Below are positions 1 through 64,000 of a DNA stretch of 64,000 nucleotides, piece after piece. The first letter of the stretch is position 1. The number at the start of each line of letters is the position of its first letter. A model generated the notes under the pieces. That model saw only the letters and a program-made list of their open reading frames with translations, was not told where the DNA came from and searched no databases. This stretch comes from Minisyncoccota bacterium (GTDB taxonomy: Bacteria > Patescibacteriota > Minisyncoccia > Phycocordibacterales > UBA5272), in assembly GCA_046350775.1 (NCBI GenBank), contig JAXLZS010000001.1, positions 223,930 through 287,929 on the forward strand, written 5' to 3'. The translations under genes and the position numbers were made by a program.

Positions 1-403
1 CATAATCGGCTCTTTTAATTTTATTAGCAATTGAGACAAGAGTATCATTTGGTGAAATTTTATAAATTCCAGCCTGCGCTACATTTTTTCCAAAAGAAAG
101 CTTCATGTAGATTTTAAAAACTAGTGAAGATTTTATTATTTGTTGATCTTTTAATTCGCTCGCGACATAATTTATACTGTCACCATTTTCAACTTGGAAA
201 AAACCATTTGGATCTTTTAGGTGTGTCACATCTACTTTTGAAAATAGATTTTTATACAAAAAAATACCAAAAAATATAATTATTATAAATAAAAAAATTC
301 TCATCTTGTTTTTTAAAATAGCTTCGAGAAGAGTCTTTTCATTATCATCTTCTTCTATCTTTTTTATAATAAAAAAGTTTTTAAAATCTTCTTTTTGTCC
401 CAT
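1..403 (-). CDS. mltG: Endolytic murein transglycosylase MltG/YceG-like, 5' part only; the gene runs off the window start
   Basis: Minus-strand translation from the ATG at 401-403 gives MGQKEDFKNFF...FLFIIIIFFGIFLY (N-terminal TM) followed by ...VENGDSINYVASELKDQQIIKSSLVFKIY...GIYKISPNDTLVSIANKI, the YceG N-terminal pattern. No stop occurs inside the window, so it is absent from the ORF track. Confidence 0.55.
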   Translation of the reverse strand, partial: MGQKEDFKNFFIIKKIEEDDNEKTLLEAILKNKMRIFLFIIIIFFGIFLYKNLFSKVDVTHLKDPNGFFQVENGDSINYVASELKDQQIIKSSLVFKIYMKLSFGKNVAQAGIYKISPNDTLVSIANKIKRADY

Positions 404-460
404 AATTTAGTATAAATATACCACAAAAACATAAAACAAAAAATTTATATTTTGTAAAAA

Positions 461-1993
461 TTATACAGGAAGATTTGAAGGAGAAGAAGATTTTGTAGAG
501 TCAATGCGAGGCAATGTAGGTGTAGCTGCCACCTCACCTGGGAAATGATAAAGTGTAGCCAGCTCTTCTACGTTTAATGTCATACCAATATTAGGAGTGA
601 CCGTTGGAGAAAATGGATGCAAGAATATATTATGCAATACAGAATATATTTTTTTAACATAGCTTGGATAATTAAAAAGAGCAACATCTAAAAATTCTTT
701 AGTCTTCCCGCCCATACCTTTTACATAGCTAAACATACCATCTCTACCAGTAAGATCACCATAAGCATTTTCTTTTCTCCAGGGAATCAATCTCTTCATG
801 GTATTTTGCCAAGGAAAGTCAAAAGGATCTGTAAGAGAGCCTGGAACATCAGGCTTAAAACCATTAAATCCATCTTCTGAAAAAGGTCTCATAATACCCA
901 TGACCATTGGTATTCTGCTAGGATCGAACTTTTCAGCCACATAAGTAGTTCTAATAATAGCAAAGACTCTTGGCTTACCCATCTTTTTTTGTATAGCTTC
1001 TAGACTCTTTTTTGCTTCTTCTTCTCGCTCGTTCATTGGTATGGGTTTTGATTCGGCTATATTTCTGGCGTATACAGCCTTTTCTGCTTTTTTTATGAGT
1101 TTACCATCTTTATCTTTTTGTTCTGGTATCATCTTCTCATTTCCAAATTCATCATCACCTATAGATTTTCCTTTCTCTTTTAAAGACCATTTTATTTTAA
1201 ATTTATCTGTCTCAAATTTTACAAGATCTGACAACTTTACTTTTGTTTTTTTACCATCTCTATCAAGTTCATAAACACCATCCCATTTTGCAGCATCTCT
1301 TATTATTATTTGATATACAAAATATTCGCCTTTTCCTATTGATCCCATCTGCTCTATAATATAAGTAAGGGGATCATGTTTATACATTTCCTTGGGATCT
1401 TTATCCAGACCCCAATCTTTATAGGTCTTTATAGGATACATATCACCTGAATATTTTAATTTCTCTAGCTTATGATCATCTCTTTTTTCTGTGTTACCCA
1501 CTGTCGCTTCACCAGATTTTGTTAAAAGCCATTCTGATGACCACGTACCAGGCATATTCGGATCATTATGAACTATCTTTGGAATTTTATCCATATAGTC
1601 AGGCACCTCTACTATCTCTACTGTAGGATATTGAGAATATATAGCAGCTTCAATTCTTGGTCTATATTTTGTTTCTATACGAATATAAAAATGCACCACT
1701 CCCTCAAGGGAGGCTATCTCTAATGCTGCCGTATTTGGAATATTACCAAGCCATTTCTCTTTATACCAAGTACCAAGACCGCCACCCTCTATCATACTTC
1801 GCAAAAATAATTCTGCAGCCTCTGGGCTTTTATTTATTTCTCTTGGAAGCTTTATTTCAAGTAACACCCATTTCAATCCTTTTTCAAAAGTCTGATTGGC
1901 ATTAAGCATCCAAAATTTCCATGCCCAAGCTATCAGCAAAGTAGTCATGCCACAATATATTAAAAACAAACCTATATCTATCAACAGTTGCAT
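461..1993 (-). CDS. Large hypothetical membrane-anchored protein (N-terminal TM helix, charged K/E/D-rich body)
   Basis: 510-aa ORF. The N-terminus LFLIYCGMTTLLIAWAWKFW is hydrophobic. I recognise no catalytic motif. Confidence 0.5.
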   Translation of the reverse strand: MQLLIDIGLFLIYCGMTTLLIAWAWKFWMLNANQTFEKGLKWVLLEIKLPREINKSPEAAELFLRSMIEGGGLGTWYKEKWLGNIPNTAALEIASLEGVVHFYIRIETKYRPRIEAAIYSQYPTVEIVEVPDYMDKIPKIVHNDPNMPGTWSSEWLLTKSGEATVGNTEKRDDHKLEKLKYSGDMYPIKTYKDWGLDKDPKEMYKHDPLTYIIEQMGSIGKGEYFVYQIIIRDAAKWDGVYELDRDGKKTKVKLSDLVKFETDKFKIKWSLKEKGKSIGDDEFGNEKMIPEQKDKDGKLIKKAEKAVYARNIAESKPIPMNEREEEAKKSLEAIQKKMGKPRVFAIIRTTYVAEKFDPSRIPMVMGIMRPFSEDGFNGFKPDVPGSLTDPFDFPWQNTMKRLIPWRKENAYGDLTGRDGMFSYVKGMGGKTKEFLDVALFNYPSYVKKIYSVLHNIFLHPFSPTVTPNIGMTLNVEELATLYHFPGEVAATPTLPRIDSTKSSSPSNLPV

Positions 1994-2018
1994 ATTTATA
2001 TAAAAATTATAGCATAAA

Positions 2019-2052
2019 ATAAAAAACTTCTAGATATCTAGAAGTTTTTTAT
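2019..2052. terminator. Perfect palindromic hairpin aacttctagatatctagaagtt flanked by A and T runs; terminator between genes
   Basis: An 11-bp-arm perfect palindrome with A(6) 5' and T(6) 3', lying between the stop of 2060..3103 and the start of 461..1993. Confidence 0.6.
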
Positions 2053-2059
2053 TTATTGT

Positions 2060-3103
2060 CTATTTTAGAGAATATTTTCCGTCCTTGTCTTTCTTAAATA
2101 GTTTTGAATCTTGAAGATTTATAATTACAGTATTTGGCTTTACCATTCTTTTTGCAAGTACCTTTTCTACTATTTCTTGCTTTGTAAGAGGCTTTCCACT
2201 TTCTTTGAGAGTCTCAGCTATAACATCTTTTACTACTCCAGCTGCATGTCCCCACTCCTTTAGTCCGTACATACCACGACCCACCAAGACAAATCTTTTA
2301 TCTTTGATTAATTCATTGTGACAAGTTGCGACATTAGTTTTCTTTTTAAATACCTTTGTGATCTCATTTGCTACATCTTTAAAGTGCATTGGCTTTCCAT
2401 TTTTTCTGACTACTAGATACGCATAATCTTTTACACCTCTCGCTTTGATATGCGGTGAAGTGACTTTACCCCACTCACCAAGATCATTTTTATCAATTAG
2501 TTTTGAAATAGATAAATATTTATGAATTGTATCTTTATTATTTTTATATTCATCTACAACCTGATCAAGATAAGATACAAATTTTTCAAGTATCTCACCT
2601 TCCACCAACAATTCTTCATCTGTGACTTCATTGTGAAGCTTATTAAGAGAGTCTTTAATATATCCAGAAAGTGAATCGTCGACACTCCAATGTGGATGAA
2701 AATCATCAGACTCTTTTATTTTTGTAAAATGACCACCAATGACGAGATATAAGTTTATATGATTTTGTACTACTTTGTCTTTTGAAATATGATTCATCAA
2801 AGTTTCTTCTCTGACTACTGATCCGAGTTTTTTAACTATATCTTTTAATTCGTCGAAGACGAAAAGATTTTCTCTGTATTCTGGAGATTTTTTAATTGTA
2901 GCTAGAGCAAAGTTTTCAATCTGACGAACTCTTTCACGAGTGATGTCATAATTTTTTCCAATGGCTTCGAGAGTCATTCTTTTCTCATTTTCAAGACCAT
3001 AGCGATTAGAAACAATGTCCTTCATACGAGGATTTAAAGCTGAAAGAAGTTTTTTAGAAACTTGCTTTGGCTTGAAAGATAAATTTGTTGATGTTTCTGT
3101 CAT
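2060..3103 (-). CDS. Protein with an N-terminal sigma-70 region-4-like HTH and a C-terminal domain of unknown function
   Basis: The N-terminal segment RYGLENEKRMTLEAIGKNYDITRERVRQIENFALATIKK matches the RpoD region-4 signature (TLEEVG..F.VTRERIRQIE). The remaining ~250 aa are not recognisable. Confidence 0.5.
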   Translation of the reverse strand: MTETSTNLSFKPKQVSKKLLSALNPRMKDIVSNRYGLENEKRMTLEAIGKNYDITRERVRQIENFALATIKKSPEYRENLFVFDELKDIVKKLGSVVREETLMNHISKDKVVQNHINLYLVIGGHFTKIKESDDFHPHWSVDDSLSGYIKDSLNKLHNEVTDEELLVEGEILEKFVSYLDQVVDEYKNNKDTIHKYLSISKLIDKNDLGEWGKVTSPHIKARGVKDYAYLVVRKNGKPMHFKDVANEITKVFKKKTNVATCHNELIKDKRFVLVGRGMYGLKEWGHAAGVVKDVIAETLKESGKPLTKQEIVEKVLAKRMVKPNTVIINLQDSKLFKKDKDGKYSLK

Positions 3104-3213
3104 AAATTTTTTTAATAATATTTATTTGTATTAAAGAGTCTCACAAAACTTATATTGTTTACTTATCTATACTACTACATCTTGACAAAAAAGTCAAAAC
3201 TATAAATCCACAA

Positions 3214-6200
3214 CTAAATGACTATATTTATAAGCCTTTTTGGAACGATTATGATTTTTTTGATTTGACTTTCATCGGTAACATATTTTTTATAAGTCTC
3301 TAAAGTCTTCACAAAATCTTTTATTTCTTCCTCATTTGCTTCTGACTTAATAATAAAAGTACCTCTAAATTTTCCAGAAATTTGCAAACTCATCTCTATT
3401 TCTTCTTTTATTATTTTTGATTCTTCATATATTGGCCAAGTCGATGTGTGAATAGAAGATTTATTTCCTAAAATATTTTGCCAGATTTCTTCACAGATAT
3501 GTACAGCGAAAGGCGCTAGGATTTGTATAAATTTTTCTAAAGTATTTTTAGAAATTTTATTTCCTTTTTTTATCTCCTCTTCAAAAGAGTTAAGACAAAT
3601 CATGAGTTGAGAGATAGCTGTATTAAATTTGAACTCTTCGATATCTTCACCTACTTTCTTGATAGTCTGATTAATCGCAAATTCTACTTCTTTTGAATCT
3701 TCTTTATTATTAAGATCAACTTTTTCAAAAATATTATAAACTCTTTCTAAAAATCTCGAGACTCCTGCTATACTATTTGTATTCCAAGAGATAGCTTTTT
3801 CAAATGGACCCATGAACATCTCATATGTACGCATCGCATCTGCTCCATACTCTCTTACCACATCATCTGGATTCACTACATTGCCATATCTCTTACTCAT
3901 CTTCTTTCCATCTTCTGCCATGATTAGGCCAACTGTTTGTAGTTTACTAAATGGCTCATCATAATTTACCAATCCTTTATCAAAAAGATATTTATGCCAA
4001 AAGCGAGCGTAGATTAAATGTCTTGTCGCATGCTCTGCTCCTCCGACATAAAAGTCTACAGGGCTCCAGTTTTTCTCAAGTTCTTTATCTGCAAAAATAT
4101 TTTCATTTTTTGGATCAATATATCTCAAATAATACCAAGAACTTCCCGCCCATTGCGGCATAGTATTTGTCTCTCTAAAGAATTTTTTTGCTTTTGGATC
4201 ATTTTGATCACAAGATTCGAATTCTCCTTCATCATTTATAAATCCATAAACTTCTACCCAATCTTTTATATTTGCGAGTGGAGACTCTCCATTATCTGTC
4301 GGCTCATAATTTTCTACATTCGGAAGGATCACAGGCAAATCTTTATCAGCAACTGCATAGCTTTTTCTATTACCATTTTCGTCTTCTGCAAACACAATTG
4401 GAAATGGCTCTCCCCAATATCTCTGCCGCGCAAATACCCAATCTTTTAATTTGTATTTACTTACAATTTTCCCTCCAACTTTTTCTGTGATTTTTATTCT
4501 CGCTTCTTCACTATTCATTCCATCAAAATCACCTGAATTAATTAATATTCCATTTTCTGTATATATAAAATCATTAATACAAAAATTCCAAATAAGTTTT
4601 TGATTAATATGAGTTAAGTAATCTAAAACATCGTCTTTTTCTATCCAAATAATTTCGTGTAAATCTCTTTCATCTTGATCAATATCTTGTCTTTCTTCAT
4701 CGATTAAATCAAAACACAAAGCACTAGCTATCATATATCTATTTATATTTTTGTGTGGAGCAAAAAACTTTGAATGCACTTCAAACATATCTCCATTTGA
4801 TTTTATATATTCAAAATTTTTATATCCTGTTTCTTCTATAATCTCTCTTTTGGCAGCCTCTAACAAACTTTCCACACCTTCTACTCCTCCAGTGATCATT
4901 GATTGCCATCCTTCTTTTTTAAATTTTATAAAAAGATATTTATTATTTTTTGGATTTCTTACAATTGCATGAATATTCCTCCTTCTCACAGTCTCTACAT
5001 TATCCCTTATTTTTAAATCTTCTTTATTTTCAAAATAAGGAGCGATGACTTGTTTAATCTTCACACCATACTTCTTTGCGAATTCATAATCTCTTTCATC
5101 ATGTGCTGGCACAGCCATGATCGCTCCAGTTCCATAATCACTCAAAATATAATTCGCAATATAAATTGGAACTTCTTCTCCATTCGCAGGATTGATAGCT
5201 TTGATACCTGTATCAATTCCTTCTTTCTCGAGCTTGCTCATATCAAAGTCTATAGCTCTCTCTTTTTCTTCTTTTTCGAGCTTCGCTATAAACTTTTTTA
5301 TTTCTTCGCTAGCATTCCAACCATCTTTAATCCACTCTTTTGCAAGAGTGTAAGATATAGCCATGAATGTACATCCATACAAAGTATCCGCACGAGTTGT
5401 AAAGATTTTTAATTTATCAAAACTTTGATTTAAAACTTCTATCTCTTCTTTTCCAAAAAAATGTGGGTCACTTGCCACAACGTCTATTAATTTTCCATTT
5501 AAAGATTTTGATAATTTTAGAGTATTTTCTTGAGGAACTAAATTGTCTTCAATATCTCTTAATAAAATAAATTCTTTTGAATTACTTTTAATTTTATTAA
5601 AATCAAAATTCCAATCAAAAGTATATTCAGGAAAATTTTCATCTATAAAATTATTTTCTAAATAACTTCCAACTAAAATAGTTTTTTTAATAGGATTTGA
5701 TAGTTTTTCTAAAACTTTTAGAGCTACAACACCCCCAAGACTATGTCCAATAATGACAGTATTATTATCAAATTTTATATTTTTTAAAATAAATTCTACC
5801 TGATCGTAAACTTTTGGGTCATTTGAATCTGGTAATTCTGGAATAACTACCAAGTGTCCTCTTTTTTCTAATTCGTCTTTAAGCCAAGGATAAAAACTGC
5901 TTTCAGGAGTATTATCAAAAGCATGTAAAATCACAAAATTTAATTTTTCATTTTTTATCTCAAAATCTATCTCACTTCCTTCACTTTTTCCAATCCAATT
6001 TCTCTGAAGCTCTTTTATATGAGGCTCCCAATTGAGTTTATCAAGATCATTTAAAAGTCTGTCAGCATAATCTGTAATACGTATAGTCCATTGTCTTAAT
6101 TTTTTCTTTTCTACAACTGTGCCACATCTCTCGCAAGCATTTCCGTCGAGATCTTCATTCGCAAGACCAGTTTTACAGCTGGGACACCAATTAATAGGAT

Positions 6201-6666
6201 CAAAAGATTCAAAAGCAAGTCCATCTTTATACATTTGCTTCCACATCCACTGAGTCCATTTATAATATTTTGGATCTGTTGTATTTATTTCTCTATCCCA
6301 ATCATAATTGAGACCAAGCATTTCAATTTGCTCTTTATATCTTTTTACATTTTTTTCTGTAGCAATATTTGGATTGATTTTATTTTTTATAGCAAATTGC
6401 TCTGCAGGAAGACCAAAGGCGTCCCAACCCATCGGGTGGAGTACATTGTATCCTTGCATCTTTTTCATTCTTGAGTAAACATCTGTCGCAATATATCCTT
6501 TAGGATGACCAACGTGAAGCCCTTCTCCGGATGGGTATGGGAACATGTCTAAAATGTAAAATTTCTTTTTATTGTCACTAAAATCATTATCAGTCTTATT
6601 GATCTGATTTTCATTCCAGTACTTGCGCCATTTTGTCTCTATATCACTATAATTTAATTTGCTCAT
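3214..6666 (-). CDS. leuS: Leucyl-tRNA synthetase carrying two inserted hydrolase domains (alpha/beta serine hydrolase and NUDIX)
   Basis: Class I signatures are present: PYPSGEGLHVGHPKGY (HIGH region), HPMGWDAFGLPAE, the editing-domain motifs TTRADTLYG and AVPAHDERDYEFAKKYG, and a KMSKRYGNVV (KMSKS) motif. At 1150 aa it is 250-300 aa longer than typical bacterial LeuS. Confidence 0.9.
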   Translation of the reverse strand: MSKLNYSDIETKWRKYWNENQINKTDNDFSDNKKKFYILDMFPYPSGEGLHVGHPKGYIATDVYSRMKKMQGYNVLHPMGWDAFGLPAEQFAIKNKINPNIATEKNVKRYKEQIEMLGLNYDWDREINTTDPKYYKWTQWMWKQMYKDGLAFESFDPINWCPSCKTGLANEDLDGNACERCGTVVEKKKLRQWTIRITDYADRLLNDLDKLNWEPHIKELQRNWIGKSEGSEIDFEIKNEKLNFVILHAFDNTPESSFYPWLKDELEKRGHLVVIPELPDSNDPKVYDQVEFILKNIKFDNNTVIIGHSLGGVVALKVLEKLSNPIKKTILVGSYLENNFIDENFPEYTFDWNFDFNKIKSNSKEFILLRDIEDNLVPQENTLKLSKSLNGKLIDVVASDPHFFGKEEIEVLNQSFDKLKIFTTRADTLYGCTFMAISYTLAKEWIKDGWNASEEIKKFIAKLEKEEKERAIDFDMSKLEKEGIDTGIKAINPANGEEVPIYIANYILSDYGTGAIMAVPAHDERDYEFAKKYGVKIKQVIAPYFENKEDLKIRDNVETVRRRNIHAIVRNPKNNKYLFIKFKKEGWQSMITGGVEGVESLLEAAKREIIEETGYKNFEYIKSNGDMFEVHSKFFAPHKNINRYMIASALCFDLIDEERQDIDQDERDLHEIIWIEKDDVLDYLTHINQKLIWNFCINDFIYTENGILINSGDFDGMNSEEARIKITEKVGGKIVSKYKLKDWVFARQRYWGEPFPIVFAEDENGNRKSYAVADKDLPVILPNVENYEPTDNGESPLANIKDWVEVYGFINDEGEFESCDQNDPKAKKFFRETNTMPQWAGSSWYYLRYIDPKNENIFADKELEKNWSPVDFYVGGAEHATRHLIYARFWHKYLFDKGLVNYDEPFSKLQTVGLIMAEDGKKMSKRYGNVVNPDDVVREYGADAMRTYEMFMGPFEKAISWNTNSIAGVSRFLERVYNIFEKVDLNNKEDSKEVEFAINQTIKKVGEDIEEFKFNTAISQLMICLNSFEEEIKKGNKISKNTLEKFIQILAPFAVHICEEIWQNILGNKSSIHTSTWPIYEESKIIKEEIEMSLQISGKFRGTFIIKSEANEEEIKDFVKTLETYKKYVTDESQIKKIIIVPKRLINIVI

Positions 6667-6812
6667 AATTTTTATAAAAGTATAGATATACTATATCAAA
6701 TAAAAGTATATTTAAAAAATAAGATTTTTATAATTTGACAATATATATTTAATATATTAATATAATAAAATTGTTCATTAAAACATTTCTTTAATCAGTA
6801 AATTTTTTTGAC

Positions 6813-7196
6813 ATGAAAAAAATCTTTTATGTTTTTTTATTAATTACAGGGCTTGCGTCATGCAAATCTGTCGGAGGTGGAAAATCTACAAATGTCTCTT
6901 CTGACATAGACAGCGGGTTTCTTATTTCCAAAAAACCTTTTGATTTTGATACTAAGTTCGGCTATGGCTTGTTTGTTATAAAAACAATAGATAGTTTGAC
7001 TAATAAATCAGAATACGAAGAGGTCTGGATATCTAGACAGACCTATGATGTATTGCCGGCTCCTGACGATTCTACAAAAATACTTATTTATTATGTTAGA
7101 GACATTGAAACTGGTCGTTATGATAATAAAGATCAGACTTCGTTTTGGGATTGTCAATTTAATTTTTGTAGCGGATACAGAGTCAATCGTAAATAG
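6813..7196 (+). CDS. Small lipoprotein (signal peptide with lipobox LASC)
   Basis: MKKIFYVFLLITGLASCKS: hydrophobic signal ending in a Cys lipobox. Confidence 0.5.
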   Translation: MKKIFYVFLLITGLASCKSVGGGKSTNVSSDIDSGFLISKKPFDFDTKFGYGLFVIKTIDSLTNKSEYEEVWISRQTYDVLPAPDDSTKILIYYVRDIETGRYDNKDQTSFWDCQFNFCSGYRVNRK

Positions 7197-7320
7197 ATGG
7201 GTCTATAGAAGTTTCTAAAGCAATCAATTTGATTGCTTTTTCTTTTTATTAAATTTTTATGATAAAATGACCTTGAATTAATTATCTAAATTTATAAAAC
7301 TTAATATCTAAAATAATAAT

Positions 7321-7692
7321 ATGAAAAATAACATGGAAAATTTTGCTCTCAAAGTCACAAAATGGATAGGATCTGTCTGGTCTCTTATTTTTCACACAAT
7401 AATATTTATATTTTTCTTTGTATTGATATATCTAGGATATAATGCTGAAAAAGTGATGCTATTTCTCACAACATTAGTATCTTTAGAAGCCATCTACCTC
7501 TCTCTTTTTATACAAATGACAGTCAACAGACATTCGGAAGACATTGCGGAGATTGCAGAAGATGTAGATGATATACAAGAAGATATAGATGATATACAAG
7601 AAGATATTGAAGAAATAAGTGAAGATGTAGAAGATATTCAAGAAGATATAGAGGAAATCAATGAGGAAGAAGATTCTAACAAGAAAAAATAA
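7321..7692 (+). CDS. Small membrane protein with a C-terminal acidic tandem repeat (EDIxDIQ)n
   Basis: Two predicted TM helices, then DIAEIAEDVDDIQEDIDDIQEDIEEISEDVEDIQEDIEEINEEEDSNKKK. The underlying DNA near 7549-7670 is a degenerate gaagatrtagatgatatacaa repeat. Confidence 0.5.
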   Translation: MKNNMENFALKVTKWIGSVWSLIFHTIIFIFFFVLIYLGYNAEKVMLFLTTLVSLEAIYLSLFIQMTVNRHSEDIAEIAEDVDDIQEDIDDIQEDIEEISEDVEDIQEDIEEINEEEDSNKKK

Positions 7693-7701
7693 AATAAAAA
7701 G

Positions 7702-8025
7702 CTATAAATCAAATTTTGAAAATACCCATTGTATCGCTCCATAAATCAGTCCAAATATAGCCGCTTGTAAAAATGTAAAATCTACAAAATTGGGAGTGAG
7801 TTTGCTAATTATCATCAAGAGTAAAATATTTAAAATTAAATGAAATAATCCCAGTGTTAGAAAATTTATTGGCCAAGTCAGAAAGTTTAATACCGGTTTT
7901 ACTACACCATTCACAATAGCTAAAAACAGTGTAAAAATTAATAAGGTCTTCCAACTAAAATAAGCCACACCCATTATTTTTACCGCTAAAACTACAGATA
8001 AAAAACTAAAAAGAAAATGAATCAT
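7702..8025 (-). CDS. DUF360 / phage-holin-4-like small 4-TM membrane protein
   Basis: 107 aa, four hydrophobic segments. The pattern LAIVNGVVKPVLNFLTWPINFLTLGLFHLILN resembles the YvlD/DUF360 family. Confidence 0.4.
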   Translation of the reverse strand: MIHFLFSFLSVVLAVKIMGVAYFSWKTLLIFTLFLAIVNGVVKPVLNFLTWPINFLTLGLFHLILNILLLMIISKLTPNFVDFTFLQAAIFGLIYGAIQWVFSKFDL

Positions 8026-8106
8026 ATATTTATTATTATATACAAATTATATCATGTATAGATATATTTTTCGTGTTATAATTTCCCTATAAAAAATACA
8101 TAAATT

Positions 8107-8901
8107 ATGAATAAAATTATAAAAGATTTCTTTAAAAATCAAGTCGCAGTAGCAATAATAATAGGAGCTTTCATTTTGGCTCTTGGTATGATCGGATACG
8201 CCCTCATAAATCAAAATAGCGGAAATAAAAGTGACGCTCTAAATGATATAGTCAACGCTGACAAAATCTTTACCGGTAAGGATTTTGAAGAAAATGAATA
8301 TATTTTAGGAAATGCTAAAAATAAAATTACAATAGTAGTCTATTCTGATTTTGAATGTCCATTTTGTAAAATTTTACAAGAGAATGCTATCCAAAAATTA
8401 CAAAAAGAATATTCGTTGAACAACAAAGATCTCTCTCAAGCTAAAATTGGTATAGTTTATAGACATTTTGCTCAGAGCTATCACGACAAAGCTCCAAGAG
8501 AGATCAATGCCTCACTCTGTACAAGAGAGCTTTATGGTCAGGCTAGCTATGAAAATTTTATAAACAGAATCTACAATATCACTCCAGCTAATAATGGTCT
8601 CGATCTTTTACTTTTACCAGAAATAGCTAGTTTTGCAGTCAATGAAGCTAAACAAAATGGAGAGACTATAAAAAAGGATTTTGATAAAGACGAATTGATG
8701 AGTTGTGTAAATAGCGAAATTTATAATCAGGAGTTTTTAGAAGATGCGCAAGATGCTATAAATATGGGACTCGATGGTACACCATATACTCTCATACTAT
8801 TTAATGATGGAGAGAAAAATATGATCATCAATAAAATCTCCGGCTCAAAAGATGCGTCTTATTTTGAAAATATAATTAATAAACTTTTGAAAATAAAATA
8901 A
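8107..8901 (+). CDS. Membrane-anchored DsbA-family thiol:disulfide oxidoreductase (CPFC active site)
   Basis: N-terminal TM, then VVYSDFECPFCK, a thioredoxin-fold CxxC motif in a DsbA/BdbD-like context. Confidence 0.7.
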   Translation: MNKIIKDFFKNQVAVAIIIGAFILALGMIGYALINQNSGNKSDALNDIVNADKIFTGKDFEENEYILGNAKNKITIVVYSDFECPFCKILQENAIQKLQKEYSLNNKDLSQAKIGIVYRHFAQSYHDKAPREINASLCTRELYGQASYENFINRIYNITPANNGLDLLLLPEIASFAVNEAKQNGETIKKDFDKDELMSCVNSEIYNQEFLEDAQDAINMGLDGTPYTLILFNDGEKNMIINKISGSKDASYFENIINKLLKIK

Positions 8902-8967
8902 AATACAAAATTTTTTTGAAGATATTTCGCGAAGCGGGGTTTCATTTGAAAAAATAATTTTGTATTT
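8901..8967. terminator. 12-bp perfect inverted repeat (aaatacaaaatt / aattttgtattt) enclosing a GC-rich inner hairpin; bidirectional terminator between convergent genes
   Basis: The inverted repeat is read directly from the sequence. It sits between the 3' ends of 8107..8901 (+) and 8974..9291 (-). Confidence 0.5.
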
Positions 8968-8973
8968 TATGTT

Positions 8974-9291
8974 TTATATTCCTAATTCTAATTTTAATTC
9001 TTCGCTTGGCTCCCAAGGCTCATCGAAATCTAATTCTACTTGTGCTTCACCAAAATTAAGAGTATTAACTTCTGTCTCTACTTGAGAAATAATATCATCA
9101 GCAAATGGACACATAATACTTGTGAGGGTCATTACTACTTTTACATATTCATAGACTTTGAAATCTTCGAGATATTCCCCTAATTCTATCTTTCTAATTA
9201 GTCCGAGCTTTACAATATCAATACCGAGCTCTGGATCTATGACTTTTTTGAGAGCTTCTGTGATTTGTAATTTTATTTTTTCTTCATTCAT
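8974..9291 (-). CDS. sufT: SufT / DUF59 (MIP18-family) Fe-S cluster assembly protein
   Basis: 105 aa with the DUF59 pattern ...VIDPELGIDIVKLGLI...VVMTLTSIMCPFADDI (conserved Cys). It lies directly downstream of sufC. Confidence 0.65.
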   Translation of the reverse strand: MNEEKIKLQITEALKKVIDPELGIDIVKLGLIRKIELGEYLEDFKVYEYVKVVMTLTSIMCPFADDIISQVETEVNTLNFGEAQVELDFDEPWEPSEELKLELGI

Positions 9292-9293
9292 AA

Positions 9294-9995
9294 TTAATTT
9301 ACAATATTTAAAATTCCATCTTTCATCTCAAAATGTTTATCTATTTTTACTAGATCAGCAATATCTTCTCTGTGAGAAATAATACAAAAAGCTGTCTCAT
9401 AATTTTTATTAAAATCATTTATAATTTTAAATACTTTTTTAATCGCTGCTTTATCTACACCACTATCAATCTCGTCCATAAAGACAAATTTTGGCTTTAG
9501 AGCAAAAAGATGTAGCATTTCTGCCTGCTTCTTTTCTCCTCCAGAAAATCCAATATTAAGATCTCTTTTTAAGAACTCTTCATCGATACTATACTTTTTA
9601 CAAAAATCTAAAATTTCTTTATTAAAATCTATTACTGATAGATTATTATTTTCGTCTACATTTTTATAAGATCTATAGAGAAACTGTAAAAGATTTACAC
9701 CTTCTATTTCTGGTACATGTTGGAGTGATAGATAGAGACCATTTTTTGCTATTTCAAAAGTTTTAAGATTTGTGAGATCTATATTTTCATTTTCTTTTTC
9801 TAAAATTATTTTTCCATCTACTATCTCATAATTTGGATGTTTAAAAATAGCTGACAAAAGAGAAGACTTTCCAGATCCGTTTTCACCAGTGATTGATACT
9901 ATTTCTCCTTTTTTGAGATCAAAAGTAGCATCAGAAATAATTTCTTCACCATTTCCCACTATTTTAATTTTTAGATTTTGTATTTTTAATTGCAT
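9294..9995 (-). CDS. sufC: SufC-like Fe-S cluster assembly ABC ATPase
   Basis: Walker [14 protein letters not shown] signature FSGGEKKQAEM, Walker B FVFMDEIDSGVD, at a size typical of SufC. It is flanked by sufU and sufT. Confidence 0.75.
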   Translation of the reverse strand: MQLKIQNLKIKIVGNGEEIISDATFDLKKGEIVSITGENGSGKSSLLSAIFKHPNYEIVDGKIILEKENENIDLTNLKTFEIAKNGLYLSLQHVPEIEGVNLLQFLYRSYKNVDENNNLSVIDFNKEILDFCKKYSIDEEFLKRDLNIGFSGGEKKQAEMLHLFALKPKFVFMDEIDSGVDKAAIKKVFKIINDFNKNYETAFCIISHREDIADLVKIDKHFEMKDGILNIVN

Positions 9996-10000
9996 ATTTT

Positions 10001-10399
10001 TTAATTTTTATTATCTATATTTTTGAGTGCATTTTCGAGACATTTGTAAGAAAGAAGTGCACAATTGACTCTACTTGGAGAGATTTTGACTCCTAGCAAT
10101 TCATATATGACTGAAGGAGACCAGAGCTTTAAATCTTGGAGACCTATTCTATCATTTTTAATTTTTTCTGTCATCATACTCATCGCAGCCTGAGAAATGG
10201 CGCATCCAGTACCTGTCCAAGTGACATTTTTTATTTTTCCATTATCCATATCTAAAAATATCTCTGCTCTGTCTCCACAATCTACATTTTCTCCTATTCC
10301 ACAAGTCTCGCACACTTCAAAACCTCTCTCGACTTTGTTTTTCGGATTACGATAATGCTCCAATATGTTTTCTTCGTATAAAAAATCTAAATTATTCAT
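10001..10399 (-). CDS. sufU: SufU/IscU-type Fe-S scaffold or sulfur-acceptor protein
   Basis: Conserved Cys motifs: CGDRAEIFL, then GTGCAISQAAMSMMTE, which parallels B. subtilis SufU GEGCSISMASASMMT. Confidence 0.75.
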   Translation of the reverse strand: MNNLDFLYEENILEHYRNPKNKVERGFEVCETCGIGENVDCGDRAEIFLDMDNGKIKNVTWTGTGCAISQAAMSMMTEKIKNDRIGLQDLKLWSPSVIYELLGVKISPSRVNCALLSYKCLENALKNIDNKN

Positions 10400-10517
10400 A
10401 TATAAAAAATAACATAAAAAATAATTTTATTAGTATTGACATTTTATGAGATATTTAATAGTATAACTGTAGCAAAATTGCACCTTCACAATATTTCAAA
10501 CCAATAAAATTTTAACA

Positions 10518-11573
10518 ATGAGTAATCAACTAAAAATTGACGAGACAATACTTAATACAGTGATTGATCTGGTCGTAAAAAAAGACCAAAAACAAGCAAT
10601 CATTTTTTTAAACACTTTTACACTTACTGAAAAGGATTTAATTTTTACACTTCTTCTCGAGAAAAGAAAATACTACATTGAGAATGGTAATTATGAAAAA
10701 GCCGAAAAACTTTCGGAGTTTACAGGATCCGAACTCAGTGACAGTGAAAAAGAAAGGCTTATACAAAAAAGGATTGTCGACGGCATGTATCATCTTGAAG
10801 ATGTGGTACAAAAAATCAAAGAGTATTTTCCCGAAAAGGACAATGAATTTATCCTGCAGTTTTTTATCACCCAAAAACATTGGTACACAGCTTTGAGATT
10901 CACTAAAGATTCTGCCTTATTACTACCTGAATTTTTTGTAAGAGAACAATTACAGGTAGTAATAAAGAATGGCTATTTGTCTGATTTGTTATCAGTATTG
11001 CATTATATTGAAAGCGAATTAGGAGAAATTCGAAAATTAACAGCCAAAGAAAAAAACGTTTTTTTAGAAAATGTTAAAATTTTTTCTTTGGAAGATTTTC
11101 TAAATCTGGAAATTTTTCTCAACAAAAAATTAGATCCTAAATTACTCCTAACAAAAAGAATGCAAGCTGTAAAAGATGGCCAGTATGATCAAGCTGTGAT
11201 TTTATCTAAAATAACTAATAAAAAGATAAAGCCGGCTGAGCTGGAATTCATGTTAGACAAAATACTTGATAACTACTACAGTTTTTCTGATAACAGCAGA
11301 AAAGATGAGAGGAAAAGATTGGAAAACCAGCTTCCTCTAAATCTGGTCAAGCAAAAAAAGGCAACCTTTTTAAAAGCTAATATTACTGATGGCAACCTGG
11401 CAGGAGCAAAATTTTTAGCAGCCGAACTGGGAAGACAATTAAAAGTAGATGAGTTTAAAGAGATCCTCAGATATTTCATTTTTACTAAAAATGTAGATAT
11501 GGTCTCTAATATCATTAAAGAAATGACAAAAATTTATCCTGAAGAGGCTGCTAAGCTAGAAATATTAAGTTAG
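10518..11573 (+). CDS. Hypothetical alpha-helical protein on the opposite strand inside the suf cluster
   Basis: 351-aa ORF with no recognisable motif. Confidence 0.4.
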   Translation: MSNQLKIDETILNTVIDLVVKKDQKQAIIFLNTFTLTEKDLIFTLLLEKRKYYIENGNYEKAEKLSEFTGSELSDSEKERLIQKRIVDGMYHLEDVVQKIKEYFPEKDNEFILQFFITQKHWYTALRFTKDSALLLPEFFVREQLQVVIKNGYLSDLLSVLHYIESELGEIRKLTAKEKNVFLENVKIFSLEDFLNLEIFLNKKLDPKLLLTKRMQAVKDGQYDQAVILSKITNKKIKPAELEFMLDKILDNYYSFSDNSRKDERKRLENQLPLNLVKQKKATFLKANITDGNLAGAKFLAAELGRQLKVDEFKEILRYFIFTKNVDMVSNIIKEMTKIYPEEAAKLEILS

Positions 11574-11621
11574 AAAAATTAAAAAGAAAGACCGTTAAGA
11601 ATCGTGAAAACGATTCTTTTT

Positions 11622-12899
11622 TTATTTTCTAAAAATTTCTTTAACTTTTTCTAAAGCTCTAAATACTTCATTCACATCTTTCTCGTCATTATAAATATGA
11701 AAAGAAACTCTGGTTAGCCCACCAGGCACACCAAGATAAGTCATCAGCGGCTCAGCACAATGATGTCCTGCTCGCACAGATATATGATATCTGTTAAAAA
11801 TCTCAGCCACATCATGTGGATGCACTTCCTTTTTATTTACTAAAATTTGAAATGAGACTATTCCTACATTGTTTTCACTTTTACCAGAAAAGATTTTTAT
11901 TTCAAATTTATCTTTATATATCTCATTCATCTTTTCAGCTTTTTCAAAAAAGCTAGCTACTAATTTTTGAGAATGTTTTAAAATATTTTCTTTTGACATT
12001 TCTCTTAGGAGATTTATAGCTTCTCCAGCTCCGATCACTCCAGCTATATTGGCAGTGCCAGCTTCAAAGACTTTTATATCACTTCGCAATTCAAAATCTT
12101 CTTTTGAGACATGTGAGACTATGCCACCGCCAATAATAGTCGGCTTCATATTTCTTGAAAAATCTCTCTTGATAAACAGAGCTCCGACTCCTGTCGGGCC
12201 AAAAGCTTTGTGGAGTGAAAAATATCCAACATCAATATAATTTCTTAAATTATTCAGATCAATCTCCATGTGTCCAAAGCTACTTGTCATATCAGAGATG
12301 ACAAGTACATTTTTATTGATATTTTTTATTTCAGAAATTATTTCTTTTATATTATTTATACTTCCAAGCACGTTTGAAGTGAGACAAATAGAAACTATTT
12401 TTGTCTTTTCTGATACAAGATTCTTAATATTTGAAATATCAAGATTAAAATTTTCATCTAATTCTAAAAATTTTAATTTTAGTTTTTTATTTTTAGCTAA
12501 TTTTTGAAGTGGAAGTAATGATGAATGATGTTCAGCTATAGTAGTCAAAATCTCATCACCTTCATTTAGAAAATGGAATTCGTCGTCATGAAGAGAAATC
12601 ATATCTAATAGCATGTTGCTGGCACTAGTAGACCCACTAGTCCAAATAATCTCATCATCTTGACAATTGAGATATTTTGCTAAAATTTTTCTAGATTCAT
12701 CAAATCTGCCAGTAGCTTTTTGAGAAATATTAGAAATAGCCCTATCAATATTTGATCGATAATTAAAATAATATTCATCCATCTTTTTTACAACAGAATC
12801 TGGTGTGAGTGATGAAGCGGCTGAGTCTAAATAAATTAGATCAGCTTCATATTCTTTTTTATAATTTTCAAAAATAGAAAATTTATTTTTAATATCCAT
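11622..12899 (-). CDS. sufS: Cysteine desulfurase, class V aminotransferase (SufS-like)
   Basis: PLP-lysine region FSLHKAFGPTGVGALFIKRD parallels SGHKLYGPTGIGVLY, and the C-terminus has the RAGHHCAEPLM motif with a catalytic Cys. Confidence 0.8.
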   Translation of the reverse strand: MDIKNKFSIFENYKKEYEADLIYLDSAASSLTPDSVVKKMDEYYFNYRSNIDRAISNISQKATGRFDESRKILAKYLNCQDDEIIWTSGSTSASNMLLDMISLHDDEFHFLNEGDEILTTIAEHHSSLLPLQKLAKNKKLKLKFLELDENFNLDISNIKNLVSEKTKIVSICLTSNVLGSINNIKEIISEIKNINKNVLVISDMTSSFGHMEIDLNNLRNYIDVGYFSLHKAFGPTGVGALFIKRDFSRNMKPTIIGGGIVSHVSKEDFELRSDIKVFEAGTANIAGVIGAGEAINLLREMSKENILKHSQKLVASFFEKAEKMNEIYKDKFEIKIFSGKSENNVGIVSFQILVNKKEVHPHDVAEIFNRYHISVRAGHHCAEPLMTYLGVPGGLTRVSFHIYNDEKDVNEVFRALEKVKEIFRK

Positions 12900-12919
12900 A
12901 AATAATATTATAACCCATT

Positions 12920-13870
12920 TTAATTACTAAAAACATCTCTTAATTCATCAGAAAAGTAGAAATAGAAAGCAATAGAGCCAAAAGAGTACTTTTGACCATT
13001 AAGATCAATCTCCGCTCCACCGACTTGCGGATTGGCATTTGGATTCGACTTTGTAAAACCAAGATTATAAACTGTAGCGACTATTTCTGGCCTATCAGAA
13101 ATATCATATCCAGCATTTTTCCAAGCTGTCATGATTTGCTTTAAGTAAAGAGCAGCATATAAATATGAATACATATGATCACGACTATCGGTCAATCTTT
13201 TTATCCTTTCCGCATCATTACCAGTTAATAAAATTGTGGTGGTAGATTCAAGATTTGAAGATGTAGAATTTTTTACTGGCTCAAGTGTATTTTTATCAAC
13301 CAATATAGTAGTCGTAGAATTATTATAATCGAGCATATGCTCATAATAAGGACCCAGATAATATTGGCTATTTTTATCTTTCAAATTAATTTCTATCTGC
13401 TTGGCTGTATTTTCTTTAATTCCATATATGCCTAGACTAAATTGAGTCTGTGTGCCAAGTACAGATAATGGCTGAAAATATTTTTTAAAAGTTGCTCTCT
13501 CACTTGTCATGAGACGAAGTTGCTCTGCCACAAGAGGAGCTATCAAAAGACGAGATGATACATCTGTCTTTTCAGATACCCTATTGATCAATCTTTCATC
13601 TTTTAAAATCCCATCTTTAACTGTCTTCCATTCTGATAAATTTTTAATATATTCCCAATTTTTATTAGCTACTATAGATCTTTCAGATTCTCCGTCATTT
13701 TGAGATTCATTATAAAGATTTTTAAAATATTCTGATTGATTATCAATTAATCCTTTTGTCTTTGTCAGACCAAATTTCATAGCAAAAAATACCAAAGTTA
13801 AAGCAAAGCCCCAGAGAGCAAATATTACAACAATGCTTTTAAAAATATTTTTTAAAACTTTTTTCTTCAT
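12920..13870 (-). CDS. Hypothetical secreted or membrane-anchored protein
   Basis: N-terminal TM VVIFALWGFALTLVFFAM. No recognisable domain. Confidence 0.4.
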   Translation of the reverse strand: MKKKVLKNIFKSIVVIFALWGFALTLVFFAMKFGLTKTKGLIDNQSEYFKNLYNESQNDGESERSIVANKNWEYIKNLSEWKTVKDGILKDERLINRVSEKTDVSSRLLIAPLVAEQLRLMTSERATFKKYFQPLSVLGTQTQFSLGIYGIKENTAKQIEINLKDKNSQYYLGPYYEHMLDYNNSTTTILVDKNTLEPVKNSTSSNLESTTTILLTGNDAERIKRLTDSRDHMYSYLYAALYLKQIMTAWKNAGYDISDRPEIVATVYNLGFTKSNPNANPQVGGAEIDLNGQKYSFGSIAFYFYFSDELRDVFSN

Positions 13871-13885
13871 CTTTTATAATTAAAA

Positions 13886-14278
13886 CTAGTTTAGTATTAT
13901 GTTTTTCACTTCATCAAGTGAAAGGTTTGTTTTTCTTCCTATTACAAGACCCTCACTCTCATGTAGAGGTATGAGATGTACATGTACATGTACATGTGGC
14001 ACCTGCAAACCTTCAACAATTATAGCTATTCTAGAAAAATTTATTTTTCCTTTTATTTTTGATTCTAAAAATAGAGCTACCTTTTTAGATACTTGCATGA
14101 GATCTAAATATTCATGATCATCCAGATCAAAAATATAATCCACTTCTTTCTTTGGTACCACAAGTATATGGCCATCTCTAATAGGATTTATATCAAGCAG
14201 AGCTATGAACTTATCATCTTCATAGACTATATGTCCCGGTATCTCTCTATTTATAATTTTTGTAAAAACACTAGCCAT
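13886..14278 (-). CDS. HIT-family (histidine triad) nucleotide hydrolase
   Basis: The HIT motif is extended to HVHVHVHLIP, with DGHILVVPK upstream. Confidence 0.75.
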   Translation of the reverse strand: MASVFTKIINREIPGHIVYEDDKFIALLDINPIRDGHILVVPKKEVDYIFDLDDHEYLDLMQVSKKVALFLESKIKGKINFSRIAIIVEGLQVPHVHVHVHLIPLHESEGLVIGRKTNLSLDEVKNIILN

Positions 14279-14282
14279 AATG

Positions 14283-14366
14283 TGCGCCGGGCAAGATTTG
14301 AACTTGCGTAGCCCGAAGGGCGACAGATTTACAGTCTGTTGTAATTGACCACTCTACCACCGACGC
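14283..14366 (-). tRNA. tRNA-Tyr (anticodon GTA), type II with a long variable arm
   Basis: The reverse complement folds as a cloverleaf: 7-bp acceptor GCGTCGG/CCGGCGC with one G-U pair, anticodon stem ACAGA/TCTGT with loop CTGTAAA, variable arm GCCCTTCGGGC, and T-arm GCAAG-TTCAAAT-CTTGC. Confidence 0.8.
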
Positions 14367-14487
14367 ATACCTAAAAATCAAATTAAATAAATCTAACTAG
14401 ATTTTCAGATTTCAAAATTATAACATAAAATCCATTAAAAAACAAAAGACCGATGGAAATCGGCCTTAAAAGCTTAGAATTTTTTAG

Positions 14488-14955
14488 CTATTTTTTATTA
14501 CTTGAAAGCAGACTGGAAATTATTGAAAAAATCTTTTTAGGACCTAGATGTAAACTCAAAAAAGATTTCTCTTTTTTAAATTGTGGCAAATCTGTCAACT
14601 CTTTTCCCAAAAACTCTTGGACTCTTTGAATTTTTTTCTTGTACAATCTTTGATTGTATGAAAATCTCACAAGATATACATCCAGCAATACTTTACTGTA
14701 TTTTTCCTTGTGTTTTTTATCTGTCAAAAAAAAGAAAAGTTTTTCAAAAATAACCACATAATCTAACATTAGCTGACCTTTGGTATTTTTTTTATCTTCT
14801 ATTTTATCCAAATAACTTACCAAAATAGAATCTTTTACTTCTCCAGGCTCCAAATCTGAAAAAATCTCCAAAACGGTATCTCTGAATTCATATGGAAAGG
14901 TGTGAAAATAGATTCTAAGACTTTTGTAAAGAGCGTCTAATTCTTTTCGTTTCAT
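14488..14955 (-). CDS. Hypothetical protein
   Basis: 155-aa ORF with no motif. Confidence 0.35.
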   Translation of the reverse strand: MKRKELDALYKSLRIYFHTFPYEFRDTVLEIFSDLEPGEVKDSILVSYLDKIEDKKNTKGQLMLDYVVIFEKLFFFLTDKKHKEKYSKVLLDVYLVRFSYNQRLYKKKIQRVQEFLGKELTDLPQFKKEKSFLSLHLGPKKIFSIISSLLSSNKK

Positions 14956-15054
14956 CTAAAATTAAATTTAATGATTTGTTGAAAAATATTTTACCTATTA
15001 TAATTTAACACAAAAAACATATAAAGTCAAATAAAAAATTGATTTTAATTTTAA

Positions 15055-17721
15055 TTATTTATTTTTCAAAACTTTTTTTAAATATTGTCCTGTATAAGAC
15101 TCTTTTACATTCGAGACATATTCTGGCGTCCCCTGTGCCATCAACTTTCCACCATTTACACCACCTTCTGGACCAATATCGATAATATGATCGGCACTTT
15201 TTACAATATCCAGATTATGCTCAATCATAACTACAGTATTTCCATGATCAACTAATTTATTTAAAATATGTAAAAGTTTTTTTACATCTTCATAATGTAG
15301 ACCAATAGAAGGCTCATCTAAAAGATAAATTGTCTTTTCGATGTGTTGTCTATAAAGCTCACTAGAAATTTTTACTCTCTGCGCCTCACCGCCTGAAAGG
15401 GTGGTAGCACTTTGGCCAAGCTCAAGATATCCAAGTCCCACATCATCAAGACTTTTCATCCTATCATAAACAGCTGGAATACTTTCAAAAAATTTTAAAG
15501 CTTCTTCTACTGTCATACGTAAAATATCATAGATACTTTTGCCTTTATATTTTACTTCGAGAGTCTCTTTCATAAATCTTTTTCCATTACAGACATCACA
15601 AGTCACATAGACTGTCGGTAAAAAGTGCATCTCGACAGCTATCTCACCATTTCCCTCACAAGCTTCACAACGACCACCTTTTCTATTAAATGAAAATCTA
15701 GAATGAGTCCAACCACGAATCCTCGCCTCTTCAGTATTTGCAAAAAGTTCACGGATATGAGTCCATGCTCCTGTATAAGTCGCAGGATTACTTCTTGGAG
15801 TTCTACCAATCGGAGACTGATCAATCATGACTACACGAGATACATATTCTGTACCTGTTATTTCTTCACAATTGTAAACTTTAGCTGTACGATATTTTCT
15901 CTCAAGTCTTCCCAAAAGATTTTTATAAAGAATCTCATACATAAAGCTAGACTTGCCTGATCCTGAGACACCAGTGATGACATTAAACTTTCCAAGAGGA
16001 ACTTTGACATTTAAATTTTTAATATTAAAAACATTTCCATTTTTGACTCTGATTTCAGCACCATTGCCTTCGCGTCTCTTTTTTGGTACTTCAATTTTTT
16101 CTTCTCCTCGGAGATATGCGAGGGTCATAGATTTTGATTTATTAGTCTTGGCTGTCAAAAGCTCATCAAGATACCCGGCGACTATGATTTCTCCGCCATG
16201 CACACCGGCCTTTGGTCCAATATCGACAATATAATCACTAGCAAAAATAGTATCCTCGTCATGCTCTACAACTATGATGGTATTCCCCATATCACGAAGA
16301 TGAGTGAGAGTCTTAATCAATCTGTCATTGTCTCTCTGGTGAAGACCAATGGTCGGCTCATCGAGTACATAGAGAGCTCCGACGAGCTTAGAGCCAAGCT
16401 GTGAAGCAAGACGAATTCTTTGCGCCTCACCGCCAGAGAGAGTGTCTGCCTTTCGACTAAGAGCTAGATAATTTAGTCCTACATCTAGCATAAATTCTAA
16501 TCTAGATTCTATCTCTTTGATTACAACATTTGTGATTTCTAATTCTTTTTTAGTGAAAACATTTTGCAATTTTTCAAAATATTTTTTAGCGTCTTCGATA
16601 GAGAGGCTAGTAATATCTACAATATTAATTCTTTCATCTTTTTTATCAGATAAAAATACATTGAGAGCCTCTTTGCGAAGTCTTTTACCGTGACAATCCT
16701 GACACTCATCGAGTGCTCCAAAATATTTTACTCCTAGACCATTACAAGTCTGACAAGCTCCATAAGGTGAGTTGAAAGAAAATAATCTAGGCTCGATCTC
16801 AGGAAATGAAAATCCGCAATTAGCACAAGCAAATTTATTGCTCATGATAAATTTTTCTATCTCACCTTTTTCATTTGTCATCTCTATCTCTACCAACCCA
16901 TCAGCTTCGTGGAGAGCGCGCTCTATTGATTCACTGAGTCTGACCATGGCATCTTTTTTGCTTGCTAAAAGCTTTAGTTCATCGATCAAGATAAAATCGA
17001 CCACAAAAGAAATATCATGCTTTTTAGTTTTTGATAACTCAATCCTGTCTCTCAAACTTTTTTTCTCGCCATCTATGACTACCTCTTTATATCCTTTACC
17101 TAGCATGTCATAGAGCATCTGATAATACTCACCTTTTCTTCCGCGTACCATTGGAGCCAAAATTCTTACTCCAAGATTTGAAAAGTTCACACCTTTTATA
17201 CTTTTGACTTCTTTTTCAAATTTACGATAATCAATCTTTTTCACTTTCTCTAAAATAAAATTTATTATCTCTTCATTGGAAAGCTTTTCTATTTTATGAC
17301 CACACTCAATACAGTATGGTTTTCCAACTCTCGCATAAAGCACGCGAAGATAGTCGTATATTTCTGTGATAGTGGCCACAGTCGAGCGAGGATTTCTTCC
17401 GGCGCTTTTTTGATCAATAGAAATAGCTGGAGAGAGACCTACTATCTCATCGACATCAGGCTTTTGCATCTGATTGAGAAATTGGCGAGCATAGGCAGAT
17501 AGAGACTCAACGTATCTTCTTTGTCCTTCTGCGAAGATAGTATCAAAAGCTAGAGAAGATTTTCCGCTTCCTGAAAGACCTGTCATGACTATCATCTTGT
17601 GGCGAGGCATTTCTACAGTCACATTTTTTAAATTGTGAGTCCTGGCACCACGGACAATAATATTTTCGATCTCTCTATTATTGTCTTTTTTATTAGATTT
17701 TTCTGTAGTATTTTTTGACAT
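15055..17721 (-). CDS. uvrA: Excinuclease ABC subunit A
   Basis: Two ABC ATPase modules with Walker A motifs [14 protein letters not shown] and [10 protein letters not shown]. Zinc-finger Cys clusters CANCGFSF...CQTCNGLG and CEACEGNG...CDVCNGKR. The signature LSGGEAQR appears twice. Confidence 0.92.
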
Positions 17722-17868
17722 CTACCTATAATAGCATTTTATTTTAATTTTTAAAACTGAATTTAAGTCTAATTTAATAAATTTATTTTATATATTGACA
17801 AATATTTATAATTATATTAGTATAAGATTAGTAACATAAACAAAATTCTTTAATGAAAAACAAATAAG

Positions 17869-18123
17869 ATGGGAAATTTTAAAAAAATACTAGAAATGCC
17901 ATTAAGTGAATTTGGAACTCTTTCAAATGACGCTAGAGAAATATTCATATTTCTTGGGTGTAAAAATTTTAAAGATATGCTAAAAATCTTACAAGCTTGC
18001 CCTAAAAATCCAAATTTATCTGTAAACTCAAAAAGAAGAAAGAATTTGCTAAAACAAATCAAAGAAACTATTGAGAAAAATGGATTTGGAACACAAAAGA
18101 TTTCAATACTAAAGGATCTTTAA
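17869..18123 (+). CDS. Small hypothetical protein
   Basis: 84-aa ORF followed by a strong terminator. Confidence 0.3.
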   Translation: MGNFKKILEMPLSEFGTLSNDAREIFIFLGCKNFKDMLKILQACPKNPNLSVNSKRRKNLLKQIKETIEKNGFGTQKISILKDL

Positions 18124-18129
18124 CAAAAT

Positions 18130-18160
18130 TAATCCCCGCGAGTTGCGGGGATTGTTTTTT
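18130..18160. terminator. Rho-independent terminator hairpin atccccgcgagttgcggggat plus T-run
   Basis: GC-rich 8-bp stem, 5-nt loop, T(7) tail. Positioned between convergent genes. Confidence 0.8.
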
Positions 18161-18783
18161 TATTTAATTTCCAAGCTTCTTATTAAATCTTTTGCTATAT
18201 TTTGTGTAGAAGTAGAATTAGCTTTTGTATTTTCCACAATCGCGAGCCATGGCTCACCATTTACACCTTTTACACTAGAAATATAATATTCTGCATTATC
18301 TTTTTCATTAACTACATATTTTATAGAAGCAGTATCTTCATTAGCAAATTTTACATCTTGAATTTTCACATTTTCATTATTATCTTTATCTATCACTTCT
18401 TGTATATAATCATTCACTGACCAACCTCTCGCTCCTTCATAAGTAAAATAAAGAGTCACAAAATTATCTCCGCCCTTATCGACAAGCATAAACCATTTAT
18501 TTTGACTTCCTTTTCCTTGGACTACCTTATTATCATTATGATGTAAAAATGAAAATTCTAAAGATTGAGGACCTTCAAAAAAAGATTCTACTTTTCCTTC
18601 AAATTTAGAATAATCTTTACTATCAGCAATATCTATTTGACTCTCAGAGTCTTTATTCCAAATCTTTAAAGAATGACCCTTAAGACCTCTTGAGAGGACT
18701 ACACCGGCCAAAATCAATACTAAAATAGCAATCAAAATCAAGATAGTTTTTTTACTTTTAAAATTAATGTTTTTTATGTTCAT
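18160..18783 (-). CDS. Hypothetical membrane-anchored extracytoplasmic protein
   Basis: N-terminal TM TILILIAILVLILAGVVL. No recognisable motif. Confidence 0.4.
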   Translation of the reverse strand: MNIKNINFKSKKTILILIAILVLILAGVVLSRGLKGHSLKIWNKDSESQIDIADSKDYSKFEGKVESFFEGPQSLEFSFLHHNDNKVVQGKGSQNKWFMLVDKGGDNFVTLYFTYEGARGWSVNDYIQEVIDKDNNENVKIQDVKFANEDTASIKYVVNEKDNAEYYISSVKGVNGEPWLAIVENTKANSTSTQNIAKDLIRSLEIK

Positions 18784-18860
18784 ATATTTTTATTAATCCC
18801 ATTAAATAACTATATATATGATAGCACTTACAAAAATTATTGAAATCTTGACTTTTTTTA

Positions 18861-20891
18861 TTAAGATTTCAGACTTTTTTCTTTTAAAATCTTTATCTCG
18901 TCCCTCAAAATGGCTGCCGTCTCAAAATCTAAAGCTTTGACCGCTTCATTCATTTGTTTTTCTTTTAGCTTAATTAATTTGTTTGGATTTTTCTCAAAAA
19001 GTTTTTTGTCTGTTGCCAATTCTAGAGCGACAGATTTTTCATGATCTTTCTTTAATTCTTCTGTGATATCATTAATATTCTTAGAAATTGTTTTTGGAGT
19101 GATGTTGTTTTTCTCATTATAATCAAGCTGAATTTTTCTTCTTCTTTCTGTCTCTCCTATTGCTCTCTTCATTGATCCTGTCATCTTGTCGGCATATAGT
19201 ATCACTCGCCCATCAACATTTCTAGCAGCACGACCAATAGTTTGAATAAGTGATGTCTCACTTCTCAAAAATCCTTCTTTATCCGCATCGAGTATGCCGA
19301 TAAGTGTGACCTCTGGCAAATCTAGACCTTCTCTCAAAAGATTTACTCCGACAAGACAATCTATATACCCTTTTCGAAGTCTTGTTAATATTTCAATTCT
19401 GGCTAAAGTCTCGACATCACTGTGAAGATATTCGGCTTTAATATTTTTTTCTTTCAAATATTCAGAAAGACTTTCTGCCATCTTTTTTGTCAGAGTTGTT
19501 GCCAAGACTCTTTTTCCTTTTTTGATTTCTTTGACTGCTTCGTCTATAAAATCATGGACCTGCCCTTTATATTTTCCATTTTCCATGACGGGTTTTATTT
19601 CGAGTTTTGGATCAATGAGACCAGTAGGACGAATAATCTGCTCCACTATCTTTTCAGAATTTTCTCTCTCATAGTCTGCTGGCGTAGCTGATACATATAT
19701 TACATCATTTATTCTCTTTTCAAATTCTTCATACTTTAGAGGTCTATTATCTTTTGCACTCGGAAGTCTAAATCCAAAATCTACAAGTGTCTGCTTTCTG
19801 GCTTGGTCACCATTATACATAGCCCGGAGCTGAGGAAGGGTCACATGCGATTCATCGATTACAGTCAAAAAATCTCGACCATTGATACCAAAATATTCGA
19901 GCAGTGTATCTGGTGCTTCGCCAGCTTTTTTATCAGAAAAATGTCTACTATAATTTTCTATGCCAGAGCAATAGCCAAACTCCTTGATACTTGCCAAGTC
20001 GTACTGTGTTCTTCTTTTTAATCTCTCTATTTCTAATATTTTTCCTTCTTTTTCTAATTCTTTTAATCTTATTTTCAATTCTGCTTGTATAGATTTTATA
20101 GCTTTCTCTTGAGCATATTTATCTGAAATGAAATGCTTTGCAGGATAAATAAAATAGTCGTGTACTGTTTTTATCTCTCGCATAGAGACTGGATCAGTCA
20201 AAATCAATTTATCTATATCTCCATTTTCTATTTCTATTTGTAGCATAATAGTCTCACTCATAGGCATTATGTCTATCCTATTTCCAATAGTACGAAATGT
20301 GCCAGAAGAAAGATCTGCGTTTGTCCTCTCATAATGTATCTCTACAAAGCTTTTCATCAGATCGACTTTTGAGATTTTTTGACCGACATAAAGTCTTTTG
20401 TTTACTTTTTCGTATTCTATTGGAGAACCAAGACCATAGATACAAGATACTGATGCTACGATTATCACATCATCACGAGTCAATAGTGATTGTGTAGAAG
20501 CGTGGCGAAGTCTATCTATCTCCTCATTAATCTGCGCATCTTTTTCTATATATGTATCGGTAGTTGGAATATAGGCTTCCGGCTGATAGTAGTCATAATA
20601 AGATACAAAATAGTGCACAGCATTTTCTGGGAAAAAAGTTTTGAATTCTTGAGCGAGTTGAGCAGCCAGAGTCTTATTGTGCGCTATTACCAATGTTGGC
20701 TTTTGAATCTTTTCTATGACATTTGCGATAGTAAAAGTTTTTCCTGTACCAGTCGCTCCAAGCAGAGTCAATTTCTTATCACTTTTCTTTTTATTTTCTA
20801 GATTTTTAGACAATTCTAAAATAGCCTTTGGCTGATCACCTGCCGGCTTCATCTTGGAAACTATTTTAAATTTATTAGAATTTTTAATCAT
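18861..20891 (-). CDS. uvrB: Excinuclease ABC subunit B
   Basis: The N-terminus KPAGDQPKAI...LLGATGTGKTFT matches the UvrB helicase motif I. A DEAD-like helicase core follows, with a C-terminal UVR domain ending ...EAVKALDFETAAILRDEI. Confidence 0.92.
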   Translation of the reverse strand: MIKNSNKFKIVSKMKPAGDQPKAILELSKNLENKKKSDKKLTLLGATGTGKTFTIANVIEKIQKPTLVIAHNKTLAAQLAQEFKTFFPENAVHYFVSYYDYYQPEAYIPTTDTYIEKDAQINEEIDRLRHASTQSLLTRDDVIIVASVSCIYGLGSPIEYEKVNKRLYVGQKISKVDLMKSFVEIHYERTNADLSSGTFRTIGNRIDIMPMSETIMLQIEIENGDIDKLILTDPVSMREIKTVHDYFIYPAKHFISDKYAQEKAIKSIQAELKIRLKELEKEGKILEIERLKRRTQYDLASIKEFGYCSGIENYSRHFSDKKAGEAPDTLLEYFGINGRDFLTVIDESHVTLPQLRAMYNGDQARKQTLVDFGFRLPSAKDNRPLKYEEFEKRINDVIYVSATPADYERENSEKIVEQIIRPTGLIDPKLEIKPVMENGKYKGQVHDFIDEAVKEIKKGKRVLATTLTKKMAESLSEYLKEKNIKAEYLHSDVETLARIEILTRLRKGYIDCLVGVNLLREGLDLPEVTLIGILDADKEGFLRSETSLIQTIGRAARNVDGRVILYADKMTGSMKRAIGETERRRKIQLDYNEKNNITPKTISKNINDITEELKKDHEKSVALELATDKKLFEKNPNKLIKLKEKQMNEAVKALDFETAAILRDEIKILKEKSLKS

Positions 20892-20919
20892 AATTAAATA
20901 ATATCAAAAAAAGACAAAT

Positions 20920-20945
20920 AAAAAAAGGAGCTGAGCTCCTTTGGG
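20920..20945. terminator. Palindromic hairpin aaggagctgagctcctt; terminator
   Basis: 8-bp perfect inverted repeat around gagctc, between the uvrB start region and the 3' end of 20961..21440. Confidence 0.5.
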
Positions 20946-20960
20946 AAATAGTTTTTCAAT

Positions 20961-21440
20961 TTAACCTCTTGATAATTGCATAAATTGTTCAAGTGTATCG
21001 ATGGTAAAATTAAAATCCAAATTACTTTCCTCATCTTTTCTTATTTGCCTTTTGAGTCTGGCAATTGAAAAATAAGGATCAGCAGTCAAAATACTATAAA
21101 GTATTACAGCTTCTACATCGTAAGATTTAAAAGCTTCAAATCCTGTTATGTATCCATTTGGCAAATTGTCAGAAAGACTTAAAAAGTCTACAGAGTTATC
21201 TTTTATGTTTGGAATAATTGATAATTTATTTAAAATCAATCTTCTCCCCTCCTTAAAAGGAGTAAAACCTGGATAATCCAAATACTCCAGTAGAGCATTA
21301 TAGATCAAAAGATTTTTAGATCTGACTAATAATCCGGTAGAACCAGGCTGTCCTTTGAATTTACCAATAAAGGCTGAATCGTCGAAACAAAAACTCATCT
21401 CACTGACAATAGTTTTTTCAGAATCTTTTAATAAGAACAT
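20961..21440 (-). CDS. Hypothetical protein
   Basis: 159 aa. An N-terminal FDDS-containing segment is faintly DUF3800-like; not assignable. Confidence 0.35.
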   Translation of the reverse strand: MFLLKDSEKTIVSEMSFCFDDSAFIGKFKGQPGSTGLLVRSKNLLIYNALLEYLDYPGFTPFKEGRRLILNKLSIIPNIKDNSVDFLSLSDNLPNGYITGFEAFKSYDVEAVILYSILTADPYFSIARLKRQIRKDEESNLDFNFTIDTLEQFMQLSRG

Positions 21441-21521
21441 GGGTTAAAATTTAATTTTTTAAAATTTTTTATCAAAACAATAATACCACTAAATTGTAAA
21501 AAAGTAAATAGAAAGAAAAAA

Positions 21522-22550
21522 TTAATCTTTCTTATATTTAATACTATCCTTTTCACTTCTAATTTTTATTTCTTTTATCAATTCCACTTTTCTGATCACT
21601 TTATCACCTTCTACTTCTTTAGTAAATTTAAAATTTAAAGCTAGTCCATTTTTCACATCTTCATTAAACCATTGATCAAAAATATAATTACCAAGTGAAT
21701 AATAAATATATTTCTCTTTATATATTTCACTATTTTCTATCACATGTGGATGCATACCAACCACAAGATCTGCGCCAGCATCAATCCACTCTTTCGCATA
21801 TCTTTTTTGTGTAAGATTAGCAGTTAAAGAATACTCAATCCCCCAATGTGGCACCACTACTATGAAATCTACTTTTTCATTTTGCTTTAACAATTTTATT
21901 TCGTCATCTATCATTTTAGGATCATTATTTGATGTAAATTGATTGTATCCTATATAGGCAATACAAATTTCTTTTTCACATACAATATTTGATAATTTAT
22001 TATTTATATTTTGATTGTAAGGATTACCAAAATATTTTATATTTCCAACCCCCAAAAATCTCATTGTATCTTGAAAGCCTTGATTATCAAAATTGTCTGT
22101 ATGATTATTAGCTAGAGAGACGACTTTTATATTTAAAAGTTTTAATATTTCTGGAGTAGATGTAGAAAAAGTGAAAGTCAAAAGCCCTGTATATTTACCA
22201 TGGATATCATAAGTCTTAGTATTATTGTCTGTTATTGGACCTTCTAAATTTCCTACAACATAATCATAGTTTTTATTTTGTTCTCTCAAATTTCCTAAAA
22301 AATTGTCTACAAAATTCTCAGGACTTTTATTTTCGATTATTTTCTTTCTGATATTTCTGTCGAGCATTATATCTCCGACTAATAATAAATTTAACTCTTT
22401 CTTGTCTTCAGTTTTTTTTATCGAATCTAAATCTATATTATTATTTACATATTCACCCCTGCCTATATTTTTATTTAAAAAATAACCAGCTACCAATAAA
22501 AATAATATTACTAAAATTATCTTAACTAAGTGTATTTTACTTTTTAGCAT
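21522..22550 (-). CDS. CapA-family (PGA_cap) metallophosphatase-like protein, membrane-anchored
   Basis: Motifs LLLVGDIMLDR, VSLANNHTDNFDNQG, VVVPHWGIEYS and VVGMHPHVIE match the CapA calcineurin-like family. Confidence 0.7.
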   Translation of the reverse strand: MLKSKIHLVKIILVILFLLVAGYFLNKNIGRGEYVNNNIDLDSIKKTEDKKELNLLLVGDIMLDRNIRKKIIENKSPENFVDNFLGNLREQNKNYDYVVGNLEGPITDNNTKTYDIHGKYTGLLTFTFSTSTPEILKLLNIKVVSLANNHTDNFDNQGFQDTMRFLGVGNIKYFGNPYNQNINNKLSNIVCEKEICIAYIGYNQFTSNNDPKMIDDEIKLLKQNEKVDFIVVVPHWGIEYSLTANLTQKRYAKEWIDAGADLVVGMHPHVIENSEIYKEKYIYYSLGNYIFDQWFNEDVKNGLALNFKFTKEVEGDKVIRKVELIKEIKIRSEKDSIKYKKD

Positions 22551-23136
22551 TCTTTCTAAATATCAAAAACATTAGAAATCCAAAAATAGCACCCAAGGTA
22601 TCCATAAGCATATCCTTTTGCGCGTCCCAGATATCGCCTTGTGATCCGAGAACTTCTATGCCAGCCGAAGGATTTACAGAGACAGCGTACCACCATTCAA
22701 ATAGCTCATAAGTCATGGCTAGTGCCATAATAAAAAATATCGCATAAGTAAAAGCTATCCATCTGTTATTTACCATTTTATATTTCAATAGTATTTCAAT
22801 AATAGCAAAAGAATAAAGTCCCACAGAAGCATGAGCTACTCTATCATACATATTTCTACTCGAATGGATCATATTGTTAAACCAATCAAATGGCACATTT
22901 GCAAATGTATAATGAGCTCCTATGATATGCATTACCGGAAATATCAAACACAAAACATAAGCTAAATTTGAAAGTCTAACTTTTAAAATATATAAAATTA
23001 TAAATAAGACGACAGATATAGCTGAGGTCACTGCTTCCACTTTCCAGACTGATACATCGACTGGATTTATACTACTCCAAACAAAAAATACAATATAAAT
23101 TAATAATAAAATAATAGGAAATAAATGTTTTTTCAT
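22537..23136 (-). CDS. Polytopic inner-membrane protein of unknown function
   Basis: 199 aa with about 6 hydrophobic helices. It overlaps the CapA gene's start by 14 nt. Confidence 0.45.
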   Translation of the reverse strand: MKKHLFPIILLLIYIVFFVWSSINPVDVSVWKVEAVTSAISVVLFIILYILKVRLSNLAYVLCLIFPVMHIIGAHYTFANVPFDWFNNMIHSSRNMYDRVAHASVGLYSFAIIEILLKYKMVNNRWIAFTYAIFFIMALAMTYELFEWWYAVSVNPSAGIEVLGSQGDIWDAQKDMLMDTLGAIFGFLMFLIFRKNAKK

Positions 23137-23166
23137 AGATTTATGTATAAATTATATCACGATAAA

Positions 23167-24615
23167 TTATTTATTGAATTTTTCTAACACTTCTTTTTTA
23201 AACTCAAAAAATCTATCTTCTAAAATACTCTTTCTTATATCTTTGGTCAGACTAACAATAAAATGTAAATTGTGAATAGAAGCTATCGTAGCAGCGATCA
23301 TTTCTTTACTTCTAAAAAGATGCGCAAGATATGATTTTGTATATTGATGAGCGTAGCAATCTGGATCATCACAAACAGAAGAAAAATCTTCTTTATATTT
23401 ACTATTAAAAATGTTTATTCTGCCTTCTTTGGTGTAAATAGATCCATTTCTAGCAAGACGAGTCGGAGAGACACAATCAAAAGTATCTATACCGTATTCT
23501 ACGCCCAAAAATAGATCTTCTATTTCACCGATACCTAAAAGATGTCTTGGTTTATCTTCTGGAAGATTTTCTGTAGAAATTTTCACAGTTTTTGCCATGT
23601 CTTCTTTTGTGAAGCTTCCCCCAATACCAAATCCATCAAAATATTTTTTCTCACCATTTATATCTACATTCATTTCACCTAATGTTTTAGCAGAATATTT
23701 TCTTAAATCATCAAACGCTCCACCTTGTACCACAGCATAAAGAGCTTGAATCTCTCCAGTCGCACCACTCTTTCCTAGTTCATGGTGATGAGTGAGAGAT
23801 CTTTTTGCCCAGCGATGAGTACGCTCGAGTGACTCTTTTTGATATTCTAAATTAGCGAGTGGAGAAGTACATTCGTCAAAAGCAAAAAATATATCACCTC
23901 CAAGATCATGCTGAATCTCCATACTTTTTTCTGGAGTAAAAAAATGCTTTGACCCATCTATCACACTACGAAACTCAACTCCATTTTCAGAAATTTTTAC
24001 TAAAGATTTTTGTGACAGTTCTTTTTTAATACGATATTTTTTAAAAAATAAATTATCTATAATCAAAAAAGTTGTAGACATGATAACCAGATTTAAAAGT
24101 AAATTCATATCTTCCCCAAAAATCCTAGCAAGAAATCCTACAAAAAGACAAATTGCAATCTCTATTATTAAAAATTTTTTCCTTAAAATAAATTCTTTAA
24201 ATTTTAAAAATTTATTTTCTTCAAGGTTTTTATCTAGATTTTCATTTGTAAGATCTTCTCTTTTAGCAATCTTTGATACGCCGACTCCCATTGCCGCACC
24301 AAGAGAAAATACCTGAAACCCTCCGCTATCAGTAAATGTTGGACCATCATAATTCATCATCTTGGCAAATCCTCCATGCTTTTTAACTATTTCATTTCCA
24401 GGCTGGAGATAGAGATGATAAGTATTTGCAAGTACCGCATCACTTTTTACATAATTTTCAAAATCTTCTGGTAAAATACTTTTGACTGTAGCCTTTGTAC
24501 CAACTGGTATAAAAGCTGGCGTCTCAATATCGCCATGAGGAGTGCGAATCACACCCGCTCTCGCAAGTTGTGCTTCATTACTTTTTTTAAGAATTTCAAA
24601 TCCAAAGTTTTTCAT
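23167..24615 (-). CDS. tgt: Queuine tRNA-ribosyltransferase (tRNA-guanine transglycosylase) with a ~100-aa internal insertion carrying two hydrophobic helices
   Basis: Motifs TPHGDIETPAFIPVGT, TDSGGFQVFSL, PEKSMEIQHDLGGDIFFAFDEC and DTFDCVSPTR, plus a C-terminal Zn site CDDPDC...H. It is 482 aa versus about 370 aa typical. Confidence 0.85.
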   Translation of the reverse strand: MKNFGFEILKKSNEAQLARAGVIRTPHGDIETPAFIPVGTKATVKSILPEDFENYVKSDAVLANTYHLYLQPGNEIVKKHGGFAKMMNYDGPTFTDSGGFQVFSLGAAMGVGVSKIAKREDLTNENLDKNLEENKFLKFKEFILRKKFLIIEIAICLFVGFLARIFGEDMNLLLNLVIMSTTFLIIDNLFFKKYRIKKELSQKSLVKISENGVEFRSVIDGSKHFFTPEKSMEIQHDLGGDIFFAFDECTSPLANLEYQKESLERTHRWAKRSLTHHHELGKSGATGEIQALYAVVQGGAFDDLRKYSAKTLGEMNVDINGEKKYFDGFGIGGSFTKEDMAKTVKISTENLPEDKPRHLLGIGEIEDLFLGVEYGIDTFDCVSPTRLARNGSIYTKEGRINIFNSKYKEDFSSVCDDPDCYAHQYTKSYLAHLFRSKEMIAATIASIHNLHFIVSLTKDIRKSILEDRFFEFKKEVLEKFNK

Positions 24616-24685
24616 AATTCAAATAATATAACATAGCTTGACATATATTATCAATTTGATAATATATGTCAGGTTTTAAACAAAA

Positions 24686-25066
24686 TTGTTTCATCTTAAA
24701 AATAAAAAAATGGACAAGTTCGTATATGTAGCTTTTACTGAAAATAAAGATTTAAAATCAAAATTTGAAAATTTTTTTCTTAATCTATTCAAATTTAGTT
24801 ACGACAGAAAAACTTTCTATATTGGAGCAAAACCAAAATCAGCTGTTGCAATTAATATCGAAGAAAGAGGAGAAAATATATCAATTGTATTCCGAAACTG
24901 GAATTATAATGAAGAACGTTTGCCTTCAAGCATCTATCTTTCATCAAAAGAGCAAATTAATCTTTCAGAAAATTTCATTGGAAAATTTACTTTAAGAAAA
25001 AAGGAATATTATTTTTATCTCTTTAACCCTTTCAATTCTGAGGGTTTTTATCAAAAATTGATTTGA
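24686..25066 (+). CDS. Hypothetical protein
   Basis: 126-aa ORF with no motif. Confidence 0.3.
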   Translation: MFHLKNKKMDKFVYVAFTENKDLKSKFENFFLNLFKFSYDRKTFYIGAKPKSAVAINIEERGENISIVFRNWNYNEERLPSSIYLSSKEQINLSENFIGKFTLRKKEYYFYLFNPFNSEGFYQKLI

Positions 25067-25079
25067 AATTTAAAAATAA

Positions 25080-25120
25080 ATCTCCACCACTAAAAAGTTA
25101 AAAAGTGGTGGACTTTTTAT
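25080..25120. terminator. Bidirectional terminator hairpin (tccaccac ... gtggtgga) with T-run
   Basis: 8-bp inverted repeat with an A/T-rich loop, lying between convergent gene ends. Confidence 0.55.
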
Positions 25121-26131
25121 TTACCAACCACAAATTTCCTCACATTTAGCAATAATATTTCTCGGAGAAAGATCATCTTCGAGTCCAAGCCTCTCTACTC
25201 TTACAATATTATCCTTTTTAATTTCAGCGACTGATTCAGCGACGAGAGACCCTAGACCGCCAACTTTAGAATGCTCTTCAATAGTCAGAATATTTCTATT
25301 ATTATTTGCAAAATTTGCTATAAAAGATTTTATTTTTTGATTGATATATTCACTATTTGAAGAAATTAATGACATATTTAAGACTGTCACATTATAATTT
25401 TTTTCTTCCAAATCTTTAGCCGCCACAAGAGCATTGTAAAGTATAGGACCAGAAGCTATTATGCCAACTCGAAAAGCAGAATCTAAGTTAGAAGATATGT
25501 GAACTATTTCAGGCATACCCGTGTATTCACGCAAAGTATCATTTTGATTATTGATAAAATAATTATCACTATATATTTTTGGAGAAAAATCATTTACTAG
25601 CCTGAAATAAGAAAATTGTTTTTGATTATTTTTAAAAAATTTCTTTTCTGATACTCTGATCAAATATTCTGCCTCATTGGCATCAGCTGGGACAAATATA
25701 TTTACTTGACCAAGATTCCTCATAAGAGAGACGTCATGATATTTGTCTTTAGAGTCTTTTTGGATCATATTCAAAACAGATAAATTTATGTCTTTATTTT
25801 TATTGTCAGAAAATCTTGATACAACTTTAAGCAGTCCTCTATAAATCTTTATAAGATTGTCGGCAAGACTAGTATTTAAATTTTGCAAAACTCTGTCAGC
25901 ACCACTATTTATCAAAAATACATTTTTAGACTCTTCAGCTGATACTATAGCTGATATCTCTATCGAATTGTCGACAGGAAAAATATGTTTTGATTTTTCT
26001 CTTGTAATATTCAAATTGTCGACTTCAAAAATTTTGTTGTCGTCTTTATTTAAATTCAATAATGATAAAAGTGTATTTTCTACTTGACTAGCCTTCTCCT
26101 CCTCTTTTTTAAATAAATTTTCTGATAACAT
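25121..26131 (-). CDS. Transketolase-like protein, C-terminal half (pyrimidine-binding / C-terminal domain), possibly degenerate
   Basis: The C-terminal region GIIASGPILYNALVAAKDLEEKNYNVTVLNMSLISS...LTIEEHSKVGGLGSLVAESVAE matches the transketolase C-terminal domain. The upstream DANEAEYLI is TK-like, but the canonical GIAEQ segment is not evident. Confidence 0.55.
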   Translation of the reverse strand: MLSENLFKKEEEKASQVENTLLSLLNLNKDDNKIFEVDNLNITREKSKHIFPVDNSIEISAIVSAEESKNVFLINSGADRVLQNLNTSLADNLIKIYRGLLKVVSRFSDNKNKDINLSVLNMIQKDSKDKYHDVSLMRNLGQVNIFVPADANEAEYLIRVSEKKFFKNNQKQFSYFRLVNDFSPKIYSDNYFINNQNDTLREYTGMPEIVHISSNLDSAFRVGIIASGPILYNALVAAKDLEEKNYNVTVLNMSLISSNSEYINQKIKSFIANFANNNRNILTIEEHSKVGGLGSLVAESVAEIKKDNIVRVERLGLEDDLSPRNIIAKCEEICGW

Positions 26132-26135
26132 ATTT

Positions 26136-26798
26136 TTAATTTACATTTGCTAAAATAATCGTAGGCTTTTTTAATTTTTTTGCATAAGCTATCGCATCAC
26201 ATACCGATGACACATTATCAGCGTTGATCACCAAAGTATCAAAACCAAAACCAATTAATCTCGCATTGAGTCTACTCTCCTTATTCAATTCTTCTTCTGT
26301 AGCTTTTGTATAAAGAATTGTAATAATATTATGTAATTTATTTTTTATAATATATTCTAAAGATGAAATTTTTGAAAAAATATCATCTTCACTCGCTACT
26401 ACAAAATAATATCTTTCATGTTTATCTTCCAGATCTCTAGCTACAATATGATGGCCTATAGCATCTGCAAAAGAATTTTCCACTTTATCGAAAGAGTTTT
26501 CGGAAAGATAATTCTGTAGATTTTCAAATTCAGTATATCCCACATGTGTCTTTGTGACATTTTTTACAATATTAGAAAAGACGTTTGTCGCAAACACTCT
26601 GTCCCTATTTTTCCAAGTCTTATTTTCTGGATGATGATTTATAGATTTAAAATATAGAGATGTAAAAATCGCAGATAAACTTGTAAGATTTTTTAAAAAT
26701 GAAGTACCTTGTGAAGAAAAATTGCTCTCTAGAGTAATATTTATATCCTCTTTAACTCTATTGAGAGCGTCCAATTCATCATTTGTTAAAGTTTTCAT
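26136..26798 (-). CDS. Transketolase-like protein, N-terminal half, apparently degenerate (TPP-binding motifs not conserved)
   Basis: HHPENKTWKNRDRVFATNVFSN aligns with the TK N-terminal P..P.W.NRDRFVLSKGHA region, and the C-terminal PTIILANV resembles PTLIIAHT. The GH..G and GDG motifs are not recognisable. Confidence 0.45.
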   Translation of the reverse strand: MKTLTNDELDALNRVKEDINITLESNFSSQGTSFLKNLTSLSAIFTSLYFKSINHHPENKTWKNRDRVFATNVFSNIVKNVTKTHVGYTEFENLQNYLSENSFDKVENSFADAIGHHIVARDLEDKHERYYFVVASEDDIFSKISSLEYIIKNKLHNIITILYTKATEEELNKESRLNARLIGFGFDTLVINADNVSSVCDAIAYAKKLKKPTIILANVN

Positions 26799-26840
26799 AA
26801 TATGAATATTATAACATAGTGAAAATCAAGATAAATATTT

Positions 26841-27575
26841 CTAGATTTCTGATAATTCTTTAAAACGATTTAAAAAAATAGACTCTTCTAGATCTTTAAG
26901 CAGATAAGAACCGACAATTATCCTATCAGCTCCGGCTTCTTTTACAGATTTTATATGATCAGGGATCATTGACCCGTCAACCTGAATAGATAATTCTTCT
27001 TTATCAAAATTTTCTCTTAAAGATTTTACAATTTTTATACATCTTTCGTCAAAATTTTGACCCTGCTCTCCAATATTTTCTATACCCATCACTTGTACAG
27101 ATAATTTTTCTTGATAACCTTTCATCTCTTTCAAAAAATCCATAAAATTATCTTTATTATTTATCATAGTATCTAGCTTGGCAGTATAAACTATATGTGT
27201 AGGAGAATTTTCTGATTCTAAAAGTAAATCTAAGAAATATTTTCTGTCGTGCTGGTTTTCAAAAAGAGAATCAAGATGAACTACGGCAGATTGAGCATTA
27301 GTTTTTTTAATTTCTTCAAAATGTCTTTTCTGATGAAGAGTCATAAGATGAAATTCTAAATCAAAATATTTTCTATATAAATTTAATGTTTCTCTTTCTT
27401 CCAAATTTTCAGGATTAAAAATCCAGGTTTTATTTTTTACAAATTCTCCATCACATATATCAATTTGAACAAGATCAAAATCTATACTATACTGATCTTT
27501 CATTTTGACTAAAAAATCTAATTTAGATTTTATTTCACTAAAATCTTTTTCTAAAACAGCTGGAATTATTTTCAT
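26841..27575 (-). CDS. rpe: Ribulose-phosphate 3-epimerase family protein
   Basis: TIM-barrel Rpe pattern: IIPAVLEKDF..., QIDICDGEFV (parallels HVDVMDGHFV), and QVDGSMIPDHIKSVKEAGADRIIVGSYL. Confidence 0.6.
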   Translation of the reverse strand: MKIIPAVLEKDFSEIKSKLDFLVKMKDQYSIDFDLVQIDICDGEFVKNKTWIFNPENLEERETLNLYRKYFDLEFHLMTLHQKRHFEEIKKTNAQSAVVHLDSLFENQHDRKYFLDLLLESENSPTHIVYTAKLDTMINNKDNFMDFLKEMKGYQEKLSVQVMGIENIGEQGQNFDERCIKIVKSLRENFDKEELSIQVDGSMIPDHIKSVKEAGADRIIVGSYLLKDLEESIFLNRFKELSEI

Positions 27576-27576
27576 A

Positions 27577-28185
27577 TTAGTTATCTTCTCTTCTTTTTTT
27601 CATATCTTCTAGTATTTTTAATTCATTTAATTCTTCTTCATTTATTTTGGTATTTATTTCTGTCTCTAAATTCTCTATCTCGTCTATTCTTCTCTCATGA
27701 CGAGTAAACTCACCGTTTTCTTTTTCTGAAAATCTGGTAGTTATAAAAGTCTTTGCCGCTTTTTTGGCAAAGTCTTCACTTACAAATCTAGCTCCGATTG
27801 ATAAAATATTTGCATTATTATGCTCACGAAGTAGCTTTACTATATCCAAATTTTCACTATTGACGACGCCAGCCCTGATACCTTTATATTTGTCAGCCAC
27901 CATAGCCTCACCCTCTCCAGATCCACCAAATACTATAGCCATATTATCTTTTGATCCTGAATATATATCTCCGGATAGAGCGCCGGCACATACTGATATA
28001 AATTTTGGATAATCGTCATTTGCATCATATTGGTAAGCTCCAAAATCTACAAACTCTATATTTGGCACTATTTGCCCATTCTTTTCTAAATCTTTTATGA
28101 TTTCATCTTTTTCTAATTCCAAAAAAAGACGAATTGCCTCTTTCATCTCAAAACCAGCATGATCTGTTGCTAAATAAATTTTCAT
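27577..28185 (-). CDS. rpiB: Ribose-5-phosphate isomerase B (RpiB/LacAB family) with a C-terminal extension
   Basis: MKIYLATDHAGFEMKEAI, and CAGALSGD...IRAGVVNS...NANILSIGARFV. A ~50-aa charged extension follows. Confidence 0.8.
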   Translation of the reverse strand: MKIYLATDHAGFEMKEAIRLFLELEKDEIIKDLEKNGQIVPNIEFVDFGAYQYDANDDYPKFISVCAGALSGDIYSGSKDNMAIVFGGSGEGEAMVADKYKGIRAGVVNSENLDIVKLLREHNNANILSIGARFVSEDFAKKAAKTFITTRFSEKENGEFTRHERRIDEIENLETEINTKINEEELNELKILEDMKKRREDN

Positions 28186-28270
28186 ATAGATTTATTATAC
28201 TACAAAAAATAAACAGCAAAAAAAGTTGAACATCGAAGTCCAACTTTAAAAAAAGTTTGTAGCCATAAGT

Positions 28271-28576
28271 TTAGTTAATATAAAAACTAACTTTTGGGTC
28301 TAAATATCTGTCTGTGAGACTAGCCAAGTTAAAAGACTGAAATGCTTCTTGGCTAAACGTAACTTCCACTTTGTCTTTATTTTTTCTTTTTTTAAACTCC
28401 TGCTTAGAGGAATCAAGAAAGAAAAAACCAGACAAATCGGACTTTAATACTTCTGGTACGTCTTGACCTTCTACCAATTTGCAGAGGAGTTGATATTTAA
28501 GACCAAACCAATTAAACTTTCTGACGATTAAGACATTTAAAATCGCCAAAATCTCGTAATTAGATACTGATTCCAT
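28271..28576 (-). CDS. Hypothetical small protein
   Basis: 101-aa ORF. Confidence 0.3.
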   Translation of the reverse strand: MESVSNYEILAILNVLIVRKFNWFGLKYQLLCKLVEGQDVPEVLKSDLSGFFFLDSSKQEFKKRKNKDKVEVTFSQEAFQSFNLASLTDRYLDPKVSFYIN

Positions 28577-28651
28577 AAAAAGAGTTTTTGTTAAGAATTA
28601 AAACTAAAATTATTATATCAGACCAATTAAATAAATCAAATAATGAAAATT

Positions 28652-29362
28652 TTATCTGACAAAAACTTTCTCAACATAATTTTCCATTATTTCTTTAAAT
28701 TCTTCCATTTCTTCTTTATTACAACCTTTTCTTTTTGAATATTCTTTATTGTTTAAATCATCTTCTGGATGAAATTCTTGAAGATAATATTTACTTGAAC
28801 CTTTTATCATATTTCCAATTTTTTCAAAATCAGTTTTATCAAGATCTCCGGCGACGATAGTAGTCCGAAATTCATAATCAAAATTTTTATTTTCTTTTTT
28901 ATGGTCTTTTAAAATTTTAATGCTTTCTGAAATTAAATTTGGATCAAAATGTGAATTTGTTATCTTTTGATATTTTTCCAAAGGAGCTTTTATGTCCATA
29001 GCTACGTAATCCACATTTCCTTCTTTTAAAATCTGCTCTAAAAATTTTGGAGAGCTGCCTTGCGTATCCAGCTTTACAGCAAAACCTAAATCTTTTATTT
29101 TTTTAATAAATAAATTTAAATCTTTATGAAGAGTTGGCTCACCGCCAGTGACCACAACTCCATCTAGCAAACCTTTTCTTTCTTCTAAAAAATTAAAAAA
29201 ATCTTCTTCTTTTAATAATTCTTTTGAAAATCTTTCGTGCAGAACTAAAGATGGATTGTAGCAAAAATCACAGCGAAAATTACAACCAAGAGTAAAAACA
29301 ATACAAGAAATTTTTCCCGGAAAGTCTATCAAACTATTTTTTTGTAATCCAGCTAATAACAT
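28652..29362 (-). CDS. nrdG: Anaerobic ribonucleoside-triphosphate reductase activating protein (radical SAM)
   Basis: CxxxCxxC radical-SAM motif GCNFRCDFCYNP, and GVVVTGGEPTL. It is adjacent to nrdD. Confidence 0.85.
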   Translation of the reverse strand: MLLAGLQKNSLIDFPGKISCIVFTLGCNFRCDFCYNPSLVLHERFSKELLKEEDFFNFLEERKGLLDGVVVTGGEPTLHKDLNLFIKKIKDLGFAVKLDTQGSSPKFLEQILKEGNVDYVAMDIKAPLEKYQKITNSHFDPNLISESIKILKDHKKENKNFDYEFRTTIVAGDLDKTDFEKIGNMIKGSSKYYLQEFHPEDDLNNKEYSKRKGCNKEEMEEFKEIMENYVEKVFVR

Positions 29363-29414
29363 AATTTAGTATTAAAAATAAAAATTATTTTTATTTAAGA
29401 AATAAGAAACTTTA

Positions 29415-31571
29415 TTAATTCAAAACTTTTTTAGTTGGAAGATTGAAAGTTGATCTTTTTGAAAATTCATTTCTCTTCGCATCATTCCAAAGATGAACTG
29501 GTCTAAGATAGCCTACTATTCTGCTGTACACTTCGCATTCCTCTCCGCATTTTTCGCAAGATTTATGCTCTCCAGAGAGATATCCACATTTAACGCAAAC
29601 GGAAAAAGTCGGAGTCAGACTAAAATATGGAAGATGATAATTTTCACAAATCTTTTTCACGAGTGCCGGGACCATTTTTTTGTCATGAATCTGCTCTCCT
29701 AAAAATAAATGTATAACAGTACCCCCCGTATAAAGAGTTTGAAGTTTATCTTGCTTACCAAGATTTTCAAAAATATCATCAGTATAAGATACTGGAAGTT
29801 GAGAAGAGTTTGTGTAAAATGGAGTCCCATCGCCTTGATTTGCAGTTTTGATTAATGGATAAAGCTCTGTATCTTTTTTTGATAATCTATAAGTGACCCC
29901 TTCGGCTGGAGTAGCTTCAAGATTATACATATTTCCTGTCTCCTCTTGAAATTCTACCAAAACTTCTCTCATAAAGACTAAAATATCTTCCGCGAAAAGA
30001 TTTCCTTTTTCTGTGCCAAGATCTACACCTAAAAGATTTTCTGCCGCCTCATTTAATCCTACTAGACCTATTGTCGAAAAATGATTTACCCAATATTTTC
30101 CAAAATTATTTTTGATATTTCTTAAATAAAATTTTGTATAAGGATAGAGATTTTTATCTGTAAGATCTTCTATGACTTTTCTTTTTATTTCAAGACTCTC
30201 TTTTGCAAGAATCATTTTTTCTTTTAATTTTATTTTAAATTCTTCTACATTTTTAGAAAGATATCCCAGTCTTGGCATATTTATTGTTACTACCCCCATA
30301 CTACCAGTGAGGGCATTCGCCCCAAAAAGACCCCCACCTCTTCTTGAAAGCTCATTTAAATCTAATCTCAATCTGCAACACATACTTCTTGCATCTTCTG
30401 GCTTCATATCTGAATTCATAAAATTTGAGAAATATGGTATTCCGTATTTTGCAGTTATTTCCCAAAGACCATTTAAATTTTCATTTTCAAAATCAAAATC
30501 TTTTCCAATATTTACAGTTGGAATTGGGAATGAAAAAACTCTTCCAGAAGCATCTCCCTTATGTAAAACCTCAAAAAAAGCCTTATTGAAAATATTCATT
30601 TCCGATTGAAAATCTGAATAATTTTCTTTTTTAAATTCTCCTCCAATTACGACAGGCATATCTTTAAAATTTGGAGAAACTAAAAGATCTAGAGTCACAT
30701 TTGAAAATGGAGTTTGAAATCCTACCCTGGTTGGCACATTCATGTTGAATATGAATTCTTGTATTGCTTGTTTTACTTCAGAAAAAGATAAATTATCGTA
30801 GCGAATAAAAGGTGCTAATAATGTATCAAAATTTGATAATGCGATAGCGCCTGCGGCCTCACCTTGCATCGTATAAACAAAATTTACAATTTGACCAAGA
30901 GCTGTACGAAAATGTCTAGCTGGAGCTGAAGCGACTTTCCCTTTGACCCCATGAAAACCTTCTTTAAGTAAATCAAACAAATCCCAACCTACACAATAGA
31001 CAGCGAGAGTGTTTAGATCGTGTATATGAAAGTCTGCATTAAGATGAGCTTCACGGATTTCTTTTGGATACAAATTATTTAGCCAATAGACTTTACTCAC
31101 CTCTGAAGCAATATAATTATTCAAACCTTGCAAAGAATAGTCCATGTTGCTATTTTCTTTGACTTGCCAATCATTTTTTGAAGTGTATTGATTGATTAGA
31201 TCAATACTACTTTCTGCTTTCATCTCTCTCAAGATACGATGCTGATCACGATACAAAATATATGCCTTGGCAGTAGATCTGTATTTTGAACTCATAAGAG
31301 TATCTTCTACCAAATCCTGTACTTCTTCAATATTAAAAGTCTTTTTATTTTTCTCTAGTAAATTTAAAATAACTTTCTGAGTCAAAAAAGAGGCTTTTCT
31401 TTCGTCAAATTCTTTTGTGGCTTCGCCAGCTTTTTGTATTGCGATATTTATTTTCTCTTGAGAAAATTTTTGTCTACGACCATCTCTTTTCTTTACAAAA
31501 AAATTATCAGTGTTGATAGATATTTTATTAAGATTGCTTCTAGATTTATTTTTTGAGTGTTTATTTGGCAT
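29415..31571 (-). CDS. nrdD: Anaerobic ribonucleoside-triphosphate reductase (class III) with an N-terminal ATP-cone
   Basis: The ATP-cone reads VKKRDGRRQKFSQEKINIAIQKA. The C-terminus has a Zn ribbon CVKCGYLSGEHKSCEKCGEE and the glycyl-radical region SRIVGYLRPV. Confidence 0.88.
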   Translation of the reverse strand: MPNKHSKNKSRSNLNKISINTDNFFVKKRDGRRQKFSQEKINIAIQKAGEATKEFDERKASFLTQKVILNLLEKNKKTFNIEEVQDLVEDTLMSSKYRSTAKAYILYRDQHRILREMKAESSIDLINQYTSKNDWQVKENSNMDYSLQGLNNYIASEVSKVYWLNNLYPKEIREAHLNADFHIHDLNTLAVYCVGWDLFDLLKEGFHGVKGKVASAPARHFRTALGQIVNFVYTMQGEAAGAIALSNFDTLLAPFIRYDNLSFSEVKQAIQEFIFNMNVPTRVGFQTPFSNVTLDLLVSPNFKDMPVVIGGEFKKENYSDFQSEMNIFNKAFFEVLHKGDASGRVFSFPIPTVNIGKDFDFENENLNGLWEITAKYGIPYFSNFMNSDMKPEDARSMCCRLRLDLNELSRRGGGLFGANALTGSMGVVTINMPRLGYLSKNVEEFKIKLKEKMILAKESLEIKRKVIEDLTDKNLYPYTKFYLRNIKNNFGKYWVNHFSTIGLVGLNEAAENLLGVDLGTEKGNLFAEDILVFMREVLVEFQEETGNMYNLEATPAEGVTYRLSKKDTELYPLIKTANQGDGTPFYTNSSQLPVSYTDDIFENLGKQDKLQTLYTGGTVIHLFLGEQIHDKKMVPALVKKICENYHLPYFSLTPTFSVCVKCGYLSGEHKSCEKCGEECEVYSRIVGYLRPVHLWNDAKRNEFSKRSTFNLPTKKVLN

Positions 31572-31784
31572 ATATTTAAACTAATTAATTATTGAGAAAG
31601 ATCTCATCAAATTTATAAGAAATTTAAAAAACGCCCACTCGTTTTTATACTTTCATAATAACACCATTTAAAAAAACGCTGATAAAAATCTAAAAACCCT
31701 TTTAATATTAGTGATATGTTATCCACAGGGATTGACTTCTAAAGATATATATTTCTTTTATTGCTATCTATAAAAATAGATACA

Positions 31785-31815
31785 CAAAATAAAACCCACC
31801 TTGTTGGTGGGTATC
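31785..31815 (-). terminator. Rho-independent terminator (acccacc-ttgtt-ggtgggt) for the 31833..32069 gene
   Basis: 7-bp GC-rich stem followed on the minus strand by TTTATTTT. Confidence 0.7.
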
Positions 31816-31832
31816 TAGGAATATATTTTTTA

Positions 31833-32069
31833 TTATTTTATTCCTAATTGTTTTTCTTTTGCGGCAATAAGGCTATCTATTTTTTTATAGCCATCACACT
31901 CCTTTTGAACAGAGTCAGATATGACCTGAGACAAATCTAACTTAATCTGTTTTAAGGCCGAAACCTCTTTTCGAGATTTTTCTTCATAAAACGAGGCTCT
32001 GACATTAAGGCCCGAAATGAAAGAAAGAACGATTAATAAAAAATACAAAAACAGGATTTTAATCTTCAT
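31833..32069 (-). CDS. Small secreted protein (signal peptide)
   Basis: MKIKILFLYFLLIVLSFISGLNVRA is a signal peptide; the gene is followed by a terminator. Confidence 0.45.
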   Translation of the reverse strand: MKIKILFLYFLLIVLSFISGLNVRASFYEEKSRKEVSALKQIKLDLSQVISDSVQKECDGYKKIDSLIAAKEKQLGIK

Positions 32070-32144
32070 TTTTCAAGATTTAAGTATAAAAGAATAGGAT
32101 TTACAATTACAATAATACACTAAAATATTAATTTAGTCAATGGT

Positions 32145-33422
32145 TTAGATATTTCTCTTTTCTTTATAATTCCATAAAAATATTGCCGCTAAAATTAAGA
32201 AAAATGCAGAAAAATAAAATGGTGCAGAATAAGAAAAATAAGCTGCCACAAATCCTCCGAGAATCGGAGCGATGACTTGAGCTAAAGATTGAACCGAAGA
32301 AGTGATGCCAAAGATTTTCCCCCTATCACCTTCTGTCGCATGATCAGCGATAGCTACGTTTGTGTTGACCATATTGAGACCAATAAATATCACCATGATA
32401 AAAACAAATACCAAAAGTACGTAAATATTATTTATAAAAGCTCCGTAGATAACAAATAAAAAAGCTAAAACTGGTAGAGAAAAACTCAAGATTTTCTCAG
32501 GAGACAGATTTTTAAATCTTGGAATTATAAATATTTGAATTATGGTCATCAATATACCAGTATAAGCAAAATAATAACCAATACTTTTTTCATCAAAACC
32601 AAATCTTAAAGATAATAGATTTTGAGAGAAGCTGCTATACATGCCAAAACCAATAAAGAATATTAACATTACATTAAAAAATACACGAAGATTTCCAATC
32701 TTATAACCATCTCTGATTATCTTTAAAGAATTGAATGGATGTAAACTTTTAAGAGAAAACTTTTTATGAGCATGATCTTCGTGTCCCACATTTACAGTTT
32801 CAAATAAAAATTTATTTATAATAAAAACAGCAATCAAAGAAAGTAATCCTGCAAATATAAATGGAGTAGCAGGAGTAAAAAAATGTGAGACATCAGAAGA
32901 TGATAGCATACCACCTATCCATGGCCCAAGTATAAAAGCAATACCCATGACAGAAGATCTGCGAGCAATATTTTTTGCTCTCTCTTCTTTTGAAGAGACA
33001 TCTATGGTAGAGGCCTGCATGACAGAAATATTTCCACCTGTTATACCATCCACGATTCTAGATAAAAATAATATCCAGATATTGTGTTCATATATAGCAA
33101 GAGCAAAAAGAAAAAATCCAATAGCAGATCCAAAAAATGATATGTTTAAAATTTTTTTTCTTCCATAATAATCAGACAATTCGCCAAGTACCGGAGAAGA
33201 TAAAAATACAAAAACAGCATAAATGGCTAACAATAATCCTTGCAATATAAAAGAGTAATGATCTGATATATAGCTAGGCAAAATATAAAAAGGATTCGTT
33301 TTGTTTATAAAAAGTGTAGGGATAATAGGAATAAGTATAGAATATCCTAGCATGTTTAAAAACATCAAAACTGTCAGCGCTGAAAGATGTCTTTTCTTTT
33401 GAGAATTATTAAGATTTAGCAT
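32145..33422 (-). CDS. MFS transporter
   Basis: 425 aa with about 12 TM helices. The loop 2-3 motif GELSDYYGRKK matches the MFS G-x-L-S/aD-R/K-x-G-R-R/K signature. Confidence 0.8.
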   Translation of the reverse strand: MLNLNNSQKKRHLSALTVLMFLNMLGYSILIPIIPTLFINKTNPFYILPSYISDHYSFILQGLLLAIYAVFVFLSSPVLGELSDYYGRKKILNISFFGSAIGFFLFALAIYEHNIWILFLSRIVDGITGGNISVMQASTIDVSSKEERAKNIARRSSVMGIAFILGPWIGGMLSSSDVSHFFTPATPFIFAGLLSLIAVFIINKFLFETVNVGHEDHAHKKFSLKSLHPFNSLKIIRDGYKIGNLRVFFNVMLIFFIGFGMYSSFSQNLLSLRFGFDEKSIGYYFAYTGILMTIIQIFIIPRFKNLSPEKILSFSLPVLAFLFVIYGAFINNIYVLLVFVFIMVIFIGLNMVNTNVAIADHATEGDRGKIFGITSSVQSLAQVIAPILGGFVAAYFSYSAPFYFSAFFLILAAIFLWNYKEKRNI

Positions 33423-33461
33423 AATTTAAAATACAAAAAATGAAAGAACATTATAACAGAT

Positions 33462-33779
33462 TTATTCCCAAAAAATAAATATTAAAGAAATTAAACCTAA
33501 AAATACACCGATCATCTGAATAGTAGAAATATCTTCTTTATAAAAGAATACACCCAATATTGTAGCAACCACAGCTGAAGATATGGAAAATATTATAGCC
33601 CCTTTTGTAAGACCAGATCCATTTTTAAGAGCAAAAAGCCAAAAAACATTCGCCAACATATAACCCAACAAAGAAAAACTAGCTAAATACCAGCCGCCCC
33701 TTAATGACCAATTTTTTGCTAATATGTCTGCTACCATTTCAAAAAATACTAAAATACTGAGAGGTAAAATCCATTTCAT
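33462..33779 (-). CDS. SMR/EmrE-like small multidrug-resistance family 4-TM protein
   Basis: 105 aa with a membrane-embedded Glu in TM1 (VFFEMVADILAKN), as in EmrE, and four TM helices. Confidence 0.6.
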   Translation of the reverse strand: MKWILPLSILVFFEMVADILAKNWSLRGGWYLASFSLLGYMLANVFWLFALKNGSGLTKGAIIFSISSAVVATILGVFFYKEDISTIQMIGVFLGLISLIFIFWE

Positions 33780-33784
33780 AAATA

Positions 33785-34861
33785 TTAAATAATCTTTGCG
33801 ACTTTTGTGACATGATCGACCAACGTCTGAGTGTAGCCGATCTCATTATCATACCAAGCGAGGACTTTTACTAGATTTCCATCGACAACTTTCGTCATTT
33901 TTAAATCAGCGATAGATGCAAAGCGAAGACCTTGTATATCTGTCGAGACGAGCTCTTCATTTGAAACAGCAAAAATATTTTTCCATCTTTCTGTATGAGA
34001 AGCGTTTTCTAAAATACGATTTATTTCTTCTACACTAGTATTTCTTTTAGAAATAAAAGTGATATCAGCGATACTTCCTGCCACGCTTGGTACACGAATA
34101 GATATACCGTCAAATAGACCTTCTAATTTTGTAAAAGCTTTTGTCACTGCTATAGCAGCACCCGTAGTACTTGGCACAATATTTTGTGCGCCAGCTCTAC
34201 CTTCTCGCCAATCTTTTTTATTTGGACCATCGACTATACTCTGTGATGCAGTATATGAATGCACAGTATTAAGTATTGCCTTTTCTATACCTATTGCCTC
34301 ATCAAGTATGGCGATTACTGGTGAAGCTGAGTTTGTAGTACAAGAAGCATTACTTGTGATCTCGACATCTTTTAATTTTTCTTCATTGAGGCCCATGAGT
34401 ACAGTCTCACTATGATACATACCATTTTTCTCATCTTTGCTTGGAGCTGATATGACGACTCTCTTTGCGCCTGACTCTATATGAAAATGTGATTTGTCAG
34501 CACTGACAAAAAGCCCTGTACATTCTACAACAATATCGACACTGTATTTTGACCAGATCTTATTTTGAATAAAATTGTTTGTATCTTTTTCACTTATAAA
34601 AGCTATCTTTTTAGTATTTCCATTTTGAAGTGTTAAGATTAAATATTTCTCTGTTTCATTTACTATCTGACTTTCAATATTTTTAAAAATCTTTTGATGA
34701 TAAACAGAGTCATGCTTGAGAAGATAAATCATGTTTTCAATATCGCCAAGATCATTGATAGTAACTATCTCTATATTTCTACTAGCCTTTTCATCAGTCA
34801 GGGCCAACTTCAAAAAAGCGCGACCAATCCTCCCAAATCCATTTATTGCAACTTTTTTCAT
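33785..34861 (-). CDS. gap: Glyceraldehyde-3-phosphate dehydrogenase
   Basis: The N-terminus KVAINGFGRIGRAF, the catalytic NASCTTNSASP (parallels ASCTTNCLAP), and WYDNEIGYT. Confidence 0.9.
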   Translation of the reverse strand: MKKVAINGFGRIGRAFLKLALTDEKASRNIEIVTINDLGDIENMIYLLKHDSVYHQKIFKNIESQIVNETEKYLILTLQNGNTKKIAFISEKDTNNFIQNKIWSKYSVDIVVECTGLFVSADKSHFHIESGAKRVVISAPSKDEKNGMYHSETVLMGLNEEKLKDVEITSNASCTTNSASPVIAILDEAIGIEKAILNTVHSYTASQSIVDGPNKKDWREGRAGAQNIVPSTTGAAIAVTKAFTKLEGLFDGISIRVPSVAGSIADITFISKRNTSVEEINRILENASHTERWKNIFAVSNEELVSTDIQGLRFASIADLKMTKVVDGNLVKVLAWYDNEIGYTQTLVDHVTKVAKII

Positions 34862-35008
34862 AGTACTAGTTTGTATTTATATATTGATTTTAACATGAAA
34901 AAATAAGTGAAATTATAACTTGACAAAGATATTGTATTATGCTATACTGAGATTAGATAGATCTTTGTGAAAATTTCGTTATTTTTGTTTGAGTTTTTAA
35001 TCTTTTGG

Positions 35009-35053
35009 AAGTCATCAGAGTGATGAATTAATTTTATCTTTGTGATGACTTTC
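35009..35053. promoter_or_regulatory. Inverted repeat gaagtcatca...(24 nt)...tgatgacttt upstream of the compositionally atypical gene
   Basis: The arms match 9 of 10 positions. It sits in the 5' region of the 35087 gene; its function is unknown. Confidence 0.25.
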
Positions 35054-35086
35054 AAACCATTTAAAAACAATAAAAAACAAATTATC

Positions 35087-35974
35087 ATGAAAAAAATTTT
35101 TGTATTCTTCGCTTTGATTTTTGCAAATCTGATTACTTTCACCAGCTGTAAAAGTCCCATCTGGGACCGTGAGCCAGTTGATACCACTTATGCGATTGGA
35201 TTTCCTTTACAGGAATTCCACAAACTTGGTGAAGCTGGTGACACCGCAACTCAAAGGATGCTGGTCAACCAGTACAGAAAACAATTGACACGCAATGTAA
35301 TGTCGCACTATCAGTGCGTCACCAACGAAAAAAATGTTAAATTTGTTTTCGGATCCGGCAAAGTTGATAAAGTTTTGTCTGGTGATGGAAAAGCTTACGG
35401 CGGTAAATTTAAGAATGAATTAATTTTCATTATTGATGATCCGTGTGCTAAGGACACAGTATTCCTCGCCTGTGGCAATGGAATGCTTTCACCGATTCAT
35501 TGGTCAAGCCAGTCCGACTGGGGCCATGCTGAAAAATGCAGGTTTGTAGTGGAAGATGGTCAATCTTTGGCATACTTCCTTCCTCGATTGAAAGATTGGG
35601 GCGTGCGGGCTGAAGAATTAGGTTTGCCGATCGCCAACTCTAAAGGTAAAATTGTAGATGATAAAATCTACATGAATTATCTTGGAAAATGGTGGAGTGA
35701 TCACCTATTCAAAGGCGATGTGATTGATCTTTGTGAAAAGAAAATCACAAACCACTCTGGTCAAAAGGTAGACTTCGAAAGAAGACTACTGGAGACCAAA
35801 AAAGCAAATCGAGCGATCCTTGATGCAAAAATTATTGAAGTGAAATATAAACTTCAAAAAATTTCCGCACTGCATCCAAAAGGAAAGCCAGCGAAGCTGG
35901 CTAAGCAAAAAAGATTAAAAGAATTGAAAGCCGAATTATTTAAACTTCAATCCGAAAGGAAGAGGTTGAAATAA
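35087..35974 (+). CDS. Cys-containing lipoprotein with a highly basic C-terminal coiled-coil tail; GC content clearly higher than the flanks (likely horizontally acquired)
   Basis: I start the gene at MKKIFVFFALIFANLITFTSCKS (signal plus lipobox). The track ORF begins earlier, at 35042, which I take to be spurious leader. The body carries 5 Cys. The C-terminus reads KLAKQKRLKELKAELFKLQSERKRLK. The codon usage is G/C-rich (gaccgtgagccagtt...ggtgacaccgcaact), unlike the neighbouring genes. Confidence 0.6.
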   Translation: MKKIFVFFALIFANLITFTSCKSPIWDREPVDTTYAIGFPLQEFHKLGEAGDTATQRMLVNQYRKQLTRNVMSHYQCVTNEKNVKFVFGSGKVDKVLSGDGKAYGGKFKNELIFIIDDPCAKDTVFLACGNGMLSPIHWSSQSDWGHAEKCRFVVEDGQSLAYFLPRLKDWGVRAEELGLPIANSKGKIVDDKIYMNYLGKWWSDHLFKGDVIDLCEKKITNHSGQKVDFERRLLETKKANRAILDAKIIEVKYKLQKISALHPKGKPAKLAKQKRLKELKAELFKLQSERKRLK

Positions 35975-35991
35975 TTTCAGGAAAATTCTTT

Positions 35992-36015
35992 GGCGAAATG
36001 TCTCTACATTTCGCC
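35992..36015 (+). terminator. Hairpin ggcgaaatgt-ctct-acatttcgcc downstream of the 35087 gene
   Basis: Perfect 10-bp stem with a 4-nt loop, 18 nt after the stop codon. Confidence 0.5.
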
Positions 36016-36088
36016 ACACTATTTAGATTATAAAAATATTTTGTAGTCTAATCGTGTAAACAATATTGTTCATTAAAACCAAAATATA

Positions 36089-36799
36089 TTGCAAATGAAA
36101 AATTATTTTTTCTTTTTTTTACTTTTTTCTATACTTTGTTTTTCTTGTAAAAATAATGAGAGTAAAGACGACAAAAATCCTAAAAGGAAAAAAGTTGTTG
36201 GCATTGATGTTTCTCACAATCAAGGAAAAATCGACTGGGCAAAATTAGCTAATCAAAAAAATTATAAAGTAAAATTTGCTATTATCAGATCTACTATGGG
36301 TGATGATAGACAAGACAAAAACTTTACTTACAATTTTAGAGAAGCTAAAAGGTTTGGATTATTAGTTGGTACATACCACTATTATGATCCAAATGAAAAT
36401 AGTAAAAAGCAAGCTAAAAATTATTTAAGAAACTCAAAACAAGGAGAGAACGACATTCTTCCTGTGCTAGATATCGAGAAGCTAAGTAGAATTCAACCAA
36501 AAAAGAGACTTCTGAAAGGAATATCCAATTGGCTCCAAATTGTAGAAGAAGAGACTGGTTATAAACCAATAATTTATACCGGATTATCTTTTTATAAAGA
36601 TTATTTAGCAAAAGATTTTGCTGATTATCCATATTGGATAGCCAGCTATTCAGATCACAGGAATGGTGACGATGTAGTCTTGTCAGCTAATATACATCAA
36701 TTTTCAGAATCCAAATGGATTAAAGGTTTGCACAAGAAAACCAAGATTGATGTGAATGTAGTTGATACAGGAAGACTTTATCTTGTGTTGAGAAAATAA
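36089..36799 (+). CDS. Secreted or lipoprotein GH25-family muramidase (Chalaropsis-type lysozyme)
   Basis: Signal plus lipobox (LCFSCKNN), then GIDVSHNQGKIDWAKLA...KFAIIRSTMG...NFREAKRFGLLVGTYHY, the GH25 signature (GIDVS.yQG.IDW....FA.IKAT.G..Y.D..F......A...G...G.YHF). Confidence 0.75.
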   Translation: MQMKNYFFFFLLFSILCFSCKNNESKDDKNPKRKKVVGIDVSHNQGKIDWAKLANQKNYKVKFAIIRSTMGDDRQDKNFTYNFREAKRFGLLVGTYHYYDPNENSKKQAKNYLRNSKQGENDILPVLDIEKLSRIQPKKRLLKGISNWLQIVEEETGYKPIIYTGLSFYKDYLAKDFADYPYWIASYSDHRNGDDVVLSANIHQFSESKWIKGLHKKTKIDVNVVDTGRLYLVLRK

Positions 36800-36805
36800 T
36801 TCCAA

Positions 36806-36846
36806 AAAACCGGATCGTCGTAAGATGAACCGGTTGTTTTTTTATT
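36806..36846. terminator. Bidirectional terminator (aaccgg...ccggtt stem, T-run)
   Basis: 6-bp stem with T(8) downstream, between convergent genes. Confidence 0.45.
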
Positions 36847-36863
36847 TAATATTTTTATTTTCA

Positions 36864-37289
36864 CTATTTAACTAAATCTCCTAAGTAAAAATTTGGAAGT
36901 AATCCCTTTGCTCTTGGATCCATACCGTGTTGTCCATCAAATAATTCTGATCCGTCTTTACCACAGATAGCCAATATAGCATCTGCTCCGCCTGGATGCT
37001 TTGAAATGAAGCTAGTCAAATCATAGACTTTTCCTTCAATAGTTGACCAACAGCTATCTTTTGAATTATGACTTGAAATATCTGATAGAGTTATAGTTGT
37101 AGAAGCTTGACTTTGGACATTACTAGCGACCTGACCATTATCTAGATATTTATAAGAATTTCTACTTACTGATTTATTAAAAAATAAAACTCCCAAGACT
37201 ATTAATACTATTATGATGAAAATCCAAATTATTTTTTTCATATTGTTTTTATATATTATAAATATTATCTTACCATAAAAAACATTCAA
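36864..37289 (-). CDS. Membrane-anchored cytochrome b5-like heme/steroid-binding domain protein
   Basis: N-terminal TM, then WSTIEGKVYDLTSFISKHPGGADAILAICGKDGSELFDGQHG, the cyt-b5 HPGG signature with both axial His positions present. Confidence 0.65.
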   Translation of the reverse strand: MNVFYGKIIFIIYKNNMKKIIWIFIIIVLIVLGVLFFNKSVSRNSYKYLDNGQVASNVQSQASTTITLSDISSHNSKDSCWSTIEGKVYDLTSFISKHPGGADAILAICGKDGSELFDGQHGMDPRAKGLLPNFYLGDLVK

Positions 37290-37303
37290 AATATAAAATA
37301 TTT

Positions 37304-38374
37304 TTAAATAAGAGATATTTTACCAATTTCTACTTTTGTACCTACCATTTCTTCACTTTTTATTTTAATAGACCAACCATAGCTTTTTACCAGATCACTG
37401 ACTATGGCGAGGCCAATCCCCGTGCCAGATATTTCCCCCTCTACATTTTCTCCTCTAAAAAATCTCTCACTGACCTTACTAAGATCTTTTTTTCTAATAC
37501 CGATACCAGAATCTTCCACTGAAAACTTCAGCTTATAACTAAAATTACTTTTATATTTTTCTAATACTATTTTCACTTCTCCTTGTTTAGTAAATTTAAA
37601 ACTATTCGAAATTAGGTTTGTAAAAATTCTTTCAAGATGAAGCTTGTTGACTTTGATTTTTTTGTCTAGATCTTTTTCATTAAAATTATCTTCTAAAATT
37701 AATCTTACATTTTCATCTTTATTATTGGATAGATTTTTAATCACTTTCTCTAAAAGGTATTTAATTTGAGCTATAGATATATTTTCGACTTTATCTTCAC
37801 TATATTTTACTCTAGCCTCAAAAAGTAGATCATCGATCAGAGTCACTATACCTTTTATTTCAGAGTCTATAGAAGAGACACCATTTTCAATATTATTCAA
37901 AAGATTTTTATCAGAGAAAGAGTTTTTATTTTTCTCGAGCTTGTCTAAAAGTATCTCTGAGTGCATATTCATAATAGAAAGTGGGGTACGAAGTTCGTGT
38001 GACACATTCTCAGCAAATCTTTTTTGAACATTTGAGAGATACTCGATTGGCGCCAACATCTTTTTGACCAATCTATCAAAAAAGAATACTGACAAGACGA
38101 ATACCACCACGTCTAAAACTATTAAAAGAAATATAGTCTGCTCGCGAAAATCTGAAAAGAGTTTATCGGCATTGATATAATTTGCCACACCAGAATTTTT
38201 AAAGACCGGAGAAATCTGATAAATAAGATCCAGAGTCAAAAGACGATAAATTGTGTAAGAAAAAATACTTAATATAGCAAAGACAAAAAGAGAAGCTATG
38301 ATGTCCAGCTTAAATCTAGTAGAAGTAAAAAGATTTTCTTTTATATTATTAGATTTGGTTTTCATTTTAATCAA
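37304..38374 (-). CDS. Sensor histidine kinase
   Basis: HisKA H-box VSHELRTPL, two N-terminal TM helices, and HATPase_c motifs (DSGIGI..., GTGIGLAIV). Confidence 0.85.
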   Translation of the reverse strand: MIKMKTKSNNIKENLFTSTRFKLDIIASLFVFAILSIFSYTIYRLLTLDLIYQISPVFKNSGVANYINADKLFSDFREQTIFLLIVLDVVVFVLSVFFFDRLVKKMLAPIEYLSNVQKRFAENVSHELRTPLSIMNMHSEILLDKLEKNKNSFSDKNLLNNIENGVSSIDSEIKGIVTLIDDLLFEARVKYSEDKVENISIAQIKYLLEKVIKNLSNNKDENVRLILEDNFNEKDLDKKIKVNKLHLERIFTNLISNSFKFTKQGEVKIVLEKYKSNFSYKLKFSVEDSGIGIRKKDLSKVSERFFRGENVEGEISGTGIGLAIVSDLVKSYGWSIKIKSEEMVGTKVEIGKISLI

Positions 38375-39146
38375 GGATTAATTTATAGCCGGCGTTGCGC
38401 ACAGTCTCAATACGACCAGGAAAATTATCTTTTAATAATTTACTGCGAAGATTGTGGACATGTACATCTACAAAACGACTGCTTGGCTGTTCTGATTCAT
38501 GCCAGATTTTTTCTAGAATATAGTCTTTGTCTATGGCTACATTTTCATTTTCTAAAAGCACTTTAAATATATTAGACTCTTTACCAGTCAAAGAGATAAT
38601 TAATTTTTCATTTTTATTTTTATCTATAGCTATCTCTCCAGAATTTAAATTAAAAGTAAAATTCGTCTTTTTATTTTTCAAATTTATTTTTTGAGTTTCA
38701 TCTTCATCGCCATTTTCAGAATCAGCACCAACAGAAATAAAAGAGTTATTTTTGACAATATCTGCCTTGATCAAATTGCGACGATAAAGAGAATGAATAC
38801 GAGCCATCAACTCTTTTACATTGAATGGTTTTACCATGTAGTCGTCAGCTCCGGCTGCCAAACCAAAAACTTTGTCATCGACAGTATCTTTAGCTGTCAA
38901 AATAATCACGCCACTACCGACACCAAGATTTTTAATATCACGTAAAACCTCAATACCGTCTTTCATAGGCATCATTCTGTCTAAAATAATCACATCATAT
39001 TCTTCATTTTTTTTCTTTAGATCCTTAATTTTAGAAAGTCCTTGGACTCCATTAAAAGATACATCTACTAGACATCCATTGTCTTCGAGGTAGATTTTTA
39101 TGGCTTCATTTAATTTTACATTATCTTCTACTAATAGTATTTTCAT
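38367..39146 (-). CDS. Response regulator, OmpR/winged-helix family
   Basis: REC domain KILLVEDN...DVIILDRMMPMKDG...TAKD, plus a C-terminal winged-helix DNA-binding domain. It overlaps the kinase gene by 8 nt. Confidence 0.85.
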   Translation of the reverse strand: MKILLVEDNVKLNEAIKIYLEDNGCLVDVSFNGVQGLSKIKDLKKKNEEYDVIILDRMMPMKDGIEVLRDIKNLGVGSGVIILTAKDTVDDKVFGLAAGADDYMVKPFNVKELMARIHSLYRRNLIKADIVKNNSFISVGADSENGDEDETQKINLKNKKTNFTFNLNSGEIAIDKNKNEKLIISLTGKESNIFKVLLENENVAIDKDYILEKIWHESEQPSSRFVDVHVHNLRSKLLKDNFPGRIETVRNAGYKLILD

Positions 39147-39421
39147 ATCTTTAATTATAGCAAATGTTAAGAAAATAAAAAGCCCTAAAAATTATGTTAA
39201 TTTTCAGGACCCCTTTAAAAAGTCTCGTCAGTTTTCAATCTCCTGCTTTTTTATTAGCAGATGAGAAAGAAAAAGATTCCTTTTTATTAGACAAGAAATC
39301 TTTTGAGCTACATGCACTTCCCTAAAAGAATTGGAGTCTTTACAAAGAAGAGAATATAAATCTTCTCTTACAAAAGAAAGGATCAAAGATAAAGATCTTA
39401 TCCTTTTGTCAATTATAAAAA

Positions 39422-40399
39422 TTACTCATCATCAGCTGAACCAAATTCTCCTTTGAAATTTTGAAGGGCTTCAACTATAGGATCCATCTCGCCTAACATT
39501 ATCTTTGGCAAATTGTGCCAAGATTCCTTTATCCTGTGATCAGTGATTCTGTCTTGGGGAAAATTGTAAGTACGGATCTTTTCACTTCTATCTCCAGTAC
39601 CAACTTGCTCTCTTTTTGCTTCAACATTTTCTTTATTGAATTTTTCCTCTTCCATTTGATCAAGACGAGCTTGAAGCATCTCCATAGCTCTCTCTCTATT
39701 TTTTAATTGACTTCTCTCAATAGTACACTTCACAGCAATACCTGTAGGCTTGTGAATAAGTCTCACAGCAGTCTCGACTTTATTTACATTTTGTCCTCCT
39801 GCCCCACCAGATCGACTAGTCTCCATCTCAATGTCAGCTGGATTGATAGTTATCTTTTTTATTTTTCTAATTGGCATTACTGATACTACTACGGTAGAAG
39901 TGTGCACACGTCCATTTTTTTCTGTATCTGGCACACGCTGTACACGATGGACACCCATCTCGTATTTAAAATTATCCCAAGCAGTCTGACCTTTTATTTC
40001 AAAAGACACATCTTTGTATCCCCCGACGTCAGACACGCTCTCATCTAATTTTTCAAAGCTACATTTTTTCTTTAGTGCGAAATTTTGATACATATTGGCT
40101 AGCTCTGCTGCGAATAGAGATGACTCATCACCTCCCGCTCCAGCTGCTATCTCAAGAATCATAGCTTTTGGCTTTTCTTCTTCTGCTTTATCTTTATCAA
40201 GAATCTCAGTCATCTCTCTCCACAGATTTTCTTTTTGTAAAGAAATATCTTTAAGCTCTTCTTCAGCTATATCTTTCATGTCAGGATCAGATAATAGAGA
40301 ATTAGCCTCTTCTTCTTTTTTTAAGAGATCTTCGTATGCTGGATAAGAGGTATATTTTGTCTTATCATTTTCTCTAAAGTCTTCTGATGTATATGCCAT
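39422..40399 (-). CDS. prfA: Peptide chain release factor 1-like (GGQ motif, PxT-type recognition loop)
   Basis: [17 protein letters not shown], the RF1-type [20 protein letters not shown], and [16 protein letters not shown]. Confidence 0.75.
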
Positions 40400-40477
40400 A
40401 TATTTATATTAATAATTATACTCTATTTATACAAAATAAAAACACTCTCAAAAATAGAGAATGTTTTTATTTTTGAG

Positions 40478-40708
40478 TTAAGCTTTTTTTGTAGCTTTTT
40501 TAGCTGTAGCTGCTGCAACTTTTTTCTTGAATCTATCTACTCTTCCTGCTGTGTCTAGTACTTTCTCTTGTCCTGTGTAGAAGGGATGACAAGCTGAACA
40601 GATTTCAACCTCTATATCTTTTTGTGTTGATCCTACAGTATATTTAGCTCCACATGCGCATGTAGCTACTGCATCTGCAAAATAATCTCCGTGAATGTCT
40701 TTTTTCAT
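40478..40708 (-). CDS. rpmE: 50S ribosomal protein L31 (Zn-ribbon type, CxxC...CxxC)
   Basis: MKKDIHGDYFADAVATCACGAKYTVGSTQKDIEVEICSACHPFYTGQ. Confidence 0.9.
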   Translation of the reverse strand: MKKDIHGDYFADAVATCACGAKYTVGSTQKDIEVEICSACHPFYTGQEKVLDTAGRVDRFKKKVAAATAKKATKKA

Positions 40709-40904
40709 AAATTTCCTTAGTTTTATGTGTTTTATTTAGTAATAGAATACTATCATAAATTAGAGAATAAATCAAATAAATAATTGGCCTTTATTTTTAA
40801 TATTTAAAATGCTATTATGTATTTACGTCCTTTATTGGAATGTATTTATGTATCTTTCTGTCTAACTATATTATGACTAGCACTCATAAGAAATAGTAAG
40901 AGGA

Positions 40905-41090
40905 TTGATACGAAACCGCAAGAGTCTGTGGGCTTTGACTAACAGCTTTATGAGCCGGGTCAGATAAAGCCTTGCACACACCGCACAGATAAAAGTAAAT
41001 GGTCCGAAAGTAGTGACGAGCGAAATCGATAAAAAACAAAACTTTTCAAAAACCATTTTACAAAAATCTTGCGGTTTTTGTTTTAGTTTT
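40905..41090 (+). ncRNA. Candidate structured ncRNA (family unassigned) in a GC-enriched non-coding island
   Basis: An 11-nt 5' segment AAACCGCAAGA is the exact complement of UCUUGCGGUUU about 150 nt downstream, and is followed by UUUUGUUUU. Internal complementary pairs exist (GCUUUAU/AUAAAGC, UCUGUG/CACAGA). The only ORF here (40877..41104, minus strand) has a non-protein-like composition. Confidence 0.35.
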
Positions 41091-41253
41091 TTATAACTTG
41101 ACAAATGTTAAATAAATATGCTAGATTTATTTAAGTTAAATTTTACAAAATATCACAGTAGCTATATGAATTTAAAATCTTGAATTTATATAGCTGCTGT
41201 TATAGTTGGCTGGTGTATGAATATCTCTACACCAAAATTGTAAAAATTAAAAA

Positions 41254-41631
41254 ATGTACAACATTCTTAACAAAAAAATTGAAATTTCTAAATCCAGATG
41301 GGTAGCATTAAATGCTGTAAATTTCTTCCTGAGATTAAACCTTAAAAAGGAAATATATTTCCAGGAGACTACAATCAAAAAAGATAACGCCGGTTTTGAA
41401 ATAAGAAGCTTGTGCCTTCCAAATGATTTTGCTTTCTGTTTAAAAAACATTAAAGCAAACGTAAAACTTATAAAAGATAAAGGTAAACATGAACAAGATA
41501 TTTACCGTGTAGAAACAATATCAATTTACATTGAGGAGACTAAGCAAAAATTCTTTTTTGACAGAAGTGAGCTAAAATCAAATAAGGAAATGGAAAGTTT
41601 TATTATGCTACTGGAGAGTGGACAAAGATAA
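41254..41631 (+). CDS. Hypothetical protein
   Basis: 125-aa ORF followed by a terminator. Confidence 0.35.
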   Translation: MYNILNKKIEISKSRWVALNAVNFFLRLNLKKEIYFQETTIKKDNAGFEIRSLCLPNDFAFCLKNIKANVKLIKDKGKHEQDIYRVETISIYIEETKQKFFFDRSELKSNKEMESFIMLLESGQR

Positions 41632-41649
41632 AAAACTGGGATTATAACC

Positions 41650-41677
41650 AAGCCGATCATAACGATCGGCTTTTTTA
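41650..41677. terminator. Bidirectional rho-independent terminator gccgatc-ataac-gatcggc plus T(6)
   Basis: Perfect 7-bp stem between convergent genes. Confidence 0.7.
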
Positions 41678-42790
41678 TATCCTAAACTCTATTACATCAC
41701 CATCTTTCACAATATATTCTTTGCCTTCGGTGCGGACTAGTCCTTTTTCTCTAGCAACTTTATAACTTCCAGATTCTAATAAATCTTTTGAAGCAACGAC
41801 TTCGGCACGAATGAATTTATTTTGAAAGTCAGTATGAATAGCTGCGGCAGCGACAGGTGCAGTACTATTCTTTTTAATAGTCCAGCCACGAGTCTCATCC
41901 TCCCCTGTAGTAAAATAAGTCTCTAAACCGAGCATTTTGTATCCTTCATGAATTAATTCTATAATCCCATCTTCACTCACTCCGTCTACCATCTCTTTTC
42001 TCATCAATTCTTTCTCTTCTCCCTCAAAATCTTTTAATTCATCTTCGACTTTTGCGTCAATCTTACAATAATTAAAATTATTTTCTTTAAAATAATTCAT
42101 TAATTCTTGATATCTGTTGTCATTTAATTCATCCAGATTTTTAGCGCCAGCTTTTTTATTTAAAGCATAAAGAATTGGCTTCATAGTGATCAAGTGAAGC
42201 TCACGAATTAATTTTATCTCTTCTTCGTCTAGTTTTTTATCAACTAAAAGTCTATTGGCAAATTTGTCCTCATCAAGATAAGATTTGACTTTGAGCATTG
42301 CTTCTTTAAATTTTATAGCAACCTTGTCTCCCTTCTTAACATCTTTCTCTATTGTTTCTAATCTTTTATTTATGGTAGCCTGATCAGCCAAGATTAATTC
42401 TAGATTTATAATTTGTATATCAAGAAGAGGATCAATACGATTTTCAACATGTATCTGTTTATCATCCTCAAAGATTCTCACCACTTCAAGTATCGCATCT
42501 GTATCACGAATGTGTTGTAAGAATTTATTTCCAAGTCCAGCCCCTTCTGACGCTCCTTTTACAAGACCGGCAATATCTACGAATTCTACAATAGCAGGTA
42601 CAGTTTTTTTACTATTACTCATTTTTGATAAAGCATAAAGTCTCTCATCTTGCACTTCCACAATACCAACTGATGGATCAATAGTGCAAAATGGATAATT
42701 TTCTGCAGGCACACTATTTTTTGTTAGTGCGTTAAAGAGTGTACTTTTGCCAACATTTGGCAATCCGACTATTCCAATAGAGAGTGACAT
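41675..42790 (-). CDS. ychF: Ribosome-binding ATPase YchF (Obg-family, C-terminal TGS domain)
   Basis: GIVGLPNVGKSTLFNALT...ENYPFCTIDPSVGIVEV, and the C-terminal TGS pattern KGLVRTEGKEYIVKDGDVIEFRI. Confidence 0.88.
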   Translation of the reverse strand: MSLSIGIVGLPNVGKSTLFNALTKNSVPAENYPFCTIDPSVGIVEVQDERLYALSKMSNSKKTVPAIVEFVDIAGLVKGASEGAGLGNKFLQHIRDTDAILEVVRIFEDDKQIHVENRIDPLLDIQIINLELILADQATINKRLETIEKDVKKGDKVAIKFKEAMLKVKSYLDEDKFANRLLVDKKLDEEEIKLIRELHLITMKPILYALNKKAGAKNLDELNDNRYQELMNYFKENNFNYCKIDAKVEDELKDFEGEEKELMRKEMVDGVSEDGIIELIHEGYKMLGLETYFTTGEDETRGWTIKKNSTAPVAAAAIHTDFQNKFIRAEVVASKDLLESGSYKVAREKGLVRTEGKEYIVKDGDVIEFRI

Positions 42791-42856
42791 AATGTATAGA
42801 ATATATCAAAAAATAAAAGATTTTCAAAATAAAAATAAAATGCTTTTTTATTTTTA

Positions 42857-43333
42857 TTATTCTTGACTTAATACAGCTATAATATCAACAGTATCCAATA
42901 CATCCCACCCCATTTCTTTAAAATTTTTTATCACACCAGAGCTTCCTTGGTCAAAATGAGTTATTGCTATAACTATATGATTTTTAGCTAATTCAATAAT
43001 TTGCTTACATTTTTTAATATCACGAACAGCTCCAATCCATACAAAATTATTTGATTTAAGATCTTTTTCATCTAGCAGTTCCAACCATGGAAGTCCATAC
43101 TGATCATTTAGATCCATTGATTTTATACCCACAAGACCCATACTCAATCTATCTCTAATAGTATTGCATAAATTTAAAGCAATATAAAAATTCCAATTCT
43201 GATCATTGCTAGAAATAAAAATAACGCCGGTCGAGTCTTTGGCAACATCAACTACTGCTTCAATTGATTTATTATTTGTAGGGATTTTAATGTCCAGTAT
43301 ATCTTTATAAAAGATTAAACTTTTGGAGTTGTA
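42857..43333 (-). CDS. Hypothetical protein; the open frame extends 62 codons upstream of the first ATG with no canonical start, and is in frame with the upstream ORF across a single TAA
   Basis: The track ORF 42857..43147 starts at TTG, with the first ATG two codons in. I translated plus-strand triplets 43148-43333 and found no tta/cta/tca, so there are no minus-strand stops before the TAA at 43334-43336. Confidence 0.4.
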   Translation of the reverse strand, partial: YNSKSLIFYKDILDIKIPTNNKSIEAVVDVAKDSTGVIFISSNDQNWNFYIALNLCNTIRDRLSMGLVGIKSMDLNDQYGLPWLELLDEKDLKSNNFVWIGAVRDIKKCKQIIELAKNHIVIAITHFDQGSSGVIKNFKEMGWDVLDTVDIIAVLSQE

Positions 43334-43990
43334 TTATTGCTTATTTAGTTTACCATTCAACCATTTATATGTATCCGGTTTACAATTTGTATCATCTTCG
43401 GAACACATGTCAGAAATAATCAATTTAGCTTTCTCGTTTATAATAATATTTTGTATAGAGCTCAAATCTTTATTAAAGATAAACTTATTAGAAGTTGGAT
43501 CATATAGAAAAATATTATAAGAATCTACTCCCGAGCCATTACTAGAAACAACTGACAAATCATTATATTCGTCGAAATTATAATCACTATCAAGATTTAC
43601 CACTTCTGACCCCATAGAAAGGTCCACAAAATCCACGTCACTTTCATTTAAAATTTTCTTAATATCATCCACTGTAATAACCTGATTTACTGATCCTGAG
43701 ATAGTTAACTTGTCCTGATTGCAAGAAAGTACTATTTTTACATGTATATCTTTTTTTATCTCTCCTGTATAAATATGCTCTACGCCAAATCCTGCATCGG
43801 CATATTTATTCTGATCTCCATTACAATTAGGATCAGAATAAACACTTGAGGTATTTTGACTATTAGAATTAATATAAAAAATTTTATTGCTTACTTTGTA
43901 TTTATTGTAATAAAATATCGTAAATAAGATCACAACTAAAAACACTACTATTAATAATAGATATTTATACTTTTTTAAAATATTTCTCAT
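43334..43990 (-). CDS. Hypothetical membrane-anchored extracytoplasmic protein
   Basis: N-terminal TM LLLIVVFLVVILFTIFYY. The body is Ser/Asn/Asp-rich with several Cys. Confidence 0.45.
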   Translation of the reverse strand: MRNILKKYKYLLLIVVFLVVILFTIFYYNKYKVSNKIFYINSNSQNTSSVYSDPNCNGDQNKYADAGFGVEHIYTGEIKKDIHVKIVLSCNQDKLTISGSVNQVITVDDIKKILNESDVDFVDLSMGSEVVNLDSDYNFDEYNDLSVVSSNGSGVDSYNIFLYDPTSNKFIFNKDLSSIQNIIINEKAKLIISDMCSEDDTNCKPDTYKWLNGKLNKQ

Positions 43991-43994
43991 ATTT

Positions 43995-44252
43995 TTATCT
44001 CTGTACAGTCTGTTGAAGACCAGCTTTTGCGGCGACTTCTTGAAGTTCTTTTTGATATTTTTTCATCACTTCAAATCCTGCATACATCTCTGGCTTACCA
44101 GCTTTTACAAGCTCTTGTGTCTCCTTTGCTATTTTCTCAAAAAGCTTTGGATCAACTTCCACTAATTTTTGTATCATCTCCTTTTGATCTTCTGGAAGAT
44201 TGCGAGTTGCATATTTAGCTGCTTGCTTTGTAAAGAATTGTTTTATACCCAT
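43995..44252 (-). CDS. Small helical hypothetical protein
   Basis: 85-aa ORF. Confidence 0.35.
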   Translation of the reverse strand: MGIKQFFTKQAAKYATRNLPEDQKEMIQKLVEVDPKLFEKIAKETQELVKAGKPEMYAGFEVMKKYQKELQEVAAKAGLQQTVQR

Positions 44253-44269
44253 ATATTTAATATTATATT

Positions 44270-45010
44270 TTAATTTTGTGTTGAGGTAGCGACGACACCA
44301 TCCATACTATTAATCTTGTCTTCGATAAATTTCTCCATAGCTTGAGCAGACAAAGAAAGATCTGTCCATTCTTCTCCATTTATAAATACTGTAGGTGTGT
44401 GATTTAGTTGTAATTTTGTAGCTTCTAATAAAGCAGCATTTACAATATCTTTTGTTTTTTCACTATCACGATCAAGAACAAATTTTGCCATATCGAGTCC
44501 CATATCTTTAGCATATCCTTCTATTTTAGACTTAGCATCAAGAGCCTCAGACCATTCACTCTGTTTTGCAAAAAGCACATCATGCATCTCCCAAAACTTT
44601 CCCTGCTCTTTTGCTGCCTCAGTAGAATAAGCTGACAATAAAGCATTTTTATGAATTGATATAAGAGGGAAATATTTATATGTCAAAGATAAGGTTGAAG
44701 ATCCATATTTATTATTTATATAATTAAATACTTCTGGAAAAATAGCTGAGAGCTGAGAGCATGCAGGGCACTGAAAATCAGCGTACTCAACTAATTTTAT
44801 TTTTGCATTTGGATCACCTATAGTATATCTGATATCAGTCACATTTTCTATAACATTTACATTTTTCTTGTTGTTTTTATTCAAAAAATAATTTAAACCA
44901 AACAAAAATAATACTATGACTAATAAAGATATAGCTATCACAAATAAGCTTCCTCCATTTTTTTTATCCTTACTAGAGCTGCTATGAGAATGTTGAATAA
45001 TGTTTGACAT
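44270..45010 (-). CDS. Second membrane-anchored DsbA/BdbD-like thiol:disulfide oxidoreductase (CPAC active site)
   Basis: N-terminal TM, then EYADFQCPACSQL, a thioredoxin-fold CxxC. Confidence 0.7.
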   Translation of the reverse strand: MSNIIQHSHSSSSKDKKNGGSLFVIAISLLVIVLFLFGLNYFLNKNNKKNVNVIENVTDIRYTIGDPNAKIKLVEYADFQCPACSQLSAIFPEVFNYINNKYGSSTLSLTYKYFPLISIHKNALLSAYSTEAAKEQGKFWEMHDVLFAKQSEWSEALDAKSKIEGYAKDMGLDMAKFVLDRDSEKTKDIVNAALLEATKLQLNHTPTVFINGEEWTDLSLSAQAMEKFIEDKINSMDGVVATSTQN

Positions 45011-45078
45011 AAATAAATCAAATAATTTTTATATATTTTTAATAAATTAATAATAGGATTATATCATAAAAACCAATT

Positions 45079-46905
45079 TTATCTATCAGGAGGAACCTCA
45101 TAATAATTAATCAAAAAATTAACTAAACTAAAAAAAGAATCTTTCAAGGTCTGAGATGCGTACTGGGCGCCTTTTGGATAAGTCTGATAAAGGAAAATTA
45201 TATATTTTGGCTTTGTAGCTGGAAAATACCCCATAAAAGAGTGCAAATATCTATCATCATAATATTTCCCTGTGGAAGGATTCACCATTTGAGCTGTACC
45301 AGTCTTGGCAGCGACTGTGTATTTTGGATTTTTCATATGCATAGAGTCATCAACGACTCTAGTCAAAATATTACTAATTCTACGACTGGTTGAAGCATTT
45401 TGAAATATTTGCACAGGATCATCTTGAGCTATGACTTTTGTGTCACCGTTGTCATAAGTTATACTTTTTACAACATGTGGATTTACCAACTTTCCACCAT
45501 TACCTAGCGTGGCTAGAGCACGAATAGTCTGTATAGGTGTGAGTGCTATACCCTGTCCAAATCCAGCAGTCACAGAATCGACCAAAACATTTGAATCGAG
45601 ATTGGCCACAAGACCATGGGCCTCATTTGGTAAATCTATGCCGGTATAATCGCCTAGACCATAATTATGAAAATAATTAGAAAGAGTCGCATTTCCCATT
45701 TTTTCTACTAAAAATGCAATACCCACATTCAAAGATTGAGAAAGTATTTGTTGAAGAGGAGTATTTGGACCTCTAGCTTTTCCATCATAATTTGAGACTT
45801 TGTATCCATTTAGCATCACACTTCCAGCATCATAATAGGTAGTATTTTCATTTACAGTATTTGAATCTAAAGCTGCCGCTACAGTCAGAGGCTTTATAAT
45901 AGATCCCATCTCATAAACTCCGGATACCAAATCATTATTGTAAAGAGATATGTCGGATACATTTTTATAATCGTTTGGATCAAAACTAGGCACTTCATCC
46001 ATAGCAACTATGGATCCGTCGTTTATGTTCATAATTATTCCACCAATCTTTTCGGATTGCCATCTATCTCTAGCGTCTACCAATACTTTATGGAGATAGC
46101 TCTCCGAATTTATATCTATTGTAAGATTTATATCTCCTTCTAGATTGCTATCTGGGGCTGATTTTTTGTCCAAATCTGAGTCTTCTATAGAATTGAAATC
46201 AGAAAATATTTCTGCAAAAAAATTTGATTTAACTGTAGAAGATTTCATCAAAACATCATTATAATATTTTTCGACCCCATAAAGACCAGCTCTATCATTA
46301 CCAGAATATCCAACGAACCCTAAAACTTTAGCACCAGTATCTTTAGAAAAATAAACTCTACTCTTTTTTCTGTTTACTATTACACCTTTTATTTTAAGAG
46401 ACATTATGTCGTTGGCGATATACTCATTTACATTTGTAGCCAAAACTTCAAAAGAAGAGTTTTTCTTATTTATTTTATTAAGAAAAGTGTTTTCGTCTAC
46501 CAAAATACCATTCGTAGTAGTAGACACACCATCGAGAATTTCTTTTGGTTTATTTTTTTCAAAAGCTGAAAAGATTTTATTGTAAATATCTTTTTGTAAA
46601 TCACTCTCTGATTTTTCATTATTTATCTTAGTCGACAAATCCTTTGCTACAGTCTTTGGATCAATATCAATATCATACTCATTAGTCATTTGCACAGCGA
46701 CAGCTGGCGTGCCATCTTTGTTTGTAAAATTAATAGCCCCTCGATCAAAGTTGTCTCCTGTAGTATAAAAATATTGATCTTCGGCTTCACGACGATAATC
46801 TTTACCGTGAATAATCTGCAAATAAAAAAGCCTCACTCCTATTAATATAAAGATGAGAATTATTATAAAAATAAAAAAATTTATTCTTTTATTTACTTGG
46901 CTCAT
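45079..46905 (-). CDS. ftsI: Penicillin-binding protein (FtsI/PBP3-like transpeptidase) of the dcw cluster
   Basis: N-terminal TM. Active site SIIKPLTVAAAL (SxxK), SxN region, and KTGTAQM (KTG motif). It lies downstream of mraZ-rsmH-ftsL. Confidence 0.85.
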   Translation of the reverse strand: MSQVNKRINFFIFIIILIFILIGVRLFYLQIIHGKDYRREAEDQYFYTTGDNFDRGAINFTNKDGTPAVAVQMTNEYDIDIDPKTVAKDLSTKINNEKSESDLQKDIYNKIFSAFEKNKPKEILDGVSTTTNGILVDENTFLNKINKKNSSFEVLATNVNEYIANDIMSLKIKGVIVNRKKSRVYFSKDTGAKVLGFVGYSGNDRAGLYGVEKYYNDVLMKSSTVKSNFFAEIFSDFNSIEDSDLDKKSAPDSNLEGDINLTIDINSESYLHKVLVDARDRWQSEKIGGIIMNINDGSIVAMDEVPSFDPNDYKNVSDISLYNNDLVSGVYEMGSIIKPLTVAAALDSNTVNENTTYYDAGSVMLNGYKVSNYDGKARGPNTPLQQILSQSLNVGIAFLVEKMGNATLSNYFHNYGLGDYTGIDLPNEAHGLVANLDSNVLVDSVTAGFGQGIALTPIQTIRALATLGNGGKLVNPHVVKSITYDNGDTKVIAQDDPVQIFQNASTSRRISNILTRVVDDSMHMKNPKYTVAAKTGTAQMVNPSTGKYYDDRYLHSFMGYFPATKPKYIIFLYQTYPKGAQYASQTLKDSFFSLVNFLINYYEVPPDR

Positions 46906-46923
46906 TATTCTAATTATAATATA

Positions 46924-47328
46924 TTATTGACTGACTCCACTTTCATACAAAAAAGAAAGGCTTGCTGCCACATCTTTACGTGAGACAAAGGTATTGTCAC
47001 CAGCATCTACATATCCATTCGCAAAGGCAAAATCTTTTGTGAGACTTCTGACTGAAGAATTATACTCCTTTTCTATTTTGGCAATATTAAAATTAATAGT
47101 ATTTATTTCTGCTAAAGACTCTTTTTTATTTATTATATTAAAAATTATAGACACTACTAGTATCACATATACTATACTGAGAGCTGCTAAAATAAATAAT
47201 AAAGCGTGCACTATATGCATTTTAATTGAAGTCTTGGCGCTAGTTGTAGAAAAATTTTTAAAATTATGTAAAAAAAGCTTGTTACCAGTGAGTCTTTCTT
47301 TATTTAATTGTGTAGCGCTGATTTGCAT
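46924..47328 (-). CDS. ftsL: FtsL-like cell-division protein (small bitopic protein between rsmH and ftsI)
   Basis: 134 aa with a single TM LLFILAALSIVYVILVVSIIF. Assigned by its conserved position between rsmH and ftsI. Confidence 0.55.
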   Translation of the reverse strand: MQISATQLNKERLTGNKLFLHNFKNFSTTSAKTSIKMHIVHALLFILAALSIVYVILVVSIIFNIINKKESLAEINTINFNIAKIEKEYNSSVRSLTKDFAFANGYVDAGDNTFVSRKDVAASLSFLYESGVSQ

Positions 47329-47330
47329 AT

Positions 47331-48248
47331 TTATATTTTTTCTATGACACGAAGTTTTGCACTTCTAGATCTTGGATTTTCTTTTATTTCTTGCCTGCTA
47401 GGCTCTAAAAAATCTTTTTTATTTTCAAATTTTATTAATTTAATTTTATCCTTATTGCTTCTAACTACATTTTTTACCACCCTATCTTCACCAGAATGGA
47501 AAGTTAAAATACTAGCCCTCCCCTTTTCATTTAAAATATTTGGCAAACAAGATAGCAAATCCTCTTCAGCCTTTATCTCATCATTGACAGTGATGCGCAA
47601 AGCCTGAAAAGTCTTGGTAGCAAAATGAGTTTTTCCATGTTTATATTTTTCTGGCACAGATTGAGAGATTATGTCCACTAGATCAAATGTAGTTTTTATC
47701 TCTTTCTTTTTTCTAAATTCGCAGATATTTTTAGCTATTCTTCTAGCATATTTTTCATCGCCATAATAAAATATGATGTCTGCCAAATTTTCTTCTCCCC
47801 AGTTGTTTACTATTTTTTTAGCAGTCAAAGTATTTTTAGAAACTTTATCAGATAATGTCATGAGAAGAGGCTCATCTTTTTGAAAAGTAAATCCTCTACC
47901 TGAGTCGTCTATTTCTTGAGAAGATACGCCGAGATCCGCCATGATAGCATCTACCTTTTTACCTCTTAAAATAGTTTCTAGATTTCGAAAATTATCATTT
48001 ATATAAAATATTTTCGGTATTTTATCTCCAGATAATTCTTTTTCTAAAAATGTTTTAGCCTCTTTGAGAGCTTGATTGTCTAAATCTAGACAGAATAGAG
48101 TCCCTGCCTTTCCAATTTTTTTTGCAATTTCTAGTGAGTGTCCGGCTCTATTTGTAGTACAGTCGACTACTGTATCGCCAGCTTTCAAATTAAGACTTTC
48201 TACACTCTCTTTTAACAAGATTGGAATATGCATATTTTTACAACACAC
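47331..48248 (-). CDS. rsmH: 16S rRNA (cytosine1402-N4)-methyltransferase RsmH/MraW
   Basis: HIPILLKESVESL...VVDCTTNRAGHS...FQALRI, and its position after mraZ. Confidence 0.88.
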   Translation of the reverse strand: MCCKNMHIPILLKESVESLNLKAGDTVVDCTTNRAGHSLEIAKKIGKAGTLFCLDLDNQALKEAKTFLEKELSGDKIPKIFYINDNFRNLETILRGKKVDAIMADLGVSSQEIDDSGRGFTFQKDEPLLMTLSDKVSKNTLTAKKIVNNWGEENLADIIFYYGDEKYARRIAKNICEFRKKKEIKTTFDLVDIISQSVPEKYKHGKTHFATKTFQALRITVNDEIKAEEDLLSCLPNILNEKGRASILTFHSGEDRVVKNVVRSNKDKIKLIKFENKKDFLEPSRQEIKENPRSRSAKLRVIEKI

Positions 48249-48702
48249 CTAAGTCAGAAAGTTTTGAAGCGACAGAATCAGCATCTTTATTATTTGATTT
48301 AGAATACTTTTCCCATTCTTCTTCACTCCAGACTTCTACACGTGAATGCATACCTACAAGTACTGCTTTCTTTTTTATATCAGCAAAAGATTTTAGCTGA
48401 TCAGTGATCAAGATTCTTCCCACGGAATCAAGATCTGTATCAAAAGCATTTGAAAGCATAAAGCGAGTAAAACTACGAGTATCTTTATTTGTGAAAGATA
48501 GAGAAGATAATTTCTCTGCTATTTTTTGCCATTCTTTTAAACTAAAAACAAAGAGCGACTTATCGAGACCACTAGTCACGACGACTTTCTTACCAAGAAC
48601 ACTACGCCATTTTGATGGAATAGAAATTCTTTTTTTGTCATCGAGTTGATGAATATAGTGGCCAATAAGCATAAAATTAAAACTGGTAACGATATCTCCC
48701 AC
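48238..48702 (-). CDS. mraZ: Transcriptional regulator MraZ
   Basis: The doubled MraZ motif: HQLDDKKRISIPSKWR, then a second LDSVGRILI. It is 154 aa and first in the dcw operon. Confidence 0.85.
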   Translation of the reverse strand: MGDIVTSFNFMLIGHYIHQLDDKKRISIPSKWRSVLGKKVVVTSGLDKSLFVFSLKEWQKIAEKLSSLSFTNKDTRSFTRFMLSNAFDTDLDSVGRILITDQLKSFADIKKKAVLVGMHSRVEVWSEEEWEKYSKSNNKDADSVASKLSDLGVL

Positions 48703-48796
48703 AATATCCCACCTTCACCCATTATATACCACTTATTTTTTTGTGACAAGAAAAAACACCGCCTCACTTGTGGAAAACGGTGTAAATCGATTTAAA

Positions 48797-49396
48797 TTAT
48801 GGAGTATGGTTGTAATTGTACCAACAACTAAACCAAATATCACCACTATCTTTTGGATTACCTTGATATCCTATATGAAGTCTTGGAATATAAGATTTGA
48901 TTTCATATTCCAAAGCCTCCATTAGTTCTCGATCAGGTTGTCCATCTGATCCGGTCAAATGAAAATTATTTGCTACCAATATTTCTTCATCTATAAAAAG
49001 AGAGAAACAATTGTTCCCAGATAGATCTGAAATTTGACCTAATGTTTTTAATAAAACAACATCTATTAAAGATCTGGAAAATCTTTCTCCAAAATCAGAA
49101 GAATGATGTGTCGGCAAATTTAAAAACTTTTTGAGATTTTCATTCTTTCCAAAATCAAGAAAGATTTCTTTTTTGAGAATTTCTAAAGCTTTTGAAAATG
49201 CCTGATCAGTTGGGGTTACAGCAAGAATAATTTCTTCAAATACTGTATAAACTTTTGCAAGCAATGGATCTTTGTCTGTGATTCTTTTTATTTGTAACAG
49301 ACGATTTTCATGTTTATTCATCATTATAGAATTTGATTGATTGTGAAAAATGTACAATACCAAACTTATCCTACGATAAATATAAAAATAAGTCAA
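48797..49396 (-). CDS. Hypothetical protein (probable start at the internal Met near 49324)
   Basis: 199-aa ORF with no motif. Confidence 0.35.
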   Translation of the reverse strand: MTYFYIYRRISLVLYIFHNQSNSIMMNKHENRLLQIKRITDKDPLLAKVYTVFEEIILAVTPTDQAFSKALEILKKEIFLDFGKNENLKKFLNLPTHHSSDFGERFSRSLIDVVLLKTLGQISDLSGNNCFSLFIDEEILVANNFHLTGSDGQPDRELMEALEYEIKSYIPRLHIGYQGNPKDSGDIWFSCWYNYNHTP

Positions 49397-49407
49397 TAAA
49401 AGGAAAA

Positions 49408-50892
49408 TTACTTTTTCTCCTTTACAAGTGGAAACATAATTGTCTCTCGAAGTGGGAGTCCAGCTAAAAATGCAAACAATCTATCACCAAATCCAAACCC
49501 ACATGTTGGCGGCATACCATGCTCGAGCATCTCTACAAATTCATAATCAGGCATCATCGCCTCCTCATCACCACCTTCAAGCATTTCTCTTTGTTTTTCA
49601 AAATTTTCTTTTTGAAGAATAGGATTATTTAATTCACTATATCCATTTCCAATCTCAGATCCAGCGAGTATTGGCTGAAATCTTTGCGCGGTCTTGCCGT
49701 CAGGATTTGGCTTTGCAAGTGGCACTATGATGAGTGGAGGATTCACAACAAAAGCTGGACCGGAGATATTTTTACGACAATATTTCCAAAGAGTATCTAA
49801 AAGTCGTTCTCTGTTTTCTCCGTCATATTTTACTTTCAATTCTTCTAATTTATTTTTAATCTCTACATCTGTCGCTGTCCAAATATCAATCTCAGTTTGC
49901 TTTTTGATCTCGTCTGCATATTGTATCTCAGCCCATTCATCAGCCAGATCAAAAGTGAATCCTTTCATTTCAAATTTTGTTTTTCCAAAGACTTCTATAG
50001 CTATTTTTCTATAAAGATCTTTTACGATTTTCATACCATCTTTATAATCAGCATATCCAAGATAAAATTCGCAATTAGTAAATTCTTGAAGATGCTCTGG
50101 ACTTGAGCCTTCATTTCTATAAGCTCTACCAATCTCATATGTTCCAGCATAGCCTGCTGCCATGAGTCTTTTTTGCCATAATTCTCCGACACATATACGC
50201 ATGTATACATCCATATCATAATCATTATGATATGTCTTGAATGGTCTCGCCTCTGCTCCGCCTGTTGTGGCTTCGATAGTTGGAGTCTCTACTTCGAGCA
50301 TTCCTTTTTCGTTCAAAAATTCACGAACAACTTTCCAAAATTTAGCTTTTTTATAAAATAATTCTCTCAAATCCTTGTTTGTCAAAATATCAAGGTATCT
50401 CATTCTCATTTTCAATTCTTCATTTTCTAGACCGTGATATTTGTCCGGGAGAGGAAGAAGTGACTTTGTTAAAATCTTTATCTTTTTGACCAAAAGACTT
50501 TTTTGTCCTGTTTTACTTAAAAATCTTTCCCCTTCCACCTCTACAAAGTCACCAATATCAAGATATTCATTATAAAAATCAAACACTTCACTTGGAGACT
50601 CTGGATTTTTTATAATACATTGTACTTTACTATACTCATTTAGTTCGGCTGATCCATCAAAAAGATCAAAGAAGATGAGATTACCTTGTCCACGAGAAGA
50701 CATTATACGTCCAGCTAAAATAGTAGATTCAATATTTTCAAAATTTTCTAGAAAATTTTTTACAGAATCTTTCCTGTCAGAATGTGCTGTAAAAGGATCA
50801 AAGCCGGCCTCTTTTAGCTTTTTTAATTTTTTAAGTCTCTCTTCTTTTAATTCTAAAATAGATGTCATAAATATATAAATAATTATAGACAT
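49408..50892 (-). CDS. lysS: Lysyl-tRNA synthetase, class II
   Basis: N-terminal OB-fold, then class II motifs ...ELWQKRLM (motif 1-like), FRNEGSSPEHLQEFTNCEFY (motif 2), and GFGFGDRLFAFL (motif 3). Confidence 0.9.
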   Translation of the reverse strand: MSIIIYIFMTSILELKEERLKKLKKLKEAGFDPFTAHSDRKDSVKNFLENFENIESTILAGRIMSSRGQGNLIFFDLFDGSAELNEYSKVQCIIKNPESPSEVFDFYNEYLDIGDFVEVEGERFLSKTGQKSLLVKKIKILTKSLLPLPDKYHGLENEELKMRMRYLDILTNKDLRELFYKKAKFWKVVREFLNEKGMLEVETPTIEATTGGAEARPFKTYHNDYDMDVYMRICVGELWQKRLMAAGYAGTYEIGRAYRNEGSSPEHLQEFTNCEFYLGYADYKDGMKIVKDLYRKIAIEVFGKTKFEMKGFTFDLADEWAEIQYADEIKKQTEIDIWTATDVEIKNKLEELKVKYDGENRERLLDTLWKYCRKNISGPAFVVNPPLIIVPLAKPNPDGKTAQRFQPILAGSEIGNGYSELNNPILQKENFEKQREMLEGGDEEAMMPDYEFVEMLEHGMPPTCGFGFGDRLFAFLAGLPLRETIMFPLVKEKK

Positions 50893-50981
50893 TATAATGT
50901 ATTTTTATTCAAAATCAAAGAAAAATCCCAATTACTATTTAATTGGGATTTTTTATTTATATGTGTGAGAGAGATATATAG

Positions 50982-51455
50982 CTAATCTACTTTCTCAATA
51001 ATATAAGAGACTTCACCTTTTGGAGTCATGAAAGTGACTTTGTCACCAGCATGCTTTCCTATTAAAGCCATACCTAATGGAGATTCATTAGAGACCTTTC
51101 CATTTATCAAATCCACCTCTTCTGATCCGACTATAGTAAAAGTATTTATTTCATTATTTTCTAATTTTTTAACGACAACTGTAGAGCCTACAAATATACC
51201 GTTTTCTGTATGATGAGCATTAGCTATGACAGCATTTTGTAAAATATTTTCTAACTCTAAAATTCTAGCTTCACAACGAGCCTGATCATCTCTAGCTTGA
51301 GAATATTCAGCGTTTTCTGCAAGATCTCCAAGAGACTTTGCCCATTCGATAGCACTAGCTATCTCTTTTCTTCTAACTGTCTTTAAATTTTCAAGCTCAC
51401 TTTCAAGCTCGATTTTCTTTTCATTGGTCAAATACTCTTTTACTTCTTTTGCCAT
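50982..51455 (-). CDS. greA: Transcription elongation factor GreA
   Basis: N-terminal coiled-coil with acidic tip GDLAENAEYSQARDDQ, and a C-terminal FKBP-like domain. Confidence 0.88.
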   Translation of the reverse strand: MAKEVKEYLTNEKKIELESELENLKTVRRKEIASAIEWAKSLGDLAENAEYSQARDDQARCEARILELENILQNAVIANAHHTENGIFVGSTVVVKKLENNEINTFTIVGSEEVDLINGKVSNESPLGMALIGKHAGDKVTFMTPKGEVSYIIEKVD

Positions 51456-51535
51456 AATTTTTTGGAAATATTTTTTAATTAATAAATCAATACTAACATA
51501 ATTTTTACCATTTGTTAATATTGATATTTTTTATT

Positions 51536-53296
51536 TTATTTTAGATAATTATCCTTATTTTCCGCAATATAATCTAAGACCGACTTCATAGCTTCTACAG
51601 CTCCTGAAGAGTTTGTAAGTTTTCCATTCTCCATGATCACAGTAAAGGCATATTTTGGGTTTTCATAAGGAAAATATCCAGTAATCAAAGAATTTACTTT
51701 TCCTTTAACAACACCGAGCTCGGCCGTACCTGATTTTGCAGCAATCCTTAATTCTGGAACGTTCAACCTTGTAGCCGATCCACCAGGCAAAACTACACCC
51801 CTCATACCTTCTTGCACATATTTTAAGGCTGTCTTATTAAGACCAAGATCTACGACTGGCCATACTTTATTATTATACTCATTTACCAAATTAGAATTAT
51901 AATTCTCATCACTAGAAGAGGCTGATAAAAATACATGTGGTGTAACAAGTTTTCCACCGTTAGCTATTGAGGCAATATATCTAATGAGCTCTATAGGAGT
52001 AACTTGAAATCCATATTGACCAATAGATGTGTGATAAGTATTTCCAAGGGTCCAATCACCGTCCACAAAATTTATTCTTTTCCAGTCTGGAGTAGGTATC
52101 ACACCTGTAGCTTCGCTTGGTAAGTCTATACCCGTAGTAGAAGCTAAACCAAAAAGTCTTGCATAATTATCTATCCTTGTAATACCAAGCCCTGGCTGAT
52201 CCTGATATCCACCACCAACTTGATAAAAATACTCATCTGAAGATTCTGCCACTGCTCTGACCACATTTATCCAGCCATGTATTTTCCAATCTTTAAAAAC
52301 AGTATCTGGACCACCATATCTGTTTTTTATAACTATCTGACCAGTTGATAAAATATTTTTATCAGGAGAAATCACTTTCTCATTGAGAGCAGCATACGCC
52401 ATAAATGGTTTTACTACTGAACCAGGAGTAAAAAGTCCTGCCACTGGCCTATTTAAAAATGGGGTCCTTTTATCTTTCAATAAAGATAAAATCTTTTGAT
52501 TATCAGCTGTGCCAGTAGCATTTGTCATAAGATTATTATCATATTGGGGAAATGTAGTGATGGCCAATATCTCACCATTATTTACATCCATTATAATTCC
52601 GGTACCAGAAACATATCCATGATTATTTACCACATCACGAATAGAGTTAAACATTTTCTTTTGTAGATTTGCATCGATTGATAAATTAAGATTTGCTCCA
52701 GGTATTGGCTTAATAATAATATTTTCAGATTCAACTGAAGATTTTACATCTTTTTCTGTGATTTTCTTGCCATTTACTCCAGAAAGTAAATCTTGATAAA
52801 TTAATTCAACGCCATCTTTTCCAATATAATTATCTTGCCAATAATTTTTTAAATTATCCGCTTTTGGATAAGATATGTATCCTAAAAGATTTGAAAACCC
52901 TAAATCAGAAATATATTCTCTTTTGAATATATAAGAAGATGTTGATACTATATTGCTAGCTAAAATATTTCCATTTCTATCAAAAATTTCACCCCTGTTT
53001 GCTAAGATTAGATCAGTATTGTATCTATTATTGTCCGCCTTATCTTTATAGGTAGAATAATTTTTTATCTGCAAATTGTAGAGCTGACCAATAAAAACCA
53101 AAAAAATTACCGCAATTAAAAAAGATGGAGCCAAATCTGCTGTCCTAGATATGGGTTTATCAAGAGTACCTTCCATTCTGTCTAAATCTAGACCGGCCAA
53201 ATTTGAAGAATCTAGAAATATATCTTCAGGATCTATTTCCTGACCATGCTTTTTATTAATTTTTTTTATTATTCTATTAAAATAATTTTTTACCAT
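51536..53296 (-). CDS. mrdA: Penicillin-binding protein 2 (MrdA-like elongasome transpeptidase)
   Basis: N-terminal TM. Active site GSVVKPFMAYAAL (SxxK) and KSGTAE (KSG). It is adjacent to mreB-mreC. Confidence 0.8.
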   Translation of the reverse strand: MVKNYFNRIIKKINKKHGQEIDPEDIFLDSSNLAGLDLDRMEGTLDKPISRTADLAPSFLIAVIFLVFIGQLYNLQIKNYSTYKDKADNNRYNTDLILANRGEIFDRNGNILASNIVSTSSYIFKREYISDLGFSNLLGYISYPKADNLKNYWQDNYIGKDGVELIYQDLLSGVNGKKITEKDVKSSVESENIIIKPIPGANLNLSIDANLQKKMFNSIRDVVNNHGYVSGTGIIMDVNNGEILAITTFPQYDNNLMTNATGTADNQKILSLLKDKRTPFLNRPVAGLFTPGSVVKPFMAYAALNEKVISPDKNILSTGQIVIKNRYGGPDTVFKDWKIHGWINVVRAVAESSDEYFYQVGGGYQDQPGLGITRIDNYARLFGLASTTGIDLPSEATGVIPTPDWKRINFVDGDWTLGNTYHTSIGQYGFQVTPIELIRYIASIANGGKLVTPHVFLSASSSDENYNSNLVNEYNNKVWPVVDLGLNKTALKYVQEGMRGVVLPGGSATRLNVPELRIAAKSGTAELGVVKGKVNSLITGYFPYENPKYAFTVIMENGKLTNSSGAVEAMKSVLDYIAENKDNYLK

Positions 53297-53489
53297 ATTT
53301 TATTATTATCTAAGGTATGGACTTAAAAATCTGAACGACATAAATATTATAAAATAAATCGTAGTTAGAGTTGGAAAATTGTTTGTGGAAAGTGAAATAT
53401 CAAAAAATAAACAAAAAATAAATAAAAATATTAAAAATAAAATTAGAATTATTTTTGAGATGTAAGGTTTTATATATTTCATATATTTC

Positions 53490-54419
53490 TTATTTATGGA
53501 CTATATAGTAGTCATCATTTATCCTGGTATTATAATATCCTCTAATAAAAATCTTTTGATAAAAAGAAGCTTCTTCATTTTCAACTTTTACGACTTCTCC
53601 GAGAGCTTTACTTTCATCACTCGCCAGATATATGACTGTACCAGTAGAGACTTTTATATTATCAGGCAGAGACACAAAAAAATCTCCACTACCATTTCCA
53701 TAAATATCAATAATGATATTGCGAGATGTGGCTGAGATTCTGATATCATTATTAGAATTAAAAATAGTAGAAGAAGAAAAAGATAAAGTAGAAGAGCTGT
53801 TATCAATAGACGTAGAAGTAGAAGTGCTGCCAACTCCTGTTTGAGGTTTTGGCAGGACAGAGTCATCACGACTCGCTTTCAAGACGGCTTCTATTTTATT
53901 TTTATTTCTAGAATAGAGAGACATGAGGGAAGTGTTACTATTAATACTCTCTATTTGGCCTATGAGCTTATTTGGATAAATAAATACCATATCTCCTTTT
54001 TCCACTCCGTTTAAAAATCCTTTATTTAAAAGGACAGTATCATATATAGAAGTAAAATCAGAAAATATTTTTTTTGCGATTATTGGACCATTCTTAAGAA
54101 CGACATTATTTGTTGAAGTGGTTGAGGAATCTACAAGGGATCCGTATTGTTCTTTTTGGATCTGAGACTTTAAATATTCTATTTCGGCTTCAAGAGATCG
54201 TCTTGAGACGAAATATTTTTTAATGCCAGAAAAAAAACCAGTAAAAGAATTAGCTGTCTTGTCTATCGAATATAAAAATGAATTTGGTGTATTCATCACA
54301 TTTTCATCTTTTGAGACACTATAATTAAACCAAGACTTTATACTAGAAAAAGATATTAAAAATATTATAAAAACAATTATAAAAATAATGTTTGTCTTAT
54401 AATATTTTTTTTTAATCAT
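53490..54419 (-). CDS. mreC: MreC-like rod-shape protein with a Ser/Thr-rich low-complexity insertion
   Basis: N-terminal TM plus a coiled-coil (LEAEIEYLKSQIQ). The assignment rests mainly on its position between mreB and mrdA. The S/T-rich segment reads GVGSTSTSTSIDNSSSTLSFSSS. Confidence 0.55.
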   Translation of the reverse strand: MIKKKYYKTNIIFIIVFIIFLISFSSIKSWFNYSVSKDENVMNTPNSFLYSIDKTANSFTGFFSGIKKYFVSRRSLEAEIEYLKSQIQKEQYGSLVDSSTTSTNNVVLKNGPIIAKKIFSDFTSIYDTVLLNKGFLNGVEKGDMVFIYPNKLIGQIESINSNTSLMSLYSRNKNKIEAVLKASRDDSVLPKPQTGVGSTSTSTSIDNSSSTLSFSSSTIFNSNNDIRISATSRNIIIDIYGNGSGDFFVSLPDNIKVSTGTVIYLASDESKALGEVVKVENEEASFYQKIFIRGYYNTRINDDYYIVHK

Positions 54420-54423
54420 AAAA

Positions 54424-55482
54424 TTATTTTACAAATGATACATCTTTGGAATTTTTTATTAGAAGTTCATCAAATCTTTCAATATTATTTAGTATTACTC
54501 CACACCCAGCTGCCACATCTACCAGAGCGTGAGGAGAGATGATAGTCTTTACTTTTAATTGGGCTTCAAAAAGCTTGTCTATATTTTTAATAAGAGCTCC
54601 ACCCCCTGTCATTATTATCCCATCTCTCAAAATATCTCCAAGTACCTCTGGTGGTGCCAATTCTAACAATTCTTTTGTGGCATCTATGATTGCGATAAGA
54701 CTAGGGTACATAGCTTCACGTATATCCGCATCATTTATAACAATCTCTTTTGGAAGACCTGTCACCAAATCACGACCTTTGACTGACATATCATGCACAT
54801 CATGAATATTATCAGGAAGAGCGCTACCGATTTCTATTTTTATTTCTTCCGCTGTTTTTTCACCTATTAATACTTTGTATTGAGATTTTATATATGAGAC
54901 TATATCTTGATTCATTTTATCTCCTGCTATTTTTAAAGATTTTCTTAAGACTATCCCAGAAAGAGAAAGTATGGCGATATCAGACGTACCTCCACCAATG
55001 TCTACTATCAGAGATCCTGTAGGAGTATGAACTGATAATCCCATACCTATAGCTGCTGCGGCTGGCTCTTCTATAATAAATACTTCTCTAGCTCCAGCTG
55101 ATATAGCAGCATCTTCTACAGCTCTGATTTCTACATCCGTGATACCGATAGGAATACCAACTACGACTCTAGGACCTAGAAACTTTTTATTTAAACTATT
55201 AGCTTTATTTATAAGGTAAGATAAAAATTCTTCCGTCACTTCATAATCTGATATCACTCCATCTATTATAGGACGGACTACTTTGATATGCTCTGGAGTG
55301 CGACCCATCATGTTTTTTGCTTCTCTTCCGAGAGCTACTATCTTACTAGTTTTATTATTGATAGCGACAACAGATGGCTCATTGATCACAATACCCTTTC
55401 CAGACAAAGAAACAAGAGTATTGGTGGTACCCAAATCAATCCCAATATCATTGGAAAATCTGTTAAATAATTTTTTAAACAT
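54424..55482 (-). CDS. mreB: Rod-shape-determining actin homolog MreB
   Basis: IGIDLGTTNTLV, DIGGGTSDIAILS, and IIMTGGGALI (actin-fold phosphate-binding and adenosine motifs). Confidence 0.92.
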   Translation of the reverse strand: MFKKLFNRFSNDIGIDLGTTNTLVSLSGKGIVINEPSVVAINNKTSKIVALGREAKNMMGRTPEHIKVVRPIIDGVISDYEVTEEFLSYLINKANSLNKKFLGPRVVVGIPIGITDVEIRAVEDAAISAGAREVFIIEEPAAAAIGMGLSVHTPTGSLIVDIGGGTSDIAILSLSGIVLRKSLKIAGDKMNQDIVSYIKSQYKVLIGEKTAEEIKIEIGSALPDNIHDVHDMSVKGRDLVTGLPKEIVINDADIREAMYPSLIAIIDATKELLELAPPEVLGDILRDGIIMTGGGALIKNIDKLFEAQLKVKTIISPHALVDVAAGCGVILNNIERFDELLIKNSKDVSFVK

Positions 55483-55576
55483 TGCTATATATTACCATAA
55501 AATAAACTGTCTACAAAACTAAAATATAGCAGATATTATAGTGTTATAATCTGTATATTAATAAATATTAAACAAT

Positions 55577-56023
55577 ATGATATTAGATTTTATAGGATTA
55601 TTTGTATTACTTGCTGGATTTGTTATTGGACTTGGTGCTGTGACAGTGATTGATATTCACGGATTCTTGGGAAGAAAATCTGGTTATTGGACAGAGGCTA
55701 CTACCAGGACCCACAAAGTCACAAAGCCTATGATTTGGATTGGGATTTTTCTTGTGATTATCGGTGAACAGATTTTCTTTAGAAATCATTCTTTTTCTGG
55801 AATATTGCTCTATCTCACAATAGTTTCTATAGTACTAATAATAAATGGATTTTTTCTTTCATTTTCTGTGAGTCCATATATGCTTGAAAGAGAAAGACAA
55901 GGAAAGCAAGCTGAACTTTTACCACAAAAATGGCAAAATAAAATAATGATTAGCCTTTTGTTTTCTGATTTTGGCTGGTGGAGTTCGCTTGTTGTGATAG
56001 TTTGGTATTTGGTTTTGAAATAG
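55577..56023 (+). CDS. Hypothetical 4-TM membrane protein
   Basis: 148 aa with four hydrophobic helices. Confidence 0.45.
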   Translation: MILDFIGLFVLLAGFVIGLGAVTVIDIHGFLGRKSGYWTEATTRTHKVTKPMIWIGIFLVIIGEQIFFRNHSFSGILLYLTIVSIVLIINGFFLSFSVSPYMLERERQGKQAELLPQKWQNKIMISLLFSDFGWWSSLVVIVWYLVLK

Positions 56024-56028
56024 ATATT

Positions 56029-56670
56029 TTAAATATTTCTAACATTCCAAAGTTTTTCCAGATTTTCTACAGTCAATTCCTCTTCCATTCTTTTTTTATA
56101 ATATTCTTTTAATTCTTTGTTAAGATGGCTAAACGACCATCGATGTAACCAAATTTGGTTTTCAATATCTTTTTTTACGTCTTCTATTGAAAAAGTAATT
56201 TCATTAAAATCTATAAATATAATACGACCGTCCAAAACTCCACAATTCACTGTAAAATTAAAAGATATTTCTGAAAATCCAAACTCCCAAGACTTTTTAA
56301 TTAGTTCTATATAATTGTCTAAAACCATTTTTAGATCATGAATACCATATTTCTTTAAAATCTTTTTTACTATCAAAACTTTGTCCTGTTCGTAATTTAT
56401 AGAACCATCAAAAAAATTAGGATTACCTATTAAGGATAGATCTTTTAAAATTTTTACCAGTTTTTTATATTTTAATTCTGTAATTTTAATATTTTTCTTT
56501 GTATTGATATATTCCCTAATAAAATCTGGATTAAAGGATCTGGAAATTAATATAAATAAAAAAATCCTAAAATTACTCTTTAATTTCTTAAACACTCTAC
56601 CATTACCAATATCGTACACATTGTAATAATATCCTTCGCCTATTTTTTTCATATATAAATATAATAGCAC
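56029..56670 (-). CDS. Hypothetical protein, possibly a small protein-kinase-like fold
   Basis: N-terminal KKIGEGYYYNVYDIGNGRVFKKLK resembles a Gly-rich loop followed by an (A/V)xK lysine. IIFIDFNEITF resembles a DFG region. This is weak, from motifs only. Confidence 0.3.
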   Translation of the reverse strand: MLLYLYMKKIGEGYYYNVYDIGNGRVFKKLKSNFRIFLFILISRSFNPDFIREYINTKKNIKITELKYKKLVKILKDLSLIGNPNFFDGSINYEQDKVLIVKKILKKYGIHDLKMVLDNYIELIKKSWEFGFSEISFNFTVNCGVLDGRIIFIDFNEITFSIEDVKKDIENQIWLHRWSFSHLNKELKEYYKKRMEEELTVENLEKLWNVRNI

Positions 56671-56697
56671 TTATGACAATTAAAAAACACTTATTTG

Positions 56698-57060
56698 TCA
56701 CTTAATCAATGTTCCTTGATGGAAAAACATTTTCCATGTTCCTTTTTCTTTTCTCCAGATTGAAGTTCTTAATGAAGTAGCTTTTTCTGTATCATTAATA
56801 ACTTTTTCTGTTTTAAAATTTGTCACGACAACATCCTCTGATAAGATTTTAATTTCAAAATTACTGACAATATACTCAGTTTTGTTTGTTTCTGCTGGCA
56901 ATCTATTTAAAATATCTTGCTTAGTATAAATTAGGCCAGAACTTCCAAATTCTCTAAAATCATCAGTGAGTAAATTATTCAACATTTCCACAGAACTTCT
57001 TATTTCTGGTTTAAGTAATGATGTTTCTAATTCGTAAATTGTATTATATATCTCATTCAT
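56698..57060 (-). CDS. NTF2-like / DUF4440 (SnoaL-like) small protein
   Basis: 120 aa ending ...KGTWKMFFHQGTLIK, typical of the DUF4440 ketosteroid-isomerase-like fold. Confidence 0.45.
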   Translation of the reverse strand: MNEIYNTIYELETSLLKPEIRSSVEMLNNLLTDDFREFGSSGLIYTKQDILNRLPAETNKTEYIVSNFEIKILSEDVVVTNFKTEKVINDTEKATSLRTSIWRKEKGTWKMFFHQGTLIK

Positions 57061-57122
57061 AATTTAATTATATCATTTTGATAATAATTAAAAAAAATTA
57101 GTCAAATTGGTTTCAAGGTAAA

Positions 57123-57521
57123 TTACAAATCTGTTTTAATCTCTTTTAATATAAAACTAAGATTGACTGGGAGTTTTTCTTCTGCTTCTTCAATTGAAAA
57201 CCAACGTTTCTCAATATCACTTTCTCCATCATCTACTTTTCTAATAACTTTAGAAAGAAACATAAAAATTCTTATAGCTTCACCAGACTCTTTATGAGTA
57301 TATGTAATATTGGAAAGTTCTCCTAAGAGTTCAATCTCATAACCTGTCTCTTCTAAAATTTCCCTTCTAGCTGTATATTCTTTTGTTTCGCCTTCTTCCA
57401 TGTGACCTTTTGGAAAAGACCAATTATTTTGATCTGGGATTGTAACTAAAAGAATTTTTCCTTCATTTAGCACAATACTTCCAGCTTTCATGGTCTCGTT
57501 ATTTTCATTTTTTATTTTCAT
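57123..57521 (-). CDS. NUDIX hydrolase
   Basis: The Nudix box reads FPKGHMEEGETKEYTARREILEETGYE. The track ORF start at 57605 would overlap the tRNA, so I moved the start to an internal Met. Confidence 0.7.
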   Translation of the reverse strand: MKIKNENNETMKAGSIVLNEGKILLVTIPDQNNWSFPKGHMEEGETKEYTARREILEETGYEIELLGELSNITYTHKESGEAIRIFMFLSKVIRKVDDGESDIEKRWFSIEEAEEKLPVNLSFILKEIKTDL

Positions 57522-57528
57522 ATTTTTG

Positions 57529-57615
57529 CGGAGAATGTGAGATTCGAACTCACGGAACCAATAAAGGTTCGGCGGTTTAGTAAACCGCTGGTTTAAACCA
57601 CTCACCCAATTCTCC
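57529..57615 (-). tRNA. Type-II (long variable arm) tRNA with an atypical anticodon loop UUACUAA; identity uncertain (apparent anticodon ACU; Ser/Leu-like architecture)
   Basis: The reverse complement reads GGAGAAT-TG-GGT..ACC-A-GCGGT-TTACTAA-ACCGC-CGAACCTTTATTGGTTCC-GTGAG-TTCGAAT-CTCAC-ATTCTCC-G. The acceptor, T-arm and variable arm are canonical; the anticodon loop is not. Confidence 0.6.
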
Positions 57616-57624
57616 TTTTAAATC

Positions 57625-57714
57625 TGGCGGAGACGATGGGATTTGAACCCATGAGGGGATTGCTCCCCTGCCTCGTTAGCAGTGAGGTGCCTTCGACCAC
57701 TCAGCCACGTCTCC
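57625..57714 (-). tRNA. tRNA-Ser (anticodon GCT), type II, CCA encoded
   Basis: GGAGACG acceptor, anticodon arm CCTCA-CTGCTAA-CGAGG, variable arm CAGGGGAGCAATCCCCTC, T-arm GGGTTCAAATCCC, and 3' CGTCTCC-G-CCA. Confidence 0.8.
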
Positions 57715-57805
57715 AATGAAAGACATTTTAACACAAAAAAGTTTTTTCTAGAAATTTACTTTGAATGTTATAATATATCATTATAAAATTAAAAATAATA
57801 AAGAT

Positions 57806-58114
57806 ATGATTAGAGAATTCGCATTATTTATAAGAGAAAAAGGAGTTATTGGGCTCGCTGTAGGTATAATTGTCGGTGGAGCAGTCACAAAATTTGTAAA
57901 CGCAATCATCACTGATCTACTAAATCCGATAATCAGCGCAGTGATTGGTGGAGGAAAAGGCTTGGTCACTTATTCATATACAGTGCCAGGCACAAGTATA
58001 AACTTTACTTATGGGAACCTTATTTCAGAATTTATAAATTTTATAGCTATCTTGTTGGTTGTATATATATTATTTGTAAAATCCCCTGTTAATAAATTAG
58101 ATAAGAAATCATAA
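57806..58114 (+). CDS. mscL: Large-conductance mechanosensitive channel MscL
   Basis: From the internal Met: MIREFALFIREKGVIGLAVGIIVGGAVTKFVNAIITDLLNPII, the MscL TM1 signature. The track ORF starts 15 codons earlier. Confidence 0.85.
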   Translation: MIREFALFIREKGVIGLAVGIIVGGAVTKFVNAIITDLLNPIISAVIGGGKGLVTYSYTVPGTSINFTYGNLISEFINFIAILLVVYILFVKSPVNKLDKKS

Positions 58115-58171
58115 AATGAAATAACAAAATAAAAAACTCGCAAAATTTGCGAGTTTTTTATTATTTATTTT

Positions 58172-58762
58172 TTAAGAATTATCAGCTAAAGTTGCCTTTA
58201 CAGTATCAACTTTATCGATAGTATTCATAATAGAGATAACCTGATCCTCGTATCCTTCAATAACAGACCCATTGTAATACCAAAGCTTTTTCTTAATGTT
58301 ATTATTTGAATAATAACGAGCTGTCTTTGGATTGGCACCACCAAGATTTCTACCAACAGTCTCGATAGCTTCATCGAAATTGTCGAATTTAATCTTAGCA
58401 GATCCCCAACCGAAAGGATTGGTATTGTAAGCAAATTTTCCACCTGTAGATTCACGCATAGCAATAGCTGGTAGGAAGTTGTATGGAAGACCATACTTCT
58501 CAGCTACAAGCACAAATTGCATTCCATGGCCAGCAAGAGGAGCAGATTTGCTTTCAAAGTAAGCGTCGATCTTATCAGCTTTTTGCTTTCTAAGAGCCTC
58601 CACACTTTGGTCTTGATCAGAATTAACCTTTAATTCTTTTAATTCAACTACGTTATTAGAGTTGGTTGAATTATCAGAAACTATATTTAACCCTAAAGTC
58701 GACAATGCGAGTACTGGAATAAACGCAGAGACGAGAAGAGTATTTTGTAGATATTTTTTCAT
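58172..58762 (-). CDS. Secreted lysozyme-like/peptidoglycan-hydrolase-like protein (family uncertain)
   Basis: Signal peptide, then ...LAGHGMQFVLVAEKYGLPYNFLPAIAMRESTGGKFAYNTNPFGWGS. The Glu-Ser after a hydrophobic stretch is reminiscent of the lytic transglycosylase / GH73 catalytic region. Motif-level only. Confidence 0.35.
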   Translation of the reverse strand: MKKYLQNTLLVSAFIPVLALSTLGLNIVSDNSTNSNNVVELKELKVNSDQDQSVEALRKQKADKIDAYFESKSAPLAGHGMQFVLVAEKYGLPYNFLPAIAMRESTGGKFAYNTNPFGWGSAKIKFDNFDEAIETVGRNLGGANPKTARYYSNNNIKKKLWYYNGSVIEGYEDQVISIMNTIDKVDTVKATLADNS

Positions 58763-58948
58763 AACGTTGCGGTTTAGCTCCGCGAACTACCCATAACTGT
58801 ATATATTCCGTATAGAAACGAAAAATGAGCTTGTTTGCTCATATGTAGATATGATAGCAAAATACAAATCAAAAGTCAAGTACTCTGACACTATTTTCTT
58901 AACTTGTCAAATATATATCCCAAAAAAGCCTTATTTTATAAGGATATT

Positions 58949-58976
58949 TTGACTTTATCAAAAAATGTGCTAATAT
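58949..58976 (+). promoter_or_regulatory. Sigma-70-type promoter for tRNA-Glu (TTGACT, 16 nt spacer, TGcTAATAT extended -10)
   Basis: Read directly from the sequence, 30 nt upstream of the tRNA 5' end. Confidence 0.5.
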
Positions 58977-59006
58977 TTACATATCTCTAAAATAACAAAA
59001 AATAGA

Positions 59007-59081
59007 GGCCCTATCGTCTAGCGGCTAGGACATATCCCTCTCACGGATAAAACTGGGGTTCGATTCCCCATAGGGTCACCA
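59007..59081 (+). tRNA. tRNA-Glu (anticodon CTC), CCA encoded
   Basis: GGCCCTA acceptor, D-arm GTC-TAGCGGCTAG-GAC, anticodon arm TATCC-CTCTCAC-GGATA, T-arm TGGGG-TTCGATT-CCCCA, and 3' TAGGGTC-A-CCA. It resembles the E. coli tRNA-Glu architecture. Confidence 0.85.
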
Positions 59082-59157
59082 AAATTTATAAATCTGGCTC
59101 CAAAATCAGCAAAAAGATGAAATATAAATCCAAATAAAGGATTATTATAGATAATAT

Positions 59158-61899
59158 TTATTTCTTTTTCAGGTCTTTTATTTGAATAGGAGAAACTATT
59201 TTCTGTTTTCTAATTTTCTTTACTTCGACAGAAATAGACTTTTTAATATCTTTTGTAACTGTATCCTTTTCTTCTTTTAAATTTACCTCTACTATATTCT
59301 CAGTAGCCTTATTTTCTTTAGTATTTTGATTTTCAAGCATGACTTTGGCCAATTCGTTGAGGAGATTGGTCTGTAGATACCTTTTTATAGGTCTTGCTCC
59401 ATAGTGAGTATCAAAAGAAGATTCAGCTATAAATTCTTTAGCCTTTTCAGTGACAACCAATCTAAGGCCCTTTCCTGACAATCTCTCTGAGATTTTAGCG
59501 AGTTCCAGATCTACTATTTGTTTTATTTCTTCTTTTTTCAAAATATCAAAGACAATAATATCATCTAGTCTATTTAAAAATTCTGGCTTGAAAAAATCCT
59601 TGAGTGAAGACATGACTTTTTCTTTAGTTTCAGAATAATTTAGACTTTCCTCGTTATTTGAATTATTAAATCCAATCTTTTCCATGTTTTGGATATATTT
59701 TGATCCAATATTACTGGTCATAATGATGATACTGTTTTTAAAATTTACAAATCTTCCCTTACTATCGCGTAGTCTACCCTCATCTAGTACTTGAAGTAAA
59801 ATATTAAATACTTCTGGATGGGCTTTTTCGACTTCGTCAAAAAGTATGACTGAATATGGTCTGTGACGTACAGCCTCAGTTAAATGACCAGACTCTTCGT
59901 AGCCAACATATCCTGGAGGAGAGCCTATCAATTTTGATACAGAGTGCTTTTCCATATATTCACTCATGTCTACTTTGATCAGAGCCTTCTCGTCATTAAA
60001 CATAAATTCAGCCAAAGCTTTGGTGAGCTCTGTCTTTCCTACTCCTGTCGGACCGAGAAACATAAATGATCCAATAGGTCTATCTGGATCACTAATACCT
60101 ACCCGACTCCTGCGTACAGCATCTGAGATTTTTTGTATTGCTTCTTTTTGCCCAATGACACGAGCCGAAAGAGTGTCTTCCATTCTTTTTAGTTTTTCCT
60201 GCTCACCCTCGAGCATCCTTGATAGAGGTACGCCCGTCCATCGAGAAACAACATTGGCGATATCTTCTTCATTTATCTCTTCACGAAGCACCCTTCTCAC
60301 TTTTTGTATTTTTTGCAACTTGTCTAATTTTGTATTTATTTCTTGATTCAATTTTGGCATCTCAGCATATCTGATCTCGGCAATACGCACAAGATCTCCA
60401 AGAGACTCTTTGACTTCCGCTTCAGCACGAAGATGGTCAAGCTTTTTTCTTAATGAAGAAATATCATCAAGTAAAACTTTTTCATTTGTCCATCTTATCT
60501 CTAGTTCTTTTGTACTTTCTTTAATATTAAAGATTTCTTTCTCTACTTCTTTTATTTTAGAAATAAGATTTTGATCTTTTTTATTAACTGATAATTCTTT
60601 TAAAAGAGCCTCTTTTTCTATTTGAAGTTTTAATATTTTACGATGAGCATCTTCCAATTCAGCAGGTTTATTTTCTAAAGATATTCTCATACTTGAAGCA
60701 GCTTCATCTATAAGATCAATAGCCTTGTCTGGCAAAAATCTATTTGTAATATATCTCACAGAAAAATTTACAGCAGAAGAAAGAGCTGCATCAGTAATAC
60801 GTACTCCATGAAATAGCTCATATCTTTCTTTGAGGCCACGCAAAATAGCCAGAGTATCTTCTATTGATGGCTCTTCCACAAAAACAGTTTGAAATCTTCT
60901 GGCTAAAGCAGCGTCTTTTTCTATATGTTTTTGATATTCATTTATAGTTGTTGCTCCTATGACTCTTAATTCACCCCGAGCAAGAGCTGGCTTCAATAGA
61001 TTTGCCACATCGTTTGCCCCTTCTGCAGCACCAGCACCAACTATCGTATGTATCTCATCAATAAATAAAATTATTTTTCCTTCACTCCTTTCTATCTCTT
61101 TCATTATTTGCTTTAATCTCTCTTCAAATTCTCCTCTAAATTTTGTACCAGCGATAAGCATGCCGAGATCAAGAAGCACAACCTCTTTGTCTTTAAGGCT
61201 TTCTGGGACATCATTTTTAGCTATTCTATTTGCCAAACCTTCCACTACTGCCGTCTTTCCAGTTCCTGGCTCGCCAATCAGAATTGGATTATTTTTTGTA
61301 CGACGAGAAAGTATTTGCATGACTCTCATTATCTCATTGTCTCTACCTATGACCGGATCAAGTTTATCTTGTCTTGCAAGATCTGTGAGATTACGAGTAA
61401 ATTTTATCAGCCACTTATTTTTCTTTGGTGCTGGAGCGTCTTGTACATTTACACTTCTATATTCTAATATCAAAGATTTTGTCACTTCTCTATCCAGTTT
61501 AAACCTAGCCAAGACCTCTTCAGTCTTACCCTTTGAATCAAGCAAAGCTAAAAACATAGCCTCTATACCGATAAATTCATCACCCATTTCTTTTGCTACA
61601 TTTATAGAGTTTTCTAAAGTTTGAGCCAGCTCTGGAGTGAGATACATCTGATAGGCAGAAGATAAAGTCTGTGCGGATTGATGACCTTCAATATTTTCTA
61701 TAACCACATCTAATAATAATACATAGTCCACTCCCATTTTTTCTAAAATCGGTATAATAATACTATCTTCTTGAAGTAAGATGCCAGCTAAAAGATGAAG
61801 TGGTGTGACCTGATTTTGATTTCTTTCAATTGCAATCTCATGTGCACGCCTTATCACTTCTTTAGCTTTAGTTGTAAAATTGTTGAATGCTGGAGGCAT
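59158..61899 (-). CDS. clpB: AAA+ chaperone ClpB (Clp_N domain, two NBDs, long coiled-coil middle domain)
   Basis: Clp_N repeats. NBD1 [16 protein letters not shown] long coiled-coil M domain. NBD2 [15 protein letters not shown] with sensor-2 GARPIKR. 913 aa. Confidence 0.88.
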
Positions 61900-61944
61900 A
61901 ATTATTTTTTTATATTTAAAATTTTATTTTATGAAAATATTTTG

Positions 61945-62520
61945 TTATTTTTCAAATCTCTCTTCGCAAATCTTCCAATCCAAATTTTCCAAAAATGCGT
62001 TTATATAATCAGATTTTTTTGTGCCAAAATCTAGTAAAAAAGCATGCTCTAGCATATCTATACAAAATATTACTTTTGAGTTAGCAAATATGCCAGTATT
62101 GTGCTCTTCAAACCACAAAGTAAACAATTCATTATCATTTTCGCCTTTTACTAGAGCAATCCAACCTATACCGCGCATTGTACCGATACTTTTGAAAGTG
62201 TTTAGCCAATTTTCAAAACTCCCATAAATCTCATCAATCTTTTTTGCTAAACCGCTCTCAGGATTTAATTTGTTAGGATTTTTTGATAAAGATTCAAAAT
62301 AGATTTCGTGTAATTTCATCCCATTGTATTCCCAGCCCATCCTTCTTTCTATCTCACTCGCTTCAATGCTTCCTTTTTCTACAGTGCCATCATTCCATTT
62401 ATTGAGAATACTATTAATATTTTTAACATATCCCTCATAAAGAGTAAAGTGAAGTCTTAACGCTTCATCAGAAAAACCTTTCAAACCTAATAAATTTTCA
62501 TAATTTTTTGCTGTATACAT
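61945..62520 (-). CDS. Fe/Mn superoxide-dismutase-family protein (divergent)
   Basis: SOD-fold motifs with the four metal-ligand positions retained (H in LRLHFTLY, H in KLHEIYF, D and H in CIDMLEHAF). The canonical HHxKHH is reduced to a single His. Confidence 0.6.
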   Translation of the reverse strand: MYTAKNYENLLGLKGFSDEALRLHFTLYEGYVKNINSILNKWNDGTVEKGSIEASEIERRMGWEYNGMKLHEIYFESLSKNPNKLNPESGLAKKIDEIYGSFENWLNTFKSIGTMRGIGWIALVKGENDNELFTLWFEEHNTGIFANSKVIFCIDMLEHAFLLDFGTKKSDYINAFLENLDWKICEERFEK

Positions 62521-62573
62521 ATTTTCTTTTTTCTTTATTTTAACATAATAAAAGATAATATGTTTAGTCTGTA

Positions 62574-63854
62574 TTATTTCTTAAATTTATAATAAATTTC
62601 TTTTAAAGTTTTAGAAAATCTCTTTAAATCTTCATCTTTAATGTCTTCATTGATAGAGATACGAATAGTCTCACGGGCAACTTTTTCAGCTTCAAACTTT
62701 TTGATTTTATTTTTATAAAGACTAAATATCACATGACTGTATTCATCACTCTTGGCACTACAGGCCGATCCTGCTGAGACAGAAAATCCTTTCTTATCTA
62801 GTCGAAGCACCATCTCATCAGATGGAAAATCTGGTAGCCAGACAGAAATATTTGATGGAAGTCTCTTTGCAATCCTATCTTCTCTGACAATACCCTGTTT
62901 GTCGAGTTTCCATTCATTTTCATTCCAACATCCGTTTAATTTTGCTTCTGGAATGTTTTTCAAAATATCTTTCAATAAATCATTTCTTTTTTTTACTATT
63001 TCTTGTAAGAGTTTTTGATTTTTATGTTTTTCTTCTACTTCTTCTATGGCTCTAGCTAGTCCTACCGCCTTTTCAATGTCTACTGTACCAGAAAAAATAT
63101 TTCTCTCTTGCCCACCACCAAAATAAAATGGAGAAATTTTCACGTTTTCTTTTTTAAATAATATTCCACTAGATTTTGGGCCATATATTTTGGATCCGTT
63201 TAAAGACAAAAGATCTACTCCGAGCATATCTATATATAGTGAGAGATAATTACCAGCTTGAGCTGCGTCTGTGTGAAAATACGGATAAGAAAAACTATCT
63301 TTATTGTTTTTCTTTTTCCAGTCTTTTATTTTTTTGCCTATGTTTTTTATTTCTTGAATTGTCCCAATCTCATTGTTTACATACATTATAGATATCAAAA
63401 TAGTATTATCTCTTATTTCTTTTTCTATATTATCTGGATTTATAATGCCATTATCATCACAATCTAAATAAGTAACTTCTATCTTTCCTGATTTTTCTAA
63501 AAATTTTATATTTTCTAAAACTGCGGCATGCTCTATATTTGAAGTGATTATATGTGGCTTGATATCTTTACTATTTTCTAGAAAATACTCTGTCACACCA
63601 AAAATAGCAGATACACAAGAAAGTGTTCCATTATTTGTAAAATATATCTCATGATCTTTTACACCTAAAACTCTAGCTATTCTGAGTCTAGAATCGTGAA
63701 GTATATTTTCAGCTTTTTGTCCTTCCTTATACAAATTAGCTGGATTAAAATTAAGAGCCGAAACTTTTTTCATTTCAGATAAAACTTTTTTGCTTGGCAT
63801 AGTCTGCGAAGCAAAATCTAAATAGACTCTATTATTTATATTTTTCTTATCCAT
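62574..63854 (-). CDS. Class V aminotransferase / cysteine-desulfurase-like (NifS/IscS family) protein
   Basis: PLP-lysine region LSLNGSKIYGPKSSGILF and a conserved Cys in SAGSACSAKSDE. It is a second desulfurase-like gene, distinct from sufS. Confidence 0.7.
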   Translation of the reverse strand: MDKKNINNRVYLDFASQTMPSKKVLSEMKKVSALNFNPANLYKEGQKAENILHDSRLRIARVLGVKDHEIYFTNNGTLSCVSAIFGVTEYFLENSKDIKPHIITSNIEHAAVLENIKFLEKSGKIEVTYLDCDDNGIINPDNIEKEIRDNTILISIMYVNNEIGTIQEIKNIGKKIKDWKKKNNKDSFSYPYFHTDAAQAGNYLSLYIDMLGVDLLSLNGSKIYGPKSSGILFKKENVKISPFYFGGGQERNIFSGTVDIEKAVGLARAIEEVEEKHKNQKLLQEIVKKRNDLLKDILKNIPEAKLNGCWNENEWKLDKQGIVREDRIAKRLPSNISVWLPDFPSDEMVLRLDKKGFSVSAGSACSAKSDEYSHVIFSLYKNKIKKFEAEKVARETIRISINEDIKDEDLKRFSKTLKEIYYKFKK

Positions 63855-64000
63855 AATTAATTATTAATATACAATATTTTATAGACTTTGGCAATTTATA
63901 AAATGAAAACTTTTATTGACTCATAAAATTTATAAAGTTAAAATATATAAAAGTTCTTTAAATATTAACTGATACAAAAAAAACAAAAAATGATAAGTGG

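Follow-up and report, generated by a model that had tools for sequence, protein, structure and literature searches.

The leuS gene in the 64,000-nucleotide stretch of DNA analysed here (the window) encodes a leucyl-tRNA synthetase (LeuRS) of 1150 residues and raises the question of what its additional length consists of, where exactly it is inserted and which role it might play within or beside an aminoacyl-tRNA synthetase (aaRS).

Architecture of the leucyl-tRNA synthetase

The original prediction of a LeuRS with all its landmarks was borne out. The protein scored 919 bits against the bacterial LeuRS equivalog model TIGR00396 (cut-off 548), and HIGH, KMSKS, zinc and editing motifs are intact (Table 1). 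HIGH and zinc motif residues are invariant among 85 relatives, as are KMSKS and the editing residues T424 and D526, regardless of whether these relatives carry inserts or not. Since the editing residues are kept in both cases, the inserts would add to editing and not replace it. The C-terminal part aligns with LeuRS of Thermus thermophilus (Tt; 701-918 with Tt 376-580, 922-1150 with Tt 637-876) and contains a Pfam Anticodon_1 match at residues 998-1113, while the leucine-specific domain of Tt and Escherichia coli LeuRS is absent by alignment to 1h3n. Family and domain order are like those of canonical bacterial LeuRS (T. thermophilus 1h3n/2byt, E. coli 4aq7, CP1 2ajg), with which the HIGH, KMSKS and zinc motifs, the threonine-rich peptide and the editing aspartate are held in common, but where the matching CP1 loops of T. 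thermophilus measure about 1 and 12 residues, catalytic domains of 176 and 158 residues are found here. Taken together, the gene product is a bacterial-type housekeeping LeuRS from a genome of the Patescibacteria (Paceibacterota), and both its synthetic site and its CP1 editing site are intact.

Table 1. Features of leuS and of a neighbouring gene, by position in the window (Tt, T. thermophilus LeuRS)
Feature	Residues	Position (nt)	Strand	Remarks
leuS ORF	1-1150	3214..6666	-	1150 aa + stop; stop codon 3214..3216
N-terminal catalytic core	1-241	5944..6666	-	Tt 1-240 by alignment
HIGH motif, HVGH	51-54	6505..6516	-	
Zinc motifs, CPSC and CERC	161-164; 178-181	within 5944..6666	-	
Insert 1 (site B), YdeN/RBBP9-type alpha/beta serine hydrolase	242-417	5416..5943	-	
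His248	248		-	oxyanion region
Nucleophile elbow, GHSLGG	307-312	5731..5748	-	Ser309 at 5740..5742
Asp375	375	5542..5544	-	catalytic
His402	402	5461..5463	-	catalytic
Central CP1 editing segment	418-542	5041..5415	-	Tt 242-363 by alignment
Threonine-rich editing peptide, TTRADT	423-428	5383..5400	-	
AHDERDYEF	521-529	5080..5106	-	includes universal editing Asp526
Insert 2 (site C), Nudix hydrolase of aaRS-associated subfamily	543-700	4567..5040	-	
Nudix box, GGVEGVESLLEAAKREIIEETGY	593-615	4822..4890	-	exact fit to GX5EX7REUXEEXGU
LeuRS C-terminal half	701-1150	3217..4566	-	Rossmann fold second half, KMSKR, anticodon-binding and C-terminal domains
KMSKS motif, KMSKR	922-926	3889..3903	-	K922-R926 invariant in 85 relatives
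HIT-family hydrolase		13886..14278		separate gene

Insert boundaries were set by alignment to 1h3n. Insert 1 stands in place of about one Tt residue at the first CP1 beta-hairpin turn and ends five residues before the TTRADT peptide, whereas insert 2, starting 17 residues past Asp526, takes the place of a 12-residue surface loop of CP1 that follows the editing-Asp helix. The coordinates first proposed for the two blocks (5407..5955 and 4567..5034) and for the Nudix box (about 4819..4890) were within a few codons of these boundaries. Only the Nudix domain had been assigned to CP1 originally, and this assignment holds, but the serine hydrolase lies inside CP1 as well: the crystal construct 2ajg of the isolated CP1 from E. 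coli, which superposed on the LeuRS model over 174 of 186 modelled residues at 2.0 Å, spans the sites of both. In a full-length AF2 model (mean pLDDT 89.8) the inserts mostly reached values of 86-96 and are thus predicted to fold as domains, contrary to the alternative that the extra length is low-complexity linker. The two are autonomous hydrolase domains, each with its catalytic motifs intact, and are nested in CP1 surface loops.

No description of hydrolase inserts in LeuRS was found in literature searches, as the original prediction had supposed. In a 2026 survey, the LeuRS editing domain was not once recorded as a host and PF13603 was classified as "insertion-exclusive" (PMC13114784), contrary to which CP1 here itself hosts insertions. 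The gain of extra domains is shared with aaRSs that carry appended domains, such as the IleRS with a GNAT domain described by NCBIfam NF040702 (a model that also appears in the NCBIfam match list for our LeuRS, through the shared class I core) and the eukaryotic aaRSs with add-ons. Unlike those, the additions found here are internal, second-order nested insertions of hydrolases, which are multiple and interchangeable among close relatives.

The serine hydrolase and Nudix modules

Insert 1 resembles solved YdeN/RBBP9 members over its full length and has the same compact fold, and in the alignment Ser309, Asp375 and His402 fall on the catalytic triad of both YdeN and RBBP9, which agrees with the family proposed for it at the outset. 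Pfam Abhydrolase_5 (31.8 bits, gathering score (GA) 27) and Abhydrolase_1 (27.5 bits, GA 25.8) matched the 1150-aa protein. Ser_hydrolase (PF06821), suggested as a check together with NUDIX, remained marginally below its GA of 22 with 21.3 bits, while NUDIX scored well above its own. The homologous insert of another LeuRS (P0079) reached 30.5 bits with PF06821, and precomputed matches to this family exist for many embedded homologues. Catalytic residues are well kept among LeuRS-embedded homologues (Ser309, Gly307 and Gly311 in 31/31, His248 in 30/31, His402 in 29/31). Bacillus subtilis YdeN (1uxo) and human RBBP9 (2qs9), both of the PF06821 type, are free-standing, whereas insert 1 is internal to an aaRS and shares 23% identity; the alpha-amine anchor Glu108 of RBBP9 is not conserved in the alignment. 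Insert 1 may derive from free-standing homologues with 33-40% identity, of which at least one carries a patescibacterial (Nomurabacteria) annotation; no leuS was found near the two free-standing YdeN-type homologues that were examined. To our knowledge, RBBP9 is the only characterised member of its serine hydrolase family. It is an aminopeptidase that takes off N-terminal amino acids and requires a free alpha-amine (PMC8866121), and according to Shenoy (2020, as cited in PMC7730578) it activates valacyclovir, a valyl-ester nucleoside prodrug.

Insert 2 matched Pfam NUDIX (PF00293) with 45.1 bits (GA 21.1, E=1.3e-11), and its box is the textbook one that had been predicted; the strict form is present in 74/79 site-C inserts. 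Modelled alone (AF2), the domain had a pLDDT of 95.3. In a profile search against the PDB, the Nudix effector AvrM14 and the lupin Ap4A hydrolase ranked highest, and Foldseek neighbours included CT771, the Aquifex, human and Mycobacterium Ap4A hydrolases, RppH and the Ap6A hydrolase Ndx1, with probabilities of 1.00 to many Nudix structures. With the small Nudix ApnA hydrolases and decapping enzymes (lupin, human, Aquifex aq_158, Chlamydia CT771, RppH, AvrM14) the insert shares a single-domain fold of about 150 residues and the canonical box, yet these best profile and fold matches show only 14-20% identity at TM scores of 0.6-0.7. Minimal Nudix domains all look alike, and the modelled likeness to ApnA hydrolases appears generic. 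Unlike those enzymes, insert 2 has a residue signature of its own, formed by the invariant or near-invariant alignment columns R562, K639-x2-N642-R643, E666 and W674, and its subfamily is embedded in or encoded beside aaRS genes.

This subfamily is small, with 391 representatives at E<=1e-3 among 1.84 billion proteins. LeuRS or LeuRS fragments make up 104 of its best 150 members, and in 74 of the best 80 species-genome loci the domain is located inside leuS. One member is a class II ProRS, an enzyme without CP1, in which the domain lies between the anticodon-binding and C-terminal domains. Free-standing genes of the subfamily are found 2 nt upstream of leuS, in one case next to a leuS fragment that has no insert across the 746 aa on the contig, all five insertion sites (see below) being covered, and another is located two genes upstream of a Nudix-bearing proS. 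One further free-standing member had no aaRS neighbour, and one is found 4 nt downstream of fpg, a setting that suggests MutT-like nucleotide sanitation. These data lend moderate support to a coupling between this Nudix module and aaRSs. That it also occurs in a CP1-less ProRS and is encoded on its own upstream of leuS speaks against a mechanism tied to a place inside the editing pocket, and would suit a looser link to aaRS chemistry at large.

Modular insertions in patescibacterial LeuRS

The two-insert configuration is one of 28 architectures that we distinguished in a survey of relatives covering the 120 closest protein clusters, 82 of which carry Nudix, 30 the serine hydrolase and 16 exactly the architecture seen here. 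LeuRS of Patescibacteria have five recurrent insertion sites, occupied by at least six domain families that include Nudix (up to three copies), YdeN-type hydrolase, ASCH, HAD, methyltransferase and endonuclease domains, the latter represented by a DUF559/Vsr-like domain at site B of one LeuRS (P0028). Sites A, D and E lie outside CP1 and are also used by the Nudix subfamily. Individual proteins carry between 0 and 4 modules and reach up to 1722 aa. The serine hydrolase is accompanied by Nudix in 27/30 cases, a count that is uncorrected for phylogeny.

Syntenic orthologues whose cores are 81-93% identical have no insert or different inserts (three of them neither an insert nor an adjacent Nudix gene), and near-identical cores host no, different or 32%-identical cassettes at one and the same site, indicating that the modules are swapped independently of their host. 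The existence of insert-less syntenic orthologues further implies that they are dispensable for LeuRS function. Core identity and Nudix identity are weakly correlated (Spearman 0.20 over 3081 pairs). Nudix copies group by insertion site, a sign of ancient insertions that were passed on vertically and not of ongoing hopping. GC3 is very low in both inserts (9.7% in insert 1 and 15.8% in the Nudix insert, vs 23-30% in the core), which suggests relaxed constraint or foreign origin. Inserts in patescibacterial LeuRS are acquired, lost and exchanged irrespective of the core, and the LeuRS of the window is one configuration of a modular system. As the original prediction had reasoned that insertions common to a whole lineage would be conserved rather than novel, the former applies to this lineage-wide and modular feature.

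Possible roles of the modules

We tentatively favour the reading that the modules are accessory hydrolases, which stay on or next to aaRSs because aaRS chemistry supplies their substrates. As optional enzymes they would act alongside the canonical LeuRS activity. aaRSs make Ap4A when aminoacyl-adenylate (aa-AMP) reacts with ATP, and the Nudix domain would most plausibly hydrolyse Ap4A/ApnA, adenylate-derived by-products, or a similar compound of the NDP-X type. The serine hydrolase would most plausibly cleave an alpha-aminoacyl ester or amide; in view of the alpha-amine requirement of RBBP9 and its activation of valacyclovir, it could provide a second deacylase activity, directed at mis-acylated 3' ends of tRNA or at aminoacyl-nucleotides. 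The substrates of both modules are guesses. AlaX, YbaK/ProX, D-Tyr-tRNA deacylase, HIT/Hint aminoacyl-adenylate hydrolases and ApaH are separate, trans-acting hydrolases that clear errors or by-products of aaRSs, but their folds differ and the analogy to the modules is functional only. Against the accessory-hydrolase reading, ASCH, HAD, methyltransferase and DUF559 endonuclease domains occur at the same sites, as is expected of merely permissive sites. It is also conceivable that a single old insertion diversified and thereby made the Nudix subfamily look LeuRS-specific, and that its free-standing and ProRS copies stem from leuS.

The main rival, which we consider rather unlikely, is passive hitch-hiking, in which CP1 surface loops serve as permissive landing pads and small housekeeping enzymes, among them nucleotide sanitisers, esterases, ASCH and HAD proteins, without substrate or mechanistic link to LeuRS become fused, in tiny and regulation-poor genomes, into an essential, constitutively expressed gene and work independently of it. 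The unrelatedness of the inserted families at common sites, the variable number of modules and length of the proteins, the insert-less syntenic orthologues, the weak correlation of core and Nudix identities, the low GC3 and the fpg-adjacent relative with its hint of plain MutT-like sanitation would all be in line with this. However, permissiveness of CP1 alone would not predict a Nudix subfamily that is almost confined to aaRS genes or their neighbourhood and is fixed at five LeuRS sites, in a structurally unrelated ProRS and as an operon partner, and the frequent pairing of serine hydrolase and Nudix, even if phylogenetically uncorrected, also speaks against it.

In-pocket proofreading, with the Nudix domain acting on mis-activated aminoacyl-adenylates and the serine hydrolase on mis-acylated tRNA, channelled through CP1, seems improbable to us, although it would account for the nesting so close to editing-site residues, the conserved catalytic motifs and the action of the RBBP9 family on alpha-aminoacyl groups. 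Since the Nudix subfamily also occupies sites A, D and E, the ProRS and separate proteins, placement at the pocket is not required, and the canonical editing residues are fully kept. Moreover, aa-AMP is an acyl-phosphate anhydride, unlike the nucleoside-diphosphate-X linkage typical of Nudix substrates, and a separate gene 7 kb away codes for a hydrolase of the HIT family, which is known to act on aminoacyl-adenylates.

There is also little to recommend mobile or selfish cassettes that home to leuS sites in the manner of inteins or homing-endonuclease genes and are near-neutral in a tolerant loop. The endonuclease domain in P0028, the differing cassettes in near-identical cores and the GC3 shift would suit such elements, but the catalytic residues of the hydrolases are clearly under purifying selection, Nudix copies cluster by site, and neither direct nor inverted repeats were found flanking the inserts. 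An intein/Hint identity was rejected, with no Pfam family match even at E<=1 and junctions (NFVILH...QSFD followed by KLK in insert 1, PYFENK...CINDF followed by IYT in insert 2) that lack the Cys/Ser/Thr and His-Asn splice residues. We give equally little weight to a scaffold role, in which the Nudix domains would mainly mediate protein-protein contacts and hold LeuRS together with ProRS or with free Nudix subunits in a multi-synthetase complex. Nudix domains commonly dimerise, and members of the subfamily occur within both LeuRS and ProRS, with free-standing ones encoded next to each. A documented archaeal complex of LeuRS, LysRS and ProRS would be a precedent (PMC2094089), but a scaffold would not need a strictly conserved catalytic Nudix box, and a class II Lys/Asp/Asn-type aaRS in the window has no insert. 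Finally, an artefact of chimeric assembly, considered at the outset, or of a mis-called ORF, to which nothing but the unusual length and the composition shift within the gene could point, can practically be dismissed, as the identical protein is present on 4 contigs (the longest 614 kb; one public copy from a Candidatus Paceibacterota MAG), the frame of 1150 codons is unbroken, the full-length model is confident, and the architecture recurs in 16 other protein clusters at about 50% identity and in species-representative genomes.

While the roles proposed for the accessory hydrolases are tentative, the architecture and distribution of the nested modules are firm: an ultra-small bacterium of the "candidate phyla radiation" has two complete extra enzymes built into the proofreading domain of its LeuRS, and many such bacteria place interchangeable enzyme modules in this synthetase.

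LeuRS architecture and the two nested domains

The leuS ORF of the window encodes a bona fide bacterial LeuRS, as established by its membership in TIGR00396 (919 bits; cut-off 548), and its closest solved relatives are the enzymes of Thermus thermophilus and Escherichia coli (E ~1e-170). In an alignment with the T. thermophilus LeuRS the protein falls into four colinear blocks (query residues 1-241, 418-542, 701-918 and 922-1150), and the HVGH, KMSKR, zinc, TTRADT and AHDERDYEF motifs listed in the table are invariant or nearly so among 85 relatives. The Thermus enzyme has about 1 and 12 residues at the positions of insert 1 and insert 2, respectively, the former of which ends 5 residues before the editing peptide; the insert coordinates and peptides of the original prediction proved accurate in this alignment. 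Both insertion points lie within the bounds of the isolated E. coli editing domain (CP1) crystal construct 2ajg, which makes both inserts second-order, since their host domain is already an insertion in the Rossmann fold.

In a full-length AF2 model (mean pLDDT 89.8, pTM 0.77) both inserts are confidently folded. Since they fold at a pLDDT of ~90-96 and match solved folds, low-complexity linkers can be ruled out. The identical protein is public from a Candidatus Paceibacterota MAG, where it occurs on 4 contigs (the longest of 614 kb). Together with the confident model and the recurrence of the architecture in sequence clusters and species genomes, these four contigs rule out an assembly chimera. 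Public records of such proteins are annotated automatically and bear inconsistent labels, such as "class I tRNA ligase family protein" and "alpha/beta fold hydrolase".

Its structure and catalytic triad place insert 1 in the YdeN/RBBP9 family, as a minimal serine hydrolase of the alpha/beta type. It scores above the Pfam thresholds of Abhydrolase_5 and Abhydrolase_1 and 0.7 bit short of that of PF06821, and its best solved relatives in a phmmer search were Bacillus subtilis YdeN (E=4.5e-9, along its entire length) and human RBBP9 (E=3e-8), with whose triads Ser309 (in GHSLGG), Asp375 and His402 align. Gly307, Ser309 and Gly311 are invariant in 31 hydrolase inserts, while His248 is kept in 30 and His402 in 29 of them. 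To our knowledge, RBBP9 is the only biochemically defined relative of this insert. It is an aminopeptidase that requires a free alpha-amine (PMC8866121), and according to Shenoy et al. (2020), as cited in PMC7730578, it activates valacyclovir, the valyl ester of a nucleoside analogue; however, its amine-anchoring residue Glu108 is not conserved in insert 1. Free-standing homologues exist at 33-40% identity, and at least one carries a patescibacterial annotation. Neither of the two free-standing YdeN-type genes that we examined was near leuS, and the Nudix gene found close to one of the two is only a distant relative.

Insert 2 is a member of the Nudix superfamily, with 45 bits to Pfam NUDIX (gathering score 21) and an exact Nudix box at residues 593-615. 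Modeled alone with 32 homologous inserts it reached a pLDDT of 95.3, and Foldseek matched the model to many Nudix structures with a probability of 1.00. The strict box is kept in 74 of 79 inserts at the same site, the remaining five being near-misses, and in an alignment of 33 inserts five residues specific to the subfamily are invariant or nearly so: R562, K639, N642, E666 and W674 (numbering of the window protein). A profile search against the PDB ranked the Nudix effector AvrM14 first (E=9e-9) and the lupin Ap4A hydrolase second (4e-8), followed by Dcp2, NudB and the Aquifex Ap4A hydrolase; the fold neighbors include several ApnA hydrolases, RppH and MutT1. The structural likeness to ApnA hydrolases is generic. 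A word-indexed protein search with this insert gave no match.

Coordinates of the window leuS and of related insertions, fusions and free-standing genes (P, public relatives of the window protein; L, loci in other genomes)
Feature	Location	Coordinates	Details
leuS ORF	window	3214..6666 (minus)	1150 codons
HVGH motif	window LeuRS	aa 51-54
Zinc motifs CPSC/CERC	window LeuRS		present
Insert 1, serine hydrolase	window LeuRS	aa 242-417; nt 5416..5943	site B
Editing peptide TTRADT	window LeuRS	aa 423-428	threonine-rich
Editing motif AHDERDYEF	window LeuRS	aa 521-529
Insert 2, Nudix	window LeuRS	aa 543-700; nt 4567..5040	site C
KMSKR motif	window LeuRS	aa 922-926
Site A	LeuRS core	after about 211
Site B	LeuRS core	about 243-248	hydrolase in the window protein
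Site C	LeuRS core	about 378	Nudix in the window protein
Site D	LeuRS core	about 444
Site E	LeuRS core	about 500
DUF559/Vsr-like endonuclease	P0028	aa 212-374	site B; 111 bits
SAM methyltransferase	P0021	aa 617-798	recurrent insertion site
HAD-type (phosphatase-like) hydrolase	P0069	aa 982-1187	recurrent insertion site
ASCH domain	P0015	aa 241-355	recurrent insertion site
Taylorbacteria LeuRS	L013	3265..8433	1722 aa; two Nudix at A, hydrolase at B, Nudix at C, unassigned 216-aa insert at E
ProRS with LeuRS-type Nudix	L005; L010	2906..4837; 2762..4693	class II, archaeal type; 643 aa; Nudix between anticodon-binding and C-terminal domains
Split arrangement	L007; L006	492..3217; 3451..5303	161-aa free Nudix ends 2 nt before leuS start
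Nudix gene next to fpg	L011; L012	4016..5513; 110..1607	4 nt between the preceding fpg (Fapy-DNA glycosylase) and the Nudix start

Insertion sites and module repertoire in patescibacterial LeuRS

When large gaps were mapped by hmmsearch against a core HMM of 26 insert-less relatives, five recurrent insertion sites (A to E) emerged in patescibacterial LeuRS. Nudix domains were found at all five, in some cases in tandem, and YdeN-type hydrolases at B or D, with one tandem case. The sites also accommodate entirely different families (see table), and an insert at site D (aa 803-943 of the relative P0101) had no Pfam match.

Among the 120 closest clusters at 90% identity, we counted 28 different architectures: 28 clusters carry no insert, 82 at least one Nudix, 30 a hydrolase and 27 both, so that a hydrolase insert co-occurs with a Nudix in 27 of 30 clusters, as a raw count uncorrected for phylogeny. 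The exact architecture of the window protein recurs in 16 of the 120. The architecture is thus real, as originally predicted, but it is widespread rather than peculiar to this gene.

A scan of species-representative genomes (with a 9-sequence alignment and the peptide REIxEETGY) found at least 161 loci encoding relatives of insert 2, and in 74 of the best 80 of these the relative lies inside leuS. The lineages named include Taylor-, Kaiser-, Moran-, Magasanik-, Buchanan-, Berkel-, Adler-, Peri- and Gracilibacteria; a few Nudix-bearing MAGs carry other-phylum or archaeal labels, which are putative. The Taylorbacteria protein in the table is the largest LeuRS in this analysis. Peribacteria and Gracilibacteria recode TGA. 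In one locus from each (L074 and L075), leuS contains a Nudix insert, in L075 besides a hydrolase, and appears to be interrupted by in-frame TGA under table 11, which fits UGA recoding (code 25).

Exchange of modules and the Nudix subfamily outside LeuRS

Three public relatives, P0005 (829 aa), P0024 and P0010, have an insert-less leuS with cores 81-93% identical to the window protein, and the N-terminal core segment of P0005 shares 84% nucleotide identity with the window gene. All three share its neighborhood of suf genes, DsbA-like, holin-like, leuS and Sigma70_r4/HARE-HTH genes, with a DUF1003 gene in one of them, and largely the same gene order surrounds one Nudix-bearing leuS. In the window, the genes downstream of leuS encode a protein with Sigma70_r4 and HARE-HTH domains (2060..3103) and, at 461..1993, a product of 510 aa that lacks a Pfam match, and the upstream region (7321..12899) encodes DUF1003-like, holin_4_2-like, DsbA-like, FeS-assembly, SufC-like, NifU and SufS-like proteins, these identities being inferred from synteny.

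The relative P0002 has an equally close core, yet its site-C Nudix is only 32% identical to that of the window protein, and P0004 has Nudix domains at B and E instead. P0028, with a core of 58-74% identity, shares a site-C Nudix of 69% identity and carries an endonuclease domain at B. Over 3081 pairs, core and site-C Nudix identities (alignment-based and approximate) correlate weakly (Spearman 0.20), and in 114 of the 338 pairs whose cores share 70% identity or more, the Nudix domains share at most 40%. In these comparisons the modules behave as exchangeable cassettes among near-identical hosts.

At the junctions, the modules cleanly replace loops of 8-10 residues. No direct or inverted repeats flank the four junctions, and a transposon-like insertion that duplicates its target was therefore rejected; an intein is ruled out by the lack of a Hint match and by the wrong junction residues. 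Nudix copies cluster by site across proteins and not within a protein, which rules out intragenic duplication as the origin of the extra copies and indicates that each site goes back to an old event and not to continual copying within the gene. The GC3 content is 9.7% in insert 1 and 15.8% in insert 2, compared to 23-30% in the three LeuRS core segments and a window median of 22.4% (39 long ORFs); values as low as that of insert 1 occur in 2 of 469 sliding 170-codon windows of the 64 kb. Foreign origin or relaxed codon selection might be responsible.

An exhaustive phmmer search with the Nudix insert among 1.84 billion representative proteins retrieved 391 relatives at E<=1e-3. The best 150 of these include 104 LeuRS or LeuRS fragments and about 30 free-standing proteins of 160-200 aa. 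In one relative, the class II archaeal-type ProRS P0177, the Nudix sits between the anticodon-binding and C-terminal domains. Five free-standing members were examined for their gene neighbors. One is followed, after 2 nt, by a leuS that itself bears a Nudix; another (in L010) lies two genes upstream of the Nudix-bearing proS, and another beside a second Nudix gene. In the split arrangement the adjacent leuS, although cut at the contig end, spans all five sites and has no large insert in the 746 aa present; this pair is a split form of the fusion. Supply of a Nudix in trans from an adjacent gene to insert-less relatives holds in this other lineage, but not in the three closest syntenic relatives. 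The member adjacent to fpg hints that at least some of the subfamily are MutT-like nucleotide sanitisers.

The subfamily has therefore joined aaRSs in at least three ways, i.e., at five LeuRS sites, in ProRS and as an operon neighbor, a line of evidence that is circumstantial but convergent; much of the association could be explained by descent from one ancient LeuRS insertion. The link between the serine hydrolase and synthetases is weaker.

Elsewhere in the window, a free-standing 160-aa Nudix ORF (57123..57605, minus strand; NUDIX 66.5 bits) is 26% identical to the insert and has no adjacent aaRS. A class II Lys/Asp/Asn-type aaRS of 494 aa (49408..50892, minus strand) has no inserted domain and so does not share the insertion habit here.

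Possible functions and significance

The LeuRS editing residues are invariant with or without inserts (85 relatives), which indicates that the modules add to canonical editing and do not replace it, and the existence of close orthologues without them implies that they must be accessory. Aminoacyl-tRNA synthetases are the classical source of Ap4A, formed when ATP attacks the aminoacyl-adenylate. As ApnA hydrolases are among the profile and fold matches of insert 2, the most economical reading of the Nudix module would be a tethered ApnA or NDP-X hydrolase, and such an activity would explain why the module is common to a class I and a class II aaRS. The serine hydrolase might act on alpha-aminoacyl esters or amides, plausibly deacylating aminoacyl-tRNA ends or aminoacyl-nucleotides.

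A more far-reaching proposal, which we regard as improbable in its entirety, is that patescibacterial aaRSs, chiefly LeuRS but also ProRS, are modular platforms for a swappable quality-control toolkit. The Nudix would destroy adenylate derivatives of the synthetase (ApnA alarmones or mis-activated aminoacyl-adenylates) and the YdeN/RBBP9-type hydrolase would deacylate mis-charged tRNA or aminoacyl-nucleotides, together forming a third cis-acting layer of editing or clearance beyond CP1, carried by in-frame cassettes exchanged between lineages. The main rival to an accessory role linked to aaRS chemistry is that unrelated housekeeping enzymes simply ride on an essential gene in permissive loops, which the diversity of inserted families supports. 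Lesser rivals are selfish cassettes, scaffolding in connection with LeuRS-ProRS complexes (PMC2094089) and proofreading within the editing pocket, the second chemistry originally predicted. Against the last of these speak the ProRS case, the Nudix domains at sites outside CP1 and the existence of free-standing forms.

About 7 kb from leuS, the window encodes a HIT-family protein of 130 aa (13886..14278, minus strand; 73.9 bits to Pfam HIT, DcpS_C), and its gene is also present in a syntenic locus (L094). HIT/Hint enzymes are a family known for the hydrolysis of aminoacyl-adenylates and ApnA, and the genome may already possess such an activity in trans.

Bacterial aaRSs are usually seen as architecturally frozen. 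According to a 2026 survey (PMC13114784), the editing domain of LeuRS is insertion-exclusive and acted as a host in none of 213 cases. Our literature search found no description of a LeuRS with Nudix or serine-hydrolase insertions, in agreement with the original prediction, nor of modular insertions in CPR aaRSs, and the architecture is thus real and widespread and apparently undescribed. Here up to five in-frame modules sit in an essential synthetase, inside a domain that was itself inserted, and they turn over between near-identical hosts. This represents a natural experiment on the tolerance of a proofreading domain, shows a route by which new activities are recruited to the translation apparatus, and is relevant to the packaging of accessory functions in symbionts with reduced genomes. 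If the modules act on products of the synthetase, they would make up a new layer of translational quality control, or of Ap4A homeostasis, that acts in cis, and would provide the first physiological substrate class for the bacterial YdeN family and for an uncharacterised Nudix subfamily.

Follow-up and report, generated by a model that had tools for sequence, protein, structure and literature searches.

The tRNA-guanine transglycosylase (Tgt) of bacteria is regarded as a soluble, cytosolic enzyme that functions as a homodimer. In eukaryotes, the membrane association of TGT is peripheral and is not known to involve a transmembrane segment. Among other RNA-processing enzymes, RNase E has an internal amphipathic membrane-targeting segment and RNase Y has an N-terminal transmembrane helix, and such membrane-targeting elements come and go between lineages. 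One report, citing Boland et al. 2009, associates the eukaryotic enzyme (QTRT1/QTRT2) with the outer mitochondrial membrane (PMC10548180). Conserved genes of Rickettsia can carry in-frame insertions of MITEs (PMC10969869). A survey of the literature on membrane-anchored Tgt, queuosine in Patescibacteria and transmembrane insertions in CPR found no Tgt with a transmembrane segment.

The window (the whole stretch of DNA that was analysed, 64,000 nucleotides from a Minisyncoccota bacterium) contains a tgt gene whose product shares its family, TIM barrel with C-terminal subdomain and catalytic aspartates with the canonical Tgts of E. coli and Z. mobilis (PDB 1Q2R/1ENU). However, the query has 99 extra residues after SGGFQVFSLG, including a hairpin of transmembrane type. 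The gene and the parts of the insert are as follows.

23167..24615, minus strand: tgt, 482 aa, bacterial-type tRNA guanosine(34) transglycosylase (ORF and family profiles)
24001..24297, minus strand: whole insert relative to E. coli and Z. mobilis Tgt, residues 107-205, unaligned in the phmmer and Pfam alignments
24238..24297, minus strand: CPR-wide extension AAMGVGVSKIAKREDLTNEN, residues 107-126, soluble and outside the hairpin
24178..24237, minus strand: linker 1, residues 127-146, variable and K/N/E-rich; its terminal FLKFKEFILRK resembles the end of helix 2
24115..24174, minus strand: hydrophobic helix 1 FLIIEIAICLFVGFLARIFG, residues 148-167, with Glu152 and Arg164 inside
24109..24114, minus strand: acidic turn Glu168-Asp169, with a predicted extracellular position and with Asp169 and Asn171 invariant
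24043..24108, minus strand: hydrophobic helix 2 MNLLLNLVIMSTTFLIIDNLFF, residues 170-191, with Asp187 inside
24001..24042, minus strand: exit flank rich in Lys and Arg, with linker 2, KKYRIKKELSQKSL, residues 192-205

The initial annotation had called a Tgt of 482 aa, which was confirmed by the ORF and by two family profiles. The Pfam TGT profile (PF01702) matched in two stretches with 416 bits (cutoff 26.3, E 1.5e-124), and the NCBIfam profile TIGR00430 scored 424.2 bits, which passed its curated cutoff of 306.75. The ORF product also matched PDB Tgt chains (E 6e-84), many of them dimers. Asp96 (TDSGG), Asp247 (FDEC) and Asp380 (FDCV) are present in the alignment with the E. coli chain. These catalytic or substrate aspartates are the counterparts of Z. 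mobilis D102, D156 and D280 and were invariant in 53 homologues. The AF2 model (pLDDT 83.7) matched 1q2r_A, the Z. mobilis Tgt, in Foldseek with an E value of 9.6e-36 and a TM-score of 0.92 (target-normalised) or 0.72 (query-normalised), with the insert left unmatched, and it contains the fold of a (beta/alpha)8 barrel plus C-terminal zinc subdomain. The pN/pS of the Tgt core was 0.18-0.19. Judged by its family scores, aspartates, core pN/pS and fold match, the catalytic part looks intact. The hairpin-bearing Tgt counts as a modified form of an established enzyme, not as a novel type of enzyme.

Two further differences from canonical Tgt occur throughout the CPR Tgts and are no peculiarity of the hairpin clade. 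First, the query has GIGGSFTKED for GGLAVGEPKAD. This motif is invariant in 53 CPR Tgts and is three residues shorter than the preQ1-pocket motif of canonical Tgt (GGLAVGE, with the Leu231/Ala232 switch, Val233 and Glu235), and gap placement determines whether or not Glu338 is the counterpart of Glu235. Secondly, the putative zinc motif is C-x4-C-x2-H...H (C415-x4-C420-x2-H423...H448) in place of CxCxxC...H. In 12 of the 53 CPR homologues the cysteines of this motif are changed to Ser or Trp. As a separate observation, the window encodes a tRNA-Tyr(GTA) at 14282..14366, which gives circumstantial support for a putative exchange of G34 for preQ1 in GUN-anticodon tRNAs.

The insert lies in the beta3-alpha3 surface loop, between barrel strand beta3 (TDSGGFQ) and a small three-stranded sheet. 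In the alignment with 10fb_A, an E. coli-type Tgt chain, query residues 18-106 correspond to chain residues 13-100 and query residues 206-474 to chain residues 103-360. Thus, residues 107-205 (99 aa) stand in for two residues, and the inserted peptide and the motif spacing reported earlier (about 100 residues against 8) were correct. The insert had also been treated as a single module of about 100 aa; its length held, but it is a composite of several modules, namely a CPR-wide soluble extension, linkers and a 47-aa hairpin (residues 147-193, about 47 of the 99 inserted residues). The GxGVSKIA(T/K) motif of the extension occurs in nearly all of the 120 homologues listed and in the GTDB loci, and residues 107-126 show 91% amino-acid identity and a pN/pS of 0.10 among hairpin carriers. 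Linker 1 shows 47% identity, indels and a pN/pS of 0.57, and linker 2 (scored as residues 194-203) shows 45% identity, many indels and a pN/pS of 0.62. The AF2 pLDDT was below 50 in linker 2 and in residues 99-135. Other CPR/Paceibacteria Tgts (for example P0006 and P0020-P0038; 405-455 aa) are like the query in the GxGVSKIA extension, the altered motifs and the synteny, but they are without the two hydrophobic helices and the deltaG minimum of their inserts is at least +2.88. Some of them have only FLxFIKxLFKK, a short motif of amphipathic character, or residual parts of helix 2. The Tgt loop tolerates insertions of about 100 residues, and CPR protein length outliers can mix clade-wide extensions with recent add-ons.

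The Kyte-Doolittle means over 19 residues were 2.47 (residues 148-166) and 1.86 (residues 172-190). The maxima of clearly soluble ORFs in the window did not exceed 1.63 and those of membrane or secreted ORFs were at least 2.05, compared with 2.47 for Tgt. The Hessa deltaG was re-implemented with parameters after Hessa 2007 and checked solely by internal calibration on window proteins. Helix 1 scored -1.88 kcal/mol (residues 144-166) and helix 2 scored +0.29 kcal/mol. Transmembrane segments of the membrane proteins in the window (DUF2238, MFS, EamA, PBPs and others) ranged from -5.3 to +0.5, and the minima of the 12 soluble enzymes tested were at least +2.0; both helices are within the transmembrane range of the window and outside the soluble-enzyme range. 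In the 13 other hairpin carriers both helices scored from -2.67 to +0.92 kcal/mol, while the inserts of 109 other CPR Tgts had minima of at least +2.88, with no intermediates between them and the carriers. Lys and Arg residues number six in residues 133-147, six in residues 192-206 and none in the EDMN turn, which has two acidic residues. This is a positive-inside pattern with a short loop, as for a hairpin anchor with both ends in the cytoplasm. The AF2 model gives a helix-turn-helix (both helices with pLDDT 74-85) between barrel-side linkers with pLDDT below 50. A surface excursion of the barrel had been raised as a possibility; the model has a Tgt fold with a two-helix hairpin that leaves the barrel on low-confidence linkers. 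In random DNA with the dinucleotide content of the window, 2.75% of 47-codon windows were open and 0.03% of those were hairpin-like, and the hairpin pattern exceeds chance expectation.

The initial annotation had described two uncharged hydrophobic stretches of about 20 residues as typical of a transmembrane hairpin. The two stretches were found, but they are not uncharged. The charged or polar residues within the helices are Glu152, Arg164, Asn175 and Asp187, and the stretch that is strictly apolar spans just about 11 residues in each. All 14 homologues have Glu152 and Arg164, position 187 is Asp or Glu in 13 of the 14, and helix 2 taken alone is marginal. The transmembrane-hairpin reading is partly supported, with hydropathy, charge pattern, low moment, AF2 and conservation in its favour, and conserved charges within the helices and losses in relatives against it.

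On the sequence and the model, we lean towards an accessory membrane anchor, with both ends cytoplasmic, on a catalytically intact Tgt. The beta3-alpha3 loop of CPR Tgts is already extended by about 30-40 aa, and in one Paceibacteria subclade it bears a 47-residue helical hairpin as well. This hairpin most likely enters the cytoplasmic membrane so that its two ends stay inside while the Glu-Asp turn is exposed outside, and the Tgt barrel would hang by flexible linkers at the cytoplasmic face. Against this reading, the hairpin is placed 147 residues along a cytosolic domain and would have to enter the membrane late or post-translationally. Catalysis would be independent of the anchor, which in-frame deletions have removed several times, at least one of them between short direct repeats. 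The sequences show the insert, its make-up, its conservation, its confinement to Tgt and its repeated absence from sisters; membrane insertion, this topology and any benefit are inferences, one possible benefit being an enzyme placed near queuosine-precursor uptake. Such an enzyme would resemble eukaryotic TGT in being a membrane-associated member of the Tgt family, but its hairpin is integral to the catalytic chain. As in RNase E and RNase Y, a short hydrophobic element would put an RNA-acting enzyme at the cytoplasmic membrane face; however, the families differ, and the query has a two-helix hairpin in a loop of the catalytic domain, not a terminal or in-plane amphipathic helix. If the hairpin inserts, nature would have provided a tRNA-modification enzyme held at the membrane surface, and this in cells that are ultra-small and metabolically dependent. 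The gene would likewise offer a well-sampled case of a transmembrane hairpin gained in, and cleanly lost from, a tolerant TIM-barrel loop.

The same helices could instead be buried in protein, either as a four-helix bundle in the Tgt homodimer or as a docking site for a partner, although we consider this unlikely. The homodimeric state of Tgt agrees with such a module, AF2 is moderately confident in the hairpin without any membrane, and the conserved charges within the helices could make specific contacts. However, the hydrophobic moments were 0.26 for helix 1 and 0.05 for helix 2, so the helices are not amphipathic and have no polar face, which a soluble bundle needs. Helices that are hydrophobic all round make a dimerisation module less likely. 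In addition, an acidic turn between Lys/Arg-rich flanks is characteristic of a membrane hairpin, the long, variable, low-confidence linkers are ill-suited to a fixed interface, and the dimeric Tgts of close relatives lack the hairpin.

Homologous hairpins were found in 14 sequences, including six GTDB species, and only in Tgt. When the hairpin was searched with phmmer in 1.84 billion representative proteins, the matches were limited to fragments of Tgt and to two repeat proteins, which were spurious. This full HMMER scan of representatives superseded a word-indexed protein search with the hairpin alone, which gave one candidate and no match. Searches of the window and of the loci collected by then with blastn and tblastn found hairpin copies inside tgt only. 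A metagenome scan with a hairpin profile keyed on a low-complexity pattern and is unfit for counting; the sole confirmed locus among the matches listed was another Tgt. An identical 482-aa protein was present on eight contigs from at least four metagenome samples. The organisms concerned are uncultured, and metagenomes are the sole source of their sequences.

These results bear on whether the hairpin is an assembly artefact, as had been allowed for beforehand, or an in-frame mobile element of the Rickettsia-palindromic-element or MITE type, or an intein. Recovery of the same protein from several metagenomes means that it is not an assembly artefact. For a mobile element speak the patchy occurrence among close relatives, the imperfect direct repeats at deletion boundaries and the Rickettsia precedent (PMC10969869), in which a short in-frame insertion in a housekeeping enzyme is likewise patchy in relatives. 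Against it, searches of proteins, window and loci found no dispersed copies outside tgt orthologues, inverted repeats at the hairpin were only those of AT runs (71-78% complementary) with no palindrome or terminal inverted repeats, and the hairpin segment gave no RNA structure signal (fold z-score 0.04); thus, the query is not a member of these elements. The segment also appears to be translated, because its pS equals that of the core and its pN is constrained. The artefact and mobile-element reading is largely refuted, and we give it hardly any weight. Inteins have an N-terminal Cys, Ser or Thr, a C-terminal His-Asn followed by a nucleophile, a length of at least about 130 aa and a Hint-domain match. 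The insert begins with Ala107 and ends with Leu205, has no His-Asn and no intein motif, and Pfam reports only TGT; an intein was therefore rejected.

A third possibility is that the hairpin is a tolerated, non-adaptive passenger, not stably membrane-inserted and being lost. It would have arisen when a low-complexity loop rich in AT expanded or was duplicated, with T-rich codons giving Phe, Ile and Leu, and selection would act only against harmful, half-degraded forms. We regard this as possible but rather improbable. In its favour, sequences with and without the hairpin are intermingled in the core tree, with three sister pairs at 85-100% bootstrap, and hairpin-less sisters show differing in-frame deletions. 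For example, in one pair at 94.7% nucleotide identity 105 nt have been cleanly deleted between direct repeats that are imperfect, and the closest relative of the query has lost at least 126 nt by another deletion. Remnants such as FLNFLLNVIMKIKKY in P0016 show decay. An origin by duplication is hinted at by motif repeats in the insert (FLKFKEFILRKK, FLIIEIA and FLIIDNLFFKK) and by D1, a weak direct repeat of 40 nt (24174-24213 against 24034-24073, 70% identical). The rate at which the hairpin evolves is also about double that of the core.

Several observations count against a passenger. First, the cell would pay a high price for leaving two hydrophobic helices of 20 residues exposed in the cytosol. 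Secondly, both helices are in the transmembrane range in all 14 carriers, and no intermediates were seen. Third, the 47 hairpin codons had no indels in eight aligned genes (14 protein sequences), although both linkers are full of them. The hairpin pN/pS of 0.41, which like the other ratios is subject to saturation, is intermediate overall and lies below the 0.57-0.62 of the linkers at similar pS. Fourth, Glu152, Arg164, Asp169 and Asn171 are invariant among the 14 carriers. Lastly, a chance origin would be rare, at the 0.03% of open random windows given above. Whether the insert would align with a soluble subdomain had been raised beforehand, and the answer was divided: its first 20 or so residues are the soluble CPR extension, but the hairpin is kept without indels in carriers.

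The Fitch count on neighbour-joining trees was 10-13 gain or loss changes, which is an over-estimate because deep nodes are poorly supported (14-19%). The inference of loss therefore rests only on the three sister pairs (85-100% support) and the differing deletion end-points. Judged from these sequences, the hairpin is evolutionarily labile. Its deletion in several close relatives makes it dispensable for Tgt function, an optional extra, and its frequent loss there argues against an important function. Since the hairpin is missing from close relatives, the anchor favoured here is probably of modest physiological importance. A stronger version, in which the Tgt of this Paceibacteria clade is truly tethered as an integral membrane protein by a functional anchor, for instance one that links tRNA modification to the salvage, at the membrane, of preQ1 or queuine taken up by cells unable to make the precursor, seems doubtful. 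If it were true, the succession of amphipathic motif, duplicated motif, two-helix hairpin and repeat-mediated deletions would document how a transmembrane domain arose de novo within a conserved enzyme and was lost again repeatedly.

The order rpiB-rpe-tkt-tgt-...-uvrB is syntenic in CPR/Paceibacteria relatives, and no conserved transporter or membrane partner was found beside tgt in the relatives' loci compared, which counts against the anchor. The DUF2238 membrane protein directly downstream in the window (22537..23136) was considered as a functional partner or transporter and rejected, as the contents of this slot vary in relatives: it holds DUF1653, ASCH plus DUF1761, or small ORFs, with or without the hairpin. 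An antisense ORF across the insert (24080..24316, plus strand), open in most carriers, was likewise rejected, as antisense runs of similar length occur in other window genes; it is open because Tyr, His and Gln codons are absent.

The open reading frame at 23167..24615 (minus strand) encodes a 482-aa bacterial-type tRNA guanosine(34) transglycosylase (Tgt), and its profile matches, catalytic residues and fold place it in the bacterial Tgt family. Pfam PF01702 matches it in two separate stretches (E 1.5e-124), the NCBIfam equivalog TIGR00430 scores 424 bits against a cutoff of 306.75, and 55 Tgt-family chains in the PDB match, the best at E 6e-84. The close homologues are all from Patescibacteria/CPR, the ultra-small bacteria to which the host belongs, with genomes labelled Paceibacteria, Nomurabacteria or Parcubacteria; G+C of the window is about 30%. 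This Tgt contains a transmembrane-type hairpin that is specific to a clade and lies within a loop extension common to CPR Tgts. The hairpin is real and reproducible, it is predicted to insert in the membrane and it is probably an optional membrane anchor. Such a hairpin is unusual in a tRNA-modification enzyme, and in the literature searched no Tgt was described as having a transmembrane segment.

The insert was compared with 120 homologues and 79 loci from GTDB species genomes. In alignment with the E. coli-type chain 10fb_A, query residues 18-106 correspond to chain residues 13-100 and residues 206-474 to 103-360. Therefore, residues 107-205 (window 24001..24297) replace two reference residues, and the insert peptide, coordinates and spacing argument of the initial annotation are correct. 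Its insert of about 100 aa is indeed present, as 99 residues, but is not uniform; the insert is composite, with the following parts.

Residues 107-126 (window 24238..24297, minus strand): conserved extension AAMGVGVSKIAKREDLTNEN, part of the general CPR Tgt extension
Residues 127-146 (minus strand): linker 1, rich in Lys, Asn and Glu, variable
Residues 147-193 (minus strand): 47-residue hairpin, KFLIIEIAICLFVGFLARIFG-ED-MNLLLNLVIMSTTFLIIDNLFFKK
Residues 192-193 (minus strand): Lys-rich exit flank (Lys-Lys), inside the hairpin
Residues 194-205 (minus strand): linker 2, variable

The segment from SGGFQ to PExS is 29 aa long in E. coli, 58-104 aa in hairpin-less CPR Tgts and 126-142 aa in the Tgts with the hairpin (carriers). 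CPR/Paceibacteria Tgts have in common an extension of about 30-40 aa after SGGFQVFSLG, with the motif GxGVSKIA(T/K), in longer form GxGVSKIA(T/K)S, which is strongly conserved and near active-site residues (P0001-P0120, L011-L089).

An AlphaFold2 model, built with an alignment of 53 sequences, had a mean pLDDT of 83.7. Helices were predicted at residues 147-166 and 172-195 (block pLDDT 74-85), and the stretches that link them to the barrel (residues 99-135 and 197-202) had pLDDT below 50. Foldseek matched the model to Z. mobilis Tgt (1q2r_A, E 9.6e-36) with a TM-score of 0.92 normalised by target but 0.72 by query. The insert is therefore an unmatched excursion of the TIM barrel. By TIM-barrel topology it enters the beta-alpha loop after strand beta3, six residues past pocket residue Gln101, presumably on the catalytic face.

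Membrane likeness was calibrated on proteins of the same window. By the Kyte-Doolittle 19-residue mean, helix 1 scores 2.47 and helix 2 scores 1.86; the maximum is at most 1.63 in all clearly soluble window ORFs and at least 2.05 in all membrane or secreted ones. The position-dependent insertion scale of Hessa et al. 2007 was re-implemented, and its values are to be trusted by internal calibration only. Residues 144-166 scored -1.88 kcal/mol and residues 170-191 scored +0.29, with transmembrane segments of the DUF2238, MFS, EamA, histidine-kinase, PBP, MreC and DsbA-like proteins of the window at -5.3 to +0.5 and the minima of 12 soluble enzymes at +2.0 or above. Both helices of the 13 other carriers fell at -2.67 to +0.92 and the minima of 109 other CPR Tgt inserts at +2.88 or above, with no value between the two sets. 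In DNA randomised by window dinucleotides, 2.75% of 47-codon windows were open, and 0.03% of the open ones were hairpin-like. The 15 residues that precede helix 1 and the 15 that follow helix 2 each contain six Lys/Arg, and the EDMN turn contains no Lys/Arg but two acidic residues; a hairpin whose ends are both cytoplasmic should have such a charge distribution.

The helices had been described as uncharged, which is wrong. All 14 hairpin sequences have Glu152, Arg164, Asp169 and Asn171, and 13 have Asp or Glu at position 187. In one alternative, the hairpin is buried in protein as a dimerisation or partner module. The hydrophobic moments are 0.26 and 0.05, therefore neither helix has a polar face, and we regard burial in protein as improbable.

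Selection values were calculated from the eight carriers with DNA available. The conserved extension is the best-conserved part of the insert (pN/pS 0.10, amino acid identity 91%), conserved more strongly than the hairpin (0.41, 61%); the core has 0.18-0.19 and 85%, and the linkers 0.57-0.62 and 45-47%. pS is similar across regions (0.50-0.62, near saturation), and the 47 codons of the hairpin are free of indels, which abound in both linkers. Thus, the segment is translated and constrained, less strongly than the enzyme core; what is kept is mainly length and hydrophobicity, as is commonly the case in membrane helices. In a second alternative, the hairpin is a non-adaptive passenger of an AT-rich loop and is not stably inserted. 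The strictly apolar cores of only about 11 residues, the marginal score of helix 2 alone and the frequent losses are caveats on the membrane-anchor reading, and the passenger reading is unlikely without being negligible.

The losses are seen among the relatives. The 14 carriers include six GTDB species representatives (L011, L012, L013, L014, L016 and L040). A neighbour-joining tree restricted to core columns mixes carriers with non-carriers and has three well-supported groupings of carrier and non-carrier sisters: the query with P0006 (bootstrap 87%), P0012 with the P0020 clade (100%) and P0007 with P0043 (85%). Because support is low at deeper nodes, the 10-13 changes counted by parsimony overstate the true number. 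P0012 and P0032 (94.7% DNA identity) are set apart by a single clean in-frame indel of 105 nt; the sequences that bound it, TTTCTCTTCATAGAAATTTTA and TTTTTCTTTATAGATATTTTA, code for FLFIEIL and FFFIDIL. The query and its closest relative P0006 (84% DNA identity) are separated by another deletion, of at least 126 nt, whose end-points are different. Hairpin remnants persist as FLNFLLNVIMKIKKY (P0016) and TKLLNSLFSFFKK (P0010). The hairpins are clearly homologous to one another, so the simplest history would be a single origin, in the ancestor of the "VGVSKIAKREDL" subclade, with several independent deletions since then; alternatively, the hairpin may have spread by homologous recombination. Repeated deletion argues against a central role. 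The motif repeats FLKFKEFILRKK, FLIIEIA and FLIIDNLFFKK, together with a 40-nt direct repeat that is weak, tentatively suggest that a short amphipathic motif was duplicated to give the hairpin. This motif survives in hairpin-less relatives as FLxFIKxLFKK, and in several of them its hydrophobic moment is 0.5-0.6. The hairpin is a neat case of gain and loss of a transmembrane element. In L014 (CAZWMQ010000001.1, 3001..4440), the longest tgt ORF extracted is 274 aa and the tblastn match spans residues 2-479, which points either to a frameshift or stop in that genome or to faulty assembly.

In-frame palindromic elements are known in Rickettsia (PMC10969869) and have a similar pattern; their defining features were looked for in the insert and not found. 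An assembly artefact, raised in the initial annotation, was also rejected, as was a mobile element. The identical 482-aa protein occurs on eight contigs from at least four JGI metagenomes in the same gene neighbourhood. In a full HMMER scan of 1.84 billion representative proteins, the hairpin matched nothing but two Tgt fragments and two repeat proteins that are spurious, the single confirmed match of a metagenome scan was another Tgt, and blastn and tblastn (window and loci then fetched) placed copies only within tgt orthologues. The segment has no RNA structure (z-score 0.04), its only inverted repeats are AT-runs, and the insert has no intein features. An artefact or mobile element is thus extremely improbable. 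A 78-aa antisense ORF (24080..24316, plus strand) crosses the insert, and its frame is nearly stop-free in eight of eight carriers because the insert is without Tyr, His and Gln codons; open antisense runs of 115-153 codons are present in other window genes.

The reading towards which we lean, with modest confidence, is that the hairpin inserts in the cytoplasmic membrane with both ends inside the cell, and that flexible linkers would tether an intact Tgt to the inner face, with catalysis not needing the hairpin. The short acidic loop would be inserted by YidC/Sec-type machinery, like other helical hairpins. RNase E and RNase Y are membrane-tethered enzymes and offer parallels for membrane association. 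Within the Tgt family, the QTRT1/QTRT2 complex of eukaryotes is located at the outer mitochondrial membrane (PMC10548180).

Two variant motifs are found across CPR Tgts. The canonical zinc motif is CxCxxC...H, whereas the query has C415-x4-C420-x2-H423...H448 (window 23347..23373 and 23272..23274). In 12 of 53 CPR homologues, Ser or Trp stands in place of the two Cys, so that some of the clade may have an altered zinc site or have lost it. The pocket motif GGLAVGEPKAD of E. coli and Z. mobilis Tgt (Leu231/Ala232 switch, Val233, Glu235) is GIGGSFTKED in the query (residues 330-339, window 23599..23628), which is three residues shorter, with nine of ten columns invariant in 53 CPR homologues. 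The motif may signal a different base specificity.

No membrane or transport gene is conserved beside tgt among the relatives compared. The adjoining downstream gene (22537..23136, minus strand) encodes a five-helix membrane protein of the DUF2238 (YjdF-like) family and overlaps the gene that follows (PGA_cap). As a functional partner of Tgt it was rejected, since it is not conserved there: relatives have DUF1653, ASCH plus DUF1761, or small ORFs in its place. An ASCH gene lies directly 3' of tgt in L009 (5478..5801), and P0009 (541 aa) is a Tgt+ASCH (PF04266) fusion. P0047 and P0114 (579 and 593 aa) join an N-terminal PemK-like domain (PF02452) to Tgt; all three could be gene-calling fusions. 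ARAGORN called two adjacent tRNA-Ser genes (57528..57615 and 57625..57714, minus strand), with the unusual anticodon ACT beside the normal GCT; the gene called with ACT shares part of its span with the ORF at 57123..57605. Tgt would be expected to act on tRNA-Tyr(GTA), which is encoded at 14282..14366. Transketolase is encoded in two genes (25121..26798, minus strand), with a short N-terminal half (220 aa) whose Transketolase_N match is weak (E 5e-5, below domain threshold). The order rpiB-rpe-tktN-tktC-tgt is syntenic across the clade.

Follow-up and report, generated by a model that had tools for sequence, protein, structure and literature searches.

A GC-rich, UGA-free lipoprotein gene family of CPR bacteria and its pairing with a GH25 muramidase

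The locus described here raises the question of why a single gene differs so visibly in composition from everything around it, and whether this gene, which encodes a lipoprotein, and the GH25 muramidase gene that follows it were recently acquired from elsewhere, as the first-pass annotation of the sequence had proposed. We analyzed the surrounding window, a stretch of 64,000 nucleotides (64 kb), together with the loci of homologous genes in other genomes. The compositional anomaly is real: among the 62 window ORFs of at least 100 aa that were ranked, the lipoprotein ORF has both the highest GC content (0.394; mean 0.311, sd 0.030) and the highest GC3 (0.379 vs a window value of 0.231, sd 0.040; z ~3.7), the runners-up in GC3 reaching 0.333 and 0.287. 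The estimate of 40-45% GC made at first reading holds for the core of the gene (0.42) but is slightly high for the gene as a whole. A 500-bp sliding scan of the window places the GC maximum at a segment starting at 35139 (0.444; mean 0.310, sd 0.037), and in a 900-bp scan the gene ranks second, behind the gyrA region. GC1 and GC2 are unremarkable and the excess thus lies at synonymous sites, which leads us to reject amino-acid-driven GC bias, the alternative that the annotation itself had raised. The fraction of NNY codons ending in C is 0.44 in the lipoprotein gene vs 0.18 in its flanks; L31, the sole ribosomal-protein gene in the window, has an NNC preference of 0.40 (n=20) and a GC3 that is not raised. 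The GH25 gene is native-like in composition (GC3 0.23), in agreement with the annotation. An assembly chimera was considered and rejected, as independent assemblies show the same arrangement. The features of the locus are listed in table 1.

Table 1. Features of the lipoprotein-GH25 locus (positions are those of the 64-kb window)
Feature	Position	Strand	Remarks
Sigma-70-type promoter	34920..34948	+	TTGACA, 17-nt spacer, TG-extended TATACT; 11/12 consensus plus TG extension
Structured 5' leader, ~137 nt	34950..35086	+	-38.6 kcal/mol vs shuffles -21.9±3.2, z -5.3
Lipoprotein CDS, 295 aa	35087..35974	+	Signal peptide and lipobox Cys21 (35087-35149), core of ~210 aa, polycationic helical tail
GC-rich stem-loop just past the lipoprotein stop	35991..36016	+	11 bp, -15.5 kcal/mol, z -4.6
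Second hairpin, between the lipoprotein and GH25 genes	36017..36057	+	Sequence-conserved, ACAYTATTCAG...TGATNGTGT
GH25 muramidase lipoprotein CDS, 234 aa from ATG	36095..36799	+	PF01183, E 1.2e-40
Terminator hairpin and U-run, common to the GH25 gene (+) and the convergent cytochrome-b5-domain gene (-)	36808..36845	.	-15.8 kcal/mol, z -3.2

The lipoprotein begins MKKIFVFFALIFANLITFTS-C21 and combines a basic n-region, a hydrophobic h-region and a lipobox cysteine (ITFTS-C21), the features of Sec/SPII export; S20 and C21 reach at least 90% conservation across 120 aligned homologues, and the signal region gives weak matches to NF050142 and PF08139 (LPAM_1). The mature part contains five cysteines (77, 120, 129, 151, and 216), of which C129 is invariant within the motif FLAC129GNG and the other four co-occur, being all there or all missing across homologues. 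A family alignment has 19 invariant columns in the core. The tail (residues 230-295) has 22 lysines and arginines among its 66 residues, a pI of 10.6 and the ending ...KRLK, and is predicted as two long helices in an AF2 model with a pLDDT of 89.6. The lipoprotein with five mature cysteines and a very basic helical tail that had been read from the sequence is therefore borne out. Searches of this protein and of distant members against Pfam, NCBIfam, PHROGs, and PADLOC returned no match beyond the signal peptide, the sole NCBIfam match lying there and below threshold; a profile search of PDB sequences yielded nothing above noise, and a Foldseek search of the model against PDB and BFVD (E<=0.001) gave no match, the helical hairpin alone being aligned. 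None of the 161 close homologues has an assigned name, and the family is small (67 cluster representatives in 1.84e9). Matches to two giant HYR and AgI/II-type proteins were dismissed as noise from repeats. Among GTDB species representatives, a pattern scan recovered five family loci, all five in Patescibacteria, on which ground we rejected the Bacteroidota origin hinted at by a PG1828-like signal peptide. A scan of 2.9 million viral contigs (IMG/VR) turned up no family member, and the window has no second copy; a tandem paralogue in one genome (L033) is likewise GC-rich and UGA-free, and the signature extends to a distantly related subfamily member from another recoded genome. By their sequences, these proteins appear to form a small, previously undescribed family, lipid-anchored at the cell surface and found solely in CPR/Patescibacteria, and our best guess is that the lipoprotein is an abundant surface protein contacting the host cell.

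The neighboring protein is, as annotated, a GH25 lysozyme with a lipobox (LCFS-C); PF01183 covers profile positions 1-179 of 180, and PHROG endolysin families are matched as well. A TTG lies 5' of the ATG, at 36089. Alignment with PDB 2WAG (E 1.5e-18) pairs GIDVS and PVLDIE with GVDVA and PVIDVE, DxE included, and judged by these motifs the enzyme is catalytically intact. Its nearest homologues are from Paceibacteria-type CPR, followed by Bacteroidota at ~42% identity. The lipoprotein-GH25 pair is present in five lineages (the window, L007, L089, L090, and L092); in L089 it lies at another site and in opposite orientation, so the two genes moved as a unit. The pairing in this clade is not accidental, and the genes are probably co-transcribed; no promoter-like site was found on the + strand between 35975 and 36094. 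A GH25 gene is absent beside the family gene in L001, in L011/L016, and in all ~70 recoded-host loci, so the lipoprotein can do without the muramidase, and the two-gene module and the enzyme/inhibitor pair that had been suggested are both less convincing as a result.

Four sites in the window, counting both strands, reach an 11/12 match to the promoter consensus, and only the one at 34920 has a perfect -35 element together with the TG extension. TTGACA and TGnTAnAAT are kept 5' of the L007, L001, and L011 orthologues, and 11-12/12 matches also lie 5' of the family gene in L003, L004, and L015. A function is presumed for the structured leader; an Rfam search of the leader and the intergenic region returned no match. 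The stem-loop past the lipoprotein stop, which had been taken for the gene's own terminator, is present as a hairpin but is without a U-tract and was not called in a terminator scan; a stem-loop of differing sequence stands at the equivalent place in L007, L089, L090, and L092. The second hairpin can be aligned in 5 lineages, where 5/16 predicted pairs keep pairing via two-sided changes, and occurs once in the window; a strict pattern for it had no match in GH25-less loci and missed the L007 copy too. The hairpin downstream of the GH25 gene is followed by UUGUUUUUUUAUUU.

Comparison with related Paceibacteria-type lineages bears directly on the proposed recent acquisition. The annotation had named the presence of compositionally similar homologues at syntenic positions in relatives as the observation that would speak against it, and this is what we found: the lipoprotein gene, with the same compositional offset, occupies the site beside GAPDH in L007, L001, L011/L016, and L092. 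The L089 lipoprotein is 72% identical to that of the window, and the neighbors are 61-86% identical. Four-fold sites between orthologues are saturated, at random expectation, and lipoprotein GC3 follows host GC3 with an offset of +0.08 to +0.15 in 5 lineages. As the offset is kept despite saturated synonymous sites, the composition is maintained and is not the remnant of a recent transfer decaying toward the host. No tRNA, integrase, transposase, or repeat boundary flanks the gene, the nearest tRNA being >20 kb off, and the ORFs flanking the pair are housekeeping or membrane genes. In a neighbor-joining tree the standard-code clade to which the window belongs is monophyletic (98/100) and usually nested within diversity from UGA-recoded CPR lineages (sister group, 51% support), which suggests one ancient cross-code transfer into this clade. 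The horizontal origin claimed at first reading is thus probable on a deep timescale, as judged from the tree, and not a recent event.

The same foreign appearance recurs throughout the family, whose hosts include UGA=Gly, UGA=Trp, and standard-code lineages. The family gene exceeds both flanks in GC in 65 of 65 further loci with measurable flanks, by 0.1-0.25 in UGA=Gly hosts, and at no locus do the flanks have a composition like that of the family gene. Across 58 recoded-host alleles, none of the 1147 Gly codons is an in-frame TGA, compared with 64% in 231 flank genes. TGA in the family gene is confined to the natural terminus, where it is found in 6 alleles from three independent allele groups; in four of these (L048/L053/L057/L066) a back-up TAG follows, and two terminal-TGA alleles run on for 13-20 codons. 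In one relative, assembly GCA_964635125.1, which appears to read UGA as Trp, the family gene has five TGG and no TGA codons, and its flanks have seven of each. The codon shift is toward all C- and G-ending codons, CGG, CCC, and GGG included, such that codon usage resembles that of an unbiased standard-code gene of ~48% GC, and in recoded hosts family GC3 does not follow that of the host (rho -0.21). In these hosts the first 50 nt past the stop share the high GC (0.41), and GC is as low as 0.20-0.23 in the upstream part of the cassette. Because the gene is GC-richer than its host and UGA-free in every locus examined, the foreign appearance is a trait that the family maintains and not the mark of a recent import.

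The usable references for high expression were S16, L31, and rubrerythrin, recognized by eye or with Pfam; probes for E. coli ribosomal proteins, EF-Tu, GroEL, DnaK, AtpD, and enolase found none of these in the 726 kb of loci, which contain no ribosomal-protein operon. S16 (L087) has a GC3 of 0.16 and uses TGA for two of its four glycines, and rubrerythrin in recoded loci does not avoid UGA and has no raised GC3. The remaining TGA-free genes of recoded loci encode a radical SAM protein, a DUF1599 protein, acetate kinase, and a 502-aa protein that we take, by eye, to be an M32-type peptidase; they look like imports. Two papers on Gracilibacteria recoding yielded no figures for UGA use by expression class.

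In rumen lineages the family gene behaves as a replaceable cassette. Alleles that are 39-80% identical lie inside flanking proteins that are 90-97% identical, with breakpoints 80-390 nt 5' of the start codon and 42-69 nt past the stop codon, so that the unit exchanged between otherwise near-identical genomes comprises the gene, its promoter and ~45 nt of 3' sequence. Alleles are saturated at synonymous sites, and the transfers are therefore not very recent. Family copies often reside on contigs of 1-3 kb because assemblies break at the locus. A diversity-generating retroelement (DGR) target was considered and rejected, as variation spans the entire family gene. No cassette replacement was seen in the standard-code clade.

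The explanation that we favor overall, and offer tentatively, is a vertically kept, highly expressed surface lipoprotein whose composition is linked to its expression. A single ancient transfer from a recoded CPR lineage would have brought the gene into the window's clade, with vertical descent ever after. The protein may be an abundant, exposed envelope component touching a partner cell or the cell's own wall, with an acyl anchor in the membrane, the core displayed, and a cationic tail that could bind anionic polymers such as peptidoglycan-associated acids, lipopolysaccharide, or DNA; in the window's clade it would act at the contact site beside a muramidase expressed by read-through. The maintained composition would most likely reflect selection from exceptionally high expression, which may favor an mRNA that is richer in GC and free of UGA where ribosomes are very scarce (reportedly only tens in CPR cells), and readability under both genetic codes could also have allowed transfer across the code boundary. 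Signs of high expression are the best promoter in the window, which is conserved, the structured leader and 3' hairpin, and the NNC preference. Several observations fit this explanation poorly, however. The codon shift is broad rather than confined to a narrow optimal set, S16 and rubrerythrin do not share the signature, and the other TGA-free genes resemble imports more than highly expressed genes. A TGA found at the terminus only agrees better with TGA meaning stop for this gene than with UGA being slow, and the decoupling of GC3 from recoded hosts is as expected of a host-independent gene pool. The step of ancient transfer, for its part, depends on a neighbor-joining tree with a weakly supported sister group.

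A competing explanation is a dual-code cassette, that is, a pool of alleles moving among CPR hosts of different codes, maybe via code-11-compatible phages or natural transformation, in which TGA-free, balanced alleles survive and composition reflects the pool and not expression. The sharp breakpoints of replacement, the exclusion of TGA from all internal positions and its appearance, mostly with a back-up TAG, at the terminus, the unbiased standard-code codon usage, the decoupled GC3, the presence of the family under three codes, at least one cross-code transfer in the tree, and the same signature in phages of these hosts (PMC10746230) all agree with such a pool. Against it stand the absence of the family from the viral contigs and of any locus with flanks of matching composition; the GTDB-representative loci are all in Patescibacteria and the known hosts all AT-rich, which leaves the GC of the pool without a visible source. 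Saturation between alleles argues against very recent movement, and the gene of the window's clade looks vertical yet keeps its offset. On balance we regard the dual-code cassette as doubtful, though a serious competitor. A related proposal, which we consider highly improbable, is that the family stays readable in the standard code because its decoding takes place elsewhere than in the recoded carrier, through delivery to and expression in a standard-code partner or prey bacterium of these episymbionts (analogous to T-DNA) or through shuttling by dual-code phages as a host-conversion gene. It draws on the standard-code readability, the balanced GC, a universal consensus promoter, and a universal lipoprotein signal, and a TGA solely at the protein end fits a TGA that is a stop wherever this gene matters.

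GC-biased gene conversion at a recombination hot spot, where biased repair would raise third-position G and C and remove TGA, is consistent with frequent allelic replacement and with the parallel rise of C- and G-ending codons. We think it very unlikely, given that the enrichment ends at the CDS and hairpin while the upstream part of the cassette stays AT-rich, that complete exclusion of internal TGA is too absolute for a bias, and that the standard-code clade keeps the offset with no replacement seen there. The lipoprotein might instead be an inhibitor or immunity partner shielding its producer from the adjacent muramidase, as the same-orientation, probably co-transcribed pair in five lineages and its movement as a unit would allow. 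This is quite unlikely: most of the family lacks an adjacent GH25 gene, in Paceibacteria GH25 homologues have a wider distribution than the lipoprotein, no sequence or fold likeness to known lysozyme inhibitors emerged (Pfam, NCBIfam, PDB sequences, Foldseek), and allele swapping and a cationic tail suit an exposed contact protein better. To a recent foreign gene or two-gene island with GC still unameliorated we give scarcely any credence. The top GC3 in the window, a pair on the strand opposite to all neighbors, and the other site of the L089 pair speak for it; it is largely refuted by synteny in at least four related lineages, divergence equal to that of the neighbors, an offset that persists and tracks host GC3 at saturated sites, the conserved promoter, and the lack of tRNA, integrase, or repeat boundaries.

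If the signature reflects expression, as we favor, the family probably ranks with the most abundant proteins on the surface of Gracilibacteria/Absconditabacteria-type CPR and of one Paceibacteria clade, and would be a prime candidate for the host-touching molecule of organisms whose interactions with hosts have hardly been characterized. If it reflects code neutrality, a reassigned stop codon would be a permeable barrier to gene flow, and we know of no earlier chromosomal family kept compatible with two or three codes. Under either reading, compositional screens for foreign genes misread the family, and a GC-rich, TGA-free gene with a consensus promoter can serve as a simple marker of a hypervariable locus at which CPR assemblies break. 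The relative with apparent UGA=Trp decoding would, if confirmed, add a fifth bacterial phylum to that reassignment.

Among known systems, Braun's lipoprotein (Lpp) is monocistronic, with a very strong promoter, stable stem-loops flanking its mRNA, and a helical C-terminus with a basic end. Like Lpp and other abundant envelope lipoproteins, the family gene is monocistronic with a strong promoter and flanking stem-loops, and its modelled helical C-terminal part with a basic end could contact the wall; unlike Lpp, with which it shares no homology, it has a globular core of ~210 residues, and its abundance is presumed. The prophage superinfection-exclusion lipoproteins Ltp (phage TP-J34) and Llp (T5) are single, strongly expressed, strain-variable surface proteins of atypical composition. 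The family gene is similarly a single lipoprotein gene of atypical composition that varies between strains, with strong expression predicted; it differs in having no prophage context, no PHROG match above noise, and no PADLOC match, and in being kept at one chromosomal locus across a whole clade. As with MliC/PliC, PliI, and PliG, a lipoprotein is encoded beside a lysozyme; those inhibitors share no sequence or fold similarity with it, most family members are without an adjacent lysozyme, and the inhibitors described so far are directed at c-, i-, or g-type lysozymes, none being known to act on GH25. Phages predicted for Gracilibacteria and Absconditabacteria are code-11-compatible, with no in-frame TGA and a close back-up stop after TGA (Liu et al. 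2023, mBio, PMC10746230). Family genes in UGA=Gly hosts likewise have no in-frame TGA, and are readable under either code; of the six alleles that end in TGA, four have a close back-up stop. In contrast to these phages, the family is a single chromosomal gene at fixed loci amid TGA-rich ordinary host genes, with no phage genes near family loci, and it is GC-richer than its host, a trait not discussed for phages in PMC10746230. A parallel in population behavior is with allelic-replacement loci of exposed surface proteins, which share divergent alleles, near-identical flanks, sharp breakpoints, and broken assemblies; unlike antigenic cassettes maintained by diversifying selection, the alleles of this family combine an unusually conserved core with a shared, host-foreign compositional and code signature.

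The lipoprotein gene belongs to a new, CPR-restricted family. All 161 close homologues are unnamed and lack Pfam domains, and among 1.84 billion cluster representatives a profile search returned only 67 family matches, including more distant, likewise unannotated lipoproteins of ~240 aa. When one genome per GTDB species was scanned with a sequence pattern, five loci came up, all in Patescibacteria; a metagenome scan added 73 more. Given that a "Candidatus Paceibacterota" MAG encodes an identical protein, labeled hypothetical, on a 614-kb contig and that the RF1 of the window is nearest to Pacebacteria, Nomurabacteria, and Paceibacterota entries, the window organism is a standard-code CPR bacterium of the Parcubacteria/Paceibacteria type. 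The majority of family members come from genomes where UGA is a sense codon (recoded hosts), whose flanking genes carry 10–30 in-frame TGA each.

Features of the lipoprotein–GH25 locus (positions within the window)
Feature	Position	Strand	Description
5' leader	34950-35090		-38.6 kcal/mol, z -5.3 vs shuffles; start region sequestered in predicted fold
Lipoprotein ORF	35087-35974	+	295 aa; typical lipoprotein signal and lipobox Cys21
Stem-loop 3' of lipoprotein gene	35991-36016		-15.5 kcal/mol, z -4.6; without U-tract
Conserved hairpin between the two genes	36017-36057		sequence-conserved in all five pair-carrying lineages
GH25 ORF	36095-36799	+	full-length GH25 domain, E 1.2e-40; own lipobox; catalytic motifs intact
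Cytochrome-b5-domain protein, membrane-anchored	36864-37289		PF00173, E 3e-21; conserved neighbor in relatives

The two plus-strand genes are set within a run of minus-strand genes, and the first stands apart from the rest of the window in composition: its GC is 0.394 (vs 0.311±0.030 for the 62 window ORFs) and its GC at third codon positions (GC3) 0.379 (vs 0.231±0.040; rank 1, z ~3.7), with normal GC1 and GC2. Among 500-bp stretches of the 64 kb, GC peaks in the one that begins at 35139. Two other window ORFs have a raised preference for C at NNY codons (41254-41631, 0.40; 58172-58762, 0.34; mean 0.19); one encodes an unannotated protein of 125 aa and the other a secreted protein of 196 aa with a weak glucosaminidase match. 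Beyond Cys21 the lipoprotein has five cysteines (77, 120, 129, 151, and 216) and a C-terminal tail of 66 residues, 22 of them K or R (pI 10.6). The AlphaFold model (pLDDT 89.6) comprises a helical N-terminal part, a beta-rich core, and a long helical hairpin, the sole part matched by Foldseek in PDB and BFVD. Among 120 family sequences 19 columns are invariant, including F126-L-A-C129-G-N-G132, N110, E111, D118, D211, and D214; the four cysteines other than C129 are gained and lost jointly, as would be expected of two optional disulfides. The first-pass annotation's description of a GC-rich lipoprotein gene followed by a GH25 gene of native-like composition is thus borne out (GC3 of the GH25 gene, 0.23), except that the hairpin it read as a terminator, although present, has no U-tract.

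The compositional offset is shared by the whole family. At each of the 65 loci whose flanks could be measured, the gene has a higher GC than either side (0.40–0.54 vs 0.21–0.40), with GC3 of 0.34–0.66 vs 0.23±0.065, and none of 1147 glycine codons in 58 non-redundant alleles is an in-frame TGA, vs 64% in 231 flanking genes. A member of a distant subfamily (L015), from a further recoded genome, has the same signature. Six alleles have TGA exactly at the usual protein end, followed at once by TAG in four and by 13–20 unrelated codons in two. One locus holds a tandem, in which a distant-subfamily copy (L033:9080-9841, P0187/P0150-like) lies directly upstream of a main-family copy (9965-10762); both are GC-rich and without TGA. 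Other long TGA-free genes in recoded loci (L055:18535-19746, L013:13086-14447, L063:2002-4683, and L019:4056-5183) are candidates for recent imports from standard-code donors; by content these are an acetate-kinase-like gene (read by eye; 0/35 glycine codons TGA, low GC3), a radical-SAM protein, a 502-aa M32-carboxypeptidase-like protein (by eye) with a 376-aa lipoprotein, and a 375-aa RlmN-like protein (by eye).

The earlier proposal that the gene is horizontally acquired does not hold for a recent import. Homologues adjoin GAPDH, as in the window, in L007–L009, L001/L010, L011/L016, and L092, within a common neighborhood (RpiB, GAPDH, a two-component system, RF1, and L31), and the lipoprotein diverges (63–72% identity) like its neighbors; between the window and the related locus L089 the identities are 72% for the lipoprotein, 71% for RR, 61% for HK, 69% for PBP, 74% for RpiB, and 85% for GAPDH. 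Agreement at four-fold sites between orthologues is no higher than composition predicts, so there was time for each lineage to equilibrate in composition on its own; even so, gene GC3 exceeds the flanks by 0.08–0.15 in each, in a rank order that follows host GC3. Neither mobility genes nor tRNAs are near the gene. Taken together, synteny, divergence, equilibrated four-fold sites, and constant offset indicate that the offset is maintained rather than residual; the "foreign" look is a trait that the family maintains, and strict avoidance of the recoded UGA codon is part of it.

Within this clade we saw relocation only and no allele replacement: in L089 the pair sits between RF1 and the response regulator, on the strand of its neighbors; in the window, L007, and L092 it is inverted and flanked by the cytochrome-b5 gene and GAPDH. 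An FAD-linked oxidase adjoins the cytochrome-b5 gene in L007, L089, L001, and L011; the window lacks it and has instead, between GAPDH and NrdD, an MFS transporter and a small EamA-like gene. In the close relative L001/L010 (GCA_964635125.1, contig CAZWMQ010000001.1; RF1 86% identical), housekeeping genes are "split" at TGA, for example GAPDH at L001:5186-5863. Six of seven in-frame TGA (in GAPDH, HK, RF1, and others) align to tryptophans of window orthologues, and flank tryptophan positions are TGA and TGG in a ratio of 7:7, with no such TGA in the controls L016, L007, and L089. This organism appears to read UGA as tryptophan (code 4); the 16.7 kb of its sequence covered here contain no tRNA. 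UGA-to-tryptophan reassignment has been described in four other phyla, Patescibacteria not included (Parks et al. 2026, PMC13462651).

Rumen loci behave differently from the window's clade: in many pairs, flank proteins are 90–97% identical (DNA 84–89%) and alleles just 39–80% (L045/L085, 96% vs 43%; L054/L058, 97% vs 58%). DNA homology ends 80–390 nt upstream of the start codon and resumes 42–69 nt downstream of the stop, so that the exchanged unit comprises promoter, gene, and hairpin; exchange within shared flanks also explains why many copies are on contigs of 1–3 kb. A neighbor-joining tree, with the distant subfamilies as root, recovers the standard-code clade as monophyletic (98/100) and places it, in most replicates, several nodes inside recoded-host diversity (sister group support 51/100). 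The simplest reading of this nesting would be a single ancient transfer, out of a recoded CPR lineage into the ancestor of the window's Paceibacteria clade, which only the gene's lack of in-frame TGA would have made possible; in this deep sense, horizontal acquisition is probably right.

The promoter of the lipoprotein gene (TTGACA-17-TGnTAnAAT) is conserved in four lineages of the window's clade and is the best of only four sites scoring at least 11/12 in 128 kb of two-strand sequence; most lineages have near-consensus promoters (12/12 in L003, L004, and L007; 11/12 in L015 and L011). In L007 and L001 a different inverted repeat, ATTGGTT...AACCAAT, occupies the leader position. The GH25 gene has no recognizable promoter of its own in this clade and follows two conserved hairpins, so read-through probably yields its product in smaller amounts. 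Compensatory changes preserve pairing in 5/16 pairs of the second hairpin, which occurs once in the window, matches no Rfam family, and could be a GH25 leader, a processing element, or a palindromic operator. The GH25 partner in L089 (L089:10635-11360) has a GC3 of 0.38, the same as its lipoprotein and unlike the window GH25, so the compositional trait can reach the second gene of the pair.

The lipid anchor, conserved core, variable-length cationic tail, predicted strong solitary expression, and allele swapping suggest an abundant, exposed envelope protein that would meet the partner cell or its phages. The lipoprotein and GH25 may act jointly on a peptidoglycan layer; that the former inhibits the latter is possible but unlikely, because ~70 loci carry the lipoprotein without any GH25. 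Outside the GH25 clade the sole recurrent neighbors are homologous secreted proteins (L003:5014-5853 and L004:6902-7678; 34% identity, E 3e-30) with a CAP/SCP-type likeness by eye.

As to what maintains the composition, we rank selection linked to expression first, albeit tentatively. The promoters are conserved and near consensus, strong structure is predicted for both the leader (z -5.3) and the 3' hairpin, and the offset is steady under vertical inheritance. C is preferred at NNY codons (0.44 vs 0.18 in the window; 0.66 vs 0.20 in L003), as also in L31, the window's only ribosomal-protein gene (0.40, n=20). CPR cells hold only tens of ribosomes, and ribosomal proteins may mark high expression poorly there. 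However, the shift covers all G/C-ending codons, including CGG, CCC, and GGG, the signature is missing from S16 and rubrerythrin of recoded loci, the remaining TGA-free genes of these loci resemble imports, TGA is accepted at the gene end but never internally, and gene GC3 in recoded hosts does not follow host GC3.

These five observations favor instead a gene pool selected to remain readable under more than one code, which we rank second and consider rather unlikely. Searches turned up neither a phage copy nor a reservoir of matching composition, however. The AT-rich DNA at the upstream end of the cassette has been left untouched, which makes biased gene conversion less probable. The signature of a multiply readable gene does have a counterpart in these very hosts, whose predicted "code 11-compatible" phages are described as carrying it (Liu et al. 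2023, PMC10746230).
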